A stretch of 64,000 nt of DNA from a virus (lineage: Duplodnaviria > Heunggongvirae > Uroviricota > Caudoviricetes): the IMG/VR virus record IMGVR_UViG_2878528002_000001, positions 98,473 to 162,472 of that record; one strand, 5' to 3'. The notes beneath the pieces were generated by a model that searched no databases, was not told the DNA's origin, and saw only the letters and a list, made by a program, of their open reading frames with translations. Positions 1 through 64,000 of this stretch are shown here, in pieces. The position numbers and the translations under genes are program-made. How positions within the stretch are numbered: the stretch's first letter is position 1; each line of letters opens with the position of its first letter.

Positions 1-1
1 A

Positions 2-835
2 AGTAATCTAATCTGTCTATGTCCAGAACATCATCAGAAAGCACATGATAATCATAACAATAATAAATTGTTTAAAGAATTGCAAGAGAGGAAAATTCCT
101 ACTTTTTATAAAGATTCTACATATATGAATATTGTTAGATGGGAATTATTTGGACGGCTACAAGAGTTATGTGAAACTGAAATTGCCTATGGATATGAAA
201 CAAAAATAAACAGAAGAAATGCTAGTCTTGAAAAATATCATTACACTGATGCTGTTTGTATAAAAAATTTTAAAGATACGACATTGACAAAAACAATTTA
301 TATAGTTGAACAAAAACGATGCAATGACAGATGTATGGAAACTTTTACAGACGCAAAATACATTGATAGTAGAGACGGGAAAAGGAAAAATGGAAATCAA
401 TTAGCATATATACGTCTTAGCAATCGCCCGTCTGCAAGAGTAACACAAAAAGAGTATATAGATAATCAACGTATTTACAGAGAGAAAAAGATCTCGCCAG
501 GGAAAAGAACTTTTGTAAAACATTCATATTGTCTCAAAAGTGGAGATTTAATTTACATAAATACAGGCGGACACAAAGGCGTTTTTGCGGAATATGTAAC
601 TGCTCAAAAAGTAAAAAATGGTGGATATAAAATATTATTTACATATGAAGGACAAACAGTAGATAATCCATCTATTACATTGAAATCGTTTGAATATGAA
701 CAACTACGAGAAAATAAATGTGAGAAAATAAAAATAGTGAGAACTCGTAGAGGTATGATTTATCGAAGTGTTGATAGATTGGAATACGAATCATTACATC
801 GTGATCAGTATGATAAAAAACAGAAAGCATCATAA
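2..835 (+). CDS. HNH-endonuclease-like protein, 5'-truncated at window edge (C-terminal part)
   Basis: The reading frame is open from nt 2 with no stop before the annotated TTG at 68. The upstream in-frame translation '..CLCPEHHQKAHDNHN..' resembles the C-x2-C...H-x3-H end of an HNH motif. Confidence 0.4.
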   Translation, partial: SNLICLCPEHHQKAHDNHNNNKLFKELQERKIPTFYKDSTYMNIVRWELFGRLQELCETEIAYGYETKINRRNASLEKYHYTDAVCIKNFKDTTLTKTIYIVEQKRCNDRCMETFTDAKYIDSRDGKRKNGNQLAYIRLSNRPSARVTQKEYIDNQRIYREKKISPGKRTFVKHSYCLKSGDLIYINTGGHKGVFAEYVTAQKVKNGGYKILFTYEGQTVDNPSITLKSFEYEQLRENKCEKIKIVRTRRGMIYRSVDRLEYESLHRDQYDKKQKAS

Positions 836-869
836 CGATGAAACTCACATTTCAGAGAGGAAAGATTGA

Positions 870-1193
870 ATGGATAAAGAACTAGAAACAACATTTGCGA
901 TTGTAGGGTTTATTGTAATAATTTTTATTATGCTTATTATGATCCTTATTATTGTTTGTGGAATAAAAGACTTAATTGTAAAGGCATTTAGAGCATGTAA
1001 AAGAAAATCAGAGATCAAACATAGATTCGATAAGCCTCCTGTAGCTAAATGTTATTGTATTGATTGTAAATATGGATCATATTTCGGAAATATGTCAGAG
1101 ATTGATGGTAGACATGGTAAATGTATGTTATGGAATAGTGATGTGCCAATTAGGGATGATAATTTTTGTTATCGTGCAGATCCGGAGGAATAA
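870..1193 (+). CDS. small membrane protein with Cys-rich C-terminal domain
   Basis: N-terminal hydrophobic helix (FAIVGFIVIIFIMLIMILIIV), then a CxxC-containing region. RBS GAGAGGAAAG is upstream. Confidence 0.4.
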   Translation: MDKELETTFAIVGFIVIIFIMLIMILIIVCGIKDLIVKAFRACKRKSEIKHRFDKPPVAKCYCIDCKYGSYFGNMSEIDGRHGKCMLWNSDVPIRDDNFCYRADPEE

Positions 1194-1570
1194 GGAAAAT
1201 ATGTTTTCAAGAGATTGGGCAATTACAATATTAAATCATCATCCAAATGTGAAGATTACTCATAGGTTATTTAGTACAGATGAGTATATCTATGGACGAA
1301 ATGGTAAAGTATATGACGAATTTGGGAATTGTGTGAAATTTAGTTATAAATTGGACAAAGAAATATCTGAAGTGTTGGATAAGGAAGGAACAGAATGACA
1401 ATTAGAGAATTATATGAATGGGCGAAGCAACAAGGTATTGAAGACTATGATATAGAAATCCAGTACAGAGATGGCGGCGGATATTATGATGGTACAGATG
1501 ATGCATATTTTTACGATATAGAAACAAAACATGATAAGAAGATAATAATAATTTAGAAAGAAGATAAAAT

Positions 1571-1894
1571 ATGAGGTTATTTAGTACAAAGAAAAAATTA
1601 ATTAAAGAAATGGCAAAAGAATTGGCATATTTAGAGATTAACGCAGACTGGTGGTATTACACGACTAAGGTTGAAGAGAAACAGCAGATGTCAAGTCATA
1701 ATCTCGATGGTGTTACAGAGCTTAGATGTATTTGCGATGCTCTTGGAATTTTAAAGGAAGTATATGATGAGGCTTATAAAATCTATGATTTTAGAAACAG
1801 CGGAAGTGACGATTTTAAACCAAACGTTCCATTAATCAGAAAATTGCATGATGAATTTTGTGAACCAATCGCAAAGAAACGTCCGTTTATGTAA
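1571..1894 (+). CDS. hypothetical protein
   Basis: ORF of 107 aa tiling the + strand. No motif recognised. Confidence 0.35.
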   Translation: MRLFSTKKKLIKEMAKELAYLEINADWWYYTTKVEEKQQMSSHNLDGVTELRCICDALGILKEVYDEAYKIYDFRNSGSDDFKPNVPLIRKLHDEFCEPIAKKRPFM

Positions 1895-2062
1895 AAAGAG
1901 GAATACAATAAGACATGAAACAGATACCCAGGCATATGCTATTGCTGCGGAAAGTACGTATCTACAAGATACTGGCATATTGATTATCAGATGCCGGCGG
2001 ATAGCGAGATGGAAGCATGAGTGATGGAATAAAGTCGAAATCGTAAAAGGTAGGGGAGTTGA

Positions 2063-2356
2063 ATGAGTAAATCAGTATTAGTGATGAAAACGCCAGAAAA
2101 AGGTTGTATATCTTGTCCAATTGGTCGATGTTATATTGAATCATTTATCTACTGTCCAATTACAGGAAGATGCGAGTCTGATAAAGAAGCAGAAACGATT
2201 CCTGATTGGTGTCCGTTGAAACCATTGCCGAAGAAAAAGAAAGTAACTGGGATTTATAACGGCGAGTATTTCAAAGCAGGAGGTAAACTGCCGAGCTATA
2301 AGATCGGTTGGAATGATTGTATTAATGCAATTACAGGAGGACATGCGGATGATTGA
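2063..2356 (+). CDS. Cys-rich small protein (paralog of 7294..7566; shared ..SVLxMxTP..C..C...PDWCPLKPLP)
   Basis: Shares the motif KSVL.M.TP...C..C...PDWCPLKPLP with ORF 7294..7566. RBS GGTAGGGGAG is upstream. Confidence 0.5.
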   Translation: MSKSVLVMKTPEKGCISCPIGRCYIESFIYCPITGRCESDKEAETIPDWCPLKPLPKKKKVTGIYNGEYFKAGGKLPSYKIGWNDCINAITGGHADD

Positions 2357-2900
2357 TTTAACAAATACATGTGTTCTGGTTAGAACAAAAGAAGAAAACG
2401 AAATGATTCTCAAAGAAGCTGAGAAGCAGGGATTTCATTGGTACTATGAAGACCATTGTAAGCCATTACAAGAACAGCATTTCCCAGACATTTTAAAATT
2501 TTGCAAAGATAAAGATATCATTCATAGAGCATTTATTAACTCGAATTACGCTTTCTACGAAGCATCAGAACTCCTCGGAACAAAAGAAATGACAGTAAGA
2601 GAGTTTGCTGAACGGATTGCAGATGCAGGCAATTGTTACGAACGTGAATGTTCGGAATGTGTATTTAGCAAAGTGAATACTAAGTGCAGCATCCATTTGT
2701 GTAATATATACAACTGGAAAGGCAACATTGATGAACTCTTTGAAATTGTGAAATCAGGAAGAGCGACAGTTCCTACACCGGAAGAGAAAGCAGTTGAAGA
2801 TATTGAAAAATTTATTGAGAATCCAGACCGCGCAGCATTAAATGATGAATTTGTAGAGTCTTTAAAGCTGGTTGTAGAGAAGTTGAAAGAGGTGAAGTAG
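2313..2900 (+). CDS. hypothetical protein
   Basis: ORF of 195 aa on the + strand. The start may be the internal ATG (MRMIDL). Confidence 0.4.
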   Translation: MIVLMQLQEDMRMIDLTNTCVLVRTKEENEMILKEAEKQGFHWYYEDHCKPLQEQHFPDILKFCKDKDIIHRAFINSNYAFYEASELLGTKEMTVREFAERIADAGNCYERECSECVFSKVNTKCSIHLCNIYNWKGNIDELFEIVKSGRATVPTPEEKAVEDIEKFIENPDRAALNDEFVESLKLVVEKLKEVK

Positions 2901-3335
2901 ATGGAGAGATTAACAAAATGGGAAGATGGTAGTATCACATATAACGAAAAACGAGAGCTTGAGTGTGGTGAATATTGCGATAGCTGCTCACAGGGCGCAG
3001 GAATTTGTAAAACAGTAGAGAATATGATTAAAAAACTTGCTACCTATGAAGATGCAGAAGAACATGGCTCGATTGTGAGATTGCCGTGCAAGGTTGGAGA
3101 TACGGTATGGGATAACGATTTTGGATATCCAGAATCGTATGAAATAAAAGCATTTTCATATGGATATTGCGATAGTTATGTTGAGCCAGATATAGAAGAT
3201 CAAATTATATTTTACTATGAAAATTATAGCGGTTCAATAACAGGAGCTTTCCCAATGAGCGAACTTGGCAAAACCGTATTCCTCACCCATGAAGAAGCTG
3301 AGAAGAAGTTGGAACAACTCAAAAATGAAATTTAA
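2901..3335 (+). CDS. hypothetical Cys-containing protein
   Basis: ORF of 144 aa. The start codon overlaps the upstream stop (TAGATG). Confidence 0.4.
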   Translation: MERLTKWEDGSITYNEKRELECGEYCDSCSQGAGICKTVENMIKKLATYEDAEEHGSIVRLPCKVGDTVWDNDFGYPESYEIKAFSYGYCDSYVEPDIEDQIIFYYENYSGSITGAFPMSELGKTVFLTHEEAEKKLEQLKNEI

Positions 3336-3535
3336 AGAATTTGAAAACTGGTGCAATGAAAGAGCCTGTGATGGATGTTGGGGAATGCTGGAAGCTATGA
3401 CATGTATTGGTTTAATAAAAGAGATTAGAAAAGCCCCATTTTGGAAAAGAGAAAAAATCTGGAAAGAAAATTATGAGCAACAAGTATTGGAAGAGATTAT
3501 TAATCCGATAGAGAAGAAGTTAGAGGAGATGGAAA

Positions 3536-3784
3536 ATGGCAAGTAAAACTATCAAAACAATGGGTGTTACCCCTGTTACAAATATCATTTACTATGGAAA
3601 TGTAAACGAAGAAAAAGGTTTATGGGTAGGTGAGAGAAAAGACGTAACTGATATAGCAATCGCCTCTGTATTTGAATGGTTCATGAATCAAATGGATGGA
3701 AAAGAAGAGTTTGGGATCTCATATCCAGATGTTCCAGGGTTTAAGTTGAAGATGACAAGAGATGAGGTAAAAAATGGAAAATAG
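3536..3784 (+). CDS. hypothetical protein
   Basis: ORF of 82 aa that overlaps both flanking genes, which suggests translational coupling. Confidence 0.35.
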   Translation: MASKTIKTMGVTPVTNIIYYGNVNEEKGLWVGERKDVTDIAIASVFEWFMNQMDGKEEFGISYPDVPGFKLKMTRDEVKNGK

Positions 3785-3974
3785 AAAGCATCAGAATTGC
3801 TTCAAATACATAAATCCGCACGGAACAGTATTCATTTGGTGTAATATCGCAAACAGCAAGCCGTATGATGCAAGTTATCTCGATTCATTTCAAGACGGGC
3901 ATGGTGGTTATGCGGATAATTATAATTATTGTCCGTATTGCGGAAAAAAGTTGGAAGTAATAGAGAAAATGTAA
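3774..3974 (+). CDS. small zinc-ribbon protein (..FKYINPHGTVFIWC...NYNYCPYCGKKL)
   Basis: ORF of 66 aa with a C-terminal CPYC motif. It has a degenerate paralog at 4294..4502. Confidence 0.45.
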   Translation: MENRKHQNCFKYINPHGTVFIWCNIANSKPYDASYLDSFQDGHGGYADNYNYCPYCGKKLEVIEKM

Positions 3975-3992
3975 GGTAAATGGAGATAAGAA

Positions 3993-4259
3993 ATGATTGA
4001 AGTGATAAAAGAAATTTTTATGATACTGGGAATGGGCGTAGTTGCTATCATTATTTACGAATTATTTTACACAATAATCAATAAATTCAATAGATGGCGA
4101 AAGAACGGCTACAAAATTAAATGTCTTTGTAAACCACATAAATACAAATTGGTTTGGTATTGGAGGAATACTGAGGACGCTATTTTGGAATGCAAGAAAT
4201 GTGGTAAAAGAAAGCGAGTATTCATTGATTATGATTCCATTAAGGAGAAATTTCATTAG
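3993..4259 (+). CDS. membrane protein with C-terminal zinc ribbon
   Basis: N-terminal transmembrane helix, then CLCKPH...CKKCGKRK. Confidence 0.4.
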   Translation: MIEVIKEIFMILGMGVVAIIIYELFYTIINKFNRWRKNGYKIKCLCKPHKYKLVWYWRNTEDAILECKKCGKRKRVFIDYDSIKEKFH

Positions 4260-4293
4260 GAGGATTAAAATGAAGTTGAGAAGAAGTTGGAGA

Positions 4294-4502
4294 AGATGAA
4301 GAATGCAGGAATGTTATAAATACATCAATCCTCATGATCATGTGTTCATTTGGTGTAGAGAGCACAATACTAAACCTGGATCTGGTGATTATCTTGTATC
4401 ATTTCAAAATTATACAAAAAGTTATCAAAGTAATTATAACTATTTTGCCCGTATTGTGGAAAGAAATTAAAAGAGGTAAGGAAAAATGGGACAGTGGCAT
4501 AG
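4294..4502 (+). pseudogene. frameshifted paralog of the 3774..3974 zinc-ribbon gene
   Basis: Translates MQECYKYINPHDHVFIWC..NYNYF and then hits a stop. The conserved CPYCGKKL continues in the +1 frame; the shift is an extra T at TATTTTGCCCG compared with TATTGTCCG in the intact copy. Confidence 0.35.
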
Positions 4503-4830
4503 TCATACAATTCCAAAATGTAGAGATAGAGATTGCTCTGATGAACTCCTTGTAACAGTAAAAACAGATTATGGGAAACGGGTAGTTAAGGCAGTGTATT
4601 TTCCTCATCATCACTGTACGATAGAAGAAGTTGGATGCAATATGCCGACTTATATGTTGGAGTATTCAGAAAAAGATAATTCATGGTGGATTCCGGAAGG
4701 ATGGTATGAAGTGAATGATTATTTTGGAGATTATTGTTATTCGACTATTACGGATGAAATAATTGCTTGGTCAAAACTTCAAAAGCCATATGAACCTAGG
4801 ATTAAACAGATGGAGGAATATTATGGATGA
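4486..4830 (+). CDS. hypothetical protein
   Basis: ORF of 114 aa with a GGTAAGGAAAAATG RBS. Confidence 0.4.
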   Translation: MGQWHSHTIPKCRDRDCSDELLVTVKTDYGKRVVKAVYFPHHHCTIEEVGCNMPTYMLEYSEKDNSWWIPEGWYEVNDYFGDYCYSTITDEIIAWSKLQKPYEPRIKQMEEYYG

Positions 4831-5104
4831 GAAAGAGGCTATTGAAAGATTAACAGATCATTTTAGAATACATTATGATGGTAGACCGACTCCATATCTC
4901 GATAAAGCAGTTGCAATAACAATGAATGCATTACATAAGCAGATTCCAAAGAAGCCTAAAAATATAAAGACTATCCTTGACTTTTCAGGCAGATATTATA
5001 CGACAAAAGGTGATTGTCCAGTTTGTAATAGAGAGGGACTTTATAAGTCGGATTTTTACTGCAATAAGTGTGGACAGAAATTAGATTGGGATTTTATGGG
5101 TTAG
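4823..5104 (+). CDS. small protein with C-terminal zinc ribbon (CPVCN..CNKCG)
   Basis: ATG at 4823 preceded by GGAGGAATA. Two CxxC motifs. Confidence 0.4.
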   Translation: MDEKEAIERLTDHFRIHYDGRPTPYLDKAVAITMNALHKQIPKKPKNIKTILDFSGRYYTTKGDCPVCNREGLYKSDFYCNKCGQKLDWDFMG

Positions 5105-5290
5105 AAGGGGGACAATATCAATGGATAAGATCTATTGTATAATGGCGCAGTAATTATTTTGAATATATTTCTTTCACGATGGTATGCTCATCAAGGTAAA
5201 TTAGAAGATGTAATTAATGCATGTGCAACTTCAATAATTGTATCCTTAATGATGATATTGATAAAGATGGGATGAAAGGTTGATTTAAAA

Positions 5291-5725
5291 ATGTATTATT
5301 TTATTTATGATATAAATGACTTTGATAAATTAAACGATATTATAGCAGATTGTAAAAAGAAACAGAGAAAAATATTGAATGAAAAATGGAAGTCTTTATA
5401 TAAAGAATGTTGTCCCAAATATTATGTTGAATTAGAGGAATTAGTTAAAGGATTAGATGTATATAATCATTCTTATAATATAACTAATCATTTAACATTT
5501 ATTTCAGATTGGGTATATTCAGATTTATTTAATAGTAGTTCTATTTATTATATATTACAGTTTTTAAAAGAACACGATTTGTTATTGACAAAAGAAATAA
5601 AACTAATGACATGCGAAGCTTGTGTATGCCAAGGATGCAAATATATAAAAGAACATCTAGGACATACATGCAAAGAATGTAAAGAAAACTATTATACTGG
5701 ATATGAAGGCTATTGTGATGAATGA
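5291..5725 (+). CDS. Cys-rich hypothetical protein
   Basis: ORF of 144 aa with CEACVCQGCKY...CKECKEN. Confidence 0.4.
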   Translation: MYYFIYDINDFDKLNDIIADCKKKQRKILNEKWKSLYKECCPKYYVELEELVKGLDVYNHSYNITNHLTFISDWVYSDLFNSSSIYYILQFLKEHDLLLTKEIKLMTCEACVCQGCKYIKEHLGHTCKECKENYYTGYEGYCDE

Positions 5726-6044
5726 AGTGTTAAATAAATTTCCAATAATGCATTTGATTGGTAGTACGAAAATAGAAAATGAACAACAATTCATAGATGC
5801 TGAGAAATACTATACTAAGAATGGTTATATAGTATTTAAACCTATATTTTTCGGGTTAGATAAAAATGATAAGAGGTTATCTATGTATACCGATATGTGT
5901 ACACAAAAATTAAATATGTGTGATGTAGTTTGTGTCGTTACTGAACATATTGGAGAATCTACGAGAAAAAGAATAGAACAAGCAATGGAATCTGGTAAAG
6001 AAATTATATATTTTAATTTGGAAAGGAATAAACAATATGATTAA
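5703..6044 (+). CDS. hypothetical protein
   Basis: ORF of 113 aa. Confidence 0.35.
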   Translation: MKAIVMNEVLNKFPIMHLIGSTKIENEQQFIDAEKYYTKNGYIVFKPIFFGLDKNDKRLSMYTDMCTQKLNMCDVVCVVTEHIGESTRKRIEQAMESGKEIIYFNLERNKQYD

Positions 6045-6151
6045 AATTGTTTGTATTGTGAGCTTTGTTTTACTTACATGTGTTGCTATTGGTGCATCAT
6101 TTGAATAATGGATAAAAGAAATTTTTTTATTGTATCAAAAGGGGTGATTTT

Positions 6152-6430
6152 ATGACGATAGAAAATAAAACAGATAATAAATATTTAGACGCTCTGATTA
6201 AAGATGCTTTTGATGGAATTCCATATGATGATCCATACATTATTGTCAAAGATTATGATTTAGACAGAGTGTATTTAGATGTTGATGGTGAAGAATTTAA
6301 TATCAGAACATGGAATATTTCGGAAATTGGTAATTCTAAAATTGAAATTATTTATACGTTATTTAAAATCAAAGAAGATTGTGGAGTAAGTATTAAAGAA
6401 GATAAGGTGGTGATTAAATGCGATGGCTGA
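6152..6430 (+). CDS. hypothetical protein
   Basis: ORF of 92 aa with a GGGGTGATTTTATG RBS. Confidence 0.4.
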   Translation: MTIENKTDNKYLDALIKDAFDGIPYDDPYIIVKDYDLDRVYLDVDGEEFNIRTWNISEIGNSKIEIIYTLFKIKEDCGVSIKEDKVVIKCDG

Positions 6431-6600
6431 TTAATTATATTCGTAGCTGTTTTTGTAAACATGAATGGGAATGGATTTTTAATAATGACTTTTATTCACG
6501 AAGTATTGCAACAGGAAAAATGGATGAATGTCCATATAGAACAGAAAAAGTCTATCGTTGTAAAAAATGCGGTATAGAAAAGAGGTATAGGAGTAGTTAA
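6418..6600 (+). CDS. small zinc-ribbon protein
   Basis: CFCKHEW...CPYRTEKVYRCKKCG. Overlaps the neighbouring genes. Confidence 0.35.
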   Translation: MRWLINYIRSCFCKHEWEWIFNNDFYSRSIATGKMDECPYRTEKVYRCKKCGIEKRYRSS

Positions 6601-6911
6601 TGGAATCTTTCGATAAGGAATTATTCATGGAATTGTGCAAGAAATATAATGTAGAAATGAGTGAAACGGCATCTTCCCCAATGATAAAAGACGAATACGG
6701 AACCCATCCTATAAAATATGATCCAGGTTCTGAAAAAGCTTTGCTGACAACTCATACGATATTAGAAAATACATTACGTAAAATGATAGATGGGGAATAT
6801 AGTGGTGAATTATATACTTTTGGAGAGTATGAAATTGCTAAAGGAGTTGTAGGTGAATTATTTTGCACCATAAGAAAGAGTAATGAAAGAGAAGTTTCGT
6901 ATGAAGAATAA
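6600..6911 (+). CDS. hypothetical protein
   Basis: ORF of 103 aa. ATGA overlap with the upstream gene. Confidence 0.4.
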   Translation: MESFDKELFMELCKKYNVEMSETASSPMIKDEYGTHPIKYDPGSEKALLTTHTILENTLRKMIDGEYSGELYTFGEYEIAKGVVGELFCTIRKSNEREVSYEE

Positions 6912-7027
6912 AATGACCATGGTGGAATTTCTGGAAAGATATTTTGGTATGGAGTTTTTGCTGTACCAGAAAATTATTTTAAATCGATTTGAGGAATCAA
7001 CATCATCAAATTTAAACGAGGTGAAAA

Positions 7028-7312
7028 ATGAGAGTAGAAGAAATTGCATTACGCCAGGAAATTCGGCAGATGTTAAATGAAGCAGGAATCAACAGAGAAA
7101 CGCTGCGCGAAATGGCACAGAATACTATTAAAGAAGAAGTCGAAAAACAAGTCAATTTTAAAATATCCCAAACTAATATCATGTCAATGGTGTCATTAAA
7201 TAAATATGAAGTTAGAGATGCGTTCAGAGAAGCAGTAAAAGAACAGGTAAAATCCAATGTTAAAATTTTCGTAAATATTAAGGACAACGAGTTATGTGCA
7301 AATCAGTGTTAA
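7028..7312 (+). CDS. hypothetical protein
   Basis: ORF of 94 aa with an AACGAGGTGAAAAATG RBS. Confidence 0.4.
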   Translation: MRVEEIALRQEIRQMLNEAGINRETLREMAQNTIKEEVEKQVNFKISQTNIMSMVSLNKYEVRDAFREAVKEQVKSNVKIFVNIKDNELCANQC

Positions 7313-7566
7313 CGATGAATACTCCGGATAGGTGTGATGATTGTCTTTGTGTTGACACATACGATTCTTCGTATCAATGGTGCAGATATGCTAAAAAGAA
7401 AATGCCATTTTCTATTCATTTCACAAAACCTGATTGGTGTCCATTAAAACCATTACCAGAGAAAGATGACTGGGATGACCAGTATGACGAATATTATACT
7501 GGATATGCTAACGGCTGGAACAGATGTTTGAGTAAAATCACAGGAGAGTATGATGAGTTATGTTAA
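7294..7566 (+). CDS. Cys-rich small protein (paralog of 2063..2356)
   Basis: Shared motif KSVLTMNTP..C..C....PDWCPLKPLP. Confidence 0.5.
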   Translation: MCKSVLTMNTPDRCDDCLCVDTYDSSYQWCRYAKKKMPFSIHFTKPDWCPLKPLPEKDDWDDQYDEYYTGYANGWNRCLSKITGEYDELC

Positions 7567-8108
7567 TTTCTCTTATAAAATGTATTAATGGCAATGAAAC
7601 AAGATATAAATATCTTCCATTAGAATATTGTTGTGATAAAATGCGGCTGAATCCTATGCTGAATTTGACAAGTGAATGTGATGAAAACAACTATGTATTT
7701 TGTGATGAATGCGAAGAACGATGGAATCCGTGGGCTGATTGCGATCAAAAGTGTGGGATACGAATGGATTCTAAAACTTTTGAGCTACCTCATATAAAAA
7801 TGTTTCGACAGGTATATGATGAAGATGATTTTCCAGTAGATGAAAGTATTTCGATTAAATATTGTCCTCATTGCGGTGAAAAAATAAACATATCAGTTGT
7901 TGGAGAAGTAGATATTACTAATCTTGTAAAAGAATTGGAGAATAAATATATTGCAGCAAGAGAAAAATATGATAACTGTGACAGTATTAAACAAAGAAAA
8001 GCATTATATGAGGAAATGAAAAAAGCTGATAATGAATACGAAGATGTATTCAGATTTGGAGAATTCAAATATAATATTAAGGATGTGAAATGGCATGGCA
8101 ACAGTTAG
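7560..8108 (+). CDS. multi-zinc-ribbon protein
   Basis: ORF of 182 aa with several CxxC pairs (CDECEERW, CPHCGEKI). Confidence 0.4.
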   Translation: MLISLIKCINGNETRYKYLPLEYCCDKMRLNPMLNLTSECDENNYVFCDECEERWNPWADCDQKCGIRMDSKTFELPHIKMFRQVYDEDDFPVDESISIKYCPHCGEKINISVVGEVDITNLVKELENKYIAAREKYDNCDSIKQRKALYEEMKKADNEYEDVFRFGEFKYNIKDVKWHGNS

Positions 8109-8418
8109 TGAAAATTATATTAAACTAAAGAAAAAATGGTACTCAAGATATCACGAATTCGTGTATGTAGATACAGAAAATCATCTGGCAGATGATATTT
8201 TTGTAACAAATAAAATTCCCGTTAAATTCAAAGGGGATTATAAACATGATGATAAAAAATATATTATTGTATATTGTAAAGTGAAATCAAAGTACTTAGA
8301 TGAATTTACAAATTCTCTTGGACAATTAAAAAATAAGATGATTCATAATGGATTCAAGGATTATGAAGTTTTTTGTAAAAATCTGTCAGAAAAAATCTAT
8401 CAAGATTGTCTAAATTAA
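8095..8418 (+). CDS. hypothetical protein
   Basis: ORF of 107 aa. Confidence 0.4.
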   Translation: MATVSENYIKLKKKWYSRYHEFVYVDTENHLADDIFVTNKIPVKFKGDYKHDDKKYIIVYCKVKSKYLDEFTNSLGQLKNKMIHNGFKDYEVFCKNLSEKIYQDCLN

Positions 8419-8581
8419 TTCTAATAAAAATCCCCAATAAATGTGATCACAATTGAATATTGAAAGAAAGATTTTGAAATTTTTCTTTCATGGGCGGGCT
8501 TGCAACCGCCCTATTTAGCAGCACTAAAATTATTTTACGAAAGGAAAAGTAGAGTAATCCTAGGTAAAATGCGTGTACACG

Positions 8582-8603
8582 CCTTGAAAAACAAGGCTTT
8601 TTG
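8582..8603 (+). terminator. rho-independent terminator-like hairpin (CCTTG-AAAAA-CAAGG + CTTTTT)
   Basis: A 5-bp stem with an A5 loop followed by a T-run, preceded by a second palindrome GCGTGTACACGC. It overlaps the TTG start of the methyltransferase gene. Confidence 0.4.
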
Positions 8604-9554
8604 AACGATTCTAATGAAAGAAAAAGTTTATCGGTATTATCATTATTTGATGGCATTTCATGCGGTAGAGTCGCACTTGATCGTTGCGGAATTCCAGTAA
8701 AAGATTATTTTGCATATGAGATTGAACCGAATGCAATCAAAATTAGTAGATACAATTATCCTGAAATTCATCAATGTGGTGATGTATTTGCAGAAGATTT
8801 TTCGAAGTATCAAGGTATAAATCTTTTAATCGGAGGTAGTCCTTGTACAAATTTCTCAGGAGCGAAATGTACTAAAACCGCCAAGGCAAAAAAGGAAACA
8901 AAACCAAATGAAGGTGAAGGATGGGATTTATTTAAGCAGTATGTCAGAGCATTACATGAATCTCAACCAAAATATTTCTTATATGAAAACAATTATAGAA
9001 TTTCACTGGAAATCCAGGATGCAATTTCTGATGCTTTAGGTGTAAAACCAGTGTTGATTGATAGTCAACTCGTTTCCGCGCAGAGAAGAAAGAGATTATA
9101 TTGGACAAACATACCTGTATCGGGACTTCCGGAAGATAAAGGAATATTAGTGAAAGATGTTATCTGTGATGATTCATCATTAATTAAGGAATTTGACGAT
9201 AGGATGAGAAATACATTAATCAAATGTGAGAATTACATAAAATATGATCTAGGTGGTAAAGGACATTATTCGCAGCAAGACAGATTATATTATCTGGACA
9301 ACAAGGCTCCTACGGTTCCGAGATGTAGAACTGAAACTAAGTTCAATGTGTGGTTAGGTGGAGAATTATATAAAAAGACATGTCCATTGGAAATTGAAAG
9401 ACTTCAAACTTTACCAGATGATTACACAAAATACGGCAGAGAAGCAGATGGAACAATTGTTGAAATACCGAAGACAAGAAGATTTGAAGCAATTGGTAAC
9501 GGATGGACAGTTGATATAATCTCATGGATTTTAGGAGGAATAAAGAATGCATAA
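8601..9554 (+). CDS. DNA (cytosine-5)-methyltransferase
   Basis: Motif I LSLFDGISCG, motif IV GGSPCTNFS (the PC catalytic Cys), an ENV-like YENNY and motif VIII QRRKRLYW. The start is TTG, because an in-frame TAA lies 36 nt upstream. Confidence 0.8.
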   Translation: MNDSNERKSLSVLSLFDGISCGRVALDRCGIPVKDYFAYEIEPNAIKISRYNYPEIHQCGDVFAEDFSKYQGINLLIGGSPCTNFSGAKCTKTAKAKKETKPNEGEGWDLFKQYVRALHESQPKYFLYENNYRISLEIQDAISDALGVKPVLIDSQLVSAQRRKRLYWTNIPVSGLPEDKGILVKDVICDDSSLIKEFDDRMRNTLIKCENYIKYDLGGKGHYSQQDRLYYLDNKAPTVPRCRTETKFNVWLGGELYKKTCPLEIERLQTLPDDYTKYGREADGTIVEIPKTRRFEAIGNGWTVDIISWILGGIKNA

Positions 9555-9894
9555 CACTAATATTTATCAAAAATACAAAAGAATCATGAAATATGACGAA
9601 ACAGTATTGGATGAAATTGATAATTTGGATGAAGCCAAATCTTTAATCCGAATGATAGTGAATTCTATTAATTCGCATATAGTTGCTTTGAATCATAACT
9701 ATCGATGGCACGACTTGAGACAAAATCCTGGCGATTTACCTCGGAAATATAAAGAAGTTATTGTACGGGTTAAAGAGAACAACTTTTCGCGTACATATTA
9801 TATGGTTAGTCGTTTAGATGATGATGGTTTCTTAGTTTGTAAAGGTGACAAAGTTCTGGCATGGAAAAATATAGAGCCATTTGAGGAGAAATAG
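9547..9894 (+). CDS. hypothetical protein
   Basis: ORF of 115 aa overlapping the methyltransferase stop. Confidence 0.4.
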   Translation: MHNTNIYQKYKRIMKYDETVLDEIDNLDEAKSLIRMIVNSINSHIVALNHNYRWHDLRQNPGDLPRKYKEVIVRVKENNFSRTYYMVSRLDDDGFLVCKGDKVLAWKNIEPFEEK

Positions 9895-9945
9895 AACATA
9901 TATATGAAATTTTGTTTTCATCAATAAAAAAGGAGATGCAAAAGC

Positions 9946-10554
9946 ATGGCGAAGTTCAATATAACTGTAGATCTTGACTGGATGGATGACGAAGAAGGAT
10001 ATTCTATCGACGACGAATTAAAGGAAAGAGTGATTAAAGGTATCGAAGACGCTTTATTAAAAAGGGCGACGGATGATGCTGTGAAAGCTGTTGACGATAA
10101 GATTCGTGAAAAAGTTGGTGAAGCAGAGAATTCAATACAGGAAGCGGTTGACAAATTCATTTCCACGGTCTGTGAAGAAAAAATAAACAAGATAATGATT
10201 CCTGTAAAAAAGAATTCATGGAGCGGTGAAGTAAAATATAAACCACTTTCTGAATATGTAGGGGAAAGATTTAATTATTATATTACCGAGAAGAAGTTTG
10301 ACAAAGACGGCAATGTTGCAAGGTGGAGCAGTGAATCCGTATATTCCGCGGCTGATTTACTAACAAGTGATTATCTCAAAAAAGAGCTGGATACAAAAGT
10401 AGAGACAATGATTTCAAATGCGAGAAAAGAAGTTGAAGAATCGTTGATTAAATCTTTTGAACAGAAACTGAAAGAAAACTTATCAAAAGACATTATTGAG
10501 AAAATGAATATTCCTGATGTGTTAAGAAGATTTAGTGAAATGAGTCTGGAATAG
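9946..10554 (+). CDS. hypothetical acidic protein
   Basis: ORF of 202 aa with a GGAGATG RBS. Confidence 0.45.
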   Translation: MAKFNITVDLDWMDDEEGYSIDDELKERVIKGIEDALLKRATDDAVKAVDDKIREKVGEAENSIQEAVDKFISTVCEEKINKIMIPVKKNSWSGEVKYKPLSEYVGERFNYYITEKKFDKDGNVARWSSESVYSAADLLTSDYLKKELDTKVETMISNARKEVEESLIKSFEQKLKENLSKDIIEKMNIPDVLRRFSEMSLE

Positions 10555-10570
10555 AAATGTTGGGTGAAAA

Positions 10571-11011
10571 ATGAAAAACATAGAATATTACAAAGAAAAG
10601 ATATTAGATATTATAGGTCATGGCGATAGTGTAGGAGTAGATAGAAACACTAATGAGCCAGAAGGATGTGCGTTCCTTGGGTGTGAAAACTGTAAATTGT
10701 TAGATAATTGTAATAATGGATTGCGGGAATGGTGCAATGAAGAATATATTGAAAAGCCCCAAATTACAGAAAATGATAAGAAATTTTTAGATATTGTCAA
10801 TCCTAAATTTAAATATATTGTAAAAGGTAGAGACAATATATTATGTCTTTCTATGGGAATGCCCATTAGAAGCGAAAACCATTGGATAGGAGTAAATAGT
10901 TGTGAATATATAAGTGAGAATTGTTTTAACGGATTGTTTAGATTCATTAAATGGGACGATGAGGAACCATGGCAGCTTGATGATTTGAAAAAATTGGAGA
11001 TATGTGAATGA
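10571..11011 (+). CDS. Cys-rich hypothetical protein
   Basis: ORF of 146 aa with GCAFLGCENCKLLDNCNNG. Confidence 0.4.
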   Translation: MKNIEYYKEKILDIIGHGDSVGVDRNTNEPEGCAFLGCENCKLLDNCNNGLREWCNEEYIEKPQITENDKKFLDIVNPKFKYIVKGRDNILCLSMGMPIRSENHWIGVNSCEYISENCFNGLFRFIKWDDEEPWQLDDLKKLEICE

Positions 11012-11274
11012 GATTAATTGATGCAGACTTATTAAAAGAAAGAATCGCAAAATGGTTGAAACCATCTAAGCCAGATGAAACAGAAATGATAGAGGTTACA
11101 GATGCTCTTGTTAGTACGATGATGGAAATTGACGAGCAGCCGACAGCTTTTGATGTAGATAGGGTGTTGGGGAAAATGCACAGTGAAATGATGAACAGCG
11201 CAAGTAGTGAGTTTGATTACGCAATGTATAGGGCAATCGAAATTGTGAAAGGTGGCGGAGTTGATGGCAATTAA
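11008..11274 (+). CDS. small protein, family 'MRLIDADxLK...QPTAFDxD..IVKxGGV' (paralog of 12049..12297)
   Basis: Protein-level paralog of 12049..12297 that flanks the ASCH-like gene on the other side. Confidence 0.45.
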   Translation: MRLIDADLLKERIAKWLKPSKPDETEMIEVTDALVSTMMEIDEQPTAFDVDRVLGKMHSEMMNSASSEFDYAMYRAIEIVKGGGVDGN

Positions 11275-11914
11275 ACCTATTTTATTCAATACCGAGATGG
11301 TTCGGGCAATCATGGACGGGAGAAAGAGCTGTACTCGGCGGATGGTAAAACCCCAGCCAAATGAAAAGCATACATACCCGCTCGGTTTTGTTACCGACAG
11401 TACAGAGAAGAAAGATGTGGGATGCTTTGGATTTGGCATTAATGAATACAGCGGTTCTATTCAATACACAAAGCCACAGTATCATCCGGGAGATATCCTG
11501 TATGTCCGGGAAACATGGGGACATCCAATTTCCTTAAATTCAGATAAACAGTATGTTTTTAGAGCAGATAAGATAGCGGAAAGTGGCTTTAAAAATGATA
11601 GTCATATATGGCACCCATCCATCCACATGCCGAAAGAAGCGGCGAGAATCTGGCTGAAGGTTACGAATGTGAGAGTGGAGCGGTTGCAGGATATCACAGA
11701 GGATGGCGCAGAAGCAGAAGGAGCGATAGATAACAGAGGGTTTATTCACAGCCCGGAGAATGAATATGATCGCATATATACAGCTAGAGAATATTTTATT
11801 AAAATCTGGGACAGAACCATCAAGAAATCTGATCTTGACATCTACGGTTGGGATGTGAATCCGTGGGTCTGGGTGATCGAGTTTGAGAGGTGTGAGAAAC
11901 CACAGGGGGTATGA
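11252..11914 (+). CDS. ASCH/PUA-like domain protein (putative)
   Basis: The N-terminus IKPILFNTEMVRAIMDGRKSCTRR fits the ASCH beta-strand and helix signature (..G.KT.E.R). Confidence 0.4.
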   Translation: MAELMAIKPILFNTEMVRAIMDGRKSCTRRMVKPQPNEKHTYPLGFVTDSTEKKDVGCFGFGINEYSGSIQYTKPQYHPGDILYVRETWGHPISLNSDKQYVFRADKIAESGFKNDSHIWHPSIHMPKEAARIWLKVTNVRVERLQDITEDGAEAEGAIDNRGFIHSPENEYDRIYTAREYFIKIWDRTIKKSDLDIYGWDVNPWVWVIEFERCEKPQGV

Positions 11915-12048
11915 TATGGCTAAACACTGTACCAGAGAGTGTCCAGACAGCGAAACAGAATGCTGCATCTGCTGTACGAAACAGGATTCCTGCCAGAGTA
12001 GATGTGATGATATGGACGGTTATGAATATGCGGAGGAGTGTGAAGAAT

Positions 12049-12297
12049 ATGAGACTGATTGATGCAGATAAGTTGAAACATGTAATACATTGTGCGTATT
12101 CTGATGATTTAGAAATTCTTGAAAAGATTGACAATCAGCCGACAGCTTTTGATTTGGATAAGGTTGTGGAGCAGTTGGAAACGAAAGAGACAAGAGCTAC
12201 CGAATTAAAGAAAAAATATATATCAGAGTATTTCAAGGGTAAAGCTGATGCGTTTGAATTTGCAATCAAAATTGTGAAGGAGGGTGGAGTTGAATGA
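12049..12297 (+). CDS. small protein, paralog of 11008..11274
   Basis: ATG at 12049 with a GCGGAGGAG RBS. Shares MRLIDADKLK...QPTAFDLDKV...IVKEGGVE with its paralog. Confidence 0.45.
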   Translation: MRLIDADKLKHVIHCAYSDDLEILEKIDNQPTAFDLDKVVEQLETKETRATELKKKYISEYFKGKADAFEFAIKIVKEGGVE

Positions 12298-12516
12298 GAG
12301 AAATTCTTTTCAAGGCAAAGTGGAAAGATAATGACAAATGGGTTGAGGGATATATAGTTCGTAAACTTTGTCTCGCCATCAAATAAAAGATGAATTTGGA
12401 AGAAATTATTAGAATGAAAGAAATCTTTCATTAGAGAATTAGGTAATTAAAATAAGTTTAAATAAAATCATTTTAAATCAAATATTGTATTAAGGAATAT
12501 CGCTGGAGGTGAAGTT

Positions 12517-12867
12517 ATGGGATTGGCAAAATCTGGAATTTTGTCGGAGGTAGAATTCTATAAAATGATTATGCTGCCATATGAAGATCAACCGGATTAT
12601 CTGTTGTGTGATGATTTTAAATGGATAGAAAATGAATTTTTTGTATGGATTAGGCATGATCGAATCGAAGATTTTGTGGATTATTTTGTAACTAAATTCG
12701 GGAAAGAATGTTTCGATTATAAAAGCACAAAAGCCGATTTGACTATAGATCATGTGATTATAAATATGACAGATTTAATTGGACATGCGGTAGATATTGA
12801 ATCTGTATTTCCAAAAGATCCGCGCATGTTTAGCGAAAAGATAGACGATCACATAATGTGGGGTTGA
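12517..12867 (+). CDS. hypothetical protein
   Basis: ORF of 116 aa. Its 3' end is duplicated about 150 bp downstream, and a truncated paralog of its N-terminus lies at 13803..13925. Confidence 0.4.
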   Translation: MGLAKSGILSEVEFYKMIMLPYEDQPDYLLCDDFKWIENEFFVWIRHDRIEDFVDYFVTKFGKECFDYKSTKADLTIDHVIINMTDLIGHAVDIESVFPKDPRMFSEKIDDHIMWG

Positions 12868-12996
12868 TGCAGGTGGTATAGATGTGAAATTGCAGGATAC
12901 ATATGTTGTTATTAATTTATGTGAATTGTTTGGAGACACAGTAAATATTGAATCTGTATTTCCAAAAAAGGAATATACACATTAGGAGAATCTATT

Positions 12997-13281
12997 ATGA
13001 AAGTAGTTGATTTAATAAATATTTTAAATCAGATAGGATATGATGAAAATACTGAATTAACATTTAGTTGCACAGATGGCAATACCGGGCAGTATTACGA
13101 GATTCCATTTGAAGAAATATCTTTTGGAGAAGAATTAACTGGAAAACCTTACGAAAAAGATCAAATTGACATTGAAGTCGATGTGGATTCAGTTAAATCG
13201 TATTTACATAATAAAGGAATGTCAATGTTAGATGACTTAATTTTGGACATGTGTGATGTAATAGCAAAATATAGAGAATAA
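12997..13281 (+). CDS. hypothetical protein
   Basis: ORF of 94 aa with an AGGAGAATCTATTATG RBS. Confidence 0.4.
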   Translation: MKVVDLINILNQIGYDENTELTFSCTDGNTGQYYEIPFEEISFGEELTGKPYEKDQIDIEVDVDSVKSYLHNKGMSMLDDLILDMCDVIAKYRE

Positions 13282-13318
13282 ATATAATAATGAAAAATTT
13301 CTTTCGTATGGATTTTAG

Positions 13319-13555
13319 GTGATTAAAATGAGCGTTAGACAAGATACATTAGACCAGGTAGAAGAAGTTTACCAGCGAAATCAGCGTTGCATAGGATCTT
13401 TTAGTAAAAAAGAGAGTCCGGAATTATATAATATGTGCAAGCACTGTGAAATTTATATGGGAGATGATCATGATTATTCTGAATGTCGAGATCAACAGTG
13501 CTTCATTAATTGGCTTGCACTAGAATATTTAGATTGGATTAACGGGTATCATTGA
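13319..13555 (+). CDS. Cys-containing small protein
   Basis: ORF of 78 aa. Confidence 0.35.
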   Translation: MIKMSVRQDTLDQVEEVYQRNQRCIGSFSKKESPELYNMCKHCEIYMGDDHDYSECRDQQCFINWLALEYLDWINGYH

Positions 13556-13802
13556 ATGGGAAGTAATGAACGGATTCAATATTAGTCTTTTATTAATTGT
13601 GGTTAAATGAAAAAACGAAAACTTAGACCAGAACCGCCATGGTGGTGGACATTAGATAATGATAATTGCTGGTTTTGCAAAAATAGAAATAATTGCAATG
13701 GATGCAAACTTTTAAAAGAACAACAAGCAATTGAAAGAAAAAGAAGAGATAGAAAACGAAAATTAAGAAAAGTAAATTACGAAGAATAAAGAAGTGGATG
13801 AT

Positions 13803-13925
13803 ATGACAAATTCTGGGATTTTGCCGGAAGTGAAATTGTATAAAATGATTATGCTTCCAAATGAATACGATTACGAAGATATCCTGATCGAAGAATTTGG
13901 TTGGGTAAAAGATATTTTAAATTAA
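13803..13925 (+). pseudogene. truncated paralog of the N-terminus of 12517..12867
   Basis: MTNSGILPEVKLYKMIMLPNEYDYEDIL aligns with MGLAKSGILSEVEFYKMIMLPYEDQPDYLL. Confidence 0.3.
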
Positions 13926-14218
13926 CAGAAGATCAATTGAAAAAGTGTTCTGAATTTTTTAGAAAATATCCATATGGAGTAATTACATTTGGGTGAAAAG
14001 GAGAAACAATGAATATATTAAATGTCTATTTATTACTTATAGGAATTTTTATGTCAATCATGGGAATTGTCTGGTCTAAGAAAAATTGGATTAATGTTTT
14101 TATAAAAATATTATATTTAGTAAGTGGTACATACTTGATTTTATATGCTTTGTATTTGAGTAATATTTTATTAGTTATACATAAGAGTTGAAAAATTTAT
14201 TTCAAGGAGAATTTAATT

Positions 14219-14461
14219 ATGAGAATAAAAAATATTAAAGACATAGAAGTATTTCTGAATGTTGTAAAACAGTGCAAAGGTGATGTTACGTTAACATCTC
14301 AGTATGGTGATAAATTCAATCTCAAATCTGCACTGAGCCAGTATGTTGCAGTTGCAGCACTTCTTGGAGAGCATGGGGATGAGCTGGAACTCTGGTGTAC
14401 CGATAAAAGTGATGAGACAAAATTTTTAGAAATGTTTAAAGAAAATCCGGCAATGGTATAG
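14219..14461 (+). CDS. hypothetical protein
   Basis: ORF of 80 aa with an AAGGAGAATTTAATTATG RBS. Confidence 0.4.
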   Translation: MRIKNIKDIEVFLNVVKQCKGDVTLTSQYGDKFNLKSALSQYVAVAALLGEHGDELELWCTDKSDETKFLEMFKENPAMV

Positions 14462-14640
14462 AGGATACTAAGATGAAAAGTATTATTGGATGTATTATAA
14501 ATGGAATTATAGCTTCGGGAATAGTATTTCTATCAGGAGTTCAGAGTAATAGTCCTGAATTTTGGGGATTATTCGGATTATGTTGTTTGATGGTAATTAA
14601 TAGTGCAACGACAATTTGAGATGAATAATTTTGTGAAATT

Positions 14641-15414
14641 ATGCAAGTAAATAAAATATATAATCAAGATTGCCTAGAAGGATTAGGATTATTAGACAAT
14701 GAATGTATTGATTTGACAGTAACATCACCGCCGTATGATAACTTGCGATTATATAATGGTTATTATTTTAAGTTTGAAGAAATAGCGAAGGAACTATATA
14801 GAGTGATGAAACCAGGAGGTGTTATTGCATGGATCGTTGGAGATAAAACAAAAAACGGTTCTGAAACAGGAACATCATTTCGTCAAGCTTTATATTTTAA
14901 GGATATAGGTTTTAATTTACATGATACTATGATATACGAGAAAAATAATCCTACACCTCAAAAATCAAACAGATATCAACCATGTTTTGAATATATGTTT
15001 ATATTAAGTAAGGGGAAACCAAAGACATTCAATCCTATAATGATTGAGAAGAAATATATAGAATCTCGACCAAATAAAATGTATAACAAAGACAAATCTG
15101 GGATGCAAATTCAGCATCAATATTCCTCATCATCTAATTTGAAAATCAAAAACAATATATGGAAATATAATGTGGGGCTATATCATAGTACAAATGATAA
15201 AGAAGCATTTAAACATCCTGCTATATTTCCGGAACAGTTGGCTGCTGATCATATTCTATCATGGTCAAATGAAGGTGATATTATTCTTGATCCATTTATG
15301 GGTAGCGGAACCGTTGCAAAAATGGCATTGATTAACAAGAGAAAATTTATAGGATTTGAGATAAGTACTGAATATTGTAAATTAGCAAAAGAAAGGATAT
15401 CTAAGTATGTATAA
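14641..15414 (+). CDS. DNA methyltransferase, beta-class N6-adenine/N4-cytosine (PF01555-like)
   Basis: N-terminus MQVNKIYNQDCLEGL, motif IV TSPPYDNL, and motif I ILDPFMGSGTVAKMA near the C-terminus. Confidence 0.8.
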   Translation: MQVNKIYNQDCLEGLGLLDNECIDLTVTSPPYDNLRLYNGYYFKFEEIAKELYRVMKPGGVIAWIVGDKTKNGSETGTSFRQALYFKDIGFNLHDTMIYEKNNPTPQKSNRYQPCFEYMFILSKGKPKTFNPIMIEKKYIESRPNKMYNKDKSGMQIQHQYSSSSNLKIKNNIWKYNVGLYHSTNDKEAFKHPAIFPEQLAADHILSWSNEGDIILDPFMGSGTVAKMALINKRKFIGFEISTEYCKLAKERISKYV

Positions 15415-15658
15415 AACATTAAATGAAACCGTAGACGGAATGTGTAGTACTGATTATAAAGAAAGATTTGTTGCAGAATATAATCAGCTTGTAATTAGAT
15501 ATAGAGGATTAAAGAATATGTTGGACAAATGGGATAGAAATGAATTAGATTTTACACCTACTTGCCCGCGAAGCACCTATAATTTACAGATTAAAGCTAT
15601 GACAGATTATATTGACGTACTTGAGGCACGAGCTGCTATGGAAAATATTTATCTTTGA
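15407..15658 (+). CDS. hypothetical protein
   Basis: ORF of 83 aa overlapping the methyltransferase stop. Confidence 0.35.
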   Translation: MYKTLNETVDGMCSTDYKERFVAEYNQLVIRYRGLKNMLDKWDRNELDFTPTCPRSTYNLQIKAMTDYIDVLEARAAMENIYL

Positions 15659-15674
15659 TAATGGATAATATTGT

Positions 15675-16046
15675 ATGTTTGAGCCAAATGAATGGAGAAA
15701 TAGAATATATCTAAGTCCTCCGGATAACATGTATGACTTGTATTATAAAGTTTGTTGTTATTGGAATGCAAAAACTGAAATGTATGATTCTATTTTAGCT
15801 GACAGTTATTTATATGATTCAGCATATATTTCAAATCCTAAACTTCGTGGCTATTCTGCCGAATATTCCCGTCAAATATTTTTATTTTGTCAACATGTAC
15901 TTATTTGTGAATGTGAGAAACCGTTTGATGAAACCTTATGGAAGCATATAAATAATAATAAATATTCTGCTCGTCAGTGGATAAAAGAATATGAAAGAAT
16001 GGTTTCAACTGGAGAATTAGATTTTATAGAAAAATATAAAAATTGA
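15675..16046 (+). CDS. hypothetical protein
   Basis: ORF of 123 aa. Confidence 0.4.
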   Translation: MFEPNEWRNRIYLSPPDNMYDLYYKVCCYWNAKTEMYDSILADSYLYDSAYISNPKLRGYSAEYSRQIFLFCQHVLICECEKPFDETLWKHINNNKYSARQWIKEYERMVSTGELDFIEKYKN

Positions 16047-16058
16047 ATAGGAGAGTTT

Positions 16059-17423
16059 ATGAATTACGAAGATTTTCTGAAACAAAAAGATTATGTTCTG
16101 GAAAGTAGTGGATTTGATATTGATAAAGATAAATTAAATCCAATGCTATTTGATTTTCAGAAAGATGTAGTGAGATGGGCGTTAGCAAAAGGTAGAGCTT
16201 GTATTTTTGCATCTTGCGGCTTGGGAAAAACGTTAATGCAATTATCATGGGCGCATCAAGTTCATTTACATACGGGTGGTAAAGTATTGATTCTTGCCCC
16301 TTTATCAGTTGCAGATCAGACAAAAAGAGAAGCAGAAAAATTTCATTATGCAGCAAAGGTCTGTGAGAAACAAGAAGATTGCATTGATGGAATTAATATT
16401 ACGAATTATGAAAAATTAGACAAATTTGTTGCAAATGAATTTGTTGGAGTAGTCTTAGACGAGAGTTCAATTATTAAATCCTATACCGGAAAGGTTAGGA
16501 CATCTATTATAGATAATTTCGCAAATGTTCCCTATAAATTAGCATGTACTGCAACGCCAGCTCCAAATGATTATATGGAATTAGGAAACCATTCTGAGTT
16601 TTGTGGAGTAATGACAAGATCCGAAATGCTTTCTATGTTTTTTGTTCATGACGGAGGACAGACCTCCAAGTGGAGATTAAAAGGACATGCAAAAGATGTA
16701 TTTTGGCAGTGGATGGCAAGTTGGTCTGTATTTATTGATAATCCTGCAAATTTAGGATATGACGGCACAGATTATAATCTTCCGCCACTTAATATTCACG
16801 AGATTATTGTAGACGGGGATGAACCAGTAACCGAAACAATGACATTAACAGAAAGAAGAAACGCAAGAAAAGATACCCTTGAATTAAGATGTCAAAAGGC
16901 AGCGGAGTACGTAAATAATTCAGACGAACAGTGGCTCGTTTGGTGTGATCTAAACGCAGAAGGTGAGCGTTTAGGAGAATTAATCAATGAGAGCAAAAAT
17001 GTTCAGGGTAGCGATAAGAATAAATATAAGAGTGAAACAATGCTTTCATTTTCAGATAGAAATCTAAAATGTCTCATCAGCAAACCCCAGCTCGCAGGTT
17101 ATGGCATGAATTGGCAGAATTGTCACAACGTTATTTTTACTGGATTATCAGATAGCTTTGAGCAGTATTATCAGGCTGTAAGAAGATGTTGGCGCTTTGG
17201 TCAGACGGAAGAAGTCAATGTATATATTATTATTTCCGCAAAAGAAGGTTGCGTAAAAGAGAATATCGAAAGAAAGCAATCTGATTTTGTCGCAATGAGA
17301 GATGCCATGATTAGCCTCACAAAAGAGATCACTAAAAAAGAACTTAGATCAACTTGTAGACTTACCACACCTTATGAAGCAAATACAGAAATGAAATTAC
17401 CAAACTGGGAGGAATTTAAATAA
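16059..17423 (+). CDS. SF2 helicase, SNF2-like
   Basis: Motif I ASCGLGKT, motif II VLDESS, motif III CTATPAPN and motif VI QAVRRCWRFGQ (the SNF2-type Q..R..R.GQ). Confidence 0.75.
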   Translation: MNYEDFLKQKDYVLESSGFDIDKDKLNPMLFDFQKDVVRWALAKGRACIFASCGLGKTLMQLSWAHQVHLHTGGKVLILAPLSVADQTKREAEKFHYAAKVCEKQEDCIDGINITNYEKLDKFVANEFVGVVLDESSIIKSYTGKVRTSIIDNFANVPYKLACTATPAPNDYMELGNHSEFCGVMTRSEMLSMFFVHDGGQTSKWRLKGHAKDVFWQWMASWSVFIDNPANLGYDGTDYNLPPLNIHEIIVDGDEPVTETMTLTERRNARKDTLELRCQKAAEYVNNSDEQWLVWCDLNAEGERLGELINESKNVQGSDKNKYKSETMLSFSDRNLKCLISKPQLAGYGMNWQNCHNVIFTGLSDSFEQYYQAVRRCWRFGQTEEVNVYIIISAKEGCVKENIERKQSDFVAMRDAMISLTKEITKKELRSTCRLTTPYEANTEMKLPNWEEFK

Positions 17424-18337
17424 TGGAAAATGTAAATGTAATCGATCAGGCAATCGCAAATAGATATGCTCTTTATCATGGAGACAGTGTGGAAATCACA
17501 AAAGATATTCCAGATAATAGCATTCACTATACAATCTTTTCACCTCCGTTCTCGCAGCTTTATGTTTATTCAAATTCTGATAGAGATATGGGTAACTGTA
17601 AAGGTGACGATGAATTTTATAATCATTTCAAATATCTGGCGAAAGAATTATACAGAATCACAATGCCAGGCAGACTTTTAAGCTTTCATTGTATGGATCT
17701 TCCATTAATGAAATCCAGAGATGGTGTTATTGGACTTAAAGATTTTCCTGCTCTGATGCTTAAAATCTTTCAGGATTGTGGATTTATTTATCATAGTAAA
17801 GTAACAATTTGGAAAAATCCTGTAACAGAAATGCAGCGTACAAAAGCATTAGGTCTTTTACATAAACAGATTAAAAAAGATAGTTCTATGAGTAGACAGG
17901 GACTTCCGGATTATGTAATTACTGTAAGAAAACCTGGTGAAAATCCCGAAAGAGTAGAACATACAAATGAATCATTTCCTGTCGGAGTATGGCAGAATTA
18001 TGCATCTCCTGTATGGATGGATATTCGTCAGAGTGATACATTACAGAGAAAATCTGCGAGAGCGGATCAGGACGAGAAACATATTTGTCCTCTTCAGTTG
18101 GAAGTTATTCAGAGATGTATTGAACTGTGGACAAACCCGAATGATATTGTTTTTGATCCATTTGGAGGAATTGGATCAACTCCGTATGTTGCTGTAAAAA
18201 TGGGTAGACGTGGAATTGCGAGTGAATTAAAAGATAGTTACTTTGAACAGATGAAGAAAAATGTTGAATTGGTAGCTGCCGAAGAACCATCTCTTTTTCC
18301 TGTAGGAGAGAAAAGTATTGAGGATGTAGTCGCCTAA
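17423..18337 (+). CDS. DNA methyltransferase, beta-class amino-MTase
   Basis: Motif IV FSPPFSQL at the N-terminus and motif I FDPFGGIGSTPYVA near the C-terminus. ATGA overlap with the helicase stop. Confidence 0.75.
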   Translation: MENVNVIDQAIANRYALYHGDSVEITKDIPDNSIHYTIFSPPFSQLYVYSNSDRDMGNCKGDDEFYNHFKYLAKELYRITMPGRLLSFHCMDLPLMKSRDGVIGLKDFPALMLKIFQDCGFIYHSKVTIWKNPVTEMQRTKALGLLHKQIKKDSSMSRQGLPDYVITVRKPGENPERVEHTNESFPVGVWQNYASPVWMDIRQSDTLQRKSARADQDEKHICPLQLEVIQRCIELWTNPNDIVFDPFGGIGSTPYVAVKMGRRGIASELKDSYFEQMKKNVELVAAEEPSLFPVGEKSIEDVVA

Positions 18338-18353
18338 GTGACTATTTTCTCAT

Positions 18354-18659
18354 ATGAAATACAACTTTCGAGGGAGAATAAATATGTATACAAAATTGGA
18401 CGCGAAAATAGAAGCATTAGGGTTTGTTAAGTTAGAGAACGAAGAACCAGAAGATGAATTCGGAGTGTCTTACAGGCGTGAAAAATACACGCAGCGAGTA
18501 GATATTCTTCGTATTCCAGAAGGTGATCACATTGTAACTTCCTATGAAGAGAAAATGAATAGTGAAGATAGAAATAATGTAATTGGACTTACATATGAAG
18601 AAATGGTTTTATTCGCGAAGAAATTAAAAGAAATGAAGAAGAAATATAAGTGGGAGTAG
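18354..18659 (+). CDS. hypothetical protein
   Basis: ORF of 101 aa. Confidence 0.4.
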   Translation: MKYNFRGRINMYTKLDAKIEALGFVKLENEEPEDEFGVSYRREKYTQRVDILRIPEGDHIVTSYEEKMNSEDRNNVIGLTYEEMVLFAKKLKEMKKKYKWE

Positions 18660-19117
18660 CTATGAGATTAAGTGAAATTGCAGAATATATGATAGAACAT
18701 CATATGGGAGAAAGTCTGGAATCAGAAGTCGTGCGTGGTAATCACGAAAAATGGTATGAAGAATCATTGATTGATCCTCTGATGGATGAGTTCTGGTATC
18801 ACGACTTGGGATTATGTGGATGTAATTGTCCCGAAGATACAAAAGAGGCAATCAGAAAATATCTTCACATCAGAAAAGACTTTCATGACAAAGAACTTGC
18901 ATACGAAGGTGTTGTGAGAAGATATCGGACTGATCTTGGAATAGACGAGCATAGTCAGGTGCAATATGGAGTTTTACAGTTCATGATGTATGTACTTGAT
19001 AAAGAAGGTTATACGGATCATGGCGGCAGCGTGGGCGGTTCTTGGCTTACTAAAAAAGGTGAAATGTTCATGGACGTATTGGATGCGTGGTATAAACGAG
19101 AACATTCGGAGAATTAG
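18650..19117 (+). CDS. hypothetical protein
   Basis: ORF of 155 aa. Confidence 0.4.
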   Translation: MGVAMRLSEIAEYMIEHHMGESLESEVVRGNHEKWYEESLIDPLMDEFWYHDLGLCGCNCPEDTKEAIRKYLHIRKDFHDKELAYEGVVRRYRTDLGIDEHSQVQYGVLQFMMYVLDKEGYTDHGGSVGGSWLTKKGEMFMDVLDAWYKREHSEN

Positions 19118-19137
19118 TAATAGAAGGAGTTAAAAAT

Positions 19138-19401
19138 ATGAATAGACAAACGGAAGATTATATTTCATTAAAGCCTATTGCTGATAGATTTAAAAATGTT
19201 GCGAATTCCATTACTGATAATGAGATTAGGAATATGATTAAAAATTCTTTGCAAAGACAAATTGATGAACAGCTTAATTTAGGATTGGACACTTTAGGAT
19301 GTCGTACAACAGAGATAATTGATCACTGGTTTGATGATTATGGTAATGAGGATTTTGTTGTAACTCTAATTCAAAATGGTTTAAAGAAAAAATTTGATTG
19401 A
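19138..19401 (+). CDS. hypothetical protein
   Basis: ORF of 87 aa with an AGGAGTTAAAAATATG RBS. Confidence 0.4.
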   Translation: MNRQTEDYISLKPIADRFKNVANSITDNEIRNMIKNSLQRQIDEQLNLGLDTLGCRTTEIIDHWFDDYGNEDFVVTLIQNGLKKKFD

Positions 19402-19720
19402 AACATAGGATTCGCGCATTCTCGTGACTTTAGTCATGAGTAATTCACACAGCCGACAGTTGTAGAAGTTGTTAAGACAGCCGAGAAAGAACCGGTTCCG
19501 GCAGCAGGTAAAGAACCTGAGATTCCAGATTTTATGAAACAAGAGGAATAAGATATAGCAACAATTCATTCAGTATTTGAGTCATTGCTGTATATTTCAT
19601 TTTTACCATTGTTAGGCACAATAATTTATGCTGCCGCAAAGGATAAGATCCGACCATTGTTCGTAGCCTCGGTAGTATCACTTGTTATGAACATTCTTGT
19701 TCAACTTACGAGGTGACAGC
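19402..19720 (+). other. GC-rich segment with coding-like remnants and no valid start (possible captured gene fragment)
   Basis: GC is visibly higher than in the flanks. It translates to ..PTVVEVVKTAEKEPVPAAGKEPEIPDFMKQEE* and to a transmembrane-like ..FESLLYISFLPLLGTIIYAAAKDKIRPLFVASVVSLVMNILVQL.., neither with an initiator codon. Confidence 0.35.
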
Positions 19721-20122
19721 ATGATCGGGACGTTAGAAGAAGTCATGAAGGATATGAAATATGGCGTACTTGATTTCACAAAGGACGGTAAATGCAGTGG
19801 TTGCGGACAATGTTGTAGCAACTACTTGCCAATATCCAGTAAAGAAATTAAAGAAATTAAACGTTACGTAAAGAATCGTCATATCACTGAACAGAAGCAT
19901 AATTATCCTTCAGTTGTGGCATTTGATCTTACTTGCCCGTTCCTGGATGATTCCAAAGAAAAAGAAAAATGTCTCATTTATCCAGTGAGATCTGAGATAT
20001 GCAGAGATTTTGTCTGCAACAATCCGAACGAGGCAATCAAAAACAAGAAACTTATGTATAAGAAGTACGCAGCAGTAGATATGCGAGAAATATTTTTTGG
20101 AGGCAACGGGAATGAACAATAA
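19721..20122 (+). CDS. YkgJ-family Fe-S/zinc CxxCxxCC protein
   Basis: CSGCGQCCSNYLP motif. ATG at 19721 preceded by AGGTGA. The annotated TTG at 19697 is unlikely to be the real start. Confidence 0.4.
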   Translation: MIGTLEEVMKDMKYGVLDFTKDGKCSGCGQCCSNYLPISSKEIKEIKRYVKNRHITEQKHNYPSVVAFDLTCPFLDDSKEKEKCLIYPVRSEICRDFVCNNPNEAIKNKKLMYKKYAAVDMREIFFGGNGNEQ

Positions 20123-20720
20123 AGAAATTTTAAAGAAAGTGAAGGAGCTTGTTGAACTTCTGGAAAAGCAGGAAGAAGCTGACAAAGTTGTGTTGTCAAC
20201 ACTGAAACGAGGAGATGTGTTTCAGACCACTGGAAAGCGTAAATACAAGGTTCTGGAACAGTATGGAGATACAACGAAAATTATTTCGCTTGATCTGGTG
20301 AAAGAAAATGTAGAGTTTGGTGATACCTCAGATTACAAAACATCAAACGTAAAGAAACTGTGTGACACTGAAATTCTGAAAGACTTCGAAGAAGAATTCG
20401 GGGCAGAAAATGTCGAAACACACACAGCAGATATTATCACTGCGGATGGACAGAAATTTGGGACTGTTGATTATAAAATCCGTCCAATTACATTTGATGA
20501 AGCACGAGAATACACAGATATTACACCGAACAATGATCTGAACGACTGGTATTGGACATTATCGCCATGGTCAACGGAAGAACGTGGATGGAAAAAAAGT
20601 ATTACCGTTGTTTCCCCTTCGGGCTTTGTCAGCAGCCACGGCTATTACTTCAGCGTAAGTGGTGTTCGCCCAGTTTGTATCTTAAAATCTAATATCTTTG
20701 TATCTAAGGTGGAGGAATGA
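20097..20720 (+). CDS. hypothetical protein, tandem paralog A (C-terminal ..LSPWST..VSPSGFV..GVRPVC.. domain)
   Basis: Shares a C-terminal domain of about 65 aa with 20717..21322. The two copies share identical DNA 23-mers (TTGTTTCCCCTTCGGGCTTTGTC). Confidence 0.5.
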   Translation: MEATGMNNKEILKKVKELVELLEKQEEADKVVLSTLKRGDVFQTTGKRKYKVLEQYGDTTKIISLDLVKENVEFGDTSDYKTSNVKKLCDTEILKDFEEEFGAENVETHTADIITADGQKFGTVDYKIRPITFDEAREYTDITPNNDLNDWYWTLSPWSTEERGWKKSITVVSPSGFVSSHGYYFSVSGVRPVCILKSNIFVSKVEE

Positions 20721-21322
20721 TTATGAAGAAAAATCTGAAATATTTTGAGGATGAATTATCCAGATTAAGTAAAGAGTTCGTAGAATTCAAGAAAAAGCAC
20801 ATCGGAAAGCCGGAAATCGGAAAAGCTATTGAACTTGCTGGTATGGAATGGCTGATTCTGGATAAGACAGAAAAAGGATATTTTGCCATTTTGAATGGAT
20901 TTGATGGAAAAGAAAGAACATTTGATTCAGCTTCAAATAACTGGATTTCAAGTAAACTGAGAAATGAGTTAAACACTCGTTTTCTTAAAAAAATTACGGA
21001 CGAGCTTGGAGAAGATGCAGTTATTGAGTTTGATCGAGATTTACTTTCTATGGACGGTCAGACAGAATATGCACATTGTAAAGATAAGATTTCGATTTTG
21101 ACGGTGGATGAATACCGAAAATACAGAAAAATCCTTCCAAATATGGATAAATGGTGGTGGCTGCTTACTCCATGGAGTACACCAGCAAATGATTACAGTA
21201 CAACAATTGCTATTGTTTCCCCTTCGGGCTTTGTCTGCAGCGTCAATTGCTTCTACGTTTATGGTGTTCGCCCAGTTTGCATCTTTTCTTCTTCAATCTT
21301 TGAATCAGGAAATGATGATTGA
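20717..21322 (+). CDS. hypothetical protein, tandem paralog B
   Basis: Same C-terminal domain as paralog A. ATGA overlap. Confidence 0.5.
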   Translation: MIMKKNLKYFEDELSRLSKEFVEFKKKHIGKPEIGKAIELAGMEWLILDKTEKGYFAILNGFDGKERTFDSASNNWISSKLRNELNTRFLKKITDELGEDAVIEFDRDLLSMDGQTEYAHCKDKISILTVDEYRKYRKILPNMDKWWWLLTPWSTPANDYSTTIAIVSPSGFVCSVNCFYVYGVRPVCIFSSSIFESGNDD

Positions 21323-21368
21323 TGGCGAATGAAGATTTAAAGGTAATAACAAATGTTAAACAGCACGT

Positions 21369-21391
21369 TTGGCAAGGCAAATTGCCAATTT
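21369..21391 (+). terminator. hairpin TTGGCAA-ggcaaa-TTGCCAA followed by TTT
   Basis: Perfect 7-bp inverted repeat after the stop of gene 20717..21322. Confidence 0.35.
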
Positions 21392-21437
21392 ACCAGAAAA
21401 AGATGAAATCGAAATTTCAAAGGGAGAAATATAAAGT

Positions 21438-21791
21438 ATGAGAAGATATGAATCAGCAAAATATCTGAGAATCACGATGTATGATAATGATTTCACTTAT
21501 TCACTCTTACAGTTGGCTGATATTTTGTACGAAATTTTTTGTATAACAAGATTTCCAGAAGACAACGATTTACCTATATTAAAAGATTATGTACAGCATT
21601 TGTGGTTTTCATTACATAATATTGATCGTCGAATGGAATACAAGAGTTGTAATGATTTTAAAGAAACTCATTTAAAAATATTTACGCCTCATTTGAAGTT
21701 TGTGGATTATTTAGATATTCCGGCTGAAGGGAACAATGACGCAGATGTATATATTCCAATGTTTGAAAATGCTGAAATTCTTAGAAGATAG
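21438..21791 (+). CDS. hypothetical protein
   Basis: ORF of 117 aa with an AGGGAGAAATATAAAGTATG RBS. Confidence 0.4.
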   Translation: MRRYESAKYLRITMYDNDFTYSLLQLADILYEIFCITRFPEDNDLPILKDYVQHLWFSLHNIDRRMEYKSCNDFKETHLKIFTPHLKFVDYLDIPAEGNNDADVYIPMFENAEILRR

Positions 21792-21794
21792 GAG

Positions 21795-22259
21795 ATGGTA
21801 TTGTTGTTGGACATTCAGGATCTTACACTACTTAAAATAACATATGTAAAAGAATGGCAAATCCGTTTTGATTATGGAGATGTCCATTATTTGCTGCATG
21901 GTACAGAAGAATTAGGAGAACCAGATAGACAAGAGCTTTATAAAAGAACCGTATTCCAAGATGGAAAATATGATCTTTATCATATCGCAACTCATTATGG
22001 GTCAGAAAATGTATGCAATGATTACATAAGAATAAGGAACAAGAGTAAAAAAGCATTTGGTTATTACGATAAAATTGTATATGGTCATATTGATAAAGAG
22101 TTTTTTGCTTATAAACTAACAAAACGAGGTTTTGCTTCTGGAATTATGGAGAATAAAGTAAAAGAAGAATCACAAAGAATAAGTAAGATTCAAAAACAAA
22201 TCATGGAACTTCAAAATCAGATTGACGAACTAAGACAACAGATAAATGATTATATCTAA
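21795..22259 (+). CDS. hypothetical protein with C-terminal coiled coil
   Basis: ORF of 154 aa. Confidence 0.4.
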   Translation: MVLLLDIQDLTLLKITYVKEWQIRFDYGDVHYLLHGTEELGEPDRQELYKRTVFQDGKYDLYHIATHYGSENVCNDYIRIRNKSKKAFGYYDKIVYGHIDKEFFAYKLTKRGFASGIMENKVKEESQRISKIQKQIMELQNQIDELRQQINDYI

Positions 22260-22264
22260 CATAA

Positions 22265-22876
22265 ATGAAACCGATATTTCAGGAGGAAAATATGAAAAGA
22301 CAGATTAGAAAAGGTGTTTATGAAACAAATTCTTCAAGTACACATGCGATTTGTATTACAAAAGAAAATGTAGAAAATAATGTAATTCCAAATCATATTG
22401 ATTTTTGCATCGGAGAATATGGTTGGGAATTTGAAGAATATAAGGATATCTATAATAAAGCTTCTTATTTAATTACCGCAATTCTATCATTTGAAAAAGA
22501 ATATGCAGATGAAAAATTAGAACAGTTAAAATCAATCCTGAATTCTTATGGAATTACTTACACTCTTCCAGATGTAAAAGTTCAGGCAACTGAATGGGAT
22601 GGAAAAACTTGTTATCACTATGATATAGACGGATACATTGATCATAGTGGTGAACTAAAACCTTTACTTGATGATTTGTTATCAGATTCGGATAAGTTAT
22701 TTAGATTTTTATTTGGAGAATCTCTTCTTATTACTGGAAACGATAATGGTTATGACTATAATGATAGAATGCGGATTGCTGAAGAAACAGAAGATGAGAG
22801 TTGGGGTAGTTATACAATATATGGTGATTTGAAACCTGAATTTGACAAATATGATATTTATGAAAAGAGGAATTAA
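22265..22876 (+). CDS. 'MKRQIRRGVFETNSSSxH' family protein, copy 1
   Basis: N-terminus MKRQIRKGVYETNSSSTHAICI. First of three tandem paralogs. Confidence 0.55.
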   Translation: MKPIFQEENMKRQIRKGVYETNSSSTHAICITKENVENNVIPNHIDFCIGEYGWEFEEYKDIYNKASYLITAILSFEKEYADEKLEQLKSILNSYGITYTLPDVKVQATEWDGKTCYHYDIDGYIDHSGELKPLLDDLLSDSDKLFRFLFGESLLITGNDNGYDYNDRMRIAEETEDESWGSYTIYGDLKPEFDKYDIYEKRN

Positions 22877-22878
22877 AC

Positions 22879-23592
22879 ATGAAGAGGCAAATTCGCAGAG
22901 GAGTTTTTGAATCAAATTCAAGTTCCATGCATGCATTATGTGTAATGAAAAAGAGTGAGCAATATACACCAGAAGAAATTTTAGACAGTTTATATTTGTA
23001 TGATGATTACGAGACTCAAGAAAAGGACTGTATTTGGGAGCCGCGAGAATCAAACATGGAATTTGGAAGAAGCCCATTTAAAGCAATTGGAACATTTGCA
23101 GATAAATGGTTATATGCTTGCGCATCAATGGTTGAAGAATATAACGACAATACTTATAAAGAACTCGAAAGAATTGCATTTAAATATATTCCTGGATTAA
23201 AGAAAATAGTGATGCCGTTTACATATGGATGCAATCTAAATAAAGATAATCCTAAAAATGATGGTGATATTCTTTGTAAAGAATGTGGAATGACAGAAGA
23301 TGAATTAATCGAATATCTCATGCAAAAAGAAGAAAAATGGGGTATAGAAATAAATTATTGGAAAGACAGAGATGGAGACTGGGGCTATCATGAACCATAT
23401 ACAGGACAGGTTGATGAAGATATTTTAAGTAGATTCCTAGAAACGGAGAATATTACATTAGAGGAATTTTTGATTAACAAGAAATATGTTGTGATTCAGG
23501 ACGGAGACGAATGTTGCGAATTCACAAAAATTAAGAAAACTGGATTAATTAATTTTGATGCAATTGATCATGAATATCCGGATAGAGAATAG
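22879..23592 (+). CDS. 'MKRQIRRGVFETNSSSxH' family protein, copy 2
   Basis: N-terminus MKRQIRRGVFESNSSSMHALCV. Confidence 0.55.
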   Translation: MKRQIRRGVFESNSSSMHALCVMKKSEQYTPEEILDSLYLYDDYETQEKDCIWEPRESNMEFGRSPFKAIGTFADKWLYACASMVEEYNDNTYKELERIAFKYIPGLKKIVMPFTYGCNLNKDNPKNDGDILCKECGMTEDELIEYLMQKEEKWGIEINYWKDRDGDWGYHEPYTGQVDEDILSRFLETENITLEEFLINKKYVVIQDGDECCEFTKIKKTGLINFDAIDHEYPDRE

Positions 23593-23605
23593 GAGAATAA
23601 AAAAT

Positions 23606-23899
23606 ATGAAGAGACAAATTAGACGTGGTGTATTTGAAACTAATTCATCAAGTGTGCATAGTTTAACAATGTGTACACAATCAGATTATGATAAATGGAA
23701 AAATGGAGAACTTATTTATGATTATTGGGAAGATAAATTAATTCCACTTGATGATACAGAATATCATGATGATGACAGATATTACACATATGATCGTTTT
23801 AATGAGTATGGCACACTTGATTATGAAACTTTTGAAGATACATTTACGACAGAAAATGGTGATACAGTAGTTGCATTTGGATATTACGGTCACGATTGA
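23606..23899 (+). CDS. 'MKRQIRRGVFETNSSSxH' family protein, copy 3 (short)
   Basis: N-terminus MKRQIRRGVFETNSSSVHSLTM. ATG at 23606 with an AGGAGAATAAAAAATATG RBS. Confidence 0.5.
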   Translation: MKRQIRRGVFETNSSSVHSLTMCTQSDYDKWKNGELIYDYWEDKLIPLDDTEYHDDDRYYTYDRFNEYGTLDYETFEDTFTTENGDTVVAFGYYGHD

Positions 23900-23914
23900 T
23901 TAGGAGGATTAAGA

Positions 23915-24811
23915 ATGGGATTATTGGGAAGATATAAAAACGGTAACTTTGTGACAACTATTTTGAGTGATGGAACAAAAATTAGAGAAACAGAAGATGA
24001 TGAATTTATTCCTTTATTTGCTGAAAATATGGATATTAAAATTTGCAACTATTGTGATATGGGATGTAAATTTTGTCATGAAGGTAGCACAATAAATGGT
24101 AAATTTGGTAATATTTTAAATGAAAAATTTATTGATAGTTTACATCCATATCAAGAAGTTGCGATTGGAGGTGGAGATGCAACCAGTCATCCTGATTTAA
24201 CCCCGTTCTTACAAAAACTAAAAGAGAAAAAAGTGATTGCAAATATGACTGTTAATCAGATCCATTTTGAAAAGAAACAGGAATTAATCAAAAAGTTAGT
24301 CAACGAGAAATTAATCTATGGTCTTGGCGTTTCGCTAGTAAATCCCACAAAACATTTTATTGAACTTATAAAACAATATCCAAATGCAGTTATTCATGTG
24401 ATTAATGGAGTATTAAAACCATCTGATATAAAAGCATTAGAGAATAATAATTTAAAGATGTTAATTCTTGGGTATAAACATTTGCGTAGAGGTAATGAGT
24501 ATTTTGAAGAAGAACAGAATGATATTGAGACTAAGCAGCAATGGTTATATGAAAATCTTGAAGATATTATTCAGAAATTTCAAGTTGTAAGTTTCGATAA
24601 TCTTGCTATTGAGCAGTTGGATGTAAAAAGATTATTAACTCAGGAAGAATGGGATGAGTTTTATATGGGAGATGACGGATCAACAACTTACTATGTTGAC
24701 ATGGTAGAGCGAAAATTTGCAAGAAGTTCAACAGCTCATATGAATAAAAGATATGATTTACTTGATTCTGTCGATGATATGTTCAATGTGATTAGAATGG
24801 AGAATGATTAA
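23915..24811 (+). CDS. radical SAM domain protein (activase/QueE-like small subfamily)
   Basis: C-x3-C-x2-C in ICNYCDMGCKFCHEG and a Gly-rich SAM motif AIGGGDATSHPDL. RBS AGGAGGATTAAGAATG. Confidence 0.65.
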   Translation: MGLLGRYKNGNFVTTILSDGTKIRETEDDEFIPLFAENMDIKICNYCDMGCKFCHEGSTINGKFGNILNEKFIDSLHPYQEVAIGGGDATSHPDLTPFLQKLKEKKVIANMTVNQIHFEKKQELIKKLVNEKLIYGLGVSLVNPTKHFIELIKQYPNAVIHVINGVLKPSDIKALENNNLKMLILGYKHLRRGNEYFEEEQNDIETKQQWLYENLEDIIQKFQVVSFDNLAIEQLDVKRLLTQEEWDEFYMGDDGSTTYYVDMVERKFARSSTAHMNKRYDLLDSVDDMFNVIRMEND

Positions 24812-25078
24812 ATGGAATGGAGTAATAGAAAATATTTTCTTGTTAATTGCGGTGGGTGGTTGCATAATCTCTGGGTTTCTGAATTAAAAGGAATTAAATC
24901 TGTAAAAATTCACAATCCATATTCATGGAATATAAATCATAAAGGACATGAAAATTATATGGTAGGTGTAAATTCTTCTAAGGTAAATTCCGTTATAACA
25001 ATTTTCAATAATGCAAAGAAAGTAACCAATGGTAGATATTTATATAAAGAAATCACAAAAGAAATTGCAGGACAATAG
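24812..25078 (+). CDS. hypothetical protein
   Basis: ORF of 88 aa immediately after the radical SAM gene. Confidence 0.35.
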   Translation: MEWSNRKYFLVNCGGWLHNLWVSELKGIKSVKIHNPYSWNINHKGHENYMVGVNSSKVNSVITIFNNAKKVTNGRYLYKEITKEIAGQ

Positions 25079-25090
25079 TGGAGGTAAAAC

Positions 25091-25336
25091 ATGAAAGTGC
25101 TTAAAGATGAAATGCCAGATATTAATTGGAGGCAAACTTTTACAATTGAATTTTCGTTAAAGGAATTATTGATTTTATATGATGCGTTTTCAATGGTTTC
25201 GTTTGATTCACAAATAAGTGAATATAAAAACAAAGCAAATATTCCATACTCTATAAAAGAAAATGATAGTTTTTATAAGGATTTTGCGGATTTAGTAGAG
25301 AATAAAATAGATATAGAAAAATTACATAGAGAATGA
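25091..25336 (+). CDS. hypothetical protein
   Basis: ORF of 81 aa with a GGAGGTAAAACATG RBS. Confidence 0.4.
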   Translation: MKVLKDEMPDINWRQTFTIEFSLKELLILYDAFSMVSFDSQISEYKNKANIPYSIKENDSFYKDFADLVENKIDIEKLHRE

Positions 25337-25372
25337 AACGTTGCTTTCATATGAAAAATTTGAGGTGAAATT

Positions 25373-25843
25373 ATGATTTATAAATTAACATTAGGTGATT
25401 GGTCAGAGGATGGACATGGACAATATCGAGAATTCTTATTTGACTGTAACTATGACGTTCATAAGATCCGTCAGGCATATAAAGATAGTTGCAAAAAATT
25501 AGGGATTTCATTTAATCATAACTCCGATTATACAGAATTAGGGCTTCGTTTCAGAGATGAACGTCAGATATGGACTGAATATGAGGATGAGAACATAAGT
25601 GAATTTGCCTTTAATGTTTTAAAAACAGAAGGATGTCTTGATAATATTGATTATCATGAAGAAGATGGTGAATATTTTATTGAAGGATATTCTGAATGTG
25701 CAATACTCATTATGAATTTTATTGCATTATCCATGCCTAACGATTTCGAGTATAAACTGGTAGAAAAAGAAGACTACGAGCCTATTAATGGATGGTGGAA
25801 TGATGAATTGAACGAGCAATTTGGATATGGATTGTTTTATTAA
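25373..25843 (+). CDS. hypothetical acidic protein
   Basis: ORF of 156 aa with a GAGGTGAAATTATG RBS. Confidence 0.4.
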   Translation: MIYKLTLGDWSEDGHGQYREFLFDCNYDVHKIRQAYKDSCKKLGISFNHNSDYTELGLRFRDERQIWTEYEDENISEFAFNVLKTEGCLDNIDYHEEDGEYFIEGYSECAILIMNFIALSMPNDFEYKLVEKEDYEPINGWWNDELNEQFGYGLFY

Positions 25844-25855
25844 AAGGATTGTTTT

Positions 25856-26179
25856 ATGAATTTTTATAGAGAACTAACTTCTGACGAACAGGTGGTATAT
25901 AAATCACTTTTTCGTGGAGATAAAAGTAACTATGTTCCAGAAGAAATTAATGGAAAATCTGCTAATAGCTGCGACTATCATGCCATGACTCATGCTCATA
26001 CAGAAATATTAGGTGTTTTCTGCGACAATACTGCAACATCAGATCAGGAATTAAGAGAAATACTTACTATAGGACTTTCTGAATGGCGAAAAAGATGCCT
26101 AAATGCTGACTGTATATCTTGTGTGTGGTACAGACAACAAGAAAACCCATGTGAAATTTGTAATGATTGCTATGACTGA
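25856..26179 (+). CDS. Cys-rich hypothetical protein
   Basis: ORF of 107 aa. Confidence 0.4.
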   Translation: MNFYRELTSDEQVVYKSLFRGDKSNYVPEEINGKSANSCDYHAMTHAHTEILGVFCDNTATSDQELREILTIGLSEWRKRCLNADCISCVWYRQQENPCEICNDCYD

Positions 26180-26183
26180 TTTG

Positions 26184-26483
26184 ATGGAGAATAAAATGTG
26201 TGTATGTAAAAATGGATATGAATTACAAAAAGATTTGAAACCACCACAGCGTTGTCATTCTGATGAACAATGCTATATTGATTCATGTAAAGAATGTAGT
26301 GCTTACGATCACAGATATGACATTATTGATCAAGCAATTGAATCTGCGAAATGCAGAATTTACAGATTAAAAGCTAATCGAGGTGAAAGTTTTGCTCATC
26401 AGAACAAAGCAGAAAATCAAATTCAGCTTATGAATGTAACAATTGATGCACTTAAGTATTATAAAGAGAATCTATATATGTAG
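26184..26483 (+). CDS. Cys-rich hypothetical protein
   Basis: MENKMCVCKNG...CHSDEQCYIDSCKECSAY. Confidence 0.4.
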   Translation: MENKMCVCKNGYELQKDLKPPQRCHSDEQCYIDSCKECSAYDHRYDIIDQAIESAKCRIYRLKANRGESFAHQNKAENQIQLMNVTIDALKYYKENLYM

Positions 26484-26505
26484 AACAAAACAGGAGGAAG
26501 ATAAA

Positions 26506-27108
26506 ATGATGAATAATTTTTTAAATGGAATGTTTGGCAAAATCGGCAATGGAATGTGTAAATTATCTATGAGTGGCAATATTGCCGTCAAAACATCTAA
26601 TGGATACAAAAGCTACAATGTAAAGACTGGAAAACTCACAAATTGTGGCAACTTCGTATTTCCTGGTGTTGATGAGAATTTTTTCTTTGTGATTCCGACA
26701 AATAAGGTTACAAAAGGAGATATTATTCTTGTAAGTGGAAAACCAAGATGTGTCATTGAAACAGAAAAAAATCGAATTACAGTTATTAACTACGAGGATT
26801 CCACCATTGAAACAATTTTGCCTGAACGCCACATGTTTATGGGAAATACATATTTCTACGGAAAAATCGTTTCTATGTTCGGGAGCGATTTAAAAGGTAA
26901 GAACGGTGCAAATAAAATCTTCAAGTATATGATGATGTCTCAGATGATGGGTGGAAATAATACTTCCGGATTATCAACTGAAAGTAACGGCATGAATTCC
27001 ATGCTTCCATTTATGATGATGGGCGGCAATATGGGTGATATGTTTGATGGAATGTTTGACTTTGACGAAATTGAAGATACAGATGAAGTAGACGAGGAGG
27101 AAGAATAA
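26506..27108 (+). CDS. hypothetical protein with Met/Gly-rich C-terminal region (MMMGGN repeats) and acidic tail
   Basis: ATG at 26506 after AGGAGGAAGATAAAATG. The stop overlaps the start of the vWA gene. Confidence 0.45.
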   Translation: MMNNFLNGMFGKIGNGMCKLSMSGNIAVKTSNGYKSYNVKTGKLTNCGNFVFPGVDENFFFVIPTNKVTKGDIILVSGKPRCVIETEKNRITVINYEDSTIETILPERHMFMGNTYFYGKIVSMFGSDLKGKNGANKIFKYMMMSQMMGGNNTSGLSTESNGMNSMLPFMMMGGNMGDMFDGMFDFDEIEDTDEVDEEEE

Positions 27109-27109
27109 T

Positions 27110-27991
27110 ATGGGATGCGGATCATGGACAAGTAAATGCTTTACTGATTATTCACTAAGCAAAGGAATGGATGTTTCTACAAGCGGATCTATTTTAGGAA
27201 CATATTCAAATCAGGAGATGTTCAAATCTCGAAGCATTGATCCGGGGCTTTCTCCAATCCATGTCATGAGAGAATGCTGTGACAACGATGAACATCCAAA
27301 TACCGTCCCAGTGGTACTAGGCTTGGATGTGACAGGATCGATGGGTGATGCAGCAGTTGAAATTGCTAAGAAACTCAATGTAATTATGACAAAACTGTAT
27401 GAAAAAGTAACTGATGTTGAATTTATGATCATGGGTATTGGAGATTTGTCTTATGATAATTGTCCTATTCAGATTTCACAGTTTGAATCAGATATCAGAA
27501 TTGCGGAGCAGCTGGATAAACTTTATTTTGAGTTTGGTGGCGGCGGTAACAGATTTGAATCCTATACAGTAGCATGGTATATGGGATCTCGCCATACAAA
27601 ACTTGATTGTCTGTCTCGTGGTAAAAAAGGAATAATCATCACAATTGGAGATGAACAACTTAATCCTTATCTCCCGTTAAGAGGTAGATATTGTGGACTC
27701 GAAGATGCAACAGGTGATAAATTACAGACAGACATTGAAACAAAAGATCTTTACGATGAAACATCTAAAAAATTCAATATCTATCATCTGGATGTTCAGC
27801 ATGGACGAAGATGGGATGAAGATGAAATTGAAGCATCTTTTAAAAAATATCTCAAAGATAATCATTTCAGAAGAGTTTCTATGGACAGCATCGCAAATGA
27901 AATTGTAGATATTGTAGTCAGCGAAGTAGAGAATAATAAAACAGAAGAACCAGTAATTGCATCAGAAAATTCTGAAGGAATCATATGGTAA
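27110..27991 (+). CDS. von Willebrand factor A (vWA) domain protein
   Basis: MIDAS-like VVLGLDVTGSMGD, then Rossmann-like alternating hydrophobic strands. RBS GAGGAGGAAGAATAATATG. Confidence 0.6.
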   Translation: MGCGSWTSKCFTDYSLSKGMDVSTSGSILGTYSNQEMFKSRSIDPGLSPIHVMRECCDNDEHPNTVPVVLGLDVTGSMGDAAVEIAKKLNVIMTKLYEKVTDVEFMIMGIGDLSYDNCPIQISQFESDIRIAEQLDKLYFEFGGGGNRFESYTVAWYMGSRHTKLDCLSRGKKGIIITIGDEQLNPYLPLRGRYCGLEDATGDKLQTDIETKDLYDETSKKFNIYHLDVQHGRRWDEDEIEASFKKYLKDNHFRRVSMDSIANEIVDIVVSEVENNKTEEPVIASENSEGIIW

Positions 27992-28009
27992 GGTAGGAGA
28001 TCATAGAAG

Positions 28010-29119
28010 ATGAAAGACATTAAGATTGTGATTGGAAGTAATTTTGGGGATGAGGGAAAAGGAATGATGACAGATTTCTTTTCCCAGAAATCAAACAGCA
28101 TTGTAGTGTGTTCAAACGGCGGAGCACAACGCGGACATACCGTAGTAACTCCAGATGGAATCAGACATGTCTTTCATCATTTTGGTTCCGGAGCATTTAA
28201 TGGAGCAAGCACGTATTTACCAGAAGATTTTATCTTAAATCCAGTTGTTTTCCGCCAGGAATTACACGAGCTTTACAGAGTAAAGCATCTTCCCGCAACA
28301 TATATTCATAATGATTGTATGGTCACAACTCCATGGGATATGATGGCAAATCAGATTGTTGAAGAAAGTCGTGGTAAGAATAAACACGGAAGTTGTGGCA
28401 TGGGAATTTTTGAAACAATTACACGCTACAAGGCGGGAGTAGTTGATTTAGATTCTTCTATTCGCGATTATTATTTGGAACGGTTTTCGGAAGAAAATAT
28501 ACAGTTATCTGATTCATGGAAAACTCTTATTATGAATGATGATATATTCGATCATTTCTTAGATGATTTGGATTTTATGAACGAATATTGTTCTGTAATT
28601 TCTGATGACTATTTTCTAAATCTATTCGATAACATTGTATTCGAGGCAGGACAGGGTTTACTACTTGATCAGAACAATCTTGAATATTTTCCAAATTTAA
28701 CTCCTTCAAATACAGGCATTAAAAATCCTAAGAAAATTATTGAACGTGTTGAGTGGAATGATGAGATCGAGATAGAAACCTGTTATGTTACAAGAACATA
28801 TATGACGAGACACGGTGTGGGCAAGTTTCCTACTGAATGTAATAAATCGGTAATTAATGGAAAAATGTTTGATAAAACAAATGTACCTAATATTCATCAG
28901 AATTCATTAAGATACGGAACATTAGATTACGAAGAATTATGTAGTAGATGTTCAAACGATGTTAAAGATTTTGGGGATAAAAAATCTATTGCTATCACAC
29001 ATTGCAATGAATTTCCATATGATTCAAATAAAATCTCTGAAATATTTAAAGGATGGGATATTTACTATTCTAATGGAGAAATTCGGGACAGTATCAATAG
29101 AAAGTGTGATAGTTTATGA
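28010..29119 (+). CDS. adenylosuccinate synthetase (PurA) homolog; candidate PurZ-type N6-succino-2-amino-2'-deoxyadenylate synthase
   Basis: Aligns along its length with PurA: IGSNFGDEGKGMMTD (P-loop with Asp13), NGGAQRGHTVV (His41 loop), FEAGQGLLLD (FEGAQG), VGKFPTE. The guanine-specificity (T/S)KLD motif position reads ITHCNE. Confidence 0.7.
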   Translation: MKDIKIVIGSNFGDEGKGMMTDFFSQKSNSIVVCSNGGAQRGHTVVTPDGIRHVFHHFGSGAFNGASTYLPEDFILNPVVFRQELHELYRVKHLPATYIHNDCMVTTPWDMMANQIVEESRGKNKHGSCGMGIFETITRYKAGVVDLDSSIRDYYLERFSEENIQLSDSWKTLIMNDDIFDHFLDDLDFMNEYCSVISDDYFLNLFDNIVFEAGQGLLLDQNNLEYFPNLTPSNTGIKNPKKIIERVEWNDEIEIETCYVTRTYMTRHGVGKFPTECNKSVINGKMFDKTNVPNIHQNSLRYGTLDYEELCSRCSNDVKDFGDKKSIAITHCNEFPYDSNKISEIFKGWDIYYSNGEIRDSINRKCDSL

Positions 29120-29412
29120 AAAAAGATAATAGAGAAATTCATATTTGGTTAGACGATCCGCCGTGTATAGTGAATGCATGTACTTCATATTTTTGTACTA
29201 GAGATTTATTTGATATAAATGAGAAAATTATTCACACTACACAAACACATTTTTGTTCGTTCAGATATCACAGAAGAATCTTTGTACATGTAAACGGTGG
29301 AGTACATGAAATTAAAATTGGTGAAACAGAAGGTACGAATAGAGAAATTCGCGAAGGACATAATATTGAGAAAATGTTATTTGCTGGAGAATTTGACTGG
29401 TTTAGAGGGTAA
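29116..29412 (+). CDS. hypothetical protein
   Basis: ORF of 98 aa. ATGA overlap with the PurA-like gene. Confidence 0.4.
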   Translation: MKKDNREIHIWLDDPPCIVNACTSYFCTRDLFDINEKIIHTTQTHFCSFRYHRRIFVHVNGGVHEIKIGETEGTNREIREGHNIEKMLFAGEFDWFRG

Positions 29413-29417
29413 AGAAA

Positions 29418-29786
29418 ATGTCTACAGGATTTAATTGGTTTAAGTCATATAAAATCACAATCCATCGAGCAACAAAAATGTGGGATTGGGATGAACACAA
29501 GCTCGAATATATTGGTGGAGGAAGTAGTTCTCATTCAGGAACAAACATTGCCAATGTTCAAGACCTCATTGAAAAATATAGTGGAAAGAGAATCCCTACA
29601 ATTGAAGAGGATTTTATAAATTCAGAAGATGAAGATTTACATTTAATTGATCCAAAAGAGATGTCACAAATTTGTGAAAAGATATTAGCTGACAACGAAG
29701 TTGACAAAGTAAATATGAGAGATCGAATAGAGTTGTTTAAAGATTTATCAGACGAAGGATATTTTCTTTCATATGACTATATGTAA
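29418..29786 (+). CDS. hypothetical protein
   Basis: ORF of 122 aa. Confidence 0.4.
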   Translation: MSTGFNWFKSYKITIHRATKMWDWDEHKLEYIGGGSSSHSGTNIANVQDLIEKYSGKRIPTIEEDFINSEDEDLHLIDPKEMSQICEKILADNEVDKVNMRDRIELFKDLSDEGYFLSYDYM

Positions 29787-30020
29787 CAGCAATGAAATCA
29801 GAGTTTCATCGGCATAAAATTGAGGTAAAAATGATAGAAAATGAAGAAATTCAAGAAATTAGACTAAATCCGGTATTTTTCAAGAATGACGACCTGCAAA
29901 GCCTTATAAATCAAGGGTTCCAGGCATCATATATGACGGACGAAGAATTAAGTGATAAAGACGTTATTTACGAAATTTGGACAAAAAACCAATGAAAATG
30001 CGTGTTTTAAGGAGGATAAA

Positions 30021-30371
30021 ATGGTTCACATATGTGTCGGAAGAGAATGCAACGATTATATAGATTGTGATAAAAAGGACATATGCAAGTATTCGCGAAA
30101 TAAAAAGTTTCCAATGAGCATATTTAATCTATTTTTGCTATATAAGAGAGATAATAGACTTAGTGGCACTTCTAAATGTCCATATAATAAAAGTCGAAAT
30201 TATACGTGTTGGGATTGCGCTCATCAAACAAATTGGGAAGAATGTGATGTAGTTCCAAAAGATAGACTTCCGTATGTTGCACAGGATGGCTGGAAAGTTT
30301 ATAGCAGATGTGGAAGTTTTAAGAAAGCAAACTATGCGGATAATTATCTGTCCGAAGAATATAAATATTAG
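30021..30371 (+). CDS. Cys-rich hypothetical protein
   Basis: ATG at 30021 after AAGGAGGATAAAATG. CVGRECNDYIDCDKKDIC...CPYN...CWDCAH. Confidence 0.4.
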   Translation: MVHICVGRECNDYIDCDKKDICKYSRNKKFPMSIFNLFLLYKRDNRLSGTSKCPYNKSRNYTCWDCAHQTNWEECDVVPKDRLPYVAQDGWKVYSRCGSFKKANYADNYLSEEYKY

Positions 30372-30383
30372 AAGGATTATAAA

Positions 30384-30647
30384 ATGAAAAGATTAACTAT
30401 TCAGGAGTTTCCACGTACTGACATATTATGGAATAAAGTAAATGAAATCATTGACTATATCAATAAAAAAGAAAACAACAATCCAGAGTCGTTATATGCA
30501 ATTAAAAATATCGAAACTGGAGAAATCATTTTCAATGCACGTGGTGGAGCGTATCAAAACAAAGAAGCAGCAATTAGCAAATGTTTAGAATTAGGACAGG
30601 AAACGCATAAATTAGTAGAGTACAAATTGAGTGAGGAACAATTATGA
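30384..30647 (+). CDS. hypothetical protein
   Basis: ORF of 87 aa. Confidence 0.4.
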   Translation: MKRLTIQEFPRTDILWNKVNEIIDYINKKENNNPESLYAIKNIETGEIIFNARGGAYQNKEAAISKCLELGQETHKLVEYKLSEEQL

Positions 30648-30859
30648 TCACATTAGAAGATATTTTGCCACTTGTTTTGGAAAATGATATTCGTCTTGTT
30701 GATAACGACTCTGGCGATGAAATCTGTTTTCTTAGAAATGGCTATTTCAATTCTATCTTATCTGAAAAATATTCCCGTGCAATTGTAAAACATATTAACA
30801 ATGATGAATGTATTGAAGATACCATAAACATTTATATTTTGGTAAGAAATAATGATTAA
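30644..30859 (+). CDS. hypothetical protein
   Basis: ORF of 71 aa with an ATGA overlap. Confidence 0.35.
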   Translation: MITLEDILPLVLENDIRLVDNDSGDEICFLRNGYFNSILSEKYSRAIVKHINNDECIEDTINIYILVRNND

Positions 30860-31124
30860 ATACAACAAACCATATCCTACAATCGGAGAATTAATAAAAG
30901 ACAAGGACTATGATTATGTTTCATATAGAATGCTGATTCCTGGATTCGATGAAGAAAACGGGGAATTCGCAGGTTGTTTCTCATCGAAAAATGGTGAGAT
31001 TATTCCATTGGATTATGACACATATTACGAGTCCGAAGAAGTTATCGCCTCGGAAGAATGGAATATGCCAAAAGAGGGAATTGAAAACGGATTAACTGTT
31101 GTTGTAGAAGGGGAATTTTTATGA
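30852..31124 (+). CDS. hypothetical acidic protein
   Basis: ORF of 90 aa. Confidence 0.4.
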   Translation: MIKYNKPYPTIGELIKDKDYDYVSYRMLIPGFDEENGEFAGCFSSKNGEIIPLDYDTYYESEEVIASEEWNMPKEGIENGLTVVVEGEFL

Positions 31125-31333
31125 AAGAAATTGGAAGAAAACGTATAAATTATGACTCAATCGTCACAGTGGAACTTTCATTAAGAGAATTACAAATCAT
31201 AAAAGATGCGTGTGGTGTGTCAAAATTCGAAACTATGCGTAATATATGGGATACAAAAAATCCACCATATACATTTGAAGATAAAGATAAAGTAAGAGCA
31301 ACGGCAAGTGCTATTTTATCAAGTTATATGTAA
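31121..31333 (+). CDS. hypothetical protein
   Basis: ORF of 70 aa. Confidence 0.35.
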   Translation: MKEIGRKRINYDSIVTVELSLRELQIIKDACGVSKFETMRNIWDTKNPPYTFEDKDKVRATASAILSSYM

Positions 31334-31355
31334 AAGGTGGTGAAAATACAATATT

Positions 31356-31529
31356 ATGCCAGTATTTTATTTTTTAGTAATTTGTGGTGCAATCGCAGTA
31401 TGGTTTTTACTTTCTGGGCTTTTTTATCCGATTGGCAAGTTTCTAAAGCACATTGGAAATGATGCAATTGGAGAATTAACTAGAGAAGATAAAAATAAAA
31501 AAGAAAAGAAAACGGAGGATAATGAATGA
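31356..31529 (+). CDS. small membrane protein upstream of the SPFH gene (not in ORF track)
   Basis: MPVFYFLVICGAIAVWFLLSGLFYPIGKF.. has one transmembrane helix. RBS AAAGGTGGTGA. Its stop overlaps the ATG of the SPFH gene (ATGA). Confidence 0.4.
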   Translation: MPVFYFLVICGAIAVWFLLSGLFYPIGKFLKHIGNDAIGELTREDKNKKEKKTEDNE

Positions 31530-32479
31530 AACGAGGGAAATTAGGTGGAATTGCATTAGGAGTATTTATTGCCGTTGTATTAATTTGTTTATGGAAATGT
31601 AGTGTTCGAGTACCAACCGGATATAAGGCAGTAACATATCATCTGAATGGCGGAATTTCAAAAGATACATTAGATGAAGGATGGCACATTGTTCCGCCAA
31701 CAGTAGTGAAAACTTCTTTATATTCTATTGGAATTGAACAGTCATACCTTACTTCCGAAGATAAGGGTGATTCTCCTAAAGACGAAAGTTTTAAGACTCC
31801 TACAGCAGATGGAAAATCCTTACTTGTTAATTTGGAATTTTCTTATATGTTTGATCAAGATAGAATTACAACAGTGTTTAAAAAATTCAAAGGACAGTCA
31901 GGCGAGACTGTAAAAAACACTTTTATTAAACCTAAAATGAAAGCATGGACACAGGAAGTTACTGCAAAATATCCTGTAACAGATGTATTTGGAGATAAAC
32001 GTCAGGAGCTGAATGAAGCACTTGATACATATCTGAAACAGAAGTTTGATCCATATGGAATCATTATTGACACTGTAAACTTCACATCTATTTCTACGGA
32101 TGATGAAACTCAGGCGGCTATTCAGAAGAAAGTCAATGCACAACAGGAACTTGAGCTTGCGAATATCGAAGCAAAAACAGCAAAAGTTCAGGCAGATAAA
32201 GACAAGGAAGTTGCACTGATCACAGCAGAGCAGGACAAAGAAAAAGCAGCTATTCAGGCTGAACAGGCGAAAATTGAGGCAGAAGGTAAAGCTGAAGCTG
32301 TAAAAATCAAGGCACAGGCAGAAGCAGAAGCTAATAAAGAAATTGCAGAATCTCTTACTCCGGAACTGATTGAGAAACAGAAGATTGACAAATGGAATGG
32401 TGAAGTTCCAAAAATTCAGGGTGGAGACGCTTCAACGATTGTAGACACAAGAGATATGACTGAATCTACAGAAGAATAA
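31526..32479 (+). CDS. SPFH/band-7 (prohibitin/HflKC-like) domain membrane protein
   Basis: N-terminal transmembrane helix, then VRVPTGYKAV..EGWHIVPP.., then a long Ala/Glu/Lys coiled coil (QAEQAKIEAEGKAEAVKIKAQAEAEANKEIAE). Confidence 0.7.
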   Translation: MKRGKLGGIALGVFIAVVLICLWKCSVRVPTGYKAVTYHLNGGISKDTLDEGWHIVPPTVVKTSLYSIGIEQSYLTSEDKGDSPKDESFKTPTADGKSLLVNLEFSYMFDQDRITTVFKKFKGQSGETVKNTFIKPKMKAWTQEVTAKYPVTDVFGDKRQELNEALDTYLKQKFDPYGIIIDTVNFTSISTDDETQAAIQKKVNAQQELELANIEAKTAKVQADKDKEVALITAEQDKEKAAIQAEQAKIEAEGKAEAVKIKAQAEAEANKEIAESLTPELIEKQKIDKWNGEVPKIQGGDASTIVDTRDMTESTEE

Positions 32480-32569
32480 TTTTTTATCCATGCACGATGT
32501 CAAAGTCGTGTGTGGGATTCACGGAAAACATAAAATGAAGGTAGCCGTTATTTTTAAAAGGAATAATTA

Positions 32570-33202
32570 ATGGATAATGTAATCGGAAGAAAAGTTCGTG
32601 TTAAGCCCTTAAATGAGATTCCAACATATTTACATTCATATTGTAAAAATTTTGCTGGAGAGATAGGAGTAATAACAGGGGTTAGTATTAGCCCTAATGA
32701 AATAGAATATCGAATTGATTTGGGATGGGAGACAATAAGTACAGTAACAAAATATTTTGATTTTATAGATGAAGAGGAGAATAAAAACATGGCAGCATTA
32801 AAAGGATATAAATCAGTAGCAGTAATTGAATTTGGATCTGGATGTTGTAAGAGTACTTATCATTACGCAATTTATGATGATGGTACAAATTACAAGCCAA
32901 AAGACATTGTATATGTTTCAGGAAATGCGACATGTCCAATTGCGTCTATCAAAGAAATTATTACACCAGAAGAAGCGGATTTAAGATTCAAAAAATCCAT
33001 TACGGCAGAAGTTATCTGTAAAATTGATAAATCCGCATATGAGAATAGAGTTAATAACAGAAAACGAGCCGAAAATATTAAAAAGAAAATGGATAAAATG
33101 ATTAAAGTCATGGATGAAAATAAGAAATACGAAATGTATGCAAATGAAAATCCTGAGTTGTTGAAACTGTTGAATGAATTTAAAGAAGTAAGTGGAATGT
33201 AA
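32570..33202 (+). CDS. hypothetical protein
   Basis: ORF of 210 aa. Confidence 0.45.
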   Translation: MDNVIGRKVRVKPLNEIPTYLHSYCKNFAGEIGVITGVSISPNEIEYRIDLGWETISTVTKYFDFIDEEENKNMAALKGYKSVAVIEFGSGCCKSTYHYAIYDDGTNYKPKDIVYVSGNATCPIASIKEIITPEEADLRFKKSITAEVICKIDKSAYENRVNNRKRAENIKKKMDKMIKVMDENKKYEMYANENPELLKLLNEFKEVSGM

Positions 33203-33373
33203 AATAATGAAATATCACTTTCATTGTTGAGAGGAGATGGATAATATGTTTAAAGTAAAGAGCCGTAGAGGGATTATCTATACCGTTTATGCAGTTGATG
33301 GGAAGTACTTTCTAGTTTACGGAACAACGTGGGAATGGAGAAGCATGTATGATTTTTACCCTATAGAAGAAAG

Positions 33374-33925
33374 ATGAAAAGAAAATTAGATTATATCATA
33401 GAATCAGATGATGATTGCAGGCTGGTTTTTAGATTTTATCCACGTAGTTCATCATGTCATAGTTTCAATGAGGAACCGCCGAAATCCTGGGGAGATGTAT
33501 ATAAAGTATATTATTCATGGGCGATTTTGATACAGTTTTTTGATGAAGAAGGTGCAATCAGATACACTAAAACAGTATATAAGGATGATTTTGATGAGTG
33601 TTCTAGGATAGATGAGATCGCCGCAAGGTGTAAATATCTTGCCAAAGGTAAAGAAAAGATTGAATTAGAACATCAAGGAGACAAATATACAGTTGCCTTG
33701 TTAGATACAAATGTTATTCCTATCGGGATGGGCACAACATGGAAAATCTTAAAAAGAGAATATAATGACATCGATTATGGGTATCACATTTCTTATCTTT
33801 TTGAGGTTTGGGGATACAATGAACAAGGCTATCGTTTTTATATATCTCAAGAAAGAATACAAGATTTTGGTGAATATTTACAGATGTGTTGTGACTATAT
33901 GTTGGAACACGGAGAACCAATTTAG
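33374..33925 (+). CDS. hypothetical protein
   Basis: ORF of 183 aa. Confidence 0.45.
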   Translation: MKRKLDYIIESDDDCRLVFRFYPRSSSCHSFNEEPPKSWGDVYKVYYSWAILIQFFDEEGAIRYTKTVYKDDFDECSRIDEIAARCKYLAKGKEKIELEHQGDKYTVALLDTNVIPIGMGTTWKILKREYNDIDYGYHISYLFEVWGYNEQGYRFYISQERIQDFGEYLQMCCDYMLEHGEPI

Positions 33926-34219
33926 AAAAGGAGAAAATAATATGACAGCAAAAGAAAATCGAGATTTACAGGAATTTACAGCATTTTGCGAAAGAAAAGG
34001 AATTTGTATTAAAGATGAGAACGGACATTATAAAAGCACACATGATGTATTGTCTGAACTTGCGAGACATTGGGAGAATAAACAGGATTAGAGAATATGA
34101 ATTGGAATCCCGTGTTAAACAAATTTATTGAAATTAAAAATACCTATATCAAAAAATGGAGAAGAAAAATTCAAATTACTGGAAGACTTTCATAAATGTG
34201 ATTTGGATGCAAGATAATT

Positions 34220-34510
34220 ATGAAGCGAGATCCTGAAAAACATTATATAAAGAAGAAAATGGATACAATAAGAGTTAAAAAGATTTATCCTAGATTTTTT
34301 TATTATCCGTGTGAGAAGTGTGGGTTTGAGTACAAGAAAGAGAATATGTATCAATGCGATTGGGAAGATAGTCGTCTAATTCTATCATATACTCGTTATG
34401 GGTGTAGTCATTGTTTCGATAGTGAAACACAATTTGTTAAATATTTACAAGATAATGGAATCTTATATAATGAAGAATCTTTAAAAAGAGCATATCGAGG
34501 TTTGGAATGA
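34220..34510 (+). CDS. hypothetical protein with zinc ribbon
   Basis: CEKCGFEY...CSHCFD. Confidence 0.4.
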   Translation: MKRDPEKHYIKKKMDTIRVKKIYPRFFYYPCEKCGFEYKKENMYQCDWEDSRLILSYTRYGCSHCFDSETQFVKYLQDNGILYNEESLKRAYRGLE

Positions 34511-34746
34511 GTATGAAATCAAATTTCAAGGAGATTTATATGATTGACAGTAACGATACTATTCAGTATGAAAATGGTAGGGATTCCGACTATGAAGATG
34601 GATTTGAATATGCGAAATCTATTTATTTGGATATCATAGAAGATATGGCGTATGAGATTGCTACGAACAGATATCCGAAAAAATATACCCATACAGATGA
34701 TGTATTAAAAATAATTGGTGAATTTGTACCTGAAAAATATAGGTAG
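34507..34746 (+). CDS. hypothetical protein
   Basis: ORF of 79 aa with an ATGA overlap. Confidence 0.35.
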   Translation: MSMKSNFKEIYMIDSNDTIQYENGRDSDYEDGFEYAKSIYLDIIEDMAYEIATNRYPKKYTHTDDVLKIIGEFVPEKYR

Positions 34747-34928
34747 TACAAATGACATTCAAAGAACAATCAGAAATTCTTAACAGGCAAAGAATTAAAG
34801 AGTGGACACATTTATGTGAAAGCGCAGGAATCTATTTAAAAAAGTCAAATGACGAATACAAGACAGTTTATGAATTTTTTAAAGAATTATCAATTAAATT
34901 CAAAGGCAAAAAATAAGAAAGGTTAATT

Positions 34929-35252
34929 ATGGCAAATTTAATTATACGAGATAGAGGAACTGGGAAAAGTACTGCATTAGTATATACAAGTTTTGCAACA
35001 AGATATCCGATTCTTGTTCAGTATGAATCAAGAATTCAACATTTAATAACCATTGCAATAGATTTAGGAGTTAATATCCCTCGTCCTATACGAATAGATC
35101 AATATCGAGATAGTAAAAGAAAAGAAGAAAATGTATTAATTGATGAAGGTTATGATCTGATTGGAGCTGCGGTTGATTCATATTTAGGAACTCATGTAGC
35201 TGCTATTACATTTACAGACAAAATAAAAGAGGGTGAAAATCAATGCAGATAA
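34929..35252 (+). CDS. small P-loop NTPase-like protein
   Basis: Walker A IIRDRGTGKSTALVYTS. Confidence 0.4.
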   Translation: MANLIIRDRGTGKSTALVYTSFATRYPILVQYESRIQHLITIAIDLGVNIPRPIRIDQYRDSKRKEENVLIDEGYDLIGAAVDSYLGTHVAAITFTDKIKEGENQCR

Positions 35253-35485
35253 TTCATGCAATTTCAGACAACTTAGAAGCACTATATATTGACGGAGAAT
35301 TAGTAAGTGAAGGCAGTCATATTGATTTTGATGATACTTTGTCGCTTCTTGCTACTCAAGCAAATACAAAAAATGAAAAAATTTATTTTGAATCTGTATC
35401 AGTTGATCAGGATTGGCTAGAAAATTGGAGTTGTTTTCCTAGTCATTTTCATCATATACCAAAAGATATGATTTGTATAAATTAA
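35243..35485 (+). CDS. hypothetical protein
   Basis: ORF of 80 aa. Confidence 0.35.
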   Translation: MQIIHAISDNLEALYIDGELVSEGSHIDFDDTLSLLATQANTKNEKIYFESVSVDQDWLENWSCFPSHFHHIPKDMICIN

Positions 35486-35502
35486 AGGAGAATATATAGA
35501 AA

Positions 35503-35784
35503 ATGATTATTACAGGAATGAATCACTTCCAGAGAGTATGTTTAAAGAAAATGGTTGAATGGTACAACGCAGATGCCGATATTTACCATACGCGGCAAAG
35601 GATTAATCTTGATGATGTATTTGTAGTATGGAGTTGCAAAACATTACAGAATTATAAATGTCTAGTATCCACAACGGTTTCTGGTGATGGCATTTACGCG
35701 GAATATACATATAATGGGGACAAACAAGAACTTTATGAAGATGTATATAAGAAACTTACAAATACTTGCATTACAGAAGAATAG
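35503..35784 (+). CDS. hypothetical protein
   Basis: ORF of 93 aa with an AAGGAGAATATATAGAAAATG RBS. Confidence 0.4.
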   Translation: MIITGMNHFQRVCLKKMVEWYNADADIYHTRQRINLDDVFVVWSCKTLQNYKCLVSTTVSGDGIYAEYTYNGDKQELYEDVYKKLTNTCITEE

Positions 35785-35793
35785 GGGAAAAAA

Positions 35794-36048
35794 ATGAAAC
35801 CAATTGTGTTTTATGATTTTGACCATGTATATCAGAACGAAATCACTATTAAGAAGGATAAATTCGAAAAATTGCTTAAAGATGTTTACAATGCAGGATT
35901 TGAAGATGGAAGAAGAGATTCGCATTTGTATTTTTCGAATCCTCCGAGAAATGGGGAATGGGAAATTACATGTGGCAGCAATGTGAAAAGAGATCCGATA
36001 AACGGCTCATTACATATGGGAACAACAAAAGTCTCTGACAAAATTTAA
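35794..36048 (+). CDS. hypothetical protein
   Basis: ORF of 84 aa. Confidence 0.4.
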   Translation: MKPIVFYDFDHVYQNEITIKKDKFEKLLKDVYNAGFEDGRRDSHLYFSNPPRNGEWEITCGSNVKRDPINGSLHMGTTKVSDKI

Positions 36049-36068
36049 CCACGAAATTTATTTTTCAT

Positions 36069-36095
36069 GGGAATATTAAAAATTCCCTTATATAT
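36069..36095 (+). terminator. hairpin GGGAAT-attaaaa-ATTCCC followed by TTATATATA
   Basis: Perfect 6-bp inverted repeat 20 nt after the stop of 35794..36048, followed by about 200 bp of noncoding DNA. Confidence 0.35.
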
Positions 36096-36289
36096 AATGG
36101 TTTTTTATCTAAGTATCATAGCTTACAAATGGTAAAAATATCAGTATTTTTTCTAATTTTATACGGTAAATCAAGAGTTTTATGATGTGCTGATGAAAAA
36201 TAAAATTAATTGGAAAGGATAAGAGTACCATGGGTAAGCTGCGCAGCACTTAGGTACTTATTATAAAAATAGCAATTATAGATGCGGAT

Positions 36290-37345
36290 ATGATTGGACG
36301 ATCAAAGCATAGATTTCCCAATTTAGTATGTATGAAACTCTCTGGATTTTATAAAGACAAGGGATATGATGTTTTGTTAAAAACTGATTATGAAAACATT
36401 TCAGAATATGATCAAGTGTTTATTTCTAAAGTATTCACAGATACTCTTATAGACGAATCTATTTTAAAATTCCCAAATGTAAAACATGGTGGCACAGGAT
36501 TCTTTTATGATAAGGCTGCATCATTACCAAATGATATAGAACATCATATGCCAGATTATCATTTATATGACGAATGGGTGAAATCACAACTTGATAATGG
36601 CAGCAAGAAAAATGATTTCAAATATTATATGGATTACTCAATAGGATTTATGACACGCGGTTGTTTCCGTAAATGCGAGTTCTGTGTAAATAAAAACTAT
36701 AATAAGGTTTCTCGGCATAGCCCTTTGGAAGAATTTTATGATCCAACGCGAAAAAAGATTTGCCTTTTAGACGATAATGTTTTTGGTTACAAAAATTGGA
36801 AAGATATATTTGAAGAACTGCAAAGCACTGGAAAACCTTTTCAGTTTAAGCAAGGCATGGACGAGAGAATCCTGACAGATGAAAAATGTGAAGTATTATT
36901 TAAGAGCAAATATGACGGCGATTATATTTTTGCTTTTGATAATATTGCGGATTCCGAAATCATAGAAAAGAAATTAAAGATGATTCGACAATATACAGAA
37001 AAGGCTATTAAATTTTATGTTCTGTGTGGATTTGATCGTGACAACAACTGGGATAATAAATTCTGGCAGCAGGATATTTTTGACATGATGGAGAGAATAA
37101 AAATTTTACAACAGTATCATTGTGTTCCATATATTATGCGATTTAATAGATATTTAGAATCTCCATATCAAGGAATCTATAAAACCGTTGCTGCATGGTG
37201 TAATCAACCGAGTTTCTTTAAGAAGAAAAGTTTACGTGAGTTTGGTATTGAAAGTGAAAAATACTCAAAGACACGAAACAAATACATAACAGATTTCGAG
37301 AAGAAATATCCGGAATTTGGAGAATATATGGATATGAAATGGTAA
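36290..37345 (+). CDS. radical SAM domain protein (second)
   Basis: C-x3-C-x2-C in GFMTRGCFRKCEFCVNKNY with an aromatic before the third Cys. The N-terminal about 110 aa (KLSGFYKDKGYDVLL..YDQVFIS) resemble a Rossmann or B12-binding-like lid. Confidence 0.55.
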   Translation: MIGRSKHRFPNLVCMKLSGFYKDKGYDVLLKTDYENISEYDQVFISKVFTDTLIDESILKFPNVKHGGTGFFYDKAASLPNDIEHHMPDYHLYDEWVKSQLDNGSKKNDFKYYMDYSIGFMTRGCFRKCEFCVNKNYNKVSRHSPLEEFYDPTRKKICLLDDNVFGYKNWKDIFEELQSTGKPFQFKQGMDERILTDEKCEVLFKSKYDGDYIFAFDNIADSEIIEKKLKMIRQYTEKAIKFYVLCGFDRDNNWDNKFWQQDIFDMMERIKILQQYHCVPYIMRFNRYLESPYQGIYKTVAAWCNQPSFFKKKSLREFGIESEKYSKTRNKYITDFEKKYPEFGEYMDMKW

Positions 37346-37372
37346 CGAAACATCGTTTTTATAGGAGAAAAT

Positions 37373-37648
37373 ATGATTAAAAAGTGTATAAGAAAAGAAC
37401 ATCTTGATTGCATTCAATTCACAAAAGATAACCAGGATGAAATTTTAAAAATATTGGAACCAAACCTGGATGGAGAACATATTTTTATTAAGGAAGAAAC
37501 TGATAAATATTGTTTAATTGAACATTTGGGCTGGTGTAAAAAGTACTACTATTACAATCATTGGTATGTACTGGGAGATGATAGAGATTATTTATGGAAT
37601 CAATATAGTCCAGAAGATTTCCAAGAAATGTTTAAATTAGTAGAATGA
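37373..37648 (+). CDS. hypothetical protein
   Basis: ORF of 91 aa with an AGGAGAAAATATG RBS. Confidence 0.4.
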   Translation: MIKKCIRKEHLDCIQFTKDNQDEILKILEPNLDGEHIFIKEETDKYCLIEHLGWCKKYYYYNHWYVLGDDRDYLWNQYSPEDFQEMFKLVE

Positions 37649-37885
37649 TGAAAGAAAATGACTGAGAATCAAAAAGAATATAAACGAGCAGTAATTGATG
37701 AAATTCAGAGAAAATATGAAGTAGATTGGATCACGGCAAGTAAAATGCTTGCCTTGACCAATATAGATGCTTCATTAAGAGATTATCCAAAAGAAACAAT
37801 GCATGATGATACTGATTATTGGGTAGAATGGGCACACGAAGCTTGGATATCAAAACTTTATCCATTTTTGTAGAAAGGAACAGAT

Positions 37886-38269
37886 ATGGAGGTATTATGT
37901 AAAAGTGATTATCAAGATTTATATCGCGTAATGGACGGAGTGCTTTTGGTCGTAAATAAGTTCCGATATACCCTTGAAAATGGTAAATATCGTATTTCTA
38001 CTTATAGTAAATCGAGAGATTCCACCGTATATGTTAAAGGTTGTCAGGATCAATTACGTAAATTAGTAAAACCAAGACAAAGTTATATTTGTGGAAGTGT
38101 ATGTCCGGCTGGTACAGTTGTTTATTACGGATATCTCATTGAAAAATGTCCAGTAGAAGAATATGATTTCCAGATTAAAACGACTGGAGATTTATTCAGT
38201 GGCAACGCAGCTCAATTAACAGAAGTTTTAGAAGAAATCAAAGAGAAGATTGGAGAATATAAAAAATGA
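37886..38269 (+). CDS. hypothetical protein
   Basis: ORF of 127 aa. Confidence 0.4.
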   Translation: MEVLCKSDYQDLYRVMDGVLLVVNKFRYTLENGKYRISTYSKSRDSTVYVKGCQDQLRKLVKPRQSYICGSVCPAGTVVYYGYLIEKCPVEEYDFQIKTTGDLFSGNAAQLTEVLEEIKEKIGEYKK

Positions 38270-38814
38270 AAAACGCATGGAAAGTAGTTTTAATTGTATT
38301 CGTAGGTGTTTTAGCCGTGCTTCTTATGGGAGTATTTGGAGTCCAGGGATTCCAAAATAAAGCGATTTCATATGAAGAACAGGTAAACACAGCAGAATCA
38401 GATATCAAAGTTCAAGAAAAAAGAAGAGTAGATTTAGTATACAATCTTGCTGATTGTGTAAAGCAGTATGATAAACATGAATCTGAAACGTTGAAAGCAA
38501 TTGCTGATGGACGAGGCGGATCAAGTGGAGATGTAGAAAATGTAACTACTGCTATTTCCGCAGTAAGTGAAGCATATCCAGAACTGAAATCTAACCAGAA
38601 TTACAAAGAATTAATGAATGAACTGTCTATGACCGAAAATCTAATTGCTGAATACAGAAGCAATTACAATAAGCAAGTTAAATCATACAGAAGATATGTA
38701 CGAGCATTTCCACAGAGATTTTTCTTAAATATGCTCGGATATGAAATTCAGGACTTCAAGTTGCTTGATTATGGTGCAACTGAGGATGCACCACAGAACT
38801 TATTTGGAGAGTAA
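38266..38814 (+). CDS. LemA family membrane protein
   Basis: N-terminal transmembrane helix and YEEQVNTAESDIKVQEKRRVDLVYNLADCVKQYDKHESETLKAIADGRGG, which matches the LemA core. Confidence 0.7.
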   Translation: MKNAWKVVLIVFVGVLAVLLMGVFGVQGFQNKAISYEEQVNTAESDIKVQEKRRVDLVYNLADCVKQYDKHESETLKAIADGRGGSSGDVENVTTAISAVSEAYPELKSNQNYKELMNELSMTENLIAEYRSNYNKQVKSYRRYVRAFPQRFFLNMLGYEIQDFKLLDYGATEDAPQNLFGE

Positions 38815-38816
38815 AT

Positions 38817-39560
38817 ATGAAAAGAGGATGGGATTTCGGAGATTTTGAAATAACAAAGCGTGAAATTCTTGTCAGTGTGTCAATTATTGCAATTATGCTT
38901 TTGATTGGCACGCTGCTATCCGCCAAGATATCAAATTGGCAGATGGACAGAAATGAGAAATATAACAAAGCAGTTAAAATCGAAAACAATACCGACTTGT
39001 TTCAATATGGGATGGATACAAATGTAGGAAATGCTTTTGTGTATGGAGAATTAAAAGCTATAGATACCGTTACATATCCGGAAATTGGTGGAAAATATAT
39101 ATATGTGGAAAAAGTAAAAGAAAAGTATACCAAGCATACACGACGCGTTGCTCATAGAAGTGGTAATCGTACATATTACACAACAGAAACATATTGGACA
39201 TGGGATTATGCAGGATCTGATGATAAGGAATGCAAAGAAATCTCATTTTGTGGAGTTGATTTTCCAATTAAAAAGATCGATTACCCAAGTCCTGACTATA
39301 TTCAAACAATAAAAGAATCTTATTATATTAGATACAAGTATTATGGCACCGCCACAAAATACAAAGGAACTATTTTCACTGTACTGAAAAATAAAACAAT
39401 CGTAGATGGAAGTTCGTTTTATGAAGATTCTAAAATTCCAGAAGTAATTGATAGGTTGGAGTCTGGAATATGGAATGTTGTTTTCTGGATTTTTTGGATT
39501 TTGTTGACAGGATTCGCTGTTTTTGGATTTTACTATTTAGACAATGAATGGTTGGAGTGA
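38817..39560 (+). CDS. membrane protein with N- and C-terminal TM helices (possible LemA partner)
   Basis: ORF of 247 aa that starts 3 nt after the LemA stop. Hydrophobic segments at both ends. Confidence 0.45.
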   Translation: MKRGWDFGDFEITKREILVSVSIIAIMLLIGTLLSAKISNWQMDRNEKYNKAVKIENNTDLFQYGMDTNVGNAFVYGELKAIDTVTYPEIGGKYIYVEKVKEKYTKHTRRVAHRSGNRTYYTTETYWTWDYAGSDDKECKEISFCGVDFPIKKIDYPSPDYIQTIKESYYIRYKYYGTATKYKGTIFTVLKNKTIVDGSSFYEDSKIPEVIDRLESGIWNVVFWIFWILLTGFAVFGFYYLDNEWLE

Positions 39561-39565
39561 ATAAT

Positions 39566-40042
39566 ATGAAAATGTGTGTTACAGGACATCGCCCAAATAA
39601 ATTATATGGATATGATTTGACAGATGATAGATGGATTGCTCTCAAAGAAGATTTTAAGCAAATTTTGATAGAAAATAAATGTGATGAAGCAATTACTGGA
39701 ATGGCACTAGGGGTTGATACTATTTTTGCATATGCGGTTTTAGAGCTGAAAGAAGATGGGCATGATATTAAGCTGCATTGTGCAGTTCCATGTAGGAATT
39801 TTTCTGGTAAGTGGAATATCTATGACAGAGTAAAATATCGTAATATTATTTCTTTAGCTGATACTGTAAAGCTGGTATCTGATGAAGAATATAAACCATA
39901 TCTGATGCAAAAGAGAAATGAATATATGGTTGACCATTCAGATAAAGTCATTGCTGTTTGGGATGGCAGCAAAAGTGGCACGAAAAATTGTATTGACTAT
40001 GCAAAGAAAGTTGGAAAAGACATTATATTTGTTCAGCCATAA
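39566..40042 (+). CDS. YpsA/DUF1273 SLOG-family protein
   Basis: MKMCVTGHRPNKL.., ITGMALGVDTIFAY, KLHCAVPCRNFSGKWN and VIAVWDGSKSGTKNCIDYA align motif by motif with B. subtilis YpsA (ITGYKPFEL / ISGQLGVELWAAE / KVAVITPF..EKNW / LLLLYDPEKEGSPKY). Confidence 0.6.
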   Translation: MKMCVTGHRPNKLYGYDLTDDRWIALKEDFKQILIENKCDEAITGMALGVDTIFAYAVLELKEDGHDIKLHCAVPCRNFSGKWNIYDRVKYRNIISLADTVKLVSDEEYKPYLMQKRNEYMVDHSDKVIAVWDGSKSGTKNCIDYAKKVGKDIIFVQP

Positions 40043-40327
40043 AAATTTTCTTTCTAAAAAATCCCTTCTTAGATGATTGTAAATTATGTCAAATTTTCTA
40101 TTGTAAAATATTGCATTGACAAGTTCTTATCCTATTCTATTCAAAGTCGAAATCGGTGTAATTTCTAATCAATATATAAGCAAAAAATTAAAAAATGAAC
40201 AAAATCTAAGAAACGATGAAACTGGTCTTTCATCGGAATTTTTAAACTATATGTTGTATTTTATTTCCTTTTATATAGCATATATTGTGTATTTTGTATG
40301 AACAACTGAGAGGATTGAATAAGTATT

Positions 40328-41026
40328 ATGATACATAAAAAAATAGTGAATACATATGCCGCTATAGCCTCAGTGTTTCCGGCAGAACTTGAAAAAGACT
40401 TATCTGATAATGAAAGAATATGTCCTACTTGTCATGGACTCGGAATGGTGGTCGAAGATAATATTTTTGGGCTAAAAGATGACAATTCAGAATTTGGCAA
40501 AAAATATAGATTTCCATACAAAAAACAAGCTCTTTCATTTTGTCCAGATTGTGTTAATGGTGTTCAAACACTTTGTCCATATTGTAAAAAACCATATCTA
40601 AAATATGGGACATATTGTGATTGCCCTGGGGCAAAAGAAGAGAAAGAGAGAATTGAAAAAGAGAAATATAACAAATTAATTTCAAATGCAAAAGAAGTAA
40701 ATGTAGATTGCGTAGAAAATATGCTTTATTGCGAAGAAGATGATGTGTTTTATGAAGATATTCATGATTTTTTTGATCGTTGGTATGATGACCTACCCCG
40801 ACCTGAAAGATTATGGGTAACATCGAAAGTAGAATTGTCCATTGATGCAGCAAATGTAATAGAAGATGCATGCTCAGAATTGCATGAAGATGCGGTAGAT
40901 TGTTGCGATTATAAAGAATTGCAAGGAATATTAGACAAATGGTGTAGCGAGCAAAAAGGAACCACCACGTATTATCCGAATTATACAGAATATGTGACTA
41001 TCGACTGGGATAAATATAATGGATGA
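40328..41026 (+). CDS. Cys-rich protein with DnaJ-type CxxCxGxG zinc-finger repeats
   Basis: CPTCHGLGMV, CPDCVNGVQT, CPYCKKPY. An upstream 285-bp noncoding stretch carries a TTGACA promoter-like hexamer. Confidence 0.4.
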   Translation: MIHKKIVNTYAAIASVFPAELEKDLSDNERICPTCHGLGMVVEDNIFGLKDDNSEFGKKYRFPYKKQALSFCPDCVNGVQTLCPYCKKPYLKYGTYCDCPGAKEEKERIEKEKYNKLISNAKEVNVDCVENMLYCEEDDVFYEDIHDFFDRWYDDLPRPERLWVTSKVELSIDAANVIEDACSELHEDAVDCCDYKELQGILDKWCSEQKGTTTYYPNYTEYVTIDWDKYNG

Positions 41027-41207
41027 ATGTATGTGTAAATATTGTGATTATAACTCGAATGAATGTTGTATTTTTATAGATTCGTTAGACGGGAATTATT
41101 ATTTAGATATTTTAACTTGGAACGCTTATGATGACGACATTGCACATCAGAGAAACTATATAAATTACTGTCCTTGGTGTGGACGAAAGCTAAAAGGAGA
41201 TAAGTAA
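41019..41207 (+). CDS. small zinc-ribbon protein
   Basis: CKYCDYNSNEC...CPWCGRKL. Confidence 0.35.
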   Translation: MDECMCKYCDYNSNECCIFIDSLDGNYYLDILTWNAYDDDIAHQRNYINYCPWCGRKLKGDK

Positions 41208-41209
41208 AC

Positions 41210-41575
41210 ATGGAAAATTTTGAAGAGAAACTTTTGGACATGTTACAAAAGAAAATTCTTTCGGATATTTCAAAACAGGAATTAATCAGTGTGAAATATG
41301 ATGATAGAATTCCGGTTCCGGAGAATTTACTTACAGAAGTATATATGAGTTTAGATATCGCCGTTATTAAAAAGAAATTAAAAGAACGATTAGAAGAAGA
41401 AATGGCAGATAAGATTGCTAATAAAATGATCACGGAGTATTCCAATGATATTAAACTTAAACAAATTATGTGCAACAGAGAACTACGGGAAGAACTTCGC
41501 AGTTATATGCGTGGCAAAATTCGTAAAATTGCAGATGATGTATGTATTCCGGAAGGAGAAAATCATGATTATTAA
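41210..41575 (+). CDS. hypothetical protein
   Basis: ORF of 121 aa. Confidence 0.4.
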   Translation: MENFEEKLLDMLQKKILSDISKQELISVKYDDRIPVPENLLTEVYMSLDIAVIKKKLKERLEEEMADKIANKMITEYSNDIKLKQIMCNRELREELRSYMRGKIRKIADDVCIPEGENHDY

Positions 41576-41912
41576 TTTAGACGATAGTTGGAAATGGAAA
41601 TATTTTCAGCACCCATATTATCGACTTAAAGAAAATGTTTCGAATTTCTATTATAAACATCATAAAAAAATTTACAGATGCAGAATATGCGGATTAAAAG
41701 AAGCTCCATTCTTATGGGATTCATATAACAGTCTTCCGAATGAATTTGGATGGCATCAGTTCAAAGATGGAACTTGGGCTTGCCATCATTGTATTGATCA
41801 TCATGGTGATAGATCAACTGAGGAATGGAACGAGGTGGTTAAAATGCATAACAGAATACTATATCAGAATTTACGAAAGATGGGATACATAAATGAAAGT
41901 GTTAAAAAATAA
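41565..41912 (+). CDS. hypothetical zinc-binding protein
   Basis: ATG at 41565 after GGAAGGAGAAAATC. CRICG...CHHCIDHH. Confidence 0.4.
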   Translation: MIINLDDSWKWKYFQHPYYRLKENVSNFYYKHHKKIYRCRICGLKEAPFLWDSYNSLPNEFGWHQFKDGTWACHHCIDHHGDRSTEEWNEVVKMHNRILYQNLRKMGYINESVKK

Positions 41913-42291
41913 TTATCCTGAAACACTAGAAAAACAAGCTTTAGAGAATATAGAAGTAGAATGTGAAAATTGCGGATCTATTTTGAGTGTCAACAATAAA
42001 GACACTCATATCGGATGGCTAGGAATGAAATACGTGACATGTCCTTGTTGTAATAAAGATACCTCTGTAGAAGAATTTGAGGGAATCACAGTCACTGCGA
42101 AAAACGTAAATTTTCCAACATATTTTCTTTATACGGACAAAGAGCAAAGAAGTGTTGTACATGTAGAAGACGATAGAATCAATAAATGCATCAAAGAAGG
42201 TATTGAATATTTCAGATTAAACAAAGATGAATATTATTGGTTTGTTCAATCTGGAGATACTATTGTAATTGTGTTCCGTTATGAGGGATGA
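41893..42291 (+). CDS. hypothetical zinc-ribbon protein
   Basis: CENCGS...CPCCNKD. Confidence 0.4.
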   Translation: MKVLKNNYPETLEKQALENIEVECENCGSILSVNNKDTHIGWLGMKYVTCPCCNKDTSVEEFEGITVTAKNVNFPTYFLYTDKEQRSVVHVEDDRINKCIKEGIEYFRLNKDEYYWFVQSGDTIVIVFRYEG

Positions 42292-42363
42292 TTCTATGTA
42301 TTCCGTTTATGTATCACGTAGTTTTTACGAGGGAGATATCGAATTTGAAGGAGAAGATTATAA

Positions 42364-42684
42364 GTGACAGATTTTGAAACATGGATGCTAGATGATGGAT
42401 ATGACAGAATATTTCGATATTTAAGATATCGGCAACCAGGGCAATTTACTCCTGAAGAAATGGACAGAAAGTATTCAGATCAACCACTAGCATATTTAGA
42501 TATCCATTATGAATTTATGAAAATTGAAACGGCGATTGAATTGCCGGATGGCGACATTCTGCTGGAATATCATCCATGTTATAAATACGAAAATGAGTGG
42601 GATATTTCTGAAAAACTGGAATATATCAAATTGAGTCAGATTGAATTGTCTTATTATCCAGACGAACAGATTTTAGGGGACTGA
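42364..42684 (+). CDS. hypothetical protein
   Basis: ORF of 106 aa. Confidence 0.4.
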   Translation: MTDFETWMLDDGYDRIFRYLRYRQPGQFTPEEMDRKYSDQPLAYLDIHYEFMKIETAIELPDGDILLEYHPCYKYENEWDISEKLEYIKLSQIELSYYPDEQILGD

Positions 42685-42990
42685 CGAAAGTAACAGTTCA
42701 ACCATATATAGGGTCAAATCTATATATGGTATTACAAGTAAATACATAATGAGGTGATTATAATTAAGATTTATAAAGAAAAACAATTTCTAATATTTGA
42801 TTTCGAAAACGGAAAAACATGTAGATACGATTTTGCGACAAAAACAAGCATTGGTATAAAAGGAAAACCTGTCAAAAATTTGCAGCATCAATTGCAAGGG
42901 TATAATTTGGATCAATTGTGGGATTGCTTTGAGGACAAGAATTATGCTAGATTTTTACGATATATTTAGAGAGCGAATTCACGATATGGT

Positions 42991-43878
42991 ATGAGAAATA
43001 TTGGAACTATTTTGGATAATGTACCATATTATAAAAATCTTGAACAGATATTTTCGGCGAATATAGAAAATCTTATATATCTCTCTAATCATGATACCGA
43101 TTTTACTATAAATGACATTCCTAAACCATTGATCAAAATCGCTAAAGAACATAATATTACAATTTCAAAAAGATTAATTTCGAATTATAAAATAAACCCT
43201 AATGCACATCTAATCGCATACAATCTGGATTATATGACCTTAAACGACGATGATATCTATCATACAATGATGGGAACTGCAAGTTATAGACAGGATGAAC
43301 CTGGATATTTCAATAGGTTGATTGCATCATATGGATATAATGGAAAAGCTCTTTGGATGTATTTGGATCGTTTAAAAACATTGGAAGCTCTTACGGATTT
43401 TGATTACATTATAAGAGAAATTTATGATTATGCTCGTATGATGAGTACTATAAGTGATAAATATGATAAATATCCTCGCAATTTTTTAACTACACATAAA
43501 ATTGCATGCCGCAATTACAATCGATTAAAGAAAGAATTTGAGGAAGATATTTTTAAAAAGAGAATTAATAAAATGTATGAAGTTGCATATAAGGATTATA
43601 TTTTCATATGCCCAAAATGCACACAGGATATCAAAGACGAGGCAGTAATGCAGAACAATTGTGTTGCTTCTTATATTGATAAGGTGATTAATGGAGAATG
43701 TCAGATTTTATTTCTCAGAAAGAAATCTAACCCAAAACAGAGTCTTATAACAATCGAAGTTAGAGATAACAGAATCGTTCAGGCACTCAGAAGATTTAAT
43801 AATCCAGTAACAGACGAAGATCAAGAAGCAATCAATTATTTCAATAGAAAATTTGAAAAGGAGAAAATGGCAGCATGA
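42991..43878 (+). CDS. hypothetical protein, possibly PcfJ-like
   Basis: The C-terminal AVMQNNCVASYIDKVINGECQILFLRKK resembles the PcfJ-family M.HCV..Y motif. This is a weak assignment. Confidence 0.3.
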   Translation: MRNIGTILDNVPYYKNLEQIFSANIENLIYLSNHDTDFTINDIPKPLIKIAKEHNITISKRLISNYKINPNAHLIAYNLDYMTLNDDDIYHTMMGTASYRQDEPGYFNRLIASYGYNGKALWMYLDRLKTLEALTDFDYIIREIYDYARMMSTISDKYDKYPRNFLTTHKIACRNYNRLKKEFEEDIFKKRINKMYEVAYKDYIFICPKCTQDIKDEAVMQNNCVASYIDKVINGECQILFLRKKSNPKQSLITIEVRDNRIVQALRRFNNPVTDEDQEAINYFNRKFEKEKMAA

Positions 43879-44309
43879 TTGAAGCAGGAACAAAATTAAG
43901 ACTTATTAAACCGATTGGCGGATTAAAAAATATTGGCGAAGAATTTACTGTATCAGAAGTAAATGACGGCATAATTTATTTTTATTCTAAATCCGGAGGT
44001 GGATGTATTTCAACTGACGGATGGAATATGTATTTTAGGGAAGTTAAAGCAACAGAAAATAATTGGGCAAATTGGTATAAAGAAAAGGCTGAATTAGTTT
44101 TTGATAAACAAACAATCGAATTTTCCGTAAAAGTTAGATGTAACGACTATGGATTACAGGTTAAATATAAAGGATTGAAAGTGAAAGTTCTTGTTAAAGA
44201 TCCAGATGATTTTGATTATGATGAACTTTTTTCTAAAGCATGTCAGAAATTGTTTTATAAATATTCAAAAAATAATGTTGTCTTTTTTCTTAAGGGATGT
44301 AATTCATGA
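43875..44309 (+). CDS. hypothetical protein
   Basis: ORF of 144 aa with an ATGA overlap. Confidence 0.4.
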   Translation: MIEAGTKLRLIKPIGGLKNIGEEFTVSEVNDGIIYFYSKSGGGCISTDGWNMYFREVKATENNWANWYKEKAELVFDKQTIEFSVKVRCNDYGLQVKYKGLKVKVLVKDPDDFDYDELFSKACQKLFYKYSKNNVVFFLKGCNS

Positions 44310-44821
44310 ATAAATTATGCTTCCTTAAAGAGATGATGAATCCAATTGTCGAGAAATGTTTGGATAAATATGGTGGAGGAGAATCATATTTTACAGAAAT
44401 TGATGCAATGATTAAATCAAATCCTGTGCTGATGAGCGAATACATTCAATATATCACAGAAAAAGAGAACATATATAATGTGATATTTAGTGGTGAAATT
44501 GGACTGAAATACTTTGCTATGCAATTGAAGCAACAAATTCCGAGTGATATTAATCTATTTCTGCTTCCTGGTGGGCTAAGACTAAATCCATTAAAATTAT
44601 GTGAGGTAGACAATAACATATTAGAGTCACGAACAGTCTTATCATCTAAATTTATATTTTTAGACGACAGCTATTATAGTGGCAAAACATTAAATGCTGT
44701 GTCTGAATTTGTGAAAAAAGGCGGAGGAGTCATTGAAAAATCATATGTGTTTTATGATGGCTCGCCAGTAAAAACAAATGTGCAAAGTTTATATAGATAT
44801 TACGATAATTTGGAGAATTAA
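44306..44821 (+). CDS. phosphoribosyltransferase (type I PRTase)-like protein
   Basis: PRPP-binding-type motif FIFLDDSYYSGKTLNAV (hydrophobic run, two acidic residues, then SG.T), with a preceding NVIFSGEIGLKYFA loop. Confidence 0.5.
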   Translation: MNKLCFLKEMMNPIVEKCLDKYGGGESYFTEIDAMIKSNPVLMSEYIQYITEKENIYNVIFSGEIGLKYFAMQLKQQIPSDINLFLLPGGLRLNPLKLCEVDNNILESRTVLSSKFIFLDDSYYSGKTLNAVSEFVKKGGGVIEKSYVFYDGSPVKTNVQSLYRYYDNLEN

Positions 44822-44824
44822 TAT

Positions 44825-45334
44825 ATGAATGAATATTTAGAAAAACATGGTATTGAAAAAATAGAAAATCTTATAGGAATGATCGTATATCATACATATC
44901 CATCACAGGGGATTATTCAATCCAGAATCCGTAAAATATTATTCAAAACGAAATGGATTATTTATGATGAAAGTAGTTATGGCATCGAAGAACTAGGCAA
45001 ATCCATATTTTTTGATTATGACGAGGCAAAAGAATATGAATTTTCGCAGCTTAACAAAAGAACCGCTAGACAGTTAATTAACACCGTTTCTAAAAATATG
45101 GATAATCACAATTCGGAAATCGACACTTTATATCGGCTTCTTAAAAAATATCCGACAGAGGAATCGCGTAAACATTATCATAAAAATTGCGGGAATTGTG
45201 TAAATGTATCCGATGATTGTATAGCTGGTATTTGTAGAGAATGTATGGAAGACGAAGTGACTACTGGAAAATTCGAAAATTGGAATCCGGATTTAGAAAA
45301 ACTTAAAGAATTATGGATTCAAACAGAGAATTAA
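44825..45334 (+). CDS. hypothetical protein with C-terminal Cys cluster
   Basis: CGNCVNVSDDCIAGICRECM. Confidence 0.4.
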   Translation: MNEYLEKHGIEKIENLIGMIVYHTYPSQGIIQSRIRKILFKTKWIIYDESSYGIEELGKSIFFDYDEAKEYEFSQLNKRTARQLINTVSKNMDNHNSEIDTLYRLLKKYPTEESRKHYHKNCGNCVNVSDDCIAGICRECMEDEVTTGKFENWNPDLEKLKELWIQTEN

Positions 45335-45375
45335 TATATATGAACCGATGTTTTTAGAATTGAAGGATGTAAAGT

Positions 45376-45675
45376 ATGTATAAAGAATTAAGTAAAGATG
45401 AAGATTTTTCAAAATCTTACCCTACATGGGTAATTGCGTATTGTGTTGACATCAATTCCTTTTTTGTAACAAATCAGAGACATTTCTTTTGGGAATACGA
45501 TAATGAATTTTCCTGTGAGAGTGATGCCATAGAATATTTCAAAACTCATTTAGATGAATTTAGGAAAATAAGGAATGGGATACTGACCTCAACTGGCGGT
45601 TGGAGTGTAAATAGCGATTTATATTTAGAAAATACACAAGAAAGTTTCAAATATGATGAAACGAATATTTCATGA
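45376..45675 (+). CDS. hypothetical protein
   Basis: ORF of 99 aa. Confidence 0.4.
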   Translation: MYKELSKDEDFSKSYPTWVIAYCVDINSFFVTNQRHFFWEYDNEFSCESDAIEYFKTHLDEFRKIRNGILTSTGGWSVNSDLYLENTQESFKYDETNIS

Positions 45676-45693
45676 GAAAAAAGGAGTTACTGA

Positions 45694-46722
45694 ATGACGA
45701 TTGAAGAAATCAAACAGAAAGTTGCGAGTAAAGAATATAACTTTTTAAGAGAAAATGAACACCTTGGAAAGAATATTATTCTTCTTGGACTTGGTGGAAG
45801 CCATGCATACGGAACGAACACGGAAAGTTCTGATCTCGATGTTCGTGGTATCGCAGTTAATAGAAAAGAAGAAATATTATCAAATATTCGTTTTGAACAG
45901 TTTGTTAATGAAGAAACGGATACGACAATTTATTCGTTTAACAAAATAATTGCGTTGTTGTCAAATTGCAATCCTAATACAATCGAAATCCTTGGATTAA
46001 AGCCGGAACATTACCTTTATATCAATTCTGTAGGAAAAGAATTGCTTAATAATTCACATATGTTTTTATCAAAAAAATGTGTGCAATCATTCGGCGGTTA
46101 TGCAAATAGCCAGTTGCGAAGGCTAGACAATAAAGCAGTTCGTCTTGTAGGACAGGCAGAAAGAGAGAATCATATATTAAATAGTATTAAAAATGCTTTT
46201 GCAACTTTTCCTGATAAATATTTTCCATTTAAAGATGGTGATATTAAACTCTATATAGATAAAGCCGTACAGGAAGATTATGATACCGAAATTTTCATGG
46301 ACGTTAATTTGAAACACTATCCACTAAGAGATTACAAATCTATGTGGTCTGAAATGAATAATATTGTGAAAGATTATTCCAAAATCGGCAAACGGAATAA
46401 GCACGCAATTGAGCATGAAAAACTTGGCAAACATATGATGCATTTGGTTAGATTATTTTACACATGTTTTGATATTCTTGAAAATGAAAGAATTGTTACG
46501 TATAGAAAAGAAGAACATGATTTGCTCATGGATATTCGAAATGGCAAATATCTTGATGATAATCGACAGCCAATACCGGAGTTCTTTGAGTTAGTGGATG
46601 AACTCGAAAAACGATTAGATTATGATAAAGTAAATACATCTCTTCCAGATAAACCAGATTATAAGAGAATTAATGATTTTGCAATTTCCGTCAATGAACG
46701 GATTGTAAAAGGAGAATTATAA
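45694..46722 (+). CDS. Pol-beta-superfamily nucleotidyltransferase
   Basis: IILLGLGGSHAYGTNTESSDLDVRGIAV matches the GS-x(9-13)-DxD minimal nucleotidyltransferase signature. Confidence 0.6.
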   Translation: MTIEEIKQKVASKEYNFLRENEHLGKNIILLGLGGSHAYGTNTESSDLDVRGIAVNRKEEILSNIRFEQFVNEETDTTIYSFNKIIALLSNCNPNTIEILGLKPEHYLYINSVGKELLNNSHMFLSKKCVQSFGGYANSQLRRLDNKAVRLVGQAERENHILNSIKNAFATFPDKYFPFKDGDIKLYIDKAVQEDYDTEIFMDVNLKHYPLRDYKSMWSEMNNIVKDYSKIGKRNKHAIEHEKLGKHMMHLVRLFYTCFDILENERIVTYRKEEHDLLMDIRNGKYLDDNRQPIPEFFELVDELEKRLDYDKVNTSLPDKPDYKRINDFAISVNERIVKGEL

Positions 46723-46958
46723 TATGTGGAAAAATACAAACAAATACAATAATATGATTAGTGCTTTCCAGTGTGATTTTGCATGTGCCAGAGACAGACT
46801 TTGTAATTTACGGTTATCCGACTTAGATACTGCAATTACAAATAAAGATGATCCTCGGTATAAAAGTATCAATGAAGATATTGATCTCCTTGAAGAACTA
46901 GAGTTTCTTCTTCGATACGGGAAAGCAAAAATTATGGTAAAAGAAGGAGAATAAACAT

Positions 46959-47342
46959 ATGGGAACTAAATTTCTAATTTTAATATCTATGGTTTTCTGC
47001 CATATTGTAGATGATTATTATTTACAGGGTTGGCTTGCATCCGCAAAACAGAAATCATGGTGGGATAAAAATTCGCCAGATAAATTATATAAACATGATT
47101 ATATTGCGGCGTTGTTCATGCACAGTTTTAGCTGGACATTCATGATGATGCTTGTTCCTACAATTTACATAATTCTATTTGGCGGAAGATATTACCCGTT
47201 AGTATTTGTAGTCAATCTCATTATTCATATGATTACCGATAACTTAAAAGCAAATGCAAAAGTAATTAATTTGTGTCAGGATCAGTTGATTCACATGATT
47301 CAGATTATTGGAACGTTCATTGTTTTTATCATATGTAAATAA
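46959..47342 (+). CDS. integral membrane protein
   Basis: Several hydrophobic helices (FLILISMVFCHIV, FMMMLVPTIYIILFG, IIGTFIVFIIC). Confidence 0.45.
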   Translation: MGTKFLILISMVFCHIVDDYYLQGWLASAKQKSWWDKNSPDKLYKHDYIAALFMHSFSWTFMMMLVPTIYIILFGGRYYPLVFVVNLIIHMITDNLKANAKVINLCQDQLIHMIQIIGTFIVFIICK

Positions 47343-47367
47343 ATGACATTAAAAGGAGAATTTATTT

Positions 47368-47772
47368 ATGACAAAAGAAGAAGCTGTTGAAATAATCAAA
47401 AAAGATATGAGTAATATTATGGCTGATGAAAATACATTCAGAAGACAATATGATCTCCATCAGGCGGAAGCATTGGCGTTACAGGCTTTGAGTAATGAAA
47501 TTTTAGAATCAAATCAAAGAAAAGATTATGTTAAAATGACGCCAGGAAACATCGTTTATTTAAGAAAAGATAAATTATTTGCAATTGTACTTGATGTTTC
47601 AGACGATGAAATTCCTAATTACATGGTATATGATGAAAATAAGATAGTTCAAAAAATCTCAATAACTGAAGTATTGCCAATTATATCATCATCTATAAAA
47701 TATGACACTCAATTGTATTTTGACAAGATGATGTCGGAATTACATAGAATGAACCATCCAATGGAGAATTAA
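47368..47772 (+). CDS. hypothetical protein
   Basis: ORF of 134 aa with an AAAGGAGAATTTATTTATG RBS. Confidence 0.4.
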   Translation: MTKEEAVEIIKKDMSNIMADENTFRRQYDLHQAEALALQALSNEILESNQRKDYVKMTPGNIVYLRKDKLFAIVLDVSDDEIPNYMVYDENKIVQKISITEVLPIISSSIKYDTQLYFDKMMSELHRMNHPMEN

Positions 47773-47904
47773 TAACTGTCCAAGTATGAATGACATAAAA
47801 CTTATCATAAAGTAGCGATTATCTCTAACGAGATATGATAAGCCAGTTCATTAAGTGGCGGGTTAGGACTGGCATCTGAAAAGATGAAGCAACTTCCACA
47901 ATAA

Positions 47905-47990
47905 TGGGCATTCGCCAAGCGGATAAGGCACCAGAATTTGACTCTGGCAGAGTAAAACTCATTACGTTGGTTCGAATCCAACATGCCCAG
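47905..47990 (+). tRNA. tRNA, anticodon UUG (Gln-type identity: U1:A72, G73) but with an 18-nt type-II extra arm
   Basis: Manual fold: acceptor TGGGCAT/ATGCCCA, D-stem GCC/GGC, anticodon stem CCAGA/TCTGG with loop ATTTGAC, extra arm CAGAGTAAAACTCATTAC (GAGT/ACTC stem), T-arm GTTGG-TTCGAAT-CCAAC. Confidence 0.6.
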
Positions 47991-47994
47991 TTTT

Positions 47995-48075
47995 GCGGAT
48001 ATGGCGGAACGGCAGACGCAGAAGACTCAAAATCTTCCGGAGAAATTCATGTGGGTTCAAATCCCACTATCCGTA
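47995..48075 (+). tRNA. tRNA-Leu (anticodon CAA), type II
   Basis: Acceptor GCGGATA/TATCCGT (G1.U72), anticodon stem GAAGA/TCTTC with loop CTCAAAA, 13-nt variable arm, T-arm GTGGG-TTCAAAT-CCCAC, A73. Confidence 0.65.
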
Positions 48076-48391
48076 TTAGGCTAATATTTGTAAGTAAGTT
48101 GCTGAAGCGCAAGGTGATTGAAAACAAAATTAGACCTAAAGTTATAACTTTTAACGCGTGTTGTGATCTGGAACCGAGTAAAGTTGGGGCTACGGCATAC
48201 TGGTTGTATGGTTTGGGTATGCATTTTTTGAGTCAGCTACAATGACGAGGGTTGTGGTGAAATGGCGAGGATGTCGGGGGTAACGCCGATGTGTAGTCGT
48301 AGTTGATGAGAAATATCTTTCAAGTTCAATGCAGCGAGGGAAGATGAACGGATCGTAGGCTTAGTATATCTTTCACGTCTAGTATTAAACC

Positions 48392-48462
48392 TGCTCGTTG
48401 GTGCAATGGTAGCACAATAGGGATGATTCCTAGTGATAAAGGTTCGATTCCTTTGCGAGCAA
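48392..48462 (+). tRNA. tRNA-like gene with canonical D- and T-arms but aberrant anticodon loop (GATGATT; apparent anticodon UGA, A at position 33)
   Basis: Acceptor TGCTCGT/GCGAGCA, D-arm GTGC-AATGGTA-GCAC, T-arm AAAGG-TTCGATT-CCTTT. The anticodon stem is only 4 bp (TAGG/CCTA) and the loop lacks U33. Confidence 0.45.
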
Positions 48463-48495
48463 TATCTCGAAATCACAAAAAATGTTGGAGGTAAA

Positions 48496-48777
48496 ATGAA
48501 ATATATAGAGAATATAGTAATAGGAAATCCAATTTTGCCACCATGTGTTATGTTTGCTTCTGATGTGCATGATTGGATAAATAATGAAATTGAGAAGACT
48601 TATTATACAAATGAACGATTTTTACCAAAGATTTTGGTAGAGCTTGGCATCTATCCGTCGATAAGTGAAATTCGAAGAAACAAACCTGATCTTATGGTTT
48701 CATTAGATAGACTAGATTTCTTAGATAATTTGAAGATTAGTAAGAAAAGACGATTATGGATTTTAGTAGGAGAATAA
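48496..48777 (+). CDS. hypothetical protein
   Basis: ATG at 48496 after GGAGGTAAA. 93 aa. Confidence 0.4.
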   Translation: MKYIENIVIGNPILPPCVMFASDVHDWINNEIEKTYYTNERFLPKILVELGIYPSISEIRRNKPDLMVSLDRLDFLDNLKISKKRRLWILVGE

Positions 48778-48780
48778 GAA

Positions 48781-49050
48781 ATGGCAAAAGCAGTGGTAAT
48801 GCGAACTGATCAAGGAGTAATGTTGTTGGGAACAACTCAGACTGTTTCCGGAGCCTGGTGGAATGCTGAAGGATGCTATAAGTATTGTCAGAGAAATGAA
48901 AAATGGCAAGCTGCGTTACAGTCGCATAAATTGATTCATGCATCCTCATTGATTGGATATGAGAAGAATACAGAAGATTGGTATACAAAAAGAGAGAATT
49001 TTATAGATGTGGATGTATCTTATAAATGCTCTCAAACATACGGAGGATAA
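48781..49050 (+). CDS. hypothetical protein
   Basis: ORF of 89 aa. Confidence 0.4.
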   Translation: MAKAVVMRTDQGVMLLGTTQTVSGAWWNAEGCYKYCQRNEKWQAALQSHKLIHASSLIGYEKNTEDWYTKRENFIDVDVSYKCSQTYGG

Positions 49051-49053
49051 GTA

Positions 49054-49464
49054 ATGGAGAATATCGAGTTTCATGAAGGAGACTTCGTTCAGAGAAAAGA
49101 TGGTGCAATAGGTTACATATATTACATCTGTCATTGCTCAGATTGTAAAAGTCGAGGTTTCTTTGAACCGACTATTAAATATTTAAACGGTGAGACAGAA
49201 TATATTTCTAATTATGATGTTAAAAATCTTGAAAATTCTTATATTCAAATAGGTACTCATGTATTTGACAAAAATGCAAAAAGTAAGATAAAAAACAATT
49301 GTCCTAAATATTCTCTAATTGGAGAAATAACATATAAGGATATTGATCCGGATATCATTTCAAATGCGTTGATAGACATGAAAAATAATAATTATGTTCC
49401 AGTATTAAAAGATATTTCGTATTCCGGATCGAAATTATATTGGATTCTTAAAAAGGAGAACTAA
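49054..49464 (+). CDS. hypothetical protein
   Basis: ORF of 136 aa. Confidence 0.4.
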   Translation: MENIEFHEGDFVQRKDGAIGYIYYICHCSDCKSRGFFEPTIKYLNGETEYISNYDVKNLENSYIQIGTHVFDKNAKSKIKNNCPKYSLIGEITYKDIDPDIISNALIDMKNNNYVPVLKDISYSGSKLYWILKKEN

Positions 49465-50396
49465 TGAACAAGTTATTTACACATACAGATTTAGATGGCG
49501 TTGGATGCGCTATTATAGCAAAATTGGTTTACGGAGATGAAATAGATATTTCGTTCTGTGATTATAACGAAGTTGATGAAAAAGTTGGAAAATGCCAGCC
49601 TAATAATTATGATCATATCGATATAACAGATATTAGCGTTGGTGAAAAACTTGGTAAATCTATAGATGAAAATTATTCAAATCAAGTTAATTTATATGAT
49701 CATCACGCAACGGCAAAAGATCTTGATAAATATTCGTGGGCAGTCGTTAAGGTAAATGACGAGGGAACAGGATTAATGACATGTGGTACAGAAATTTATT
49801 ATAACCATATTGGTCAGTATATTGATAAAGAATATCGATTGGCTGTCGAGTCATTTGTAAAATATGTAACGTTATGGGATACGTGGAGATGGAAAGAAAA
49901 AAATTCTGGATTAGCAGGAGCCAATGCTAAGAAAATCAATACTTTATTTGGTATTTATGGAAGAGAGAAATTTATCAAATGGGCGATTGATCATATAAAA
50001 TCTGGAGTCTTCCCCAATTTTACAGTAGCAGATTTGAGCATTTTAGAAGCTAAACAGAATGAAATTTTTCGATATATTGATGAAAAAGACAATCAATATA
50101 TTAAGAGAAAAGATTTTGCAGGAAGAGTATTTGGTGTGGTGTTTACAGAAAATTACATTAGTGAACTTGGAAATGCCTTATGTGAACGACATCCAGAATT
50201 AGCTTATGCTGTAATTATTGATATTGGAAATGGAAATGTTTCTTATAGAACTATTCGCGATGATATTAATTTAGGAAAAGATATTGCCTCATTATGTGAT
50301 GGCGGTGGACATGCTAAAGCAGCTGGTTCAGAATTTGGAAAAATCATTGCTTATGATGTAATTGATAAGCTTTTTAAAGGCAGGATTATATCATAA
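49464..50396 (+). CDS. DHH-DHHA1 family phosphoesterase (NrnA/oligoribonuclease-like)
   Basis: Motif I HTDLDGVGCAI, motif III YDHHAT (DHH) and DHHA1 DGGGHAKAAG. Confidence 0.75.
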   Translation: MNKLFTHTDLDGVGCAIIAKLVYGDEIDISFCDYNEVDEKVGKCQPNNYDHIDITDISVGEKLGKSIDENYSNQVNLYDHHATAKDLDKYSWAVVKVNDEGTGLMTCGTEIYYNHIGQYIDKEYRLAVESFVKYVTLWDTWRWKEKNSGLAGANAKKINTLFGIYGREKFIKWAIDHIKSGVFPNFTVADLSILEAKQNEIFRYIDEKDNQYIKRKDFAGRVFGVVFTENYISELGNALCERHPELAYAVIIDIGNGNVSYRTIRDDINLGKDIASLCDGGGHAKAAGSEFGKIIAYDVIDKLFKGRIIS

Positions 50397-50410
50397 CGAG
50401 GTATTAAAAT

Positions 50411-50788
50411 ATGACTAATTATTTTAGTAATATATTCCATAATATTAGTAACTTAATAATGGATTGTTATGATGCTCACAAAAATAAATGGGTAGATATA
50501 ATTCTCTACGATAGTCATCCACATATAGGTGATGTCGTATATACAAAAATGAATACAGTTCTGGATATTGGAATAATAAAAAATTTAAACCCGCTTCAAA
50601 TATATGCACGAAGCACCAAATATGATAGGTGCGGAATTCCGGGCCAATTTGGTGGTGTATTATATTGTACGTGGTATAATTCTAAAATCAATTTATCTCT
50701 TAGCGAATGGATAAAAATATCAAAAGATTCTGATGTAAAAACTGTATGTAGTAGGATTAACATTCCATATTACAGATCATATGATTAA
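50411..50788 (+). CDS. hypothetical protein
   Basis: ORF of 125 aa. Confidence 0.4.
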   Translation: MTNYFSNIFHNISNLIMDCYDAHKNKWVDIILYDSHPHIGDVVYTKMNTVLDIGIIKNLNPLQIYARSTKYDRCGIPGQFGGVLYCTWYNSKINLSLSEWIKISKDSDVKTVCSRINIPYYRSYD

Positions 50789-50903
50789 TTTGGACGATTA
50801 TTTCAGTGATTTTTCTCCAGAAGAATACATTGAGCAAACGGATGAATACTTTAACGAAATTATTTCAAGAATTCTCCCACTTCTAAAGTGGTGAGATGAA
50901 TTG

Positions 50904-52143
50904 AAAAAAGAGAATTATATATAAGAAGGTGGTGATTATGAATGTTGGTTGCATATAAATATAGATTATATCCAAACAAAGAACAGCAAATATATTTTGC
51001 AAAATGTTTTGGATGTGTACGATTCATTTATAATCGTATGCTTTCAGATAAAATTGAACATTATAAAGAAACAAAACAGAGACTTAACAATACACCAGCT
51101 CAATATAAGAAAGAATTTCCTTGGTTGAAAGAAGTTGATTCACTTGCACTAGCAAACGCACAGATGAATTTACAGACAGCTTATAATAATTTTTTCAAAA
51201 GACCAGAAGTAGGATTTCCTAAATTCAAGAGCAAGAAAAGTCATAAATATTCTTATACTACTAATAATCAAGGTGGAAACATTTATGTTTCTGACAGATA
51301 CATTAAATTACCTAAGATTGGGTTGATAAGAATAAAGAAGCATAGAGATTTTGAAGGGTTAATAAAATCGGTGGCAGTCTCTCAGAAACCATCTGGAAAA
51401 TATTATGTTTCAGTTTTGGTTGAATGTGATGAAATTGAAAAACTTCCGAAATCGGAATCTGAAATTGGAATAGATTTAGGTCTAAAAGACTTTGCTATTC
51501 TGTCGAATGAAGAAAAAATAGCTAATCCGAAATACTTATCCAAATCTGAACTCAAACTTAGGAAATTGCAAAAAGATTTATCCAGATGTCAAAAAGGTAG
51601 CAAGAATAGAAATAAGTGCAGAATAAAAGTTGCGAAGCAACATGAGAAAATTGTAAATCAAAGAAAAGATTTTCTAAACAACCTATCCAAAAGACTTATT
51701 TGTGAAAACCAAACAATATGTCTTGAGGACTTGAAAATCAAGGAAATGATGAGTAATAAACAAATATCAAAATCGGTTGCAGATGTATCATGGAGTGAAT
51801 TTGTGAGACAGCTCGAATATAAAGCACAATGGTATGAACGAGAAATTATAGAAATAAGCACATGGTTTCCGTCAAGTCAGACGTGTTCTTGTTGCGGGTA
51901 TATCAATAAAAGGATCAAAGACACAAATATTCGAGAATGGATATGTCCTAATTGCAATGTACACCACGATAGAGATATCAACGCAGCAATAAATATCCTC
52001 AATGAAGGATTGAGAATAAGAACCGCAGGAACTGTGGAGATAGCCTAAGTAAACTTGTCTCGGTAGAGATATTGACTAGGAAGCTCAGACCTCTAAGCAA
52101 AGCGTAAGGTCGTGAGTAGTTCACACAATTAGAACGAGAAGAT
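50904..52143 (+). mobile_element. IS200/IS605-family tnpB-only element (IS1341-like); ends approximate
   Basis: A single TnpB ORF with about 95 nt of structured noncoding sequence between its stop and the next gene. No tnpA is present and the exact left and right ends were not determined. Confidence 0.45.
50942..52048 (+). CDS. tnpB: TnpB (IS605 OrfB-family RNA-guided nuclease/transposase accessory protein)
   Basis: N-terminus MLVAYKYRLYPNKEQ, central RuvC-like region, C-terminal zinc finger CSCCGYINKR..WICPNCNVHHDRDINAAINI. Confidence 0.85.
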   Translation: MLVAYKYRLYPNKEQQIYFAKCFGCVRFIYNRMLSDKIEHYKETKQRLNNTPAQYKKEFPWLKEVDSLALANAQMNLQTAYNNFFKRPEVGFPKFKSKKSHKYSYTTNNQGGNIYVSDRYIKLPKIGLIRIKKHRDFEGLIKSVAVSQKPSGKYYVSVLVECDEIEKLPKSESEIGIDLGLKDFAILSNEEKIANPKYLSKSELKLRKLQKDLSRCQKGSKNRNKCRIKVAKQHEKIVNQRKDFLNNLSKRLICENQTICLEDLKIKEMMSNKQISKSVADVSWSEFVRQLEYKAQWYEREIIEISTWFPSSQTCSCCGYINKRIKDTNIREWICPNCNVHHDRDINAAINILNEGLRIRTAGTVEIA

Positions 52144-52389
52144 ATGATTGAAAGATTACGAGAATTCTTTGATCGTGGATGTGGATATTCTGAAACACAA
52201 GAACAACTTAATGATTGGATACAAGAGTCTATTAAAGAGCTTGATCCTAAAACCACATCATATTTCGATGATTGTATGATTACGAATTATGATGGTAGCG
52301 AACTTCTTGGTGGCTTAGATAATTTTGTCAACATATTTTGGGATAAGGCTATTGAAGGAATACTAAATGTTGTTGCTACCGAAAATTAA
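52144..52389 (+). CDS. hypothetical protein
   Basis: ORF of 81 aa immediately after the IS element. Confidence 0.4.
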   Translation: MIERLREFFDRGCGYSETQEQLNDWIQESIKELDPKTTSYFDDCMITNYDGSELLGGLDNFVNIFWDKAIEGILNVVATEN

Positions 52390-52392
52390 ACA

Positions 52393-52432
52393 CTATATAT
52401 TGTGTGTATTATCTATATACCACAATATATAG
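52393..52432. repeat. perfect 12-bp inverted repeat CTATATATTGTG / CACAATATATAG with a 16-nt spacer
   Basis: Read directly from the sequence. It lies 3 nt after the stop of 52144..52389. Confidence 0.6.
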
Positions 52433-52503
52433 ATTGAAATTCTGATGAAATTTTAGTTTCATTTGCAAATTCTAATCAGTCTATTCTGACTGAAATTTCC
52501 AGT

Positions 52504-52560
52504 AAAAAGAGAAATAAAATATAGGTGGCAACAGCATACCTTTGGAATTCCATAAACCAC
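52504..52560 (+). promoter_or_regulatory. conserved intergenic motif copy 2 (AAAAAGAGAA-n-TATAT...GG.GG.A.AGCATACC..TGG.ATTCC.A..CCAC)
   Basis: Shares a leader of about 55 nt with copy 3 at 53805 and the first about 25 nt with copy 1 at 50904. Contains the palindrome TGGAATTCCA. Confidence 0.35.
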
Positions 52561-52652
52561 TGTTTACATAGAATTATCTTATAGATTTACTTCTATGTTC
52601 CGTCGATTTTTCGGCGTTTATATAAAATTAAATACAGAAAGGATGATGAAAG

Positions 52653-53105
52653 ATGAGTGGTGAAATAGGTATTGAAATTGGTAAAATTGATTTTAATAGG
52701 GTCGATGATTTGATAAGACCATATAGAAATGCATCAATTTATACTGACAACAATCCAGCCCAGGATTTGACTATTACCAGCACAAGCAATGAAACATTTC
52801 ATATTTGTGGAAATAATGATTGGGCATATTTAGCAGTAAATGCGTTTTCTCCATTATTACAATATGCTTCACTTGTAGAAAATGAGGTTTCCGGTAAACT
52901 CAGAAGAATGGATAGAGACAAAAATTTGAAACCTAAAGTTATTGGATTGGGTAGAAATGAGTTTAGAGCATTGGATATTCTACATAGAATTCGCGGATCA
53001 GAAGAATCATTAAAAGAATACAGAAACATTCCTGTCGTAAGACTAGAAGAAGATAATACAATAGAATTTTTAGGTACAAAAGAATTTGATGTACCATTCA
53101 AATAA
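52653..53105 (+). CDS. hypothetical protein
   Basis: ORF of 150 aa with an AAAGGATGATGAAAGATG RBS. Confidence 0.45.
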   Translation: MSGEIGIEIGKIDFNRVDDLIRPYRNASIYTDNNPAQDLTITSTSNETFHICGNNDWAYLAVNAFSPLLQYASLVENEVSGKLRRMDRDKNLKPKVIGLGRNEFRALDILHRIRGSEESLKEYRNIPVVRLEEDNTIEFLGTKEFDVPFK

Positions 53106-53123
53106 AAAGGGGAAATAAAATAT

Positions 53124-53762
53124 ATGGCAGAAAATTATTTTAAATTACTGTATGACGTTGATGTAAGCGGAAAAGTCAAAGAAAAAAACGGATTAAGCTT
53201 TTTATCTTGGGCGGCTGCATGGGCAGAAATTAAGAAAAGGCATCCAGATGCAACTTACAAAATTTATCATCAGACAATTACGAGGCATGTTGGTGACGAA
53301 AATAGTTGGTACGAAACTACATTTGAAAGACCATGGTTTGACGACGGAAGATCTGGATGGGTAAAAACTAGCGTCACAGTTAATGGTATTGAACATATCG
53401 AAGAACTTGCTATTATGAATTTTAGTAATAAATCCATTGAAGCGGAAAAAATCACATCTACGGATGCTACCAAATCATTTCAGAGAGCTATCACAAAAGC
53501 ATGTGCAAGACACGGAATCGGACTCTTCGTATATGAAGGAGAGGATCTTCCTGAAGAACTTAAAGTGACTGCGAAATTACAGGCAGAATGTATGGATTTA
53601 ATGAAAAAGAAATCTGCGTTATCTGAAAAAACAAAAGAAAAAGTCGCAGAAATTTGCAAAGAAGTTCTCGCTGATGAAAATGGAGATCCGAGAATTTGCG
53701 AAAATAATGAGAAGCTCGAAGATTTAAAAAAGAAACTTCTAGCCACTAGAAAAATTGCTTAA
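53124..53762 (+). CDS. Rad52/Sak-like single-strand annealing protein (putative)
   Basis: GLSFLSWAAAWAEIKKRHPDATY resembles the LSYLSWA.AW signature of phage Sak/DUF1071 proteins. It sits beside SSB and a Cas4-like nuclease. Confidence 0.4.
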   Translation: MAENYFKLLYDVDVSGKVKEKNGLSFLSWAAAWAEIKKRHPDATYKIYHQTITRHVGDENSWYETTFERPWFDDGRSGWVKTSVTVNGIEHIEELAIMNFSNKSIEAEKITSTDATKSFQRAITKACARHGIGLFVYEGEDLPEELKVTAKLQAECMDLMKKKSALSEKTKEKVAEICKEVLADENGDPRICENNEKLEDLKKKLLATRKIA

Positions 53763-53804
53763 TTTATTTTATCTATTGACCAATTTCAGGTCAAAAATTC
53801 CACT

Positions 53805-53873
53805 AAAAAAAGAGAATTGTATATTGGGGCGGTATAGCATACCCCTGGGATTCCTATTCCCACAAATCACTAA
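53805..53873 (+). promoter_or_regulatory. conserved intergenic motif copy 3, upstream of ssb
   Basis: AAAAAAAGAGAATTGTATATTGGGGCGGTATAGCATACCCCTGGGATTCCTATTCCCAC. It has an extended -10-like TGTATATT and a TGGGA/TCCCA inverted repeat. Confidence 0.35.
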
Positions 53874-53898
53874 ATAATTAAACAGAGGAGAAAAACAT

Positions 53899-54285
53899 AT
53901 GTTTTCAGAAGGAAATTATGCGCACATTTGGGAGTTAGAGGACAAAGGTAAGTATCATGAAGCTCGTATGTCTACATCCAGAAAAAATAGTCAGACAGGA
54001 GAGTACGAACAGGACTGGTCATCATTTGGAGTTAGACTCGTTGCTACGGCTCACGAACAGGCAAAAAATCTCGATACAAGTAAAAATGTAAGAATTGGAA
54101 GATGTGGAGTTTCCAATAAATATGATAAAGAAAAGAAAATCACATATACAAACTATGTAATTTTTAATTTCGAAGATGAAAATTCTAATTCTGGCGGTAG
54201 CGATACTCAGAAACCTCAGAAATCAAAAGATGATTTTATGGATGTTTCCGCCTCTATTGACGACGATGAACTTCCATTCTGCTAA
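53899..54285 (+). CDS. ssb: single-stranded DNA-binding protein (divergent)
   Basis: An OB-fold-sized core followed by a Gly/Ser-rich linker and the acidic tail DDDELPF(C), the hallmark SSB C-terminus. Confidence 0.5.
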   Translation: MFSEGNYAHIWELEDKGKYHEARMSTSRKNSQTGEYEQDWSSFGVRLVATAHEQAKNLDTSKNVRIGRCGVSNKYDKEKKITYTNYVIFNFEDENSNSGGSDTQKPQKSKDDFMDVSASIDDDELPFC

Positions 54286-54298
54286 GAGGTAGTTAAAT

Positions 54299-54649
54299 AT
54301 GGCAGATAAAGAGTATGTCTGCGCATATAATCATTGCTTACATCACGGCGAGAAGGTGAAAGCCTCAGAAGCCGTGGTGATTGGCAATAAAAAATACCAT
54401 TGGGATTGCGCAGCGACAAAACAAGAAATTGCAGAATGCGCTTCAACATATATGGAATACATGGAAGATAAAACGCAGTATCCAGTAGTAATGAGGATTT
54501 TGAATACACTTGTGTTTAAAAATCAAGTACCTCCGGAATATATTTTGAAGCAAATCAAGAAGTCAAAATTGTATTACAAATCAAAACCAGTTCATGCCTT
54601 ATATGGATTGAGACGATTATTTTGGGAATATGAGATGAAGATGGGGTAA
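54299..54649 (+). CDS. hypothetical protein
   Basis: ORF of 116 aa. Confidence 0.4.
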   Translation: MADKEYVCAYNHCLHHGEKVKASEAVVIGNKKYHWDCAATKQEIAECASTYMEYMEDKTQYPVVMRILNTLVFKNQVPPEYILKQIKKSKLYYKSKPVHALYGLRRLFWEYEMKMG

Positions 54650-54655
54650 TAAAAA

Positions 54656-56581
54656 TTGATCGTTGACAGAAAACTTATTGAAAAAGCAAAAGAAAAACTT
54701 GGAAATCAGAACGCATTTATCATGGCAGAATTACTTGAACTTGAAGATTTTGATGAAAAAAATCTGAAATCCTGTTGCCCATATCATGATGAGGATACTC
54801 CAAGCTTTATTTACAATCCTAAAAATTATAGCATGCATTGCTTTTCATGCAATAAAACAGTAGATATCATTGATGTATTGATGGGAAAAGGAAGAACTTT
54901 TCTTGAATCCGTCCAGTTTCTATTTGATAAAGCAGGAATCGAATGTAGTTTTGGTGAACAGAATGTAAAGACCAAACATAATTATCGTTATCCGCATGAA
55001 GAACCAATTAATGATAAACCAAATGTTGTTGACTATTTTGGTAAACGTGGCATTTCAAAAAATGTTCTGGATTACCTTGATGTGAGAGAAGACAATCATG
55101 GCAATGCCGTATTCAACTTCTATGATACAAACGACGTTCTTACTATGGTGAAATATCGCCCATCTCATACAGTAGAAAAACATTCTGGACAGCCGAAAAC
55201 ATGGTGTCAGAAAGATTCGGATACCGCACCATTGCTTTTCAATATGAACCGCGTCAACACATCAAAACCTCTCCTTTGTACGGAAGGCGAAATTGACTGC
55301 GCTAGTGCAATCGAGGCAGGATATCTAAACACGGTCAGCGTTCCTCTCGGAGCGGGGAATCTCCATTGGATTGAAGAAAACTGGGATTGGCTTGATACTT
55401 TTGACGACATAATCATCTGGTCTGATAACGATGTAGCAGGTGAAAAAATGCGAAAAGAGTGCATTTACAGACTCGGAACATGGCGCACAAAGTACATTGT
55501 TACACCAGAGTATTATGAAAAAGAAGACGGACGTAAGATTCCACTGAAAGATATCAATGACTGTTTGCAGATTGGCGGTAAGCAGTTTGTAATGGATTTG
55601 ATTTCCGCGGCAAAAGATGTTCCTGTAAAAAGTGTTGTTGATTACTCAGAGATTGAGGAACTTGATGTATCACAGATGGACGGGGTACAAACGGGAATCA
55701 AGCCTCTGGACAATGAATTAGGTAAACTGTTTTATGGTACACTCACGATTTTATCAGGGAGGCCAGGATCTGGGAAAACCTCGCTTATCGACCAGGCGAT
55801 TGCTATGACAATCGACAATGGCAGCCCGACATTCTTATATTCCAAAGAGCTGCCGGAACGTCTTTCTGCAAACTGGTTTAATACAATTATCGCAGGACGC
55901 AGGAATATGGTAGAAAAACATAATAGTAGCGGTAAAAAATATTATGTTGTTCCATATGATACACAGAAAAAAATGCAGCAGTATTATAATAAGAAGCTTT
56001 TCATTTACAAAGACGAGGAATCTAATGATTTTGAAGCTGTGCTGAAATCAGCTGAAGAATGCGTGAGAAAATTTGGTTGCAAATTAATCGTGTTGGATAA
56101 TCTCATGATGCTCGACTTGAAGTGCAATGAAAGTGATAAAAACACAGCTCAGACAAATCTTATAAATCTATTAATCAAATTCGCCGTGAAGTTCAATGTC
56201 ACGGTAGTCTTAATTGCTCATCCAAGGAAAACCCAGGATTCAAATTCAGATATTGAAATGTATGATATTGCCGGAAGTTCCAATATTATCAACCTTGCCA
56301 TGAGATCTATTGGTTTGCGTCGTGTTTCCAAAAAGGAAAAAGAAGACCCTAAATACAAATGGCATAAATATGATGTTGTACTAACTGTAATGAAAGACAG
56401 GATGTTTGGTAAGTCCGATGTACAAATTGGACTGTGGTATGACTTAGTATCCAGAAGATTTTATACGGATTACGCGGAATATGACAAGCAATTCGCGTGG
56501 GACGACAATTATTACATTGACAAATTGGAGTATGTGGATAGAGGACGGGTTGATCCTGAAGATGAATTTCCTGATAAGTAA
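54656..56581 (+). CDS. primase-helicase (DnaG-type zinc-binding + TOPRIM fused to DnaB/gp4-like helicase)
   Basis: Zinc-binding domain CCPYHDEDTPSF..HCFSCNK, TOPRIM LLCTEGEIDCASAIEAG and IIIWSDNDVAGEKM, Walker A LSGRPGSGKTSLIDQ, Walker B LIVLDNLMML. Confidence 0.85.
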   Translation: MIVDRKLIEKAKEKLGNQNAFIMAELLELEDFDEKNLKSCCPYHDEDTPSFIYNPKNYSMHCFSCNKTVDIIDVLMGKGRTFLESVQFLFDKAGIECSFGEQNVKTKHNYRYPHEEPINDKPNVVDYFGKRGISKNVLDYLDVREDNHGNAVFNFYDTNDVLTMVKYRPSHTVEKHSGQPKTWCQKDSDTAPLLFNMNRVNTSKPLLCTEGEIDCASAIEAGYLNTVSVPLGAGNLHWIEENWDWLDTFDDIIIWSDNDVAGEKMRKECIYRLGTWRTKYIVTPEYYEKEDGRKIPLKDINDCLQIGGKQFVMDLISAAKDVPVKSVVDYSEIEELDVSQMDGVQTGIKPLDNELGKLFYGTLTILSGRPGSGKTSLIDQAIAMTIDNGSPTFLYSKELPERLSANWFNTIIAGRRNMVEKHNSSGKKYYVVPYDTQKKMQQYYNKKLFIYKDEESNDFEAVLKSAEECVRKFGCKLIVLDNLMMLDLKCNESDKNTAQTNLINLLIKFAVKFNVTVVLIAHPRKTQDSNSDIEMYDIAGSSNIINLAMRSIGLRRVSKKEKEDPKYKWHKYDVVLTVMKDRMFGKSDVQIGLWYDLVSRRFYTDYAEYDKQFAWDDNYYIDKLEYVDRGRVDPEDEFPDK

Positions 56582-56596
56582 GAGAGGTAAATTTCA

Positions 56597-59500
56597 TTGA
56601 TTCAAAATTATCATTGTCATAAATCATATAGTAATATTTTAGTTGCTGATTGTCCTGCTTCATATGATGATTATTTTAAAAGAGTTGTAGAATTAGGACA
56701 TAATGTAATATCAAGTGTAGAACATGGATATCAAAGCAACTACTATATTCCATATGAAATTGTCAATAATTATAATGACAAATTAAAGAAGCAAGTAGAA
56801 GAAGGTACTCTATCTGGATCTGAATACAATAGAAAGAAGCTTAAATTTATTTTTGGAGCAGAGGCTTATTGGGTAAAAGATAGACTTGCTGAATATTCCA
56901 AAATAGATAAAAAAACAGGGAAGATTGTATCTGCAAAAGACAGAACAAATTGCCATATTATTTTGTTAGCAAAAAATGAAGAGGGTCGGCAGGATATTAA
57001 TGAAGTCCTTTCAATTGCGAATATAGATGGATTCTATGGACAGCCACGAATCGATATAGATCTTCTTCTAAAAATCAAACCAGAAAATGTATTGGTAACA
57101 ACAGCTTGTTTAAAATACTGGGTTTATGAAGATATAGATGAAATTACAAAAACCTTGCATAATCATTTTAAAGAAAATTTCTTTCTTGAAATTCAGTATC
57201 ATAATACCGATTTACAGAAAAAAATAAATCGACATATTCTCGAATTATCGGAAGAACTTGGAATTAAATTGATTTTTGGATATGATAGCCATTATATTTA
57301 TCCAGATGATTCTGTAGAACGAGATAATTATTTAGAAGCACGAGGAATCACTTATGACGAAGATGAAATTGGATGGTATATGGATTATCCGGATGAATCA
57401 GAAGTTCGCAGAAGATTACGTGAGCAAGGTGTTTTAAATGAAGAACAAATCAATGAATGTATTAATAATACAAATTTACTTCTTGATTTTGATGATATTG
57501 TTCTTGATAAACGAATTAAGCTGCCTAGAAATTATAAATTTAATGGTGAATGGGTAGGAGATAAATCCCAGGAATGGAGAGACAATAAACTTAGAGAACT
57601 TGTATATTCTAAATGGAATGATATAAAACACACGATTTCGCCGGACAGATACGAAGAATATGAAAAAGGTATTGAATACGAACTTGATGCCATTATTGGT
57701 ACAAAAATGTCTGATTATTTCTTAATTGACTATGAGTTAGTTCGTATTGGCACATCCAACGGTGGAGTAATTACAAAAACAGGTAGAGGAAGTGGTGTTT
57801 CATATTATATAAATTCACTTCTTGGATTTAGTAATATTGACAGATTTATTTCCCCTGTAACATTATATCCAGACCGATTTATTTCAAAAACGCGAATCTT
57901 AAAAACTCGTTCACTACCTGACCTTGATCTAAATCTTGGAACTGTAGATATTTTTGCAAAGGCACAACTTGAAGTTATGGGTGAAGGACATGCTTATCCC
58001 ATGATTTCGTATAAACCATTAAAAACATCTTCAGCATTCAAACTCTATGCAAAATCCCAAAAACTTGATTTTCAAATTGCAAATGACATATCTGCACAGA
58101 TTAAAGAATATGAAAAAGCTTTAAAAAATGCAGATGATGATATGAAAGATACCATCGACCTTTATGATTTTGTAGATAAGAAATATAGAAGATATATTGA
58201 AGAAAGTAAAAAATATCAAGGTATTATTAATGCCAAATCCCAGGCTCCTTGTGGGTATCTGATTTATGACGGGGATATTAAAAGAGAGGTCGGACTTATT
58301 CGTTGTAAATCAGAATCTACCAAGAAAGAAGTTATCACAACTGTCATTGATGGAATGGTAGCTGAAAATTACAAATTTGTTAAAAATGATTTATTAAAAG
58401 TAGATATTTGGCTTACAATTAATAATATTTTTAAGATGGCGGGAGTCAAAACTCCTACCGTTCCAGAGATGACTAAACTTATTGAGAATGATGAAAAAAC
58501 ATGGAGTGTTTATAAGAGTGGATACACATTAGGAGTCAATCAATGCGAATCTTCATTCGGTATTCAATGTTGTAAAAAATATCAGCCACAAGATATGAGA
58601 GAATTAACATCTCTTGTTGCAGCTCTTCGTCCTGGATTCAAAACTCAGTTAGATACCTTTTTAAATAGATTACCATATACAACCGGAGTTCAAGAACTGG
58701 ATGATCTTTTAAAAGATTCTTTTCATTATATGATGTATCAAGAATCTATTATGACATATCTTGGATGGCTTGGTATTGAACAAACAGAGACTTATGCTAT
58801 TATCAAAAAAATTAGTAAAAAGAAATTTAAAGAAAAGGAATTGACTGAACTAAAAGCTAAATTGCTTAATGGATGGATTAAAAATGTCGGTACGGAGAAT
58901 GGATTTACAAAAACATGGGAAATCATTGAGGCTGCCGCAAAATATTCTTTCAATGCATCCCATGCTCTGAGCTATGCCTACGATTCTGTATATGGAGCTT
59001 ATGCAAAAGCTCATTATCCATATGAATTCTATGCTGTTATGATGCAACACTATGCTGATAAAGGTAATAAAGATAAAGTAACTGCATATAAAAAAGAAAT
59101 GTTTGAATTTGCCAAAATAAAAGAAGGATCATATAAACTTGGTCTTGACAACAGAAAATTTACAATCGATAAAAAGAATAAAGTAATTCATCCCGCGCTA
59201 TCTTCGATAAAAAATTTCTCATATGCAATTGCAGAAAAATTATATGAATTAGGAAAAAATAAATATGCTACATTTGAGGAAGTATTGGTTGCTTTTAGAG
59301 TAGCTGGAATATCTGAATCAAGAATCGAAGATTTAATTAAAATTAGTTATTTTTCTGATTTTGGAAATATCAATTATCTTCTTCATTATCTAAATATCTT
59401 TAAATTATTCTTCAAAAATAAACAATATCTGAAACAGCCCACAAAAGAAAGCATGTTTAAAAATAATATTGACTTCGATATTCTTCGGCAACACTGTCAA

Positions 59501-59902
59501 TCAGAATCTCCTAAAAATTTTATGAATATTGATGCATCCGCTATTATCAGGGATTTGTGTGAAAACTATCAGATTGATACTAAATTCAAAGATATGCTGA
59601 AAATGAGAAAAGATATTTTAGGATATTATGATATCGTAGATAAAAAGTATCAAAGATATTGCGTTGTAGAAGACTTAAATGTCAATTATTCTCCTAAAAT
59701 AATGTTATATCCATTAGCAAATGGAAACTCTTTTCAGGTAAAAATAAAGAAAGCTATTTTTAAAAAGTATCCACTAAAACGAGGTGATATTATAAAAGTA
59801 GTAGACAGTGATCATCAGTACAAAATGAAAAAAGTTGATGGAGAATGGGTTAAATCTACAACGGAGAAGGAATGGTGGATAAATGAGTACAAGGTATATT
59901 AA
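56597..59902 (+). CDS. dnaE: DNA polymerase III alpha subunit (DnaE-like) with N-terminal PHP domain
   Basis: PHP domain NYHCHKSYSNILVADC and palm motif TGRGSGVSYYINSLLGFSNIDRF (compare DnaE PGRGSAAGSLVAY). 1101 aa. Confidence 0.85.
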   Translation: MIQNYHCHKSYSNILVADCPASYDDYFKRVVELGHNVISSVEHGYQSNYYIPYEIVNNYNDKLKKQVEEGTLSGSEYNRKKLKFIFGAEAYWVKDRLAEYSKIDKKTGKIVSAKDRTNCHIILLAKNEEGRQDINEVLSIANIDGFYGQPRIDIDLLLKIKPENVLVTTACLKYWVYEDIDEITKTLHNHFKENFFLEIQYHNTDLQKKINRHILELSEELGIKLIFGYDSHYIYPDDSVERDNYLEARGITYDEDEIGWYMDYPDESEVRRRLREQGVLNEEQINECINNTNLLLDFDDIVLDKRIKLPRNYKFNGEWVGDKSQEWRDNKLRELVYSKWNDIKHTISPDRYEEYEKGIEYELDAIIGTKMSDYFLIDYELVRIGTSNGGVITKTGRGSGVSYYINSLLGFSNIDRFISPVTLYPDRFISKTRILKTRSLPDLDLNLGTVDIFAKAQLEVMGEGHAYPMISYKPLKTSSAFKLYAKSQKLDFQIANDISAQIKEYEKALKNADDDMKDTIDLYDFVDKKYRRYIEESKKYQGIINAKSQAPCGYLIYDGDIKREVGLIRCKSESTKKEVITTVIDGMVAENYKFVKNDLLKVDIWLTINNIFKMAGVKTPTVPEMTKLIENDEKTWSVYKSGYTLGVNQCESSFGIQCCKKYQPQDMRELTSLVAALRPGFKTQLDTFLNRLPYTTGVQELDDLLKDSFHYMMYQESIMTYLGWLGIEQTETYAIIKKISKKKFKEKELTELKAKLLNGWIKNVGTENGFTKTWEIIEAAAKYSFNASHALSYAYDSVYGAYAKAHYPYEFYAVMMQHYADKGNKDKVTAYKKEMFEFAKIKEGSYKLGLDNRKFTIDKKNKVIHPALSSIKNFSYAIAEKLYELGKNKYATFEEVLVAFRVAGISESRIEDLIKISYFSDFGNINYLLHYLNIFKLFFKNKQYLKQPTKESMFKNNIDFDILRQHCQSESPKNFMNIDASAIIRDLCENYQIDTKFKDMLKMRKDILGYYDIVDKKYQRYCVVEDLNVNYSPKIMLYPLANGNSFQVKIKKAIFKKYPLKRGDIIKVVDSDHQYKMKKVDGEWVKSTTEKEWWINEYKVY

Positions 59903-60441
59903 TGAAACAATATTATACAGATAAACATTACAAAGAATTGTTATCACACATGATAATTCTAGTTGACACTCGGGATCAAACCAACGGTGCGATCCTTGAG
60001 TGGTTCAACAAACACAAAGTCCGTTGGAAGACAAAAGCTTTGAAAACAGGTGATTACGGTCTGATGATAGAAGCGTGTCCAGAGCTAGGATTTCTTACGG
60101 ATACATACTTTACAGATGAACTTTGTATTGAGCGCAAAAATTCAGTATCTGAACTTGCAGGTAATTTTTCAAATGTCTTAAAAGATGATGATCGTATCTT
60201 TAAAGAGTTCAACCGCATGATAAATATCGAGAGAAACTTCCTATTAATAGAGAATGATAATATAGGAGACATCATAGACCGTAATTACCGATCGAAACTT
60301 AATCCGGATTCATTTTTGAGAGCATTACTAACTTGGCAGCACAGGAACAATATGCATATATATTTTGTACCAAAAGAACATATGGGCAAGATGATATATG
60401 AAATTTGTAAAAATTGTTTGGATTCAAAAATATTAAGATAA
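59902..60441 (+). CDS. ERCC4/XPF-type (restriction-endonuclease fold) nuclease, putative
   Basis: ILVDTRDQ (V-D-x-R-E/D), LKTGDYGLMIE (GDY) and CIERKNSVSEL (ERK) match the ERCC4 signature. Confidence 0.45.
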   Translation: MKQYYTDKHYKELLSHMIILVDTRDQTNGAILEWFNKHKVRWKTKALKTGDYGLMIEACPELGFLTDTYFTDELCIERKNSVSELAGNFSNVLKDDDRIFKEFNRMINIERNFLLIENDNIGDIIDRNYRSKLNPDSFLRALLTWQHRNNMHIYFVPKEHMGKMIYEICKNCLDSKILR

Positions 60442-60455
60442 AAGGAATAAATAAC

Positions 60456-61094
60456 ATGGACAACAATTTAATAACAACGTTTGAATCACTTCTAAATAAA
60501 GTAGACAGAGACGGAATGGATAAATTACTTACCTTTATTAAGAAAAGTGATTTTTATACAGCTCCGGCAAGCACCAGGTTTCACTCCTGTCATGAAGGAG
60601 GACTTCTTGAACATACCATGAACGTGTATAACTGCTTGCTTTCTAAAAAGAAAAATCCCATTTGGGCGGAGAAACTTGCCGAAATTCCAGATGAATCACT
60701 TATTATTTCTGCACTTTTACATGACTTATGCAAGACGTATTTTTATGGTTCTGAATTAAAAAATCAGAAAACATATGATGAAGAAAAAGTCAATGCTGCA
60801 AATCCGCGTCTAGTTAAAAGTGATTCTAATGGCAAATTCATTTGGGAAACGGTACCGAAATATGTTGTGGATGATAAAATTCCGTATGGTCATGGTGAAA
60901 AATCAGTCATGATGATAGAGGAATATATCAGACTAACTCCTTCAGAAAGATATGCGATTCGTTGGCATATGGGGTGGTCTGAACCGAAAGAAAATTATAA
61001 TGCTCTCGGCGCAGTATTTGGCAAATATCCGCTGACACTTGCATTACACGAAGCAGATCAGGAAGCTACATATTTACTGGAAAAGGAAGAATGA
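60456..61094 (+). CDS. HD-domain phosphohydrolase (candidate dNTP triphosphohydrolase, DatZ-like?)
   Basis: FHSCHEGGLLEHTMNV (H..H), LLHDLCK (HD), RWHMGW and ALHEADQ. ATG at 60456 after AAAGGAATAA. Confidence 0.65.
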   Translation: MDNNLITTFESLLNKVDRDGMDKLLTFIKKSDFYTAPASTRFHSCHEGGLLEHTMNVYNCLLSKKKNPIWAEKLAEIPDESLIISALLHDLCKTYFYGSELKNQKTYDEEKVNAANPRLVKSDSNGKFIWETVPKYVVDDKIPYGHGEKSVMMIEEYIRLTPSERYAIRWHMGWSEPKENYNALGAVFGKYPLTLALHEADQEATYLLEKEE

Positions 61095-61570
61095 TTATGA
61101 ATAACTTGACAATTTCGGATGCAATTCAAATCTTAGACCCTAAAACCACATCTGACGCTATCCGTGAAATCGAGTATTATGGAGGATTCGCGGGTAAGAA
61201 AAGAGCGATAGAAGCAGTAAACCAAGCATGTGAAATGGCATGCAGTATGATGCGAGCGTATAGAAAGGATATGCATATGTTATATAAAATTACACGAATT
61301 ACCCATACAGGAACATATGGGAAAGAAGGAACTGACCGTACTGACGGAAGATATCCTTTGAGAATCGGCAGAATTGTGGAAATGAGATATGATTCCATTG
61401 GAATTGGTATTCCTATGACATTAAATTATATAAGAGATTCTGATGGAATGCCACTCAGATTTAATTATATTCGCACAAGTGATGTAGTTTCGAAAAGTAA
61501 AAATAATAACAAAGTTGTAATCACAACTCGAAATTCCGTTTTCGAGTTTGAAGAATACGAGGAAGAATGA
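61091..61570 (+). CDS. hypothetical protein
   Basis: ORF of 159 aa with an ATGA overlap. Confidence 0.4.
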   Translation: MIMNNLTISDAIQILDPKTTSDAIREIEYYGGFAGKKRAIEAVNQACEMACSMMRAYRKDMHMLYKITRITHTGTYGKEGTDRTDGRYPLRIGRIVEMRYDSIGIGIPMTLNYIRDSDGMPLRFNYIRTSDVVSKSKNNNKVVITTRNSVFEFEEYEEE

Positions 61571-62355
61571 CATCTTATAAAGAAATTTTAGACAAAATCA
61601 CATTCTCATTTTCAACTCTACACCAATATGAACAATGTCCGTATGCTTTTTATAATAGGAAAATTGATGGAACAGAATTGAACGAGGGGAATTTTTATTC
61701 CGATGCGGGCGGTTATATGCACGATATTCAGGCACAGATTTTTTCAAATCAACTCAATCTTGATGATGCGTTGGATTATTACATAGAAAATTATGATAAT
61801 AATGTTTGTTATACCGCGAAACAGTCAACTATGGACAAGAAATATGAACAGGGCGCGGATTATTTAGCAGCATTAGACTTATCAGAACTAGATAATTATG
61901 AAATTCTTGGCGTAGAAAAGGAAGTTCATTTCGAATTACAAGGCTACAAGTTTATCGGATTCATTGATTTGCTACTTCAAAACAAAATAAATGGAGAAAT
62001 AATACTTATAGATCATAAGTCATCTGATCACTTCCTGAAAAAAGACGGTAAGCCACTAAAAAATCAGTTATCGAATTTTGAAGCATATAGTAAACAGATG
62101 TATTTATATTCATATCCGATTTATCAGGAATATGGCAAATATCCAAGTTGTATTGTCTGGAACCACTTCTATGAACAAACTATCACAAATATCCCATTTG
62201 TAAAAGAGAACTATGATAAGACGCTAAACTGGGCAGTCGATATCATCCACAAGATTTATCAGGATGAAGAATTTGCAGCGCATTTAGATTATATGATGTG
62301 TCATGTCCTTTGTGGATATCGGAACAGTTGTGAATATGTGAAAGGTGAAGAGTAA
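61567..62355 (+). CDS. Cas4/RecB-family PD-(D/E)xK exonuclease with Fe-S cluster cysteines
   Basis: QYEQCPYAFY (N-terminal Cys), GFIDLL..EIILIDHKSSD (D...D/E-x-K) and C-terminal CHVLCGYRNSC (C-x3-C-x5-C). Confidence 0.6.
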   Translation: MTSYKEILDKITFSFSTLHQYEQCPYAFYNRKIDGTELNEGNFYSDAGGYMHDIQAQIFSNQLNLDDALDYYIENYDNNVCYTAKQSTMDKKYEQGADYLAALDLSELDNYEILGVEKEVHFELQGYKFIGFIDLLLQNKINGEIILIDHKSSDHFLKKDGKPLKNQLSNFEAYSKQMYLYSYPIYQEYGKYPSCIVWNHFYEQTITNIPFVKENYDKTLNWAVDIIHKIYQDEEFAAHLDYMMCHVLCGYRNSCEYVKGEE

Positions 62356-62657
62356 TGGCAGTATCAAATGACAAGTATTATAAACCAGAAGAAGCACTTC
62401 AAGAGTTGAGATTGCAACAAACCATTTTCGATGTAGCGGTTGATATTCAATCACTACTGAGAATTCTGGTGGATAAACAAGTTATCACTAGAGAAGAAGT
62501 TTCAAAATATCGCGAAGAAGTTAGGAATAGCCCGAAATACAAACCTGTATTAGAGGAAATCCAGAGACAGACGAGAGCGTTTGAATTTGCGAAAGATAAT
62601 CCTCAAGAATATTTACAAGCAATTTTAAAAGCTAAAATGAATGGAGACATTAAATGA
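62355..62657 (+). CDS. hypothetical protein
   Basis: ORF of 100 aa. Confidence 0.4.
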   Translation: MAVSNDKYYKPEEALQELRLQQTIFDVAVDIQSLLRILVDKQVITREEVSKYREEVRNSPKYKPVLEEIQRQTRAFEFAKDNPQEYLQAILKAKMNGDIK

Positions 62658-63262
62658 GTGAAGATAAAAGATATGATATCCTTGGGCGAGAGATAAAAGA
62701 TGGGGATATTTGCGTAGGGAAGGGCACGGGACGCGATGTTATTGGAATGGATGTTGGCATCTGGTGCGGTAAATCAATTGCATTTCTTGGTGGTTCTAAA
62801 CGTTCTATGGGTGATGTATTTAAAGTTGTAAATCCATCCAAAGAAGAAATTGAAATTGCGGATAAGATAAAAGCAGATTTAAGTAAAAGAAAAGAAGAGA
62901 ATAAAAAGAAGGAAAAGACAAAAGGTATTCCTTTATCTCAATTAACTGTCGGTGGAATATATGAAGATATCAATAGGCAATTATATGTTTACTTAGGTAA
63001 AAGAAAAGTCACAGTAACTTGCGGATCTCGAAAAAGAGTAGAAGAGGGAAATTGTTTTTCTAAGATATATAGAGATATCGGTACTTCCAAATCAGAAGTT
63101 ATGAATCAAATAACATGGATACAATATTATGGAAAAACTAATATTGATATCCTAAAAACAAGTAAGAAATTGATTTCTTTAAAAGAAACAGTTGACCTTA
63201 CTTTTCCGATAAAAACAACTTGTTCCATATGGAATGAAGATTACACTTTAACAGTCGAATAG
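62654..63262 (+). CDS. hypothetical protein
   Basis: ORF of 202 aa. Confidence 0.45.
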   Translation: MSEDKRYDILGREIKDGDICVGKGTGRDVIGMDVGIWCGKSIAFLGGSKRSMGDVFKVVNPSKEEIEIADKIKADLSKRKEENKKKEKTKGIPLSQLTVGGIYEDINRQLYVYLGKRKVTVTCGSRKRVEEGNCFSKIYRDIGTSKSEVMNQITWIQYYGKTNIDILKTSKKLISLKETVDLTFPIKTTCSIWNEDYTLTVE

Positions 63263-63276
63263 GAGATTAATTCAAC

Positions 63277-63495
63277 ATGAGAAATAAAGAACGTATCGAT
63301 ACATTTACATGGGAATTCGCAGAAATTTGGAAGAGATCATTCCCTGATCTGAGATTTGGTCAGTTGTGTATGAATTTCTTTGGATGGTTACAATCGAAAA
63401 AAGAAAAAGATCCATTCTTTCCGGAAAAACCGGATATGATTGAGTATTTTCGTGAATATGCCAACGAAAGCTCACTTTGGTATCGCGAAAATTAG
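63277..63495 (+). CDS. hypothetical protein
   Basis: ORF of 72 aa. Confidence 0.35.
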   Translation: MRNKERIDTFTWEFAEIWKRSFPDLRFGQLCMNFFGWLQSKKEKDPFFPEKPDMIEYFREYANESSLWYREN

Positions 63496-63590
63496 TAACC
63501 GATGAAATCCTGATTTCATAGGTAAAATAAATCAATATATTGTGGTCATTATTTTACTAAATACTATATATTGTGGTTACAGGAGACGAA

Positions 63591-64000
63591 ATGAAAGAAA
63601 GAATACAATATCTTGTAAAACAGCTCAATATTTATAGAAATGCATACTATAATGAGTCGAAATCGCTAATTTCCGACTATGAGTATGATGAATTGTATGA
63701 CGAGCTGGAAAAGTTAGAATATGTAACTGGAATTATATATTCCAATTCACCAACGCAATCTGTTGGGTATGAAGTTGTATCAAAACTTCAAAAAGTAAAA
63801 CACAGTCATCCAATGATGTCACTTGACAAAACCAAAATAACAAATGATTTAGTTGAATTTTCAAATGGCAGAGATTGTGTATTATCATTAAAAATGGACG
63901 GACTCACCACATTAATCACATATGATTTTGGAAGAGTAATTCAGGCTGAAACTCGCGGAAATGGGTTAATTGGAGAAGTTATTACTCATAATGTAAAAGC
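63591..64000 (+). CDS. ligA: NAD-dependent DNA ligase (LigA), 3'-truncated at window edge
   Basis: N-terminal Ia-domain pattern IQYLVKQLNIYRNAYYNESKSLISDYEYDELYDELEKLE and the adenylation motif LSLKMDGLTT (KxDG). The ORF runs off the window. Confidence 0.8.
   Translation, partial: MKERIQYLVKQLNIYRNAYYNESKSLISDYEYDELYDELEKLEYVTGIIYSNSPTQSVGYEVVSKLQKVKHSHPMMSLDKTKITNDLVEFSNGRDCVLSLKMDGLTTLITYDFGRVIQAETRGNGLIGEVITHNVK

Follow-up and report, generated by a model that had tools for sequence, protein, structure and literature searches.

Organization of the locus

The window examined here is a stretch of 64,000 nucleotides from the phage record IMGVR_UViG_2878528002_000001 (positions 98,473 to 162,472). 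Within it, positions 50855–52124 very probably represent a non-autonomous, tnpB-only (IS1341-type) insertion sequence of the IS200/IS605 family, which lies within a small phage gene on the 3' side of a TTTAA motif. This kind of element is already known, and TnpB genes are common in phages and are mentioned in several papers. Sequence comparison established for this copy the exact ends, the subterminal hairpins, the TTTAA transposon-adjacent motif (TAM), an intact TnpB, a covarying omega-RNA scaffold, and empty alleles of the insertion site. The element lies in the replication and recombination region of a large, low-GC phage, where the neighboring ORFs are all on the + strand; its GC content is 32.4%, compared with 32.7% for the window. 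[quoted passage not shown]

49464–50396, + strand: DHH phosphoesterase
50781–50854, + strand: 5' part of the split gene (24 codons and 2 nt), which reads on into the LE to give a 38-aa fusion ORF
50850–50854, + strand: TTTAA TAM, immediately 5' of the LE
50855–50941, + strand: LE, 87 nt, boundary from empty-site alignments; includes the tnpB ribosome-binding site
50873–50896, + strand: LE subterminal hairpin TCTCCCACTTCTAAAGTGGTGAGA, ssDNA fold of −9.7 kcal/mol, z = −3.8
50942–52048, + strand: tnpB, full-length ORF of 368 aa; RuvC residues D178, E262 and D345, zinc-finger residues C315, C318, C335 and C338
52023–52124, + strand: omega-RNA scaffold core predicted from covariation, formed by the last ~26 nt of tnpB and the 76-nt RE
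52049–52124, + strand: RE, 76 nt, noncoding, with the terminus ...GTAGTTCAC; boundary from the limit of conservation and the empty site
52083–52117, + strand: RE subterminal hairpin, ssDNA fold z = −2.6
52125–52144, + strand: predicted guide template and target half-site ACAATTAGAACGAGAAGATA (16–20 nt), starting at the first flanking base past the RE and overlapping the start codon of the 81-aa ORF
52125–52389, + strand: 3' part of the split gene, within which the 81-aa ORF (52144–52389) starts at an internal ATG
53124–53762, + strand: Sak-like annealing protein, 1 kb downstream of the element
54656–56581, + strand: primase/helicase
56597–59902, + strand: DNA polymerase

Joining 50781–50854 to 52125–52389 restores an ORF of 112 codons. 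An intact counterpart of 116 aa is present at 5383–5733 of L082, a locus of a related 201-kb phage, and a homologous-protein search identified several protein clusters that hold full-length homologues of 112–116 aa. Judged by these intact versions, the element sits within a small phage gene and splits its 112-codon ORF, and not between unrelated small genes as had been proposed in the original prediction. The annotation of the downstream 81-aa ORF is corrected accordingly, this ORF being a remnant of the 112-aa gene. The interrupted gene, for which no Pfam or PHROG match was found, is apparently dispensable.

Several other differences and repeats were observed in the surrounding DNA. A mosaic breakpoint relative to the 201-kb phage lies directly 3' of the interrupted gene, such that 134 nt of the window (52372–52505) correspond to positions 5704–6846 of L082, where three additional small ORFs of no known function (83, 93 and 145 aa) are found. 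The primase/helicase is 641 aa in the window and 960 aa in the metagenome contig L164. This is due to an in-frame insertion of ~319 aa (L164 ~5215–6171) within the Walker A motif (GRPG/C...N/SGKTS), at a position equivalent to ~55769 of the window, the window copy being without it; from its sequence, the insertion looks like an intein. The window also contains diverged direct repeats of 70–75% identity (12524–12633 and 13804–13913; 20639–20704 and 21241–21306; 12752–12816 and 12903–12967), which probably derive from paralogous neighboring small genes and are unrelated to the TnpB element.

Definition of the element ends by empty sites

The ends of the element were defined by comparison with alleles in which the site is uninterrupted, as the original prediction had recommended. 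A search of IMG/VR with the exact empty-site sequence gave 0 matches, and a scan of metagenomes then identified an empty site in contig ERZ1034691 NODE-909 (L164), in which both window flanks are matched exactly and ...GAATACTTTAA is followed by ACAATTAGAACGAGAAGATATGATTG... (the same junction is also given as ...GAATACTTTAA followed by ACAATTAGAACGAGAAGATATG...). The 201-kb phage IMGVR_UViG_2834277561_000001 (L081/L082) is 95–96% identical to window positions 45436–50854 and then resumes at 52125 without a gap. Because these two related phages run uninterrupted across the 50854/52125 junction, the element is placed at exactly 50855–52124. By this alignment it is 1,270 bp long and has neither a target duplication nor terminal inverted repeats; the flanks of the junction are TTTAA and ACAATT, with no duplication in L082 or L164 relative to the window.

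The right end was also determined from the limit of conservation among relatives. In 47 loci, conservation ends exactly past GTTCAC (...GTAGTTCAC), and these loci continue into 27 distinct downstream sequences. That conservation ceases in every locus right past this terminus identifies 52124 as the last position of the element. These boundaries differ from the extent of 50904–52143 initially assigned, as the empty-site alignments move the left end 49 nt and the right end 19 nt further to the left. The 3' noncoding sequence, taken to be about 95 nt, is thus an RE of 76 nt, and positions 52125–52143 are flanking target DNA that could serve as guide template. The comparison confirmed the presence of IS-type ends.

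The TnpB protein

The 368-aa ORF at 50942–52048 matches the Pfam families HTH_OrfB_IS605 (PF12323), OrfB_IS605 (PF01385) and Cas12f1-like_TNB (PF07282), all above cutoff, and thereby shows an HTH/WED, RuvC and zinc-finger (TNB) architecture at curated family thresholds. It also scores 503.9 bits against the NCBIfam model IS200_TnpB (NF038281), for which the cutoff is 425. The best natural match among solved structures is ISDra2 TnpB (8bf8, 8h1j, 8exa), with E ~1e-84 over residues 4–357. In this alignment D178, E262 and D345 correspond to D191, E278 and D361 of ISDra2 TnpB, so that the RuvC triad is kept, and C315, C318, C335 and C338 correspond to C331, C334, C351 and C354, so that the CxxC..CxxC zinc finger is kept as well. 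The view that tnpB is intact, with its RuvC and zinc-finger regions, is borne out, and the RuvC residues, on whose presence the original prediction depended, are all found.

No further copy of the element, of tnpB or of the ends was found anywhere in the 64-kb window. A second candidate TnpB at 28010–29119 (369-aa ORF) was rejected, since this ORF is not a TnpB. A megablast search of deposited phage genomes gave zero matches, and the best tblastn match among these genomes was Clostridium phage c-st, with 61% identity to TnpB; 430 records of the phage collection match the window TnpB protein. The closest bacterial TnpBs, at 75–80% identity, are from Eubacterium segne, Lachnospira, Lactonifactor and Lachnospiraceae MAGs. 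These matches suggest that the host of the phage is probably a gut member of the Lachnospiraceae.

A covarying omega-RNA scaffold at the 3' end of tnpB

We aligned the equivalents of positions 51925–52124 from 27 distinct relatives (alignment A1) and analyzed them with RNAalifold and with explicit counts of paired positions. The predicted scaffold, in which all helices are on the + strand, contains the following elements.

52023–52026 with 52034–52037: stem 1
52029–52033 (GAACU) with 52118–52122 (AGUUC): pseudoknot, just before the guide
52044–52048 with 52076–52080: stem 2
52056–52061 with 52066–52071: stem 3
52083–52086 with 52114–52117: stem 4, with an inner stem at 52088–52092 and 52107–52111

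Of the cells counted in the alignment, 98.6% are paired, compared with 85% in shuffles, and compensatory changes occur in 14 pairs. The covariation score was 0.486, compared with 0.218 in shuffles (0 of 500 reached the observed score) and 0.04–0.09 in slid controls. The window sequence by itself folds like the consensus (z = −2.7), and in most relatives the last stem is capped by a UUUA loop. The conserved omega-RNA pseudoknot for which folding of the 3' region had been suggested was found, with 99.3% of its pairing kept; it is supported by two compensatory events, each in a single sequence (L029 and L031), and it shares nucleotides with two inner pairs of stem 1. RNAalifold also predicted a long-range helix between 51938–51943 and 52118–52123, which lies ~185 nt upstream and shows no compensatory change, and this helix was set aside. 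The pseudoknot with 52029–52033 is preferred because of its two compensatory events and because of the position of the pseudoknot in ISDra2.

A search of Rfam over positions 49000–54000 (E ≤ 1) found nothing, including no omega-RNA family and no group I intron, and a scan for promoters and terminators gave no signal above that of shuffles. With its four covarying helices, the scaffold follows the pattern of an omega-RNA: it extends from the last part of tnpB into the RE, it ends at the RE boundary, and its pseudoknot lies beside the guide. A guide RNA composed of tnpB 3' sequence and the right end, as initially proposed, is supported by a covarying scaffold that stops at this boundary.

Relatives of the element and mobility of the clade

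In IMG/VR we identified about 45 loci with a TnpB 72–88% identical to that of the window. In about 18 independent insertions of these relatives, the LE is immediately preceded by TTTAA, which lies ~20 nt upstream of the hairpin, with a few variants (ATTAA, and two sites that are ambiguous); TTTAA is also the published target of IS605 (PMC13565253). The LE of the window type is present in L021, L034, L091, L110, L113, L115, L118 and L123, and the LE and RE hairpins are alike among relatives, sharing a AGCTTTAGCT core. An intact Y1 TnpA with HxH and Tyr motifs is encoded directly upstream of tnpB in L006, L018, L022, L026, L028 and L086, and tnpA is decayed in other relatives. When the 64-kb window was searched by tblastn with the TnpA of a relative, no tnpA was found (best E of 0.26). 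This absence fits the tnpB-only IS1341 subgroup, and within the window it upholds the initial description of a non-autonomous, IS1341-like unit. In viral contigs, the clade is present at 26 or more independent sites of insertion. On these comparisons, the clade is a mobile IS200/IS605 group, to which the window copy belongs as a derivative with tnpB only.

Other elements with related ends were observed in these contigs. L001 (IMGVR_UViG_3300029874_000357) contains at ~10555–10680 a miniature of ~120 nt, in which TTTAA and a window-type LE hairpin are fused to an RE ending in ...GTGAGTAGTTCGC. This miniature is PATE-like and non-coding and is located 3.4 kb downstream of the phage's own tnpB; a similar match occurs in L074. 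In L003 (~9254–9288), from another related phage, a second copy of an LE-like hairpin adjoins the apparent 3' end of a tRNA gene, and could represent an additional miniature or an insertion. The closest TnpB (88% aa identity) is in L043, with a decayed tnpA upstream; it is located on the L081/L082 contig, in which the site occupied in the window is uninterrupted. Its presence elsewhere on that contig indicates that sister phages carry related elements at different sites.

In the assembly collection, 160 blocks contain the exact TnpB protein, and its context was the same in 24 of 24 contigs examined. Among seven loci retrieved by exact identity of the TnpB protein (L166–L172), the element differs by 0–2 nt. 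As all copies of the exact element are at a single site, there is no sign of recent transposition by the window copy. One of the contigs with the identical insertion (L169; ERZ28637523 scaffold_23) is 336,821 bp long, and four blocks hold contigs of 0.2–1 Mb, other relatives being 160–200 kb; the length of L169 could reflect a phage with a larger genome, maintenance as a prophage or plasmid, or chimerism in the assembly.

The predicted guide and its natural target alleles

The original prediction placed the guide in the DNA just past the right end. We found this to be correct in principle, with 52125 as the first flanking base; since the RE ends at 52124, the guide would start there and not after 52143 as the earlier boundary implied. 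The predicted guide begins with ACAATTAGAACGAGAA..., a sequence that is unique in the window. In the window itself the guide match is preceded by GTTCAC and so is without a TTTAA TAM. The phage's own copy would be protected because GTTCAC, not TTTAA, precedes the match. TTTAA is kept in 12 of 12 empty alleles examined, and these alleles match the guide to different extents.

L164 empty allele: match at 20 of 20 guide positions
L173–L176 empty alleles: mismatch at position 17 only, with 16 of 16 matched over the first 16
L082 empty allele: mismatches at guide positions 4 and 17
L177–L182 empty alleles: mismatches at guide positions 1, 4 and 17

The allele of the target gene is 98–100% identical between the window and L164, and nearby DNA is 74–97% identical.

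Proposed mechanism and comparison with known systems

Nuclease activity of the window TnpB and homing between phages would be expected from the precedent of ISDra2 and Geobacillus TnpB. By analogy, an RNA transcribed across the tnpB 3' end and into the RE would be bound, and probably processed, by TnpB, and its 3' 16–20 nt (ACAATTAGAACGAGAA...) would guide the protein to DNA composed of TTTAA followed by the guide sequence. The target would be the uninterrupted allele, either the donor joint left after TnpA-mediated excision or the allele of a co-infecting related phage. The filled copy would be spared, as GTTCAC takes the place of TTTAA before its guide match. Cleavage followed by recombination with a filled copy would then restore or spread the element; the Sak-like annealing protein of the phage is encoded 1 kb downstream. 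Movement to new sites would require a Y1 TnpA supplied in trans. Precedent for such a mechanism is provided by Meers et al. (PMC10055086). In that study the TnpB of H. pylori IS608 was inactive, and some natural TnpBs with intact motifs are thus inactive.

The element shares with IS605/IS1341-type elements, such as IS605 of H. pylori, a TnpB (OrfB) gene, subterminal hairpins in the LE and RE, and the lack of inverted repeats and of a target duplication. Like them, it is inserted 3' to a short AT-rich sequence, the motif reported for IS605 being TTTAA (PMC13565253), and several of its relatives have a Y1 tnpA upstream of tnpB. The window copy differs in having no tnpA and in residing inside a phage gene, and its TnpB shares 75–80% identity with the nearest bacterial proteins and 61% with the best match from a deposited phage.

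The alignment with ISDra2 TnpB of Deinococcus radiodurans reveals an identical catalytic layout, and the topology of the predicted scaffold is comparable to that of the ISDra2 omega-RNA, with a stem 1/pseudoknot that uses nucleotides −6 to −3, nested stems 2 and 3, and a terminal stem 4 with the guide directly behind it. In the ISDra2 omega-RNA the pseudoknot pairs −5 to −3 with −105 to −103, and stem 4 has a UUUA loop (PMC10097598). The two systems differ in their TAMs (TTTAA for the window and TTGAT for ISDra2), and their scaffold sequences are unrelated. The loop of stem 4 is enlarged in the window, whereas most of its relatives have the UUUA tetraloop, and activity of the window system is a prediction.

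Similarities are also apparent to the TnpB/IscB elements (ISGst) of Geobacillus stearothermophilus (Meers et al., PMC10055086), which are mostly without tnpA and mobilized in trans, with a TAM common to TnpA and TnpB, a guide that targets the scarless donor joint, and PATE-like miniatures with the same ends. The window element differs in being carried by a phage, such that the empty target may be found in a co-infecting genome and not in a sister chromosome. The outcome could then resemble that of the free-standing Seg/Mob homing endonucleases of T4, in which an element-free allele in a co-infecting phage is cut and the element is copied by recombination; recognition by Seg/Mob is protein-based, whereas the window element would use a putative RNA guide and TAM.

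Alternative explanations for the persistence of the element

One explanation is that the element is an inert passenger, a fixed relic with a TnpB and an omega-RNA no longer active or expressed, which persists because the gene is dispensable and the lineage young. Copies that differ by 0–2 nt across samples at one shared site are compatible with this, as are the lack of a tnpA in the 64-kb window, a promoter scan with no signal above chance, and the record of inactive natural TnpBs (PMC10055086). The ORF, however, is full-length with every catalytic and zinc-binding residue present, the scaffold in the window keeps all of the covarying RNA helices, the TAM and both ends are intact, and the clade to which the copy belongs is represented at no fewer than 26 independent insertion sites in viral contigs. 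We consider an inert relic unlikely. Loss of function through domestication is far less compatible with the data. Phage-encoded TldR regulators derived from TnpB do exist, and a location inside a gene is typical of IStrons, but the possibilities that the element encodes a nuclease-dead, TldR-like regulator or is an IStron that splices out of its host gene are both exceedingly improbable. The protein is full-length and retains both the RuvC triad and the C-terminal region, and the element has IS ends and an empty site in relatives; Rfam identified no group I intron, for which the 87-nt LE would in any case be too short. The idea of a domesticated gene, considered in the original prediction, fails because related phages have the empty site, the ends are of the IS type, and the RuvC residues are all present.

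Another explanation, which is compatible with the sequences but which we regard as somewhat doubtful, is that the TnpB–omega-RNA is of benefit to the phage, being retained to cut competitor phages with an uninterrupted allele during co-infection and so to bring about marker exclusion or homing like that of the T-even Seg/Mob enzymes. Natural empty alleles combine the TAM with a perfect guide match (20/20 in L164, 16/16 in L173–L176), and others carry seed mismatches, at positions 1 and 4 (L177–L182) or at position 4 (L082). The near identity of the target allele between the window and L164 (98–100%, against 74–97% for nearby DNA), the Sak-like annealing protein nearby, and a literature proposal of 'non-restorative homing' into co-infecting phages point in the same direction. 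This support is purely comparative, however; polymorphic alleles and mosaic genomes are normal among phages, and there is no sign that selection for escape gave rise to the seed-mismatch alleles. In its most specific form, which is rather doubtful, the phage-borne TnpB–omega-RNA would be an RNA-guided homing or exclusion nuclease acting between co-infecting gut phages, cutting TTTAA-ACAATTAGAACGAGAA alleles of the L164 and L173–L176 types and converting them to filled alleles, with the mismatched alleles of L177–L182 and L082 as possible escape variants. No demonstration of non-restorative homing by TnpB was found for phages in the literature searched.

Setting these alternatives beside the reading of a tnpB-only IS200/IS605 insertion, the value of the locus lies in its being a fully resolved natural example, with exact ends, a TTTAA TAM, a predicted guide, and an omega-RNA supported by covariation. 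The occurrence among metagenomic relatives of filled alleles, of perfectly matching empty alleles, and of seed-mismatched empty alleles would make it a ready system for testing RNA-guided homing between phages.
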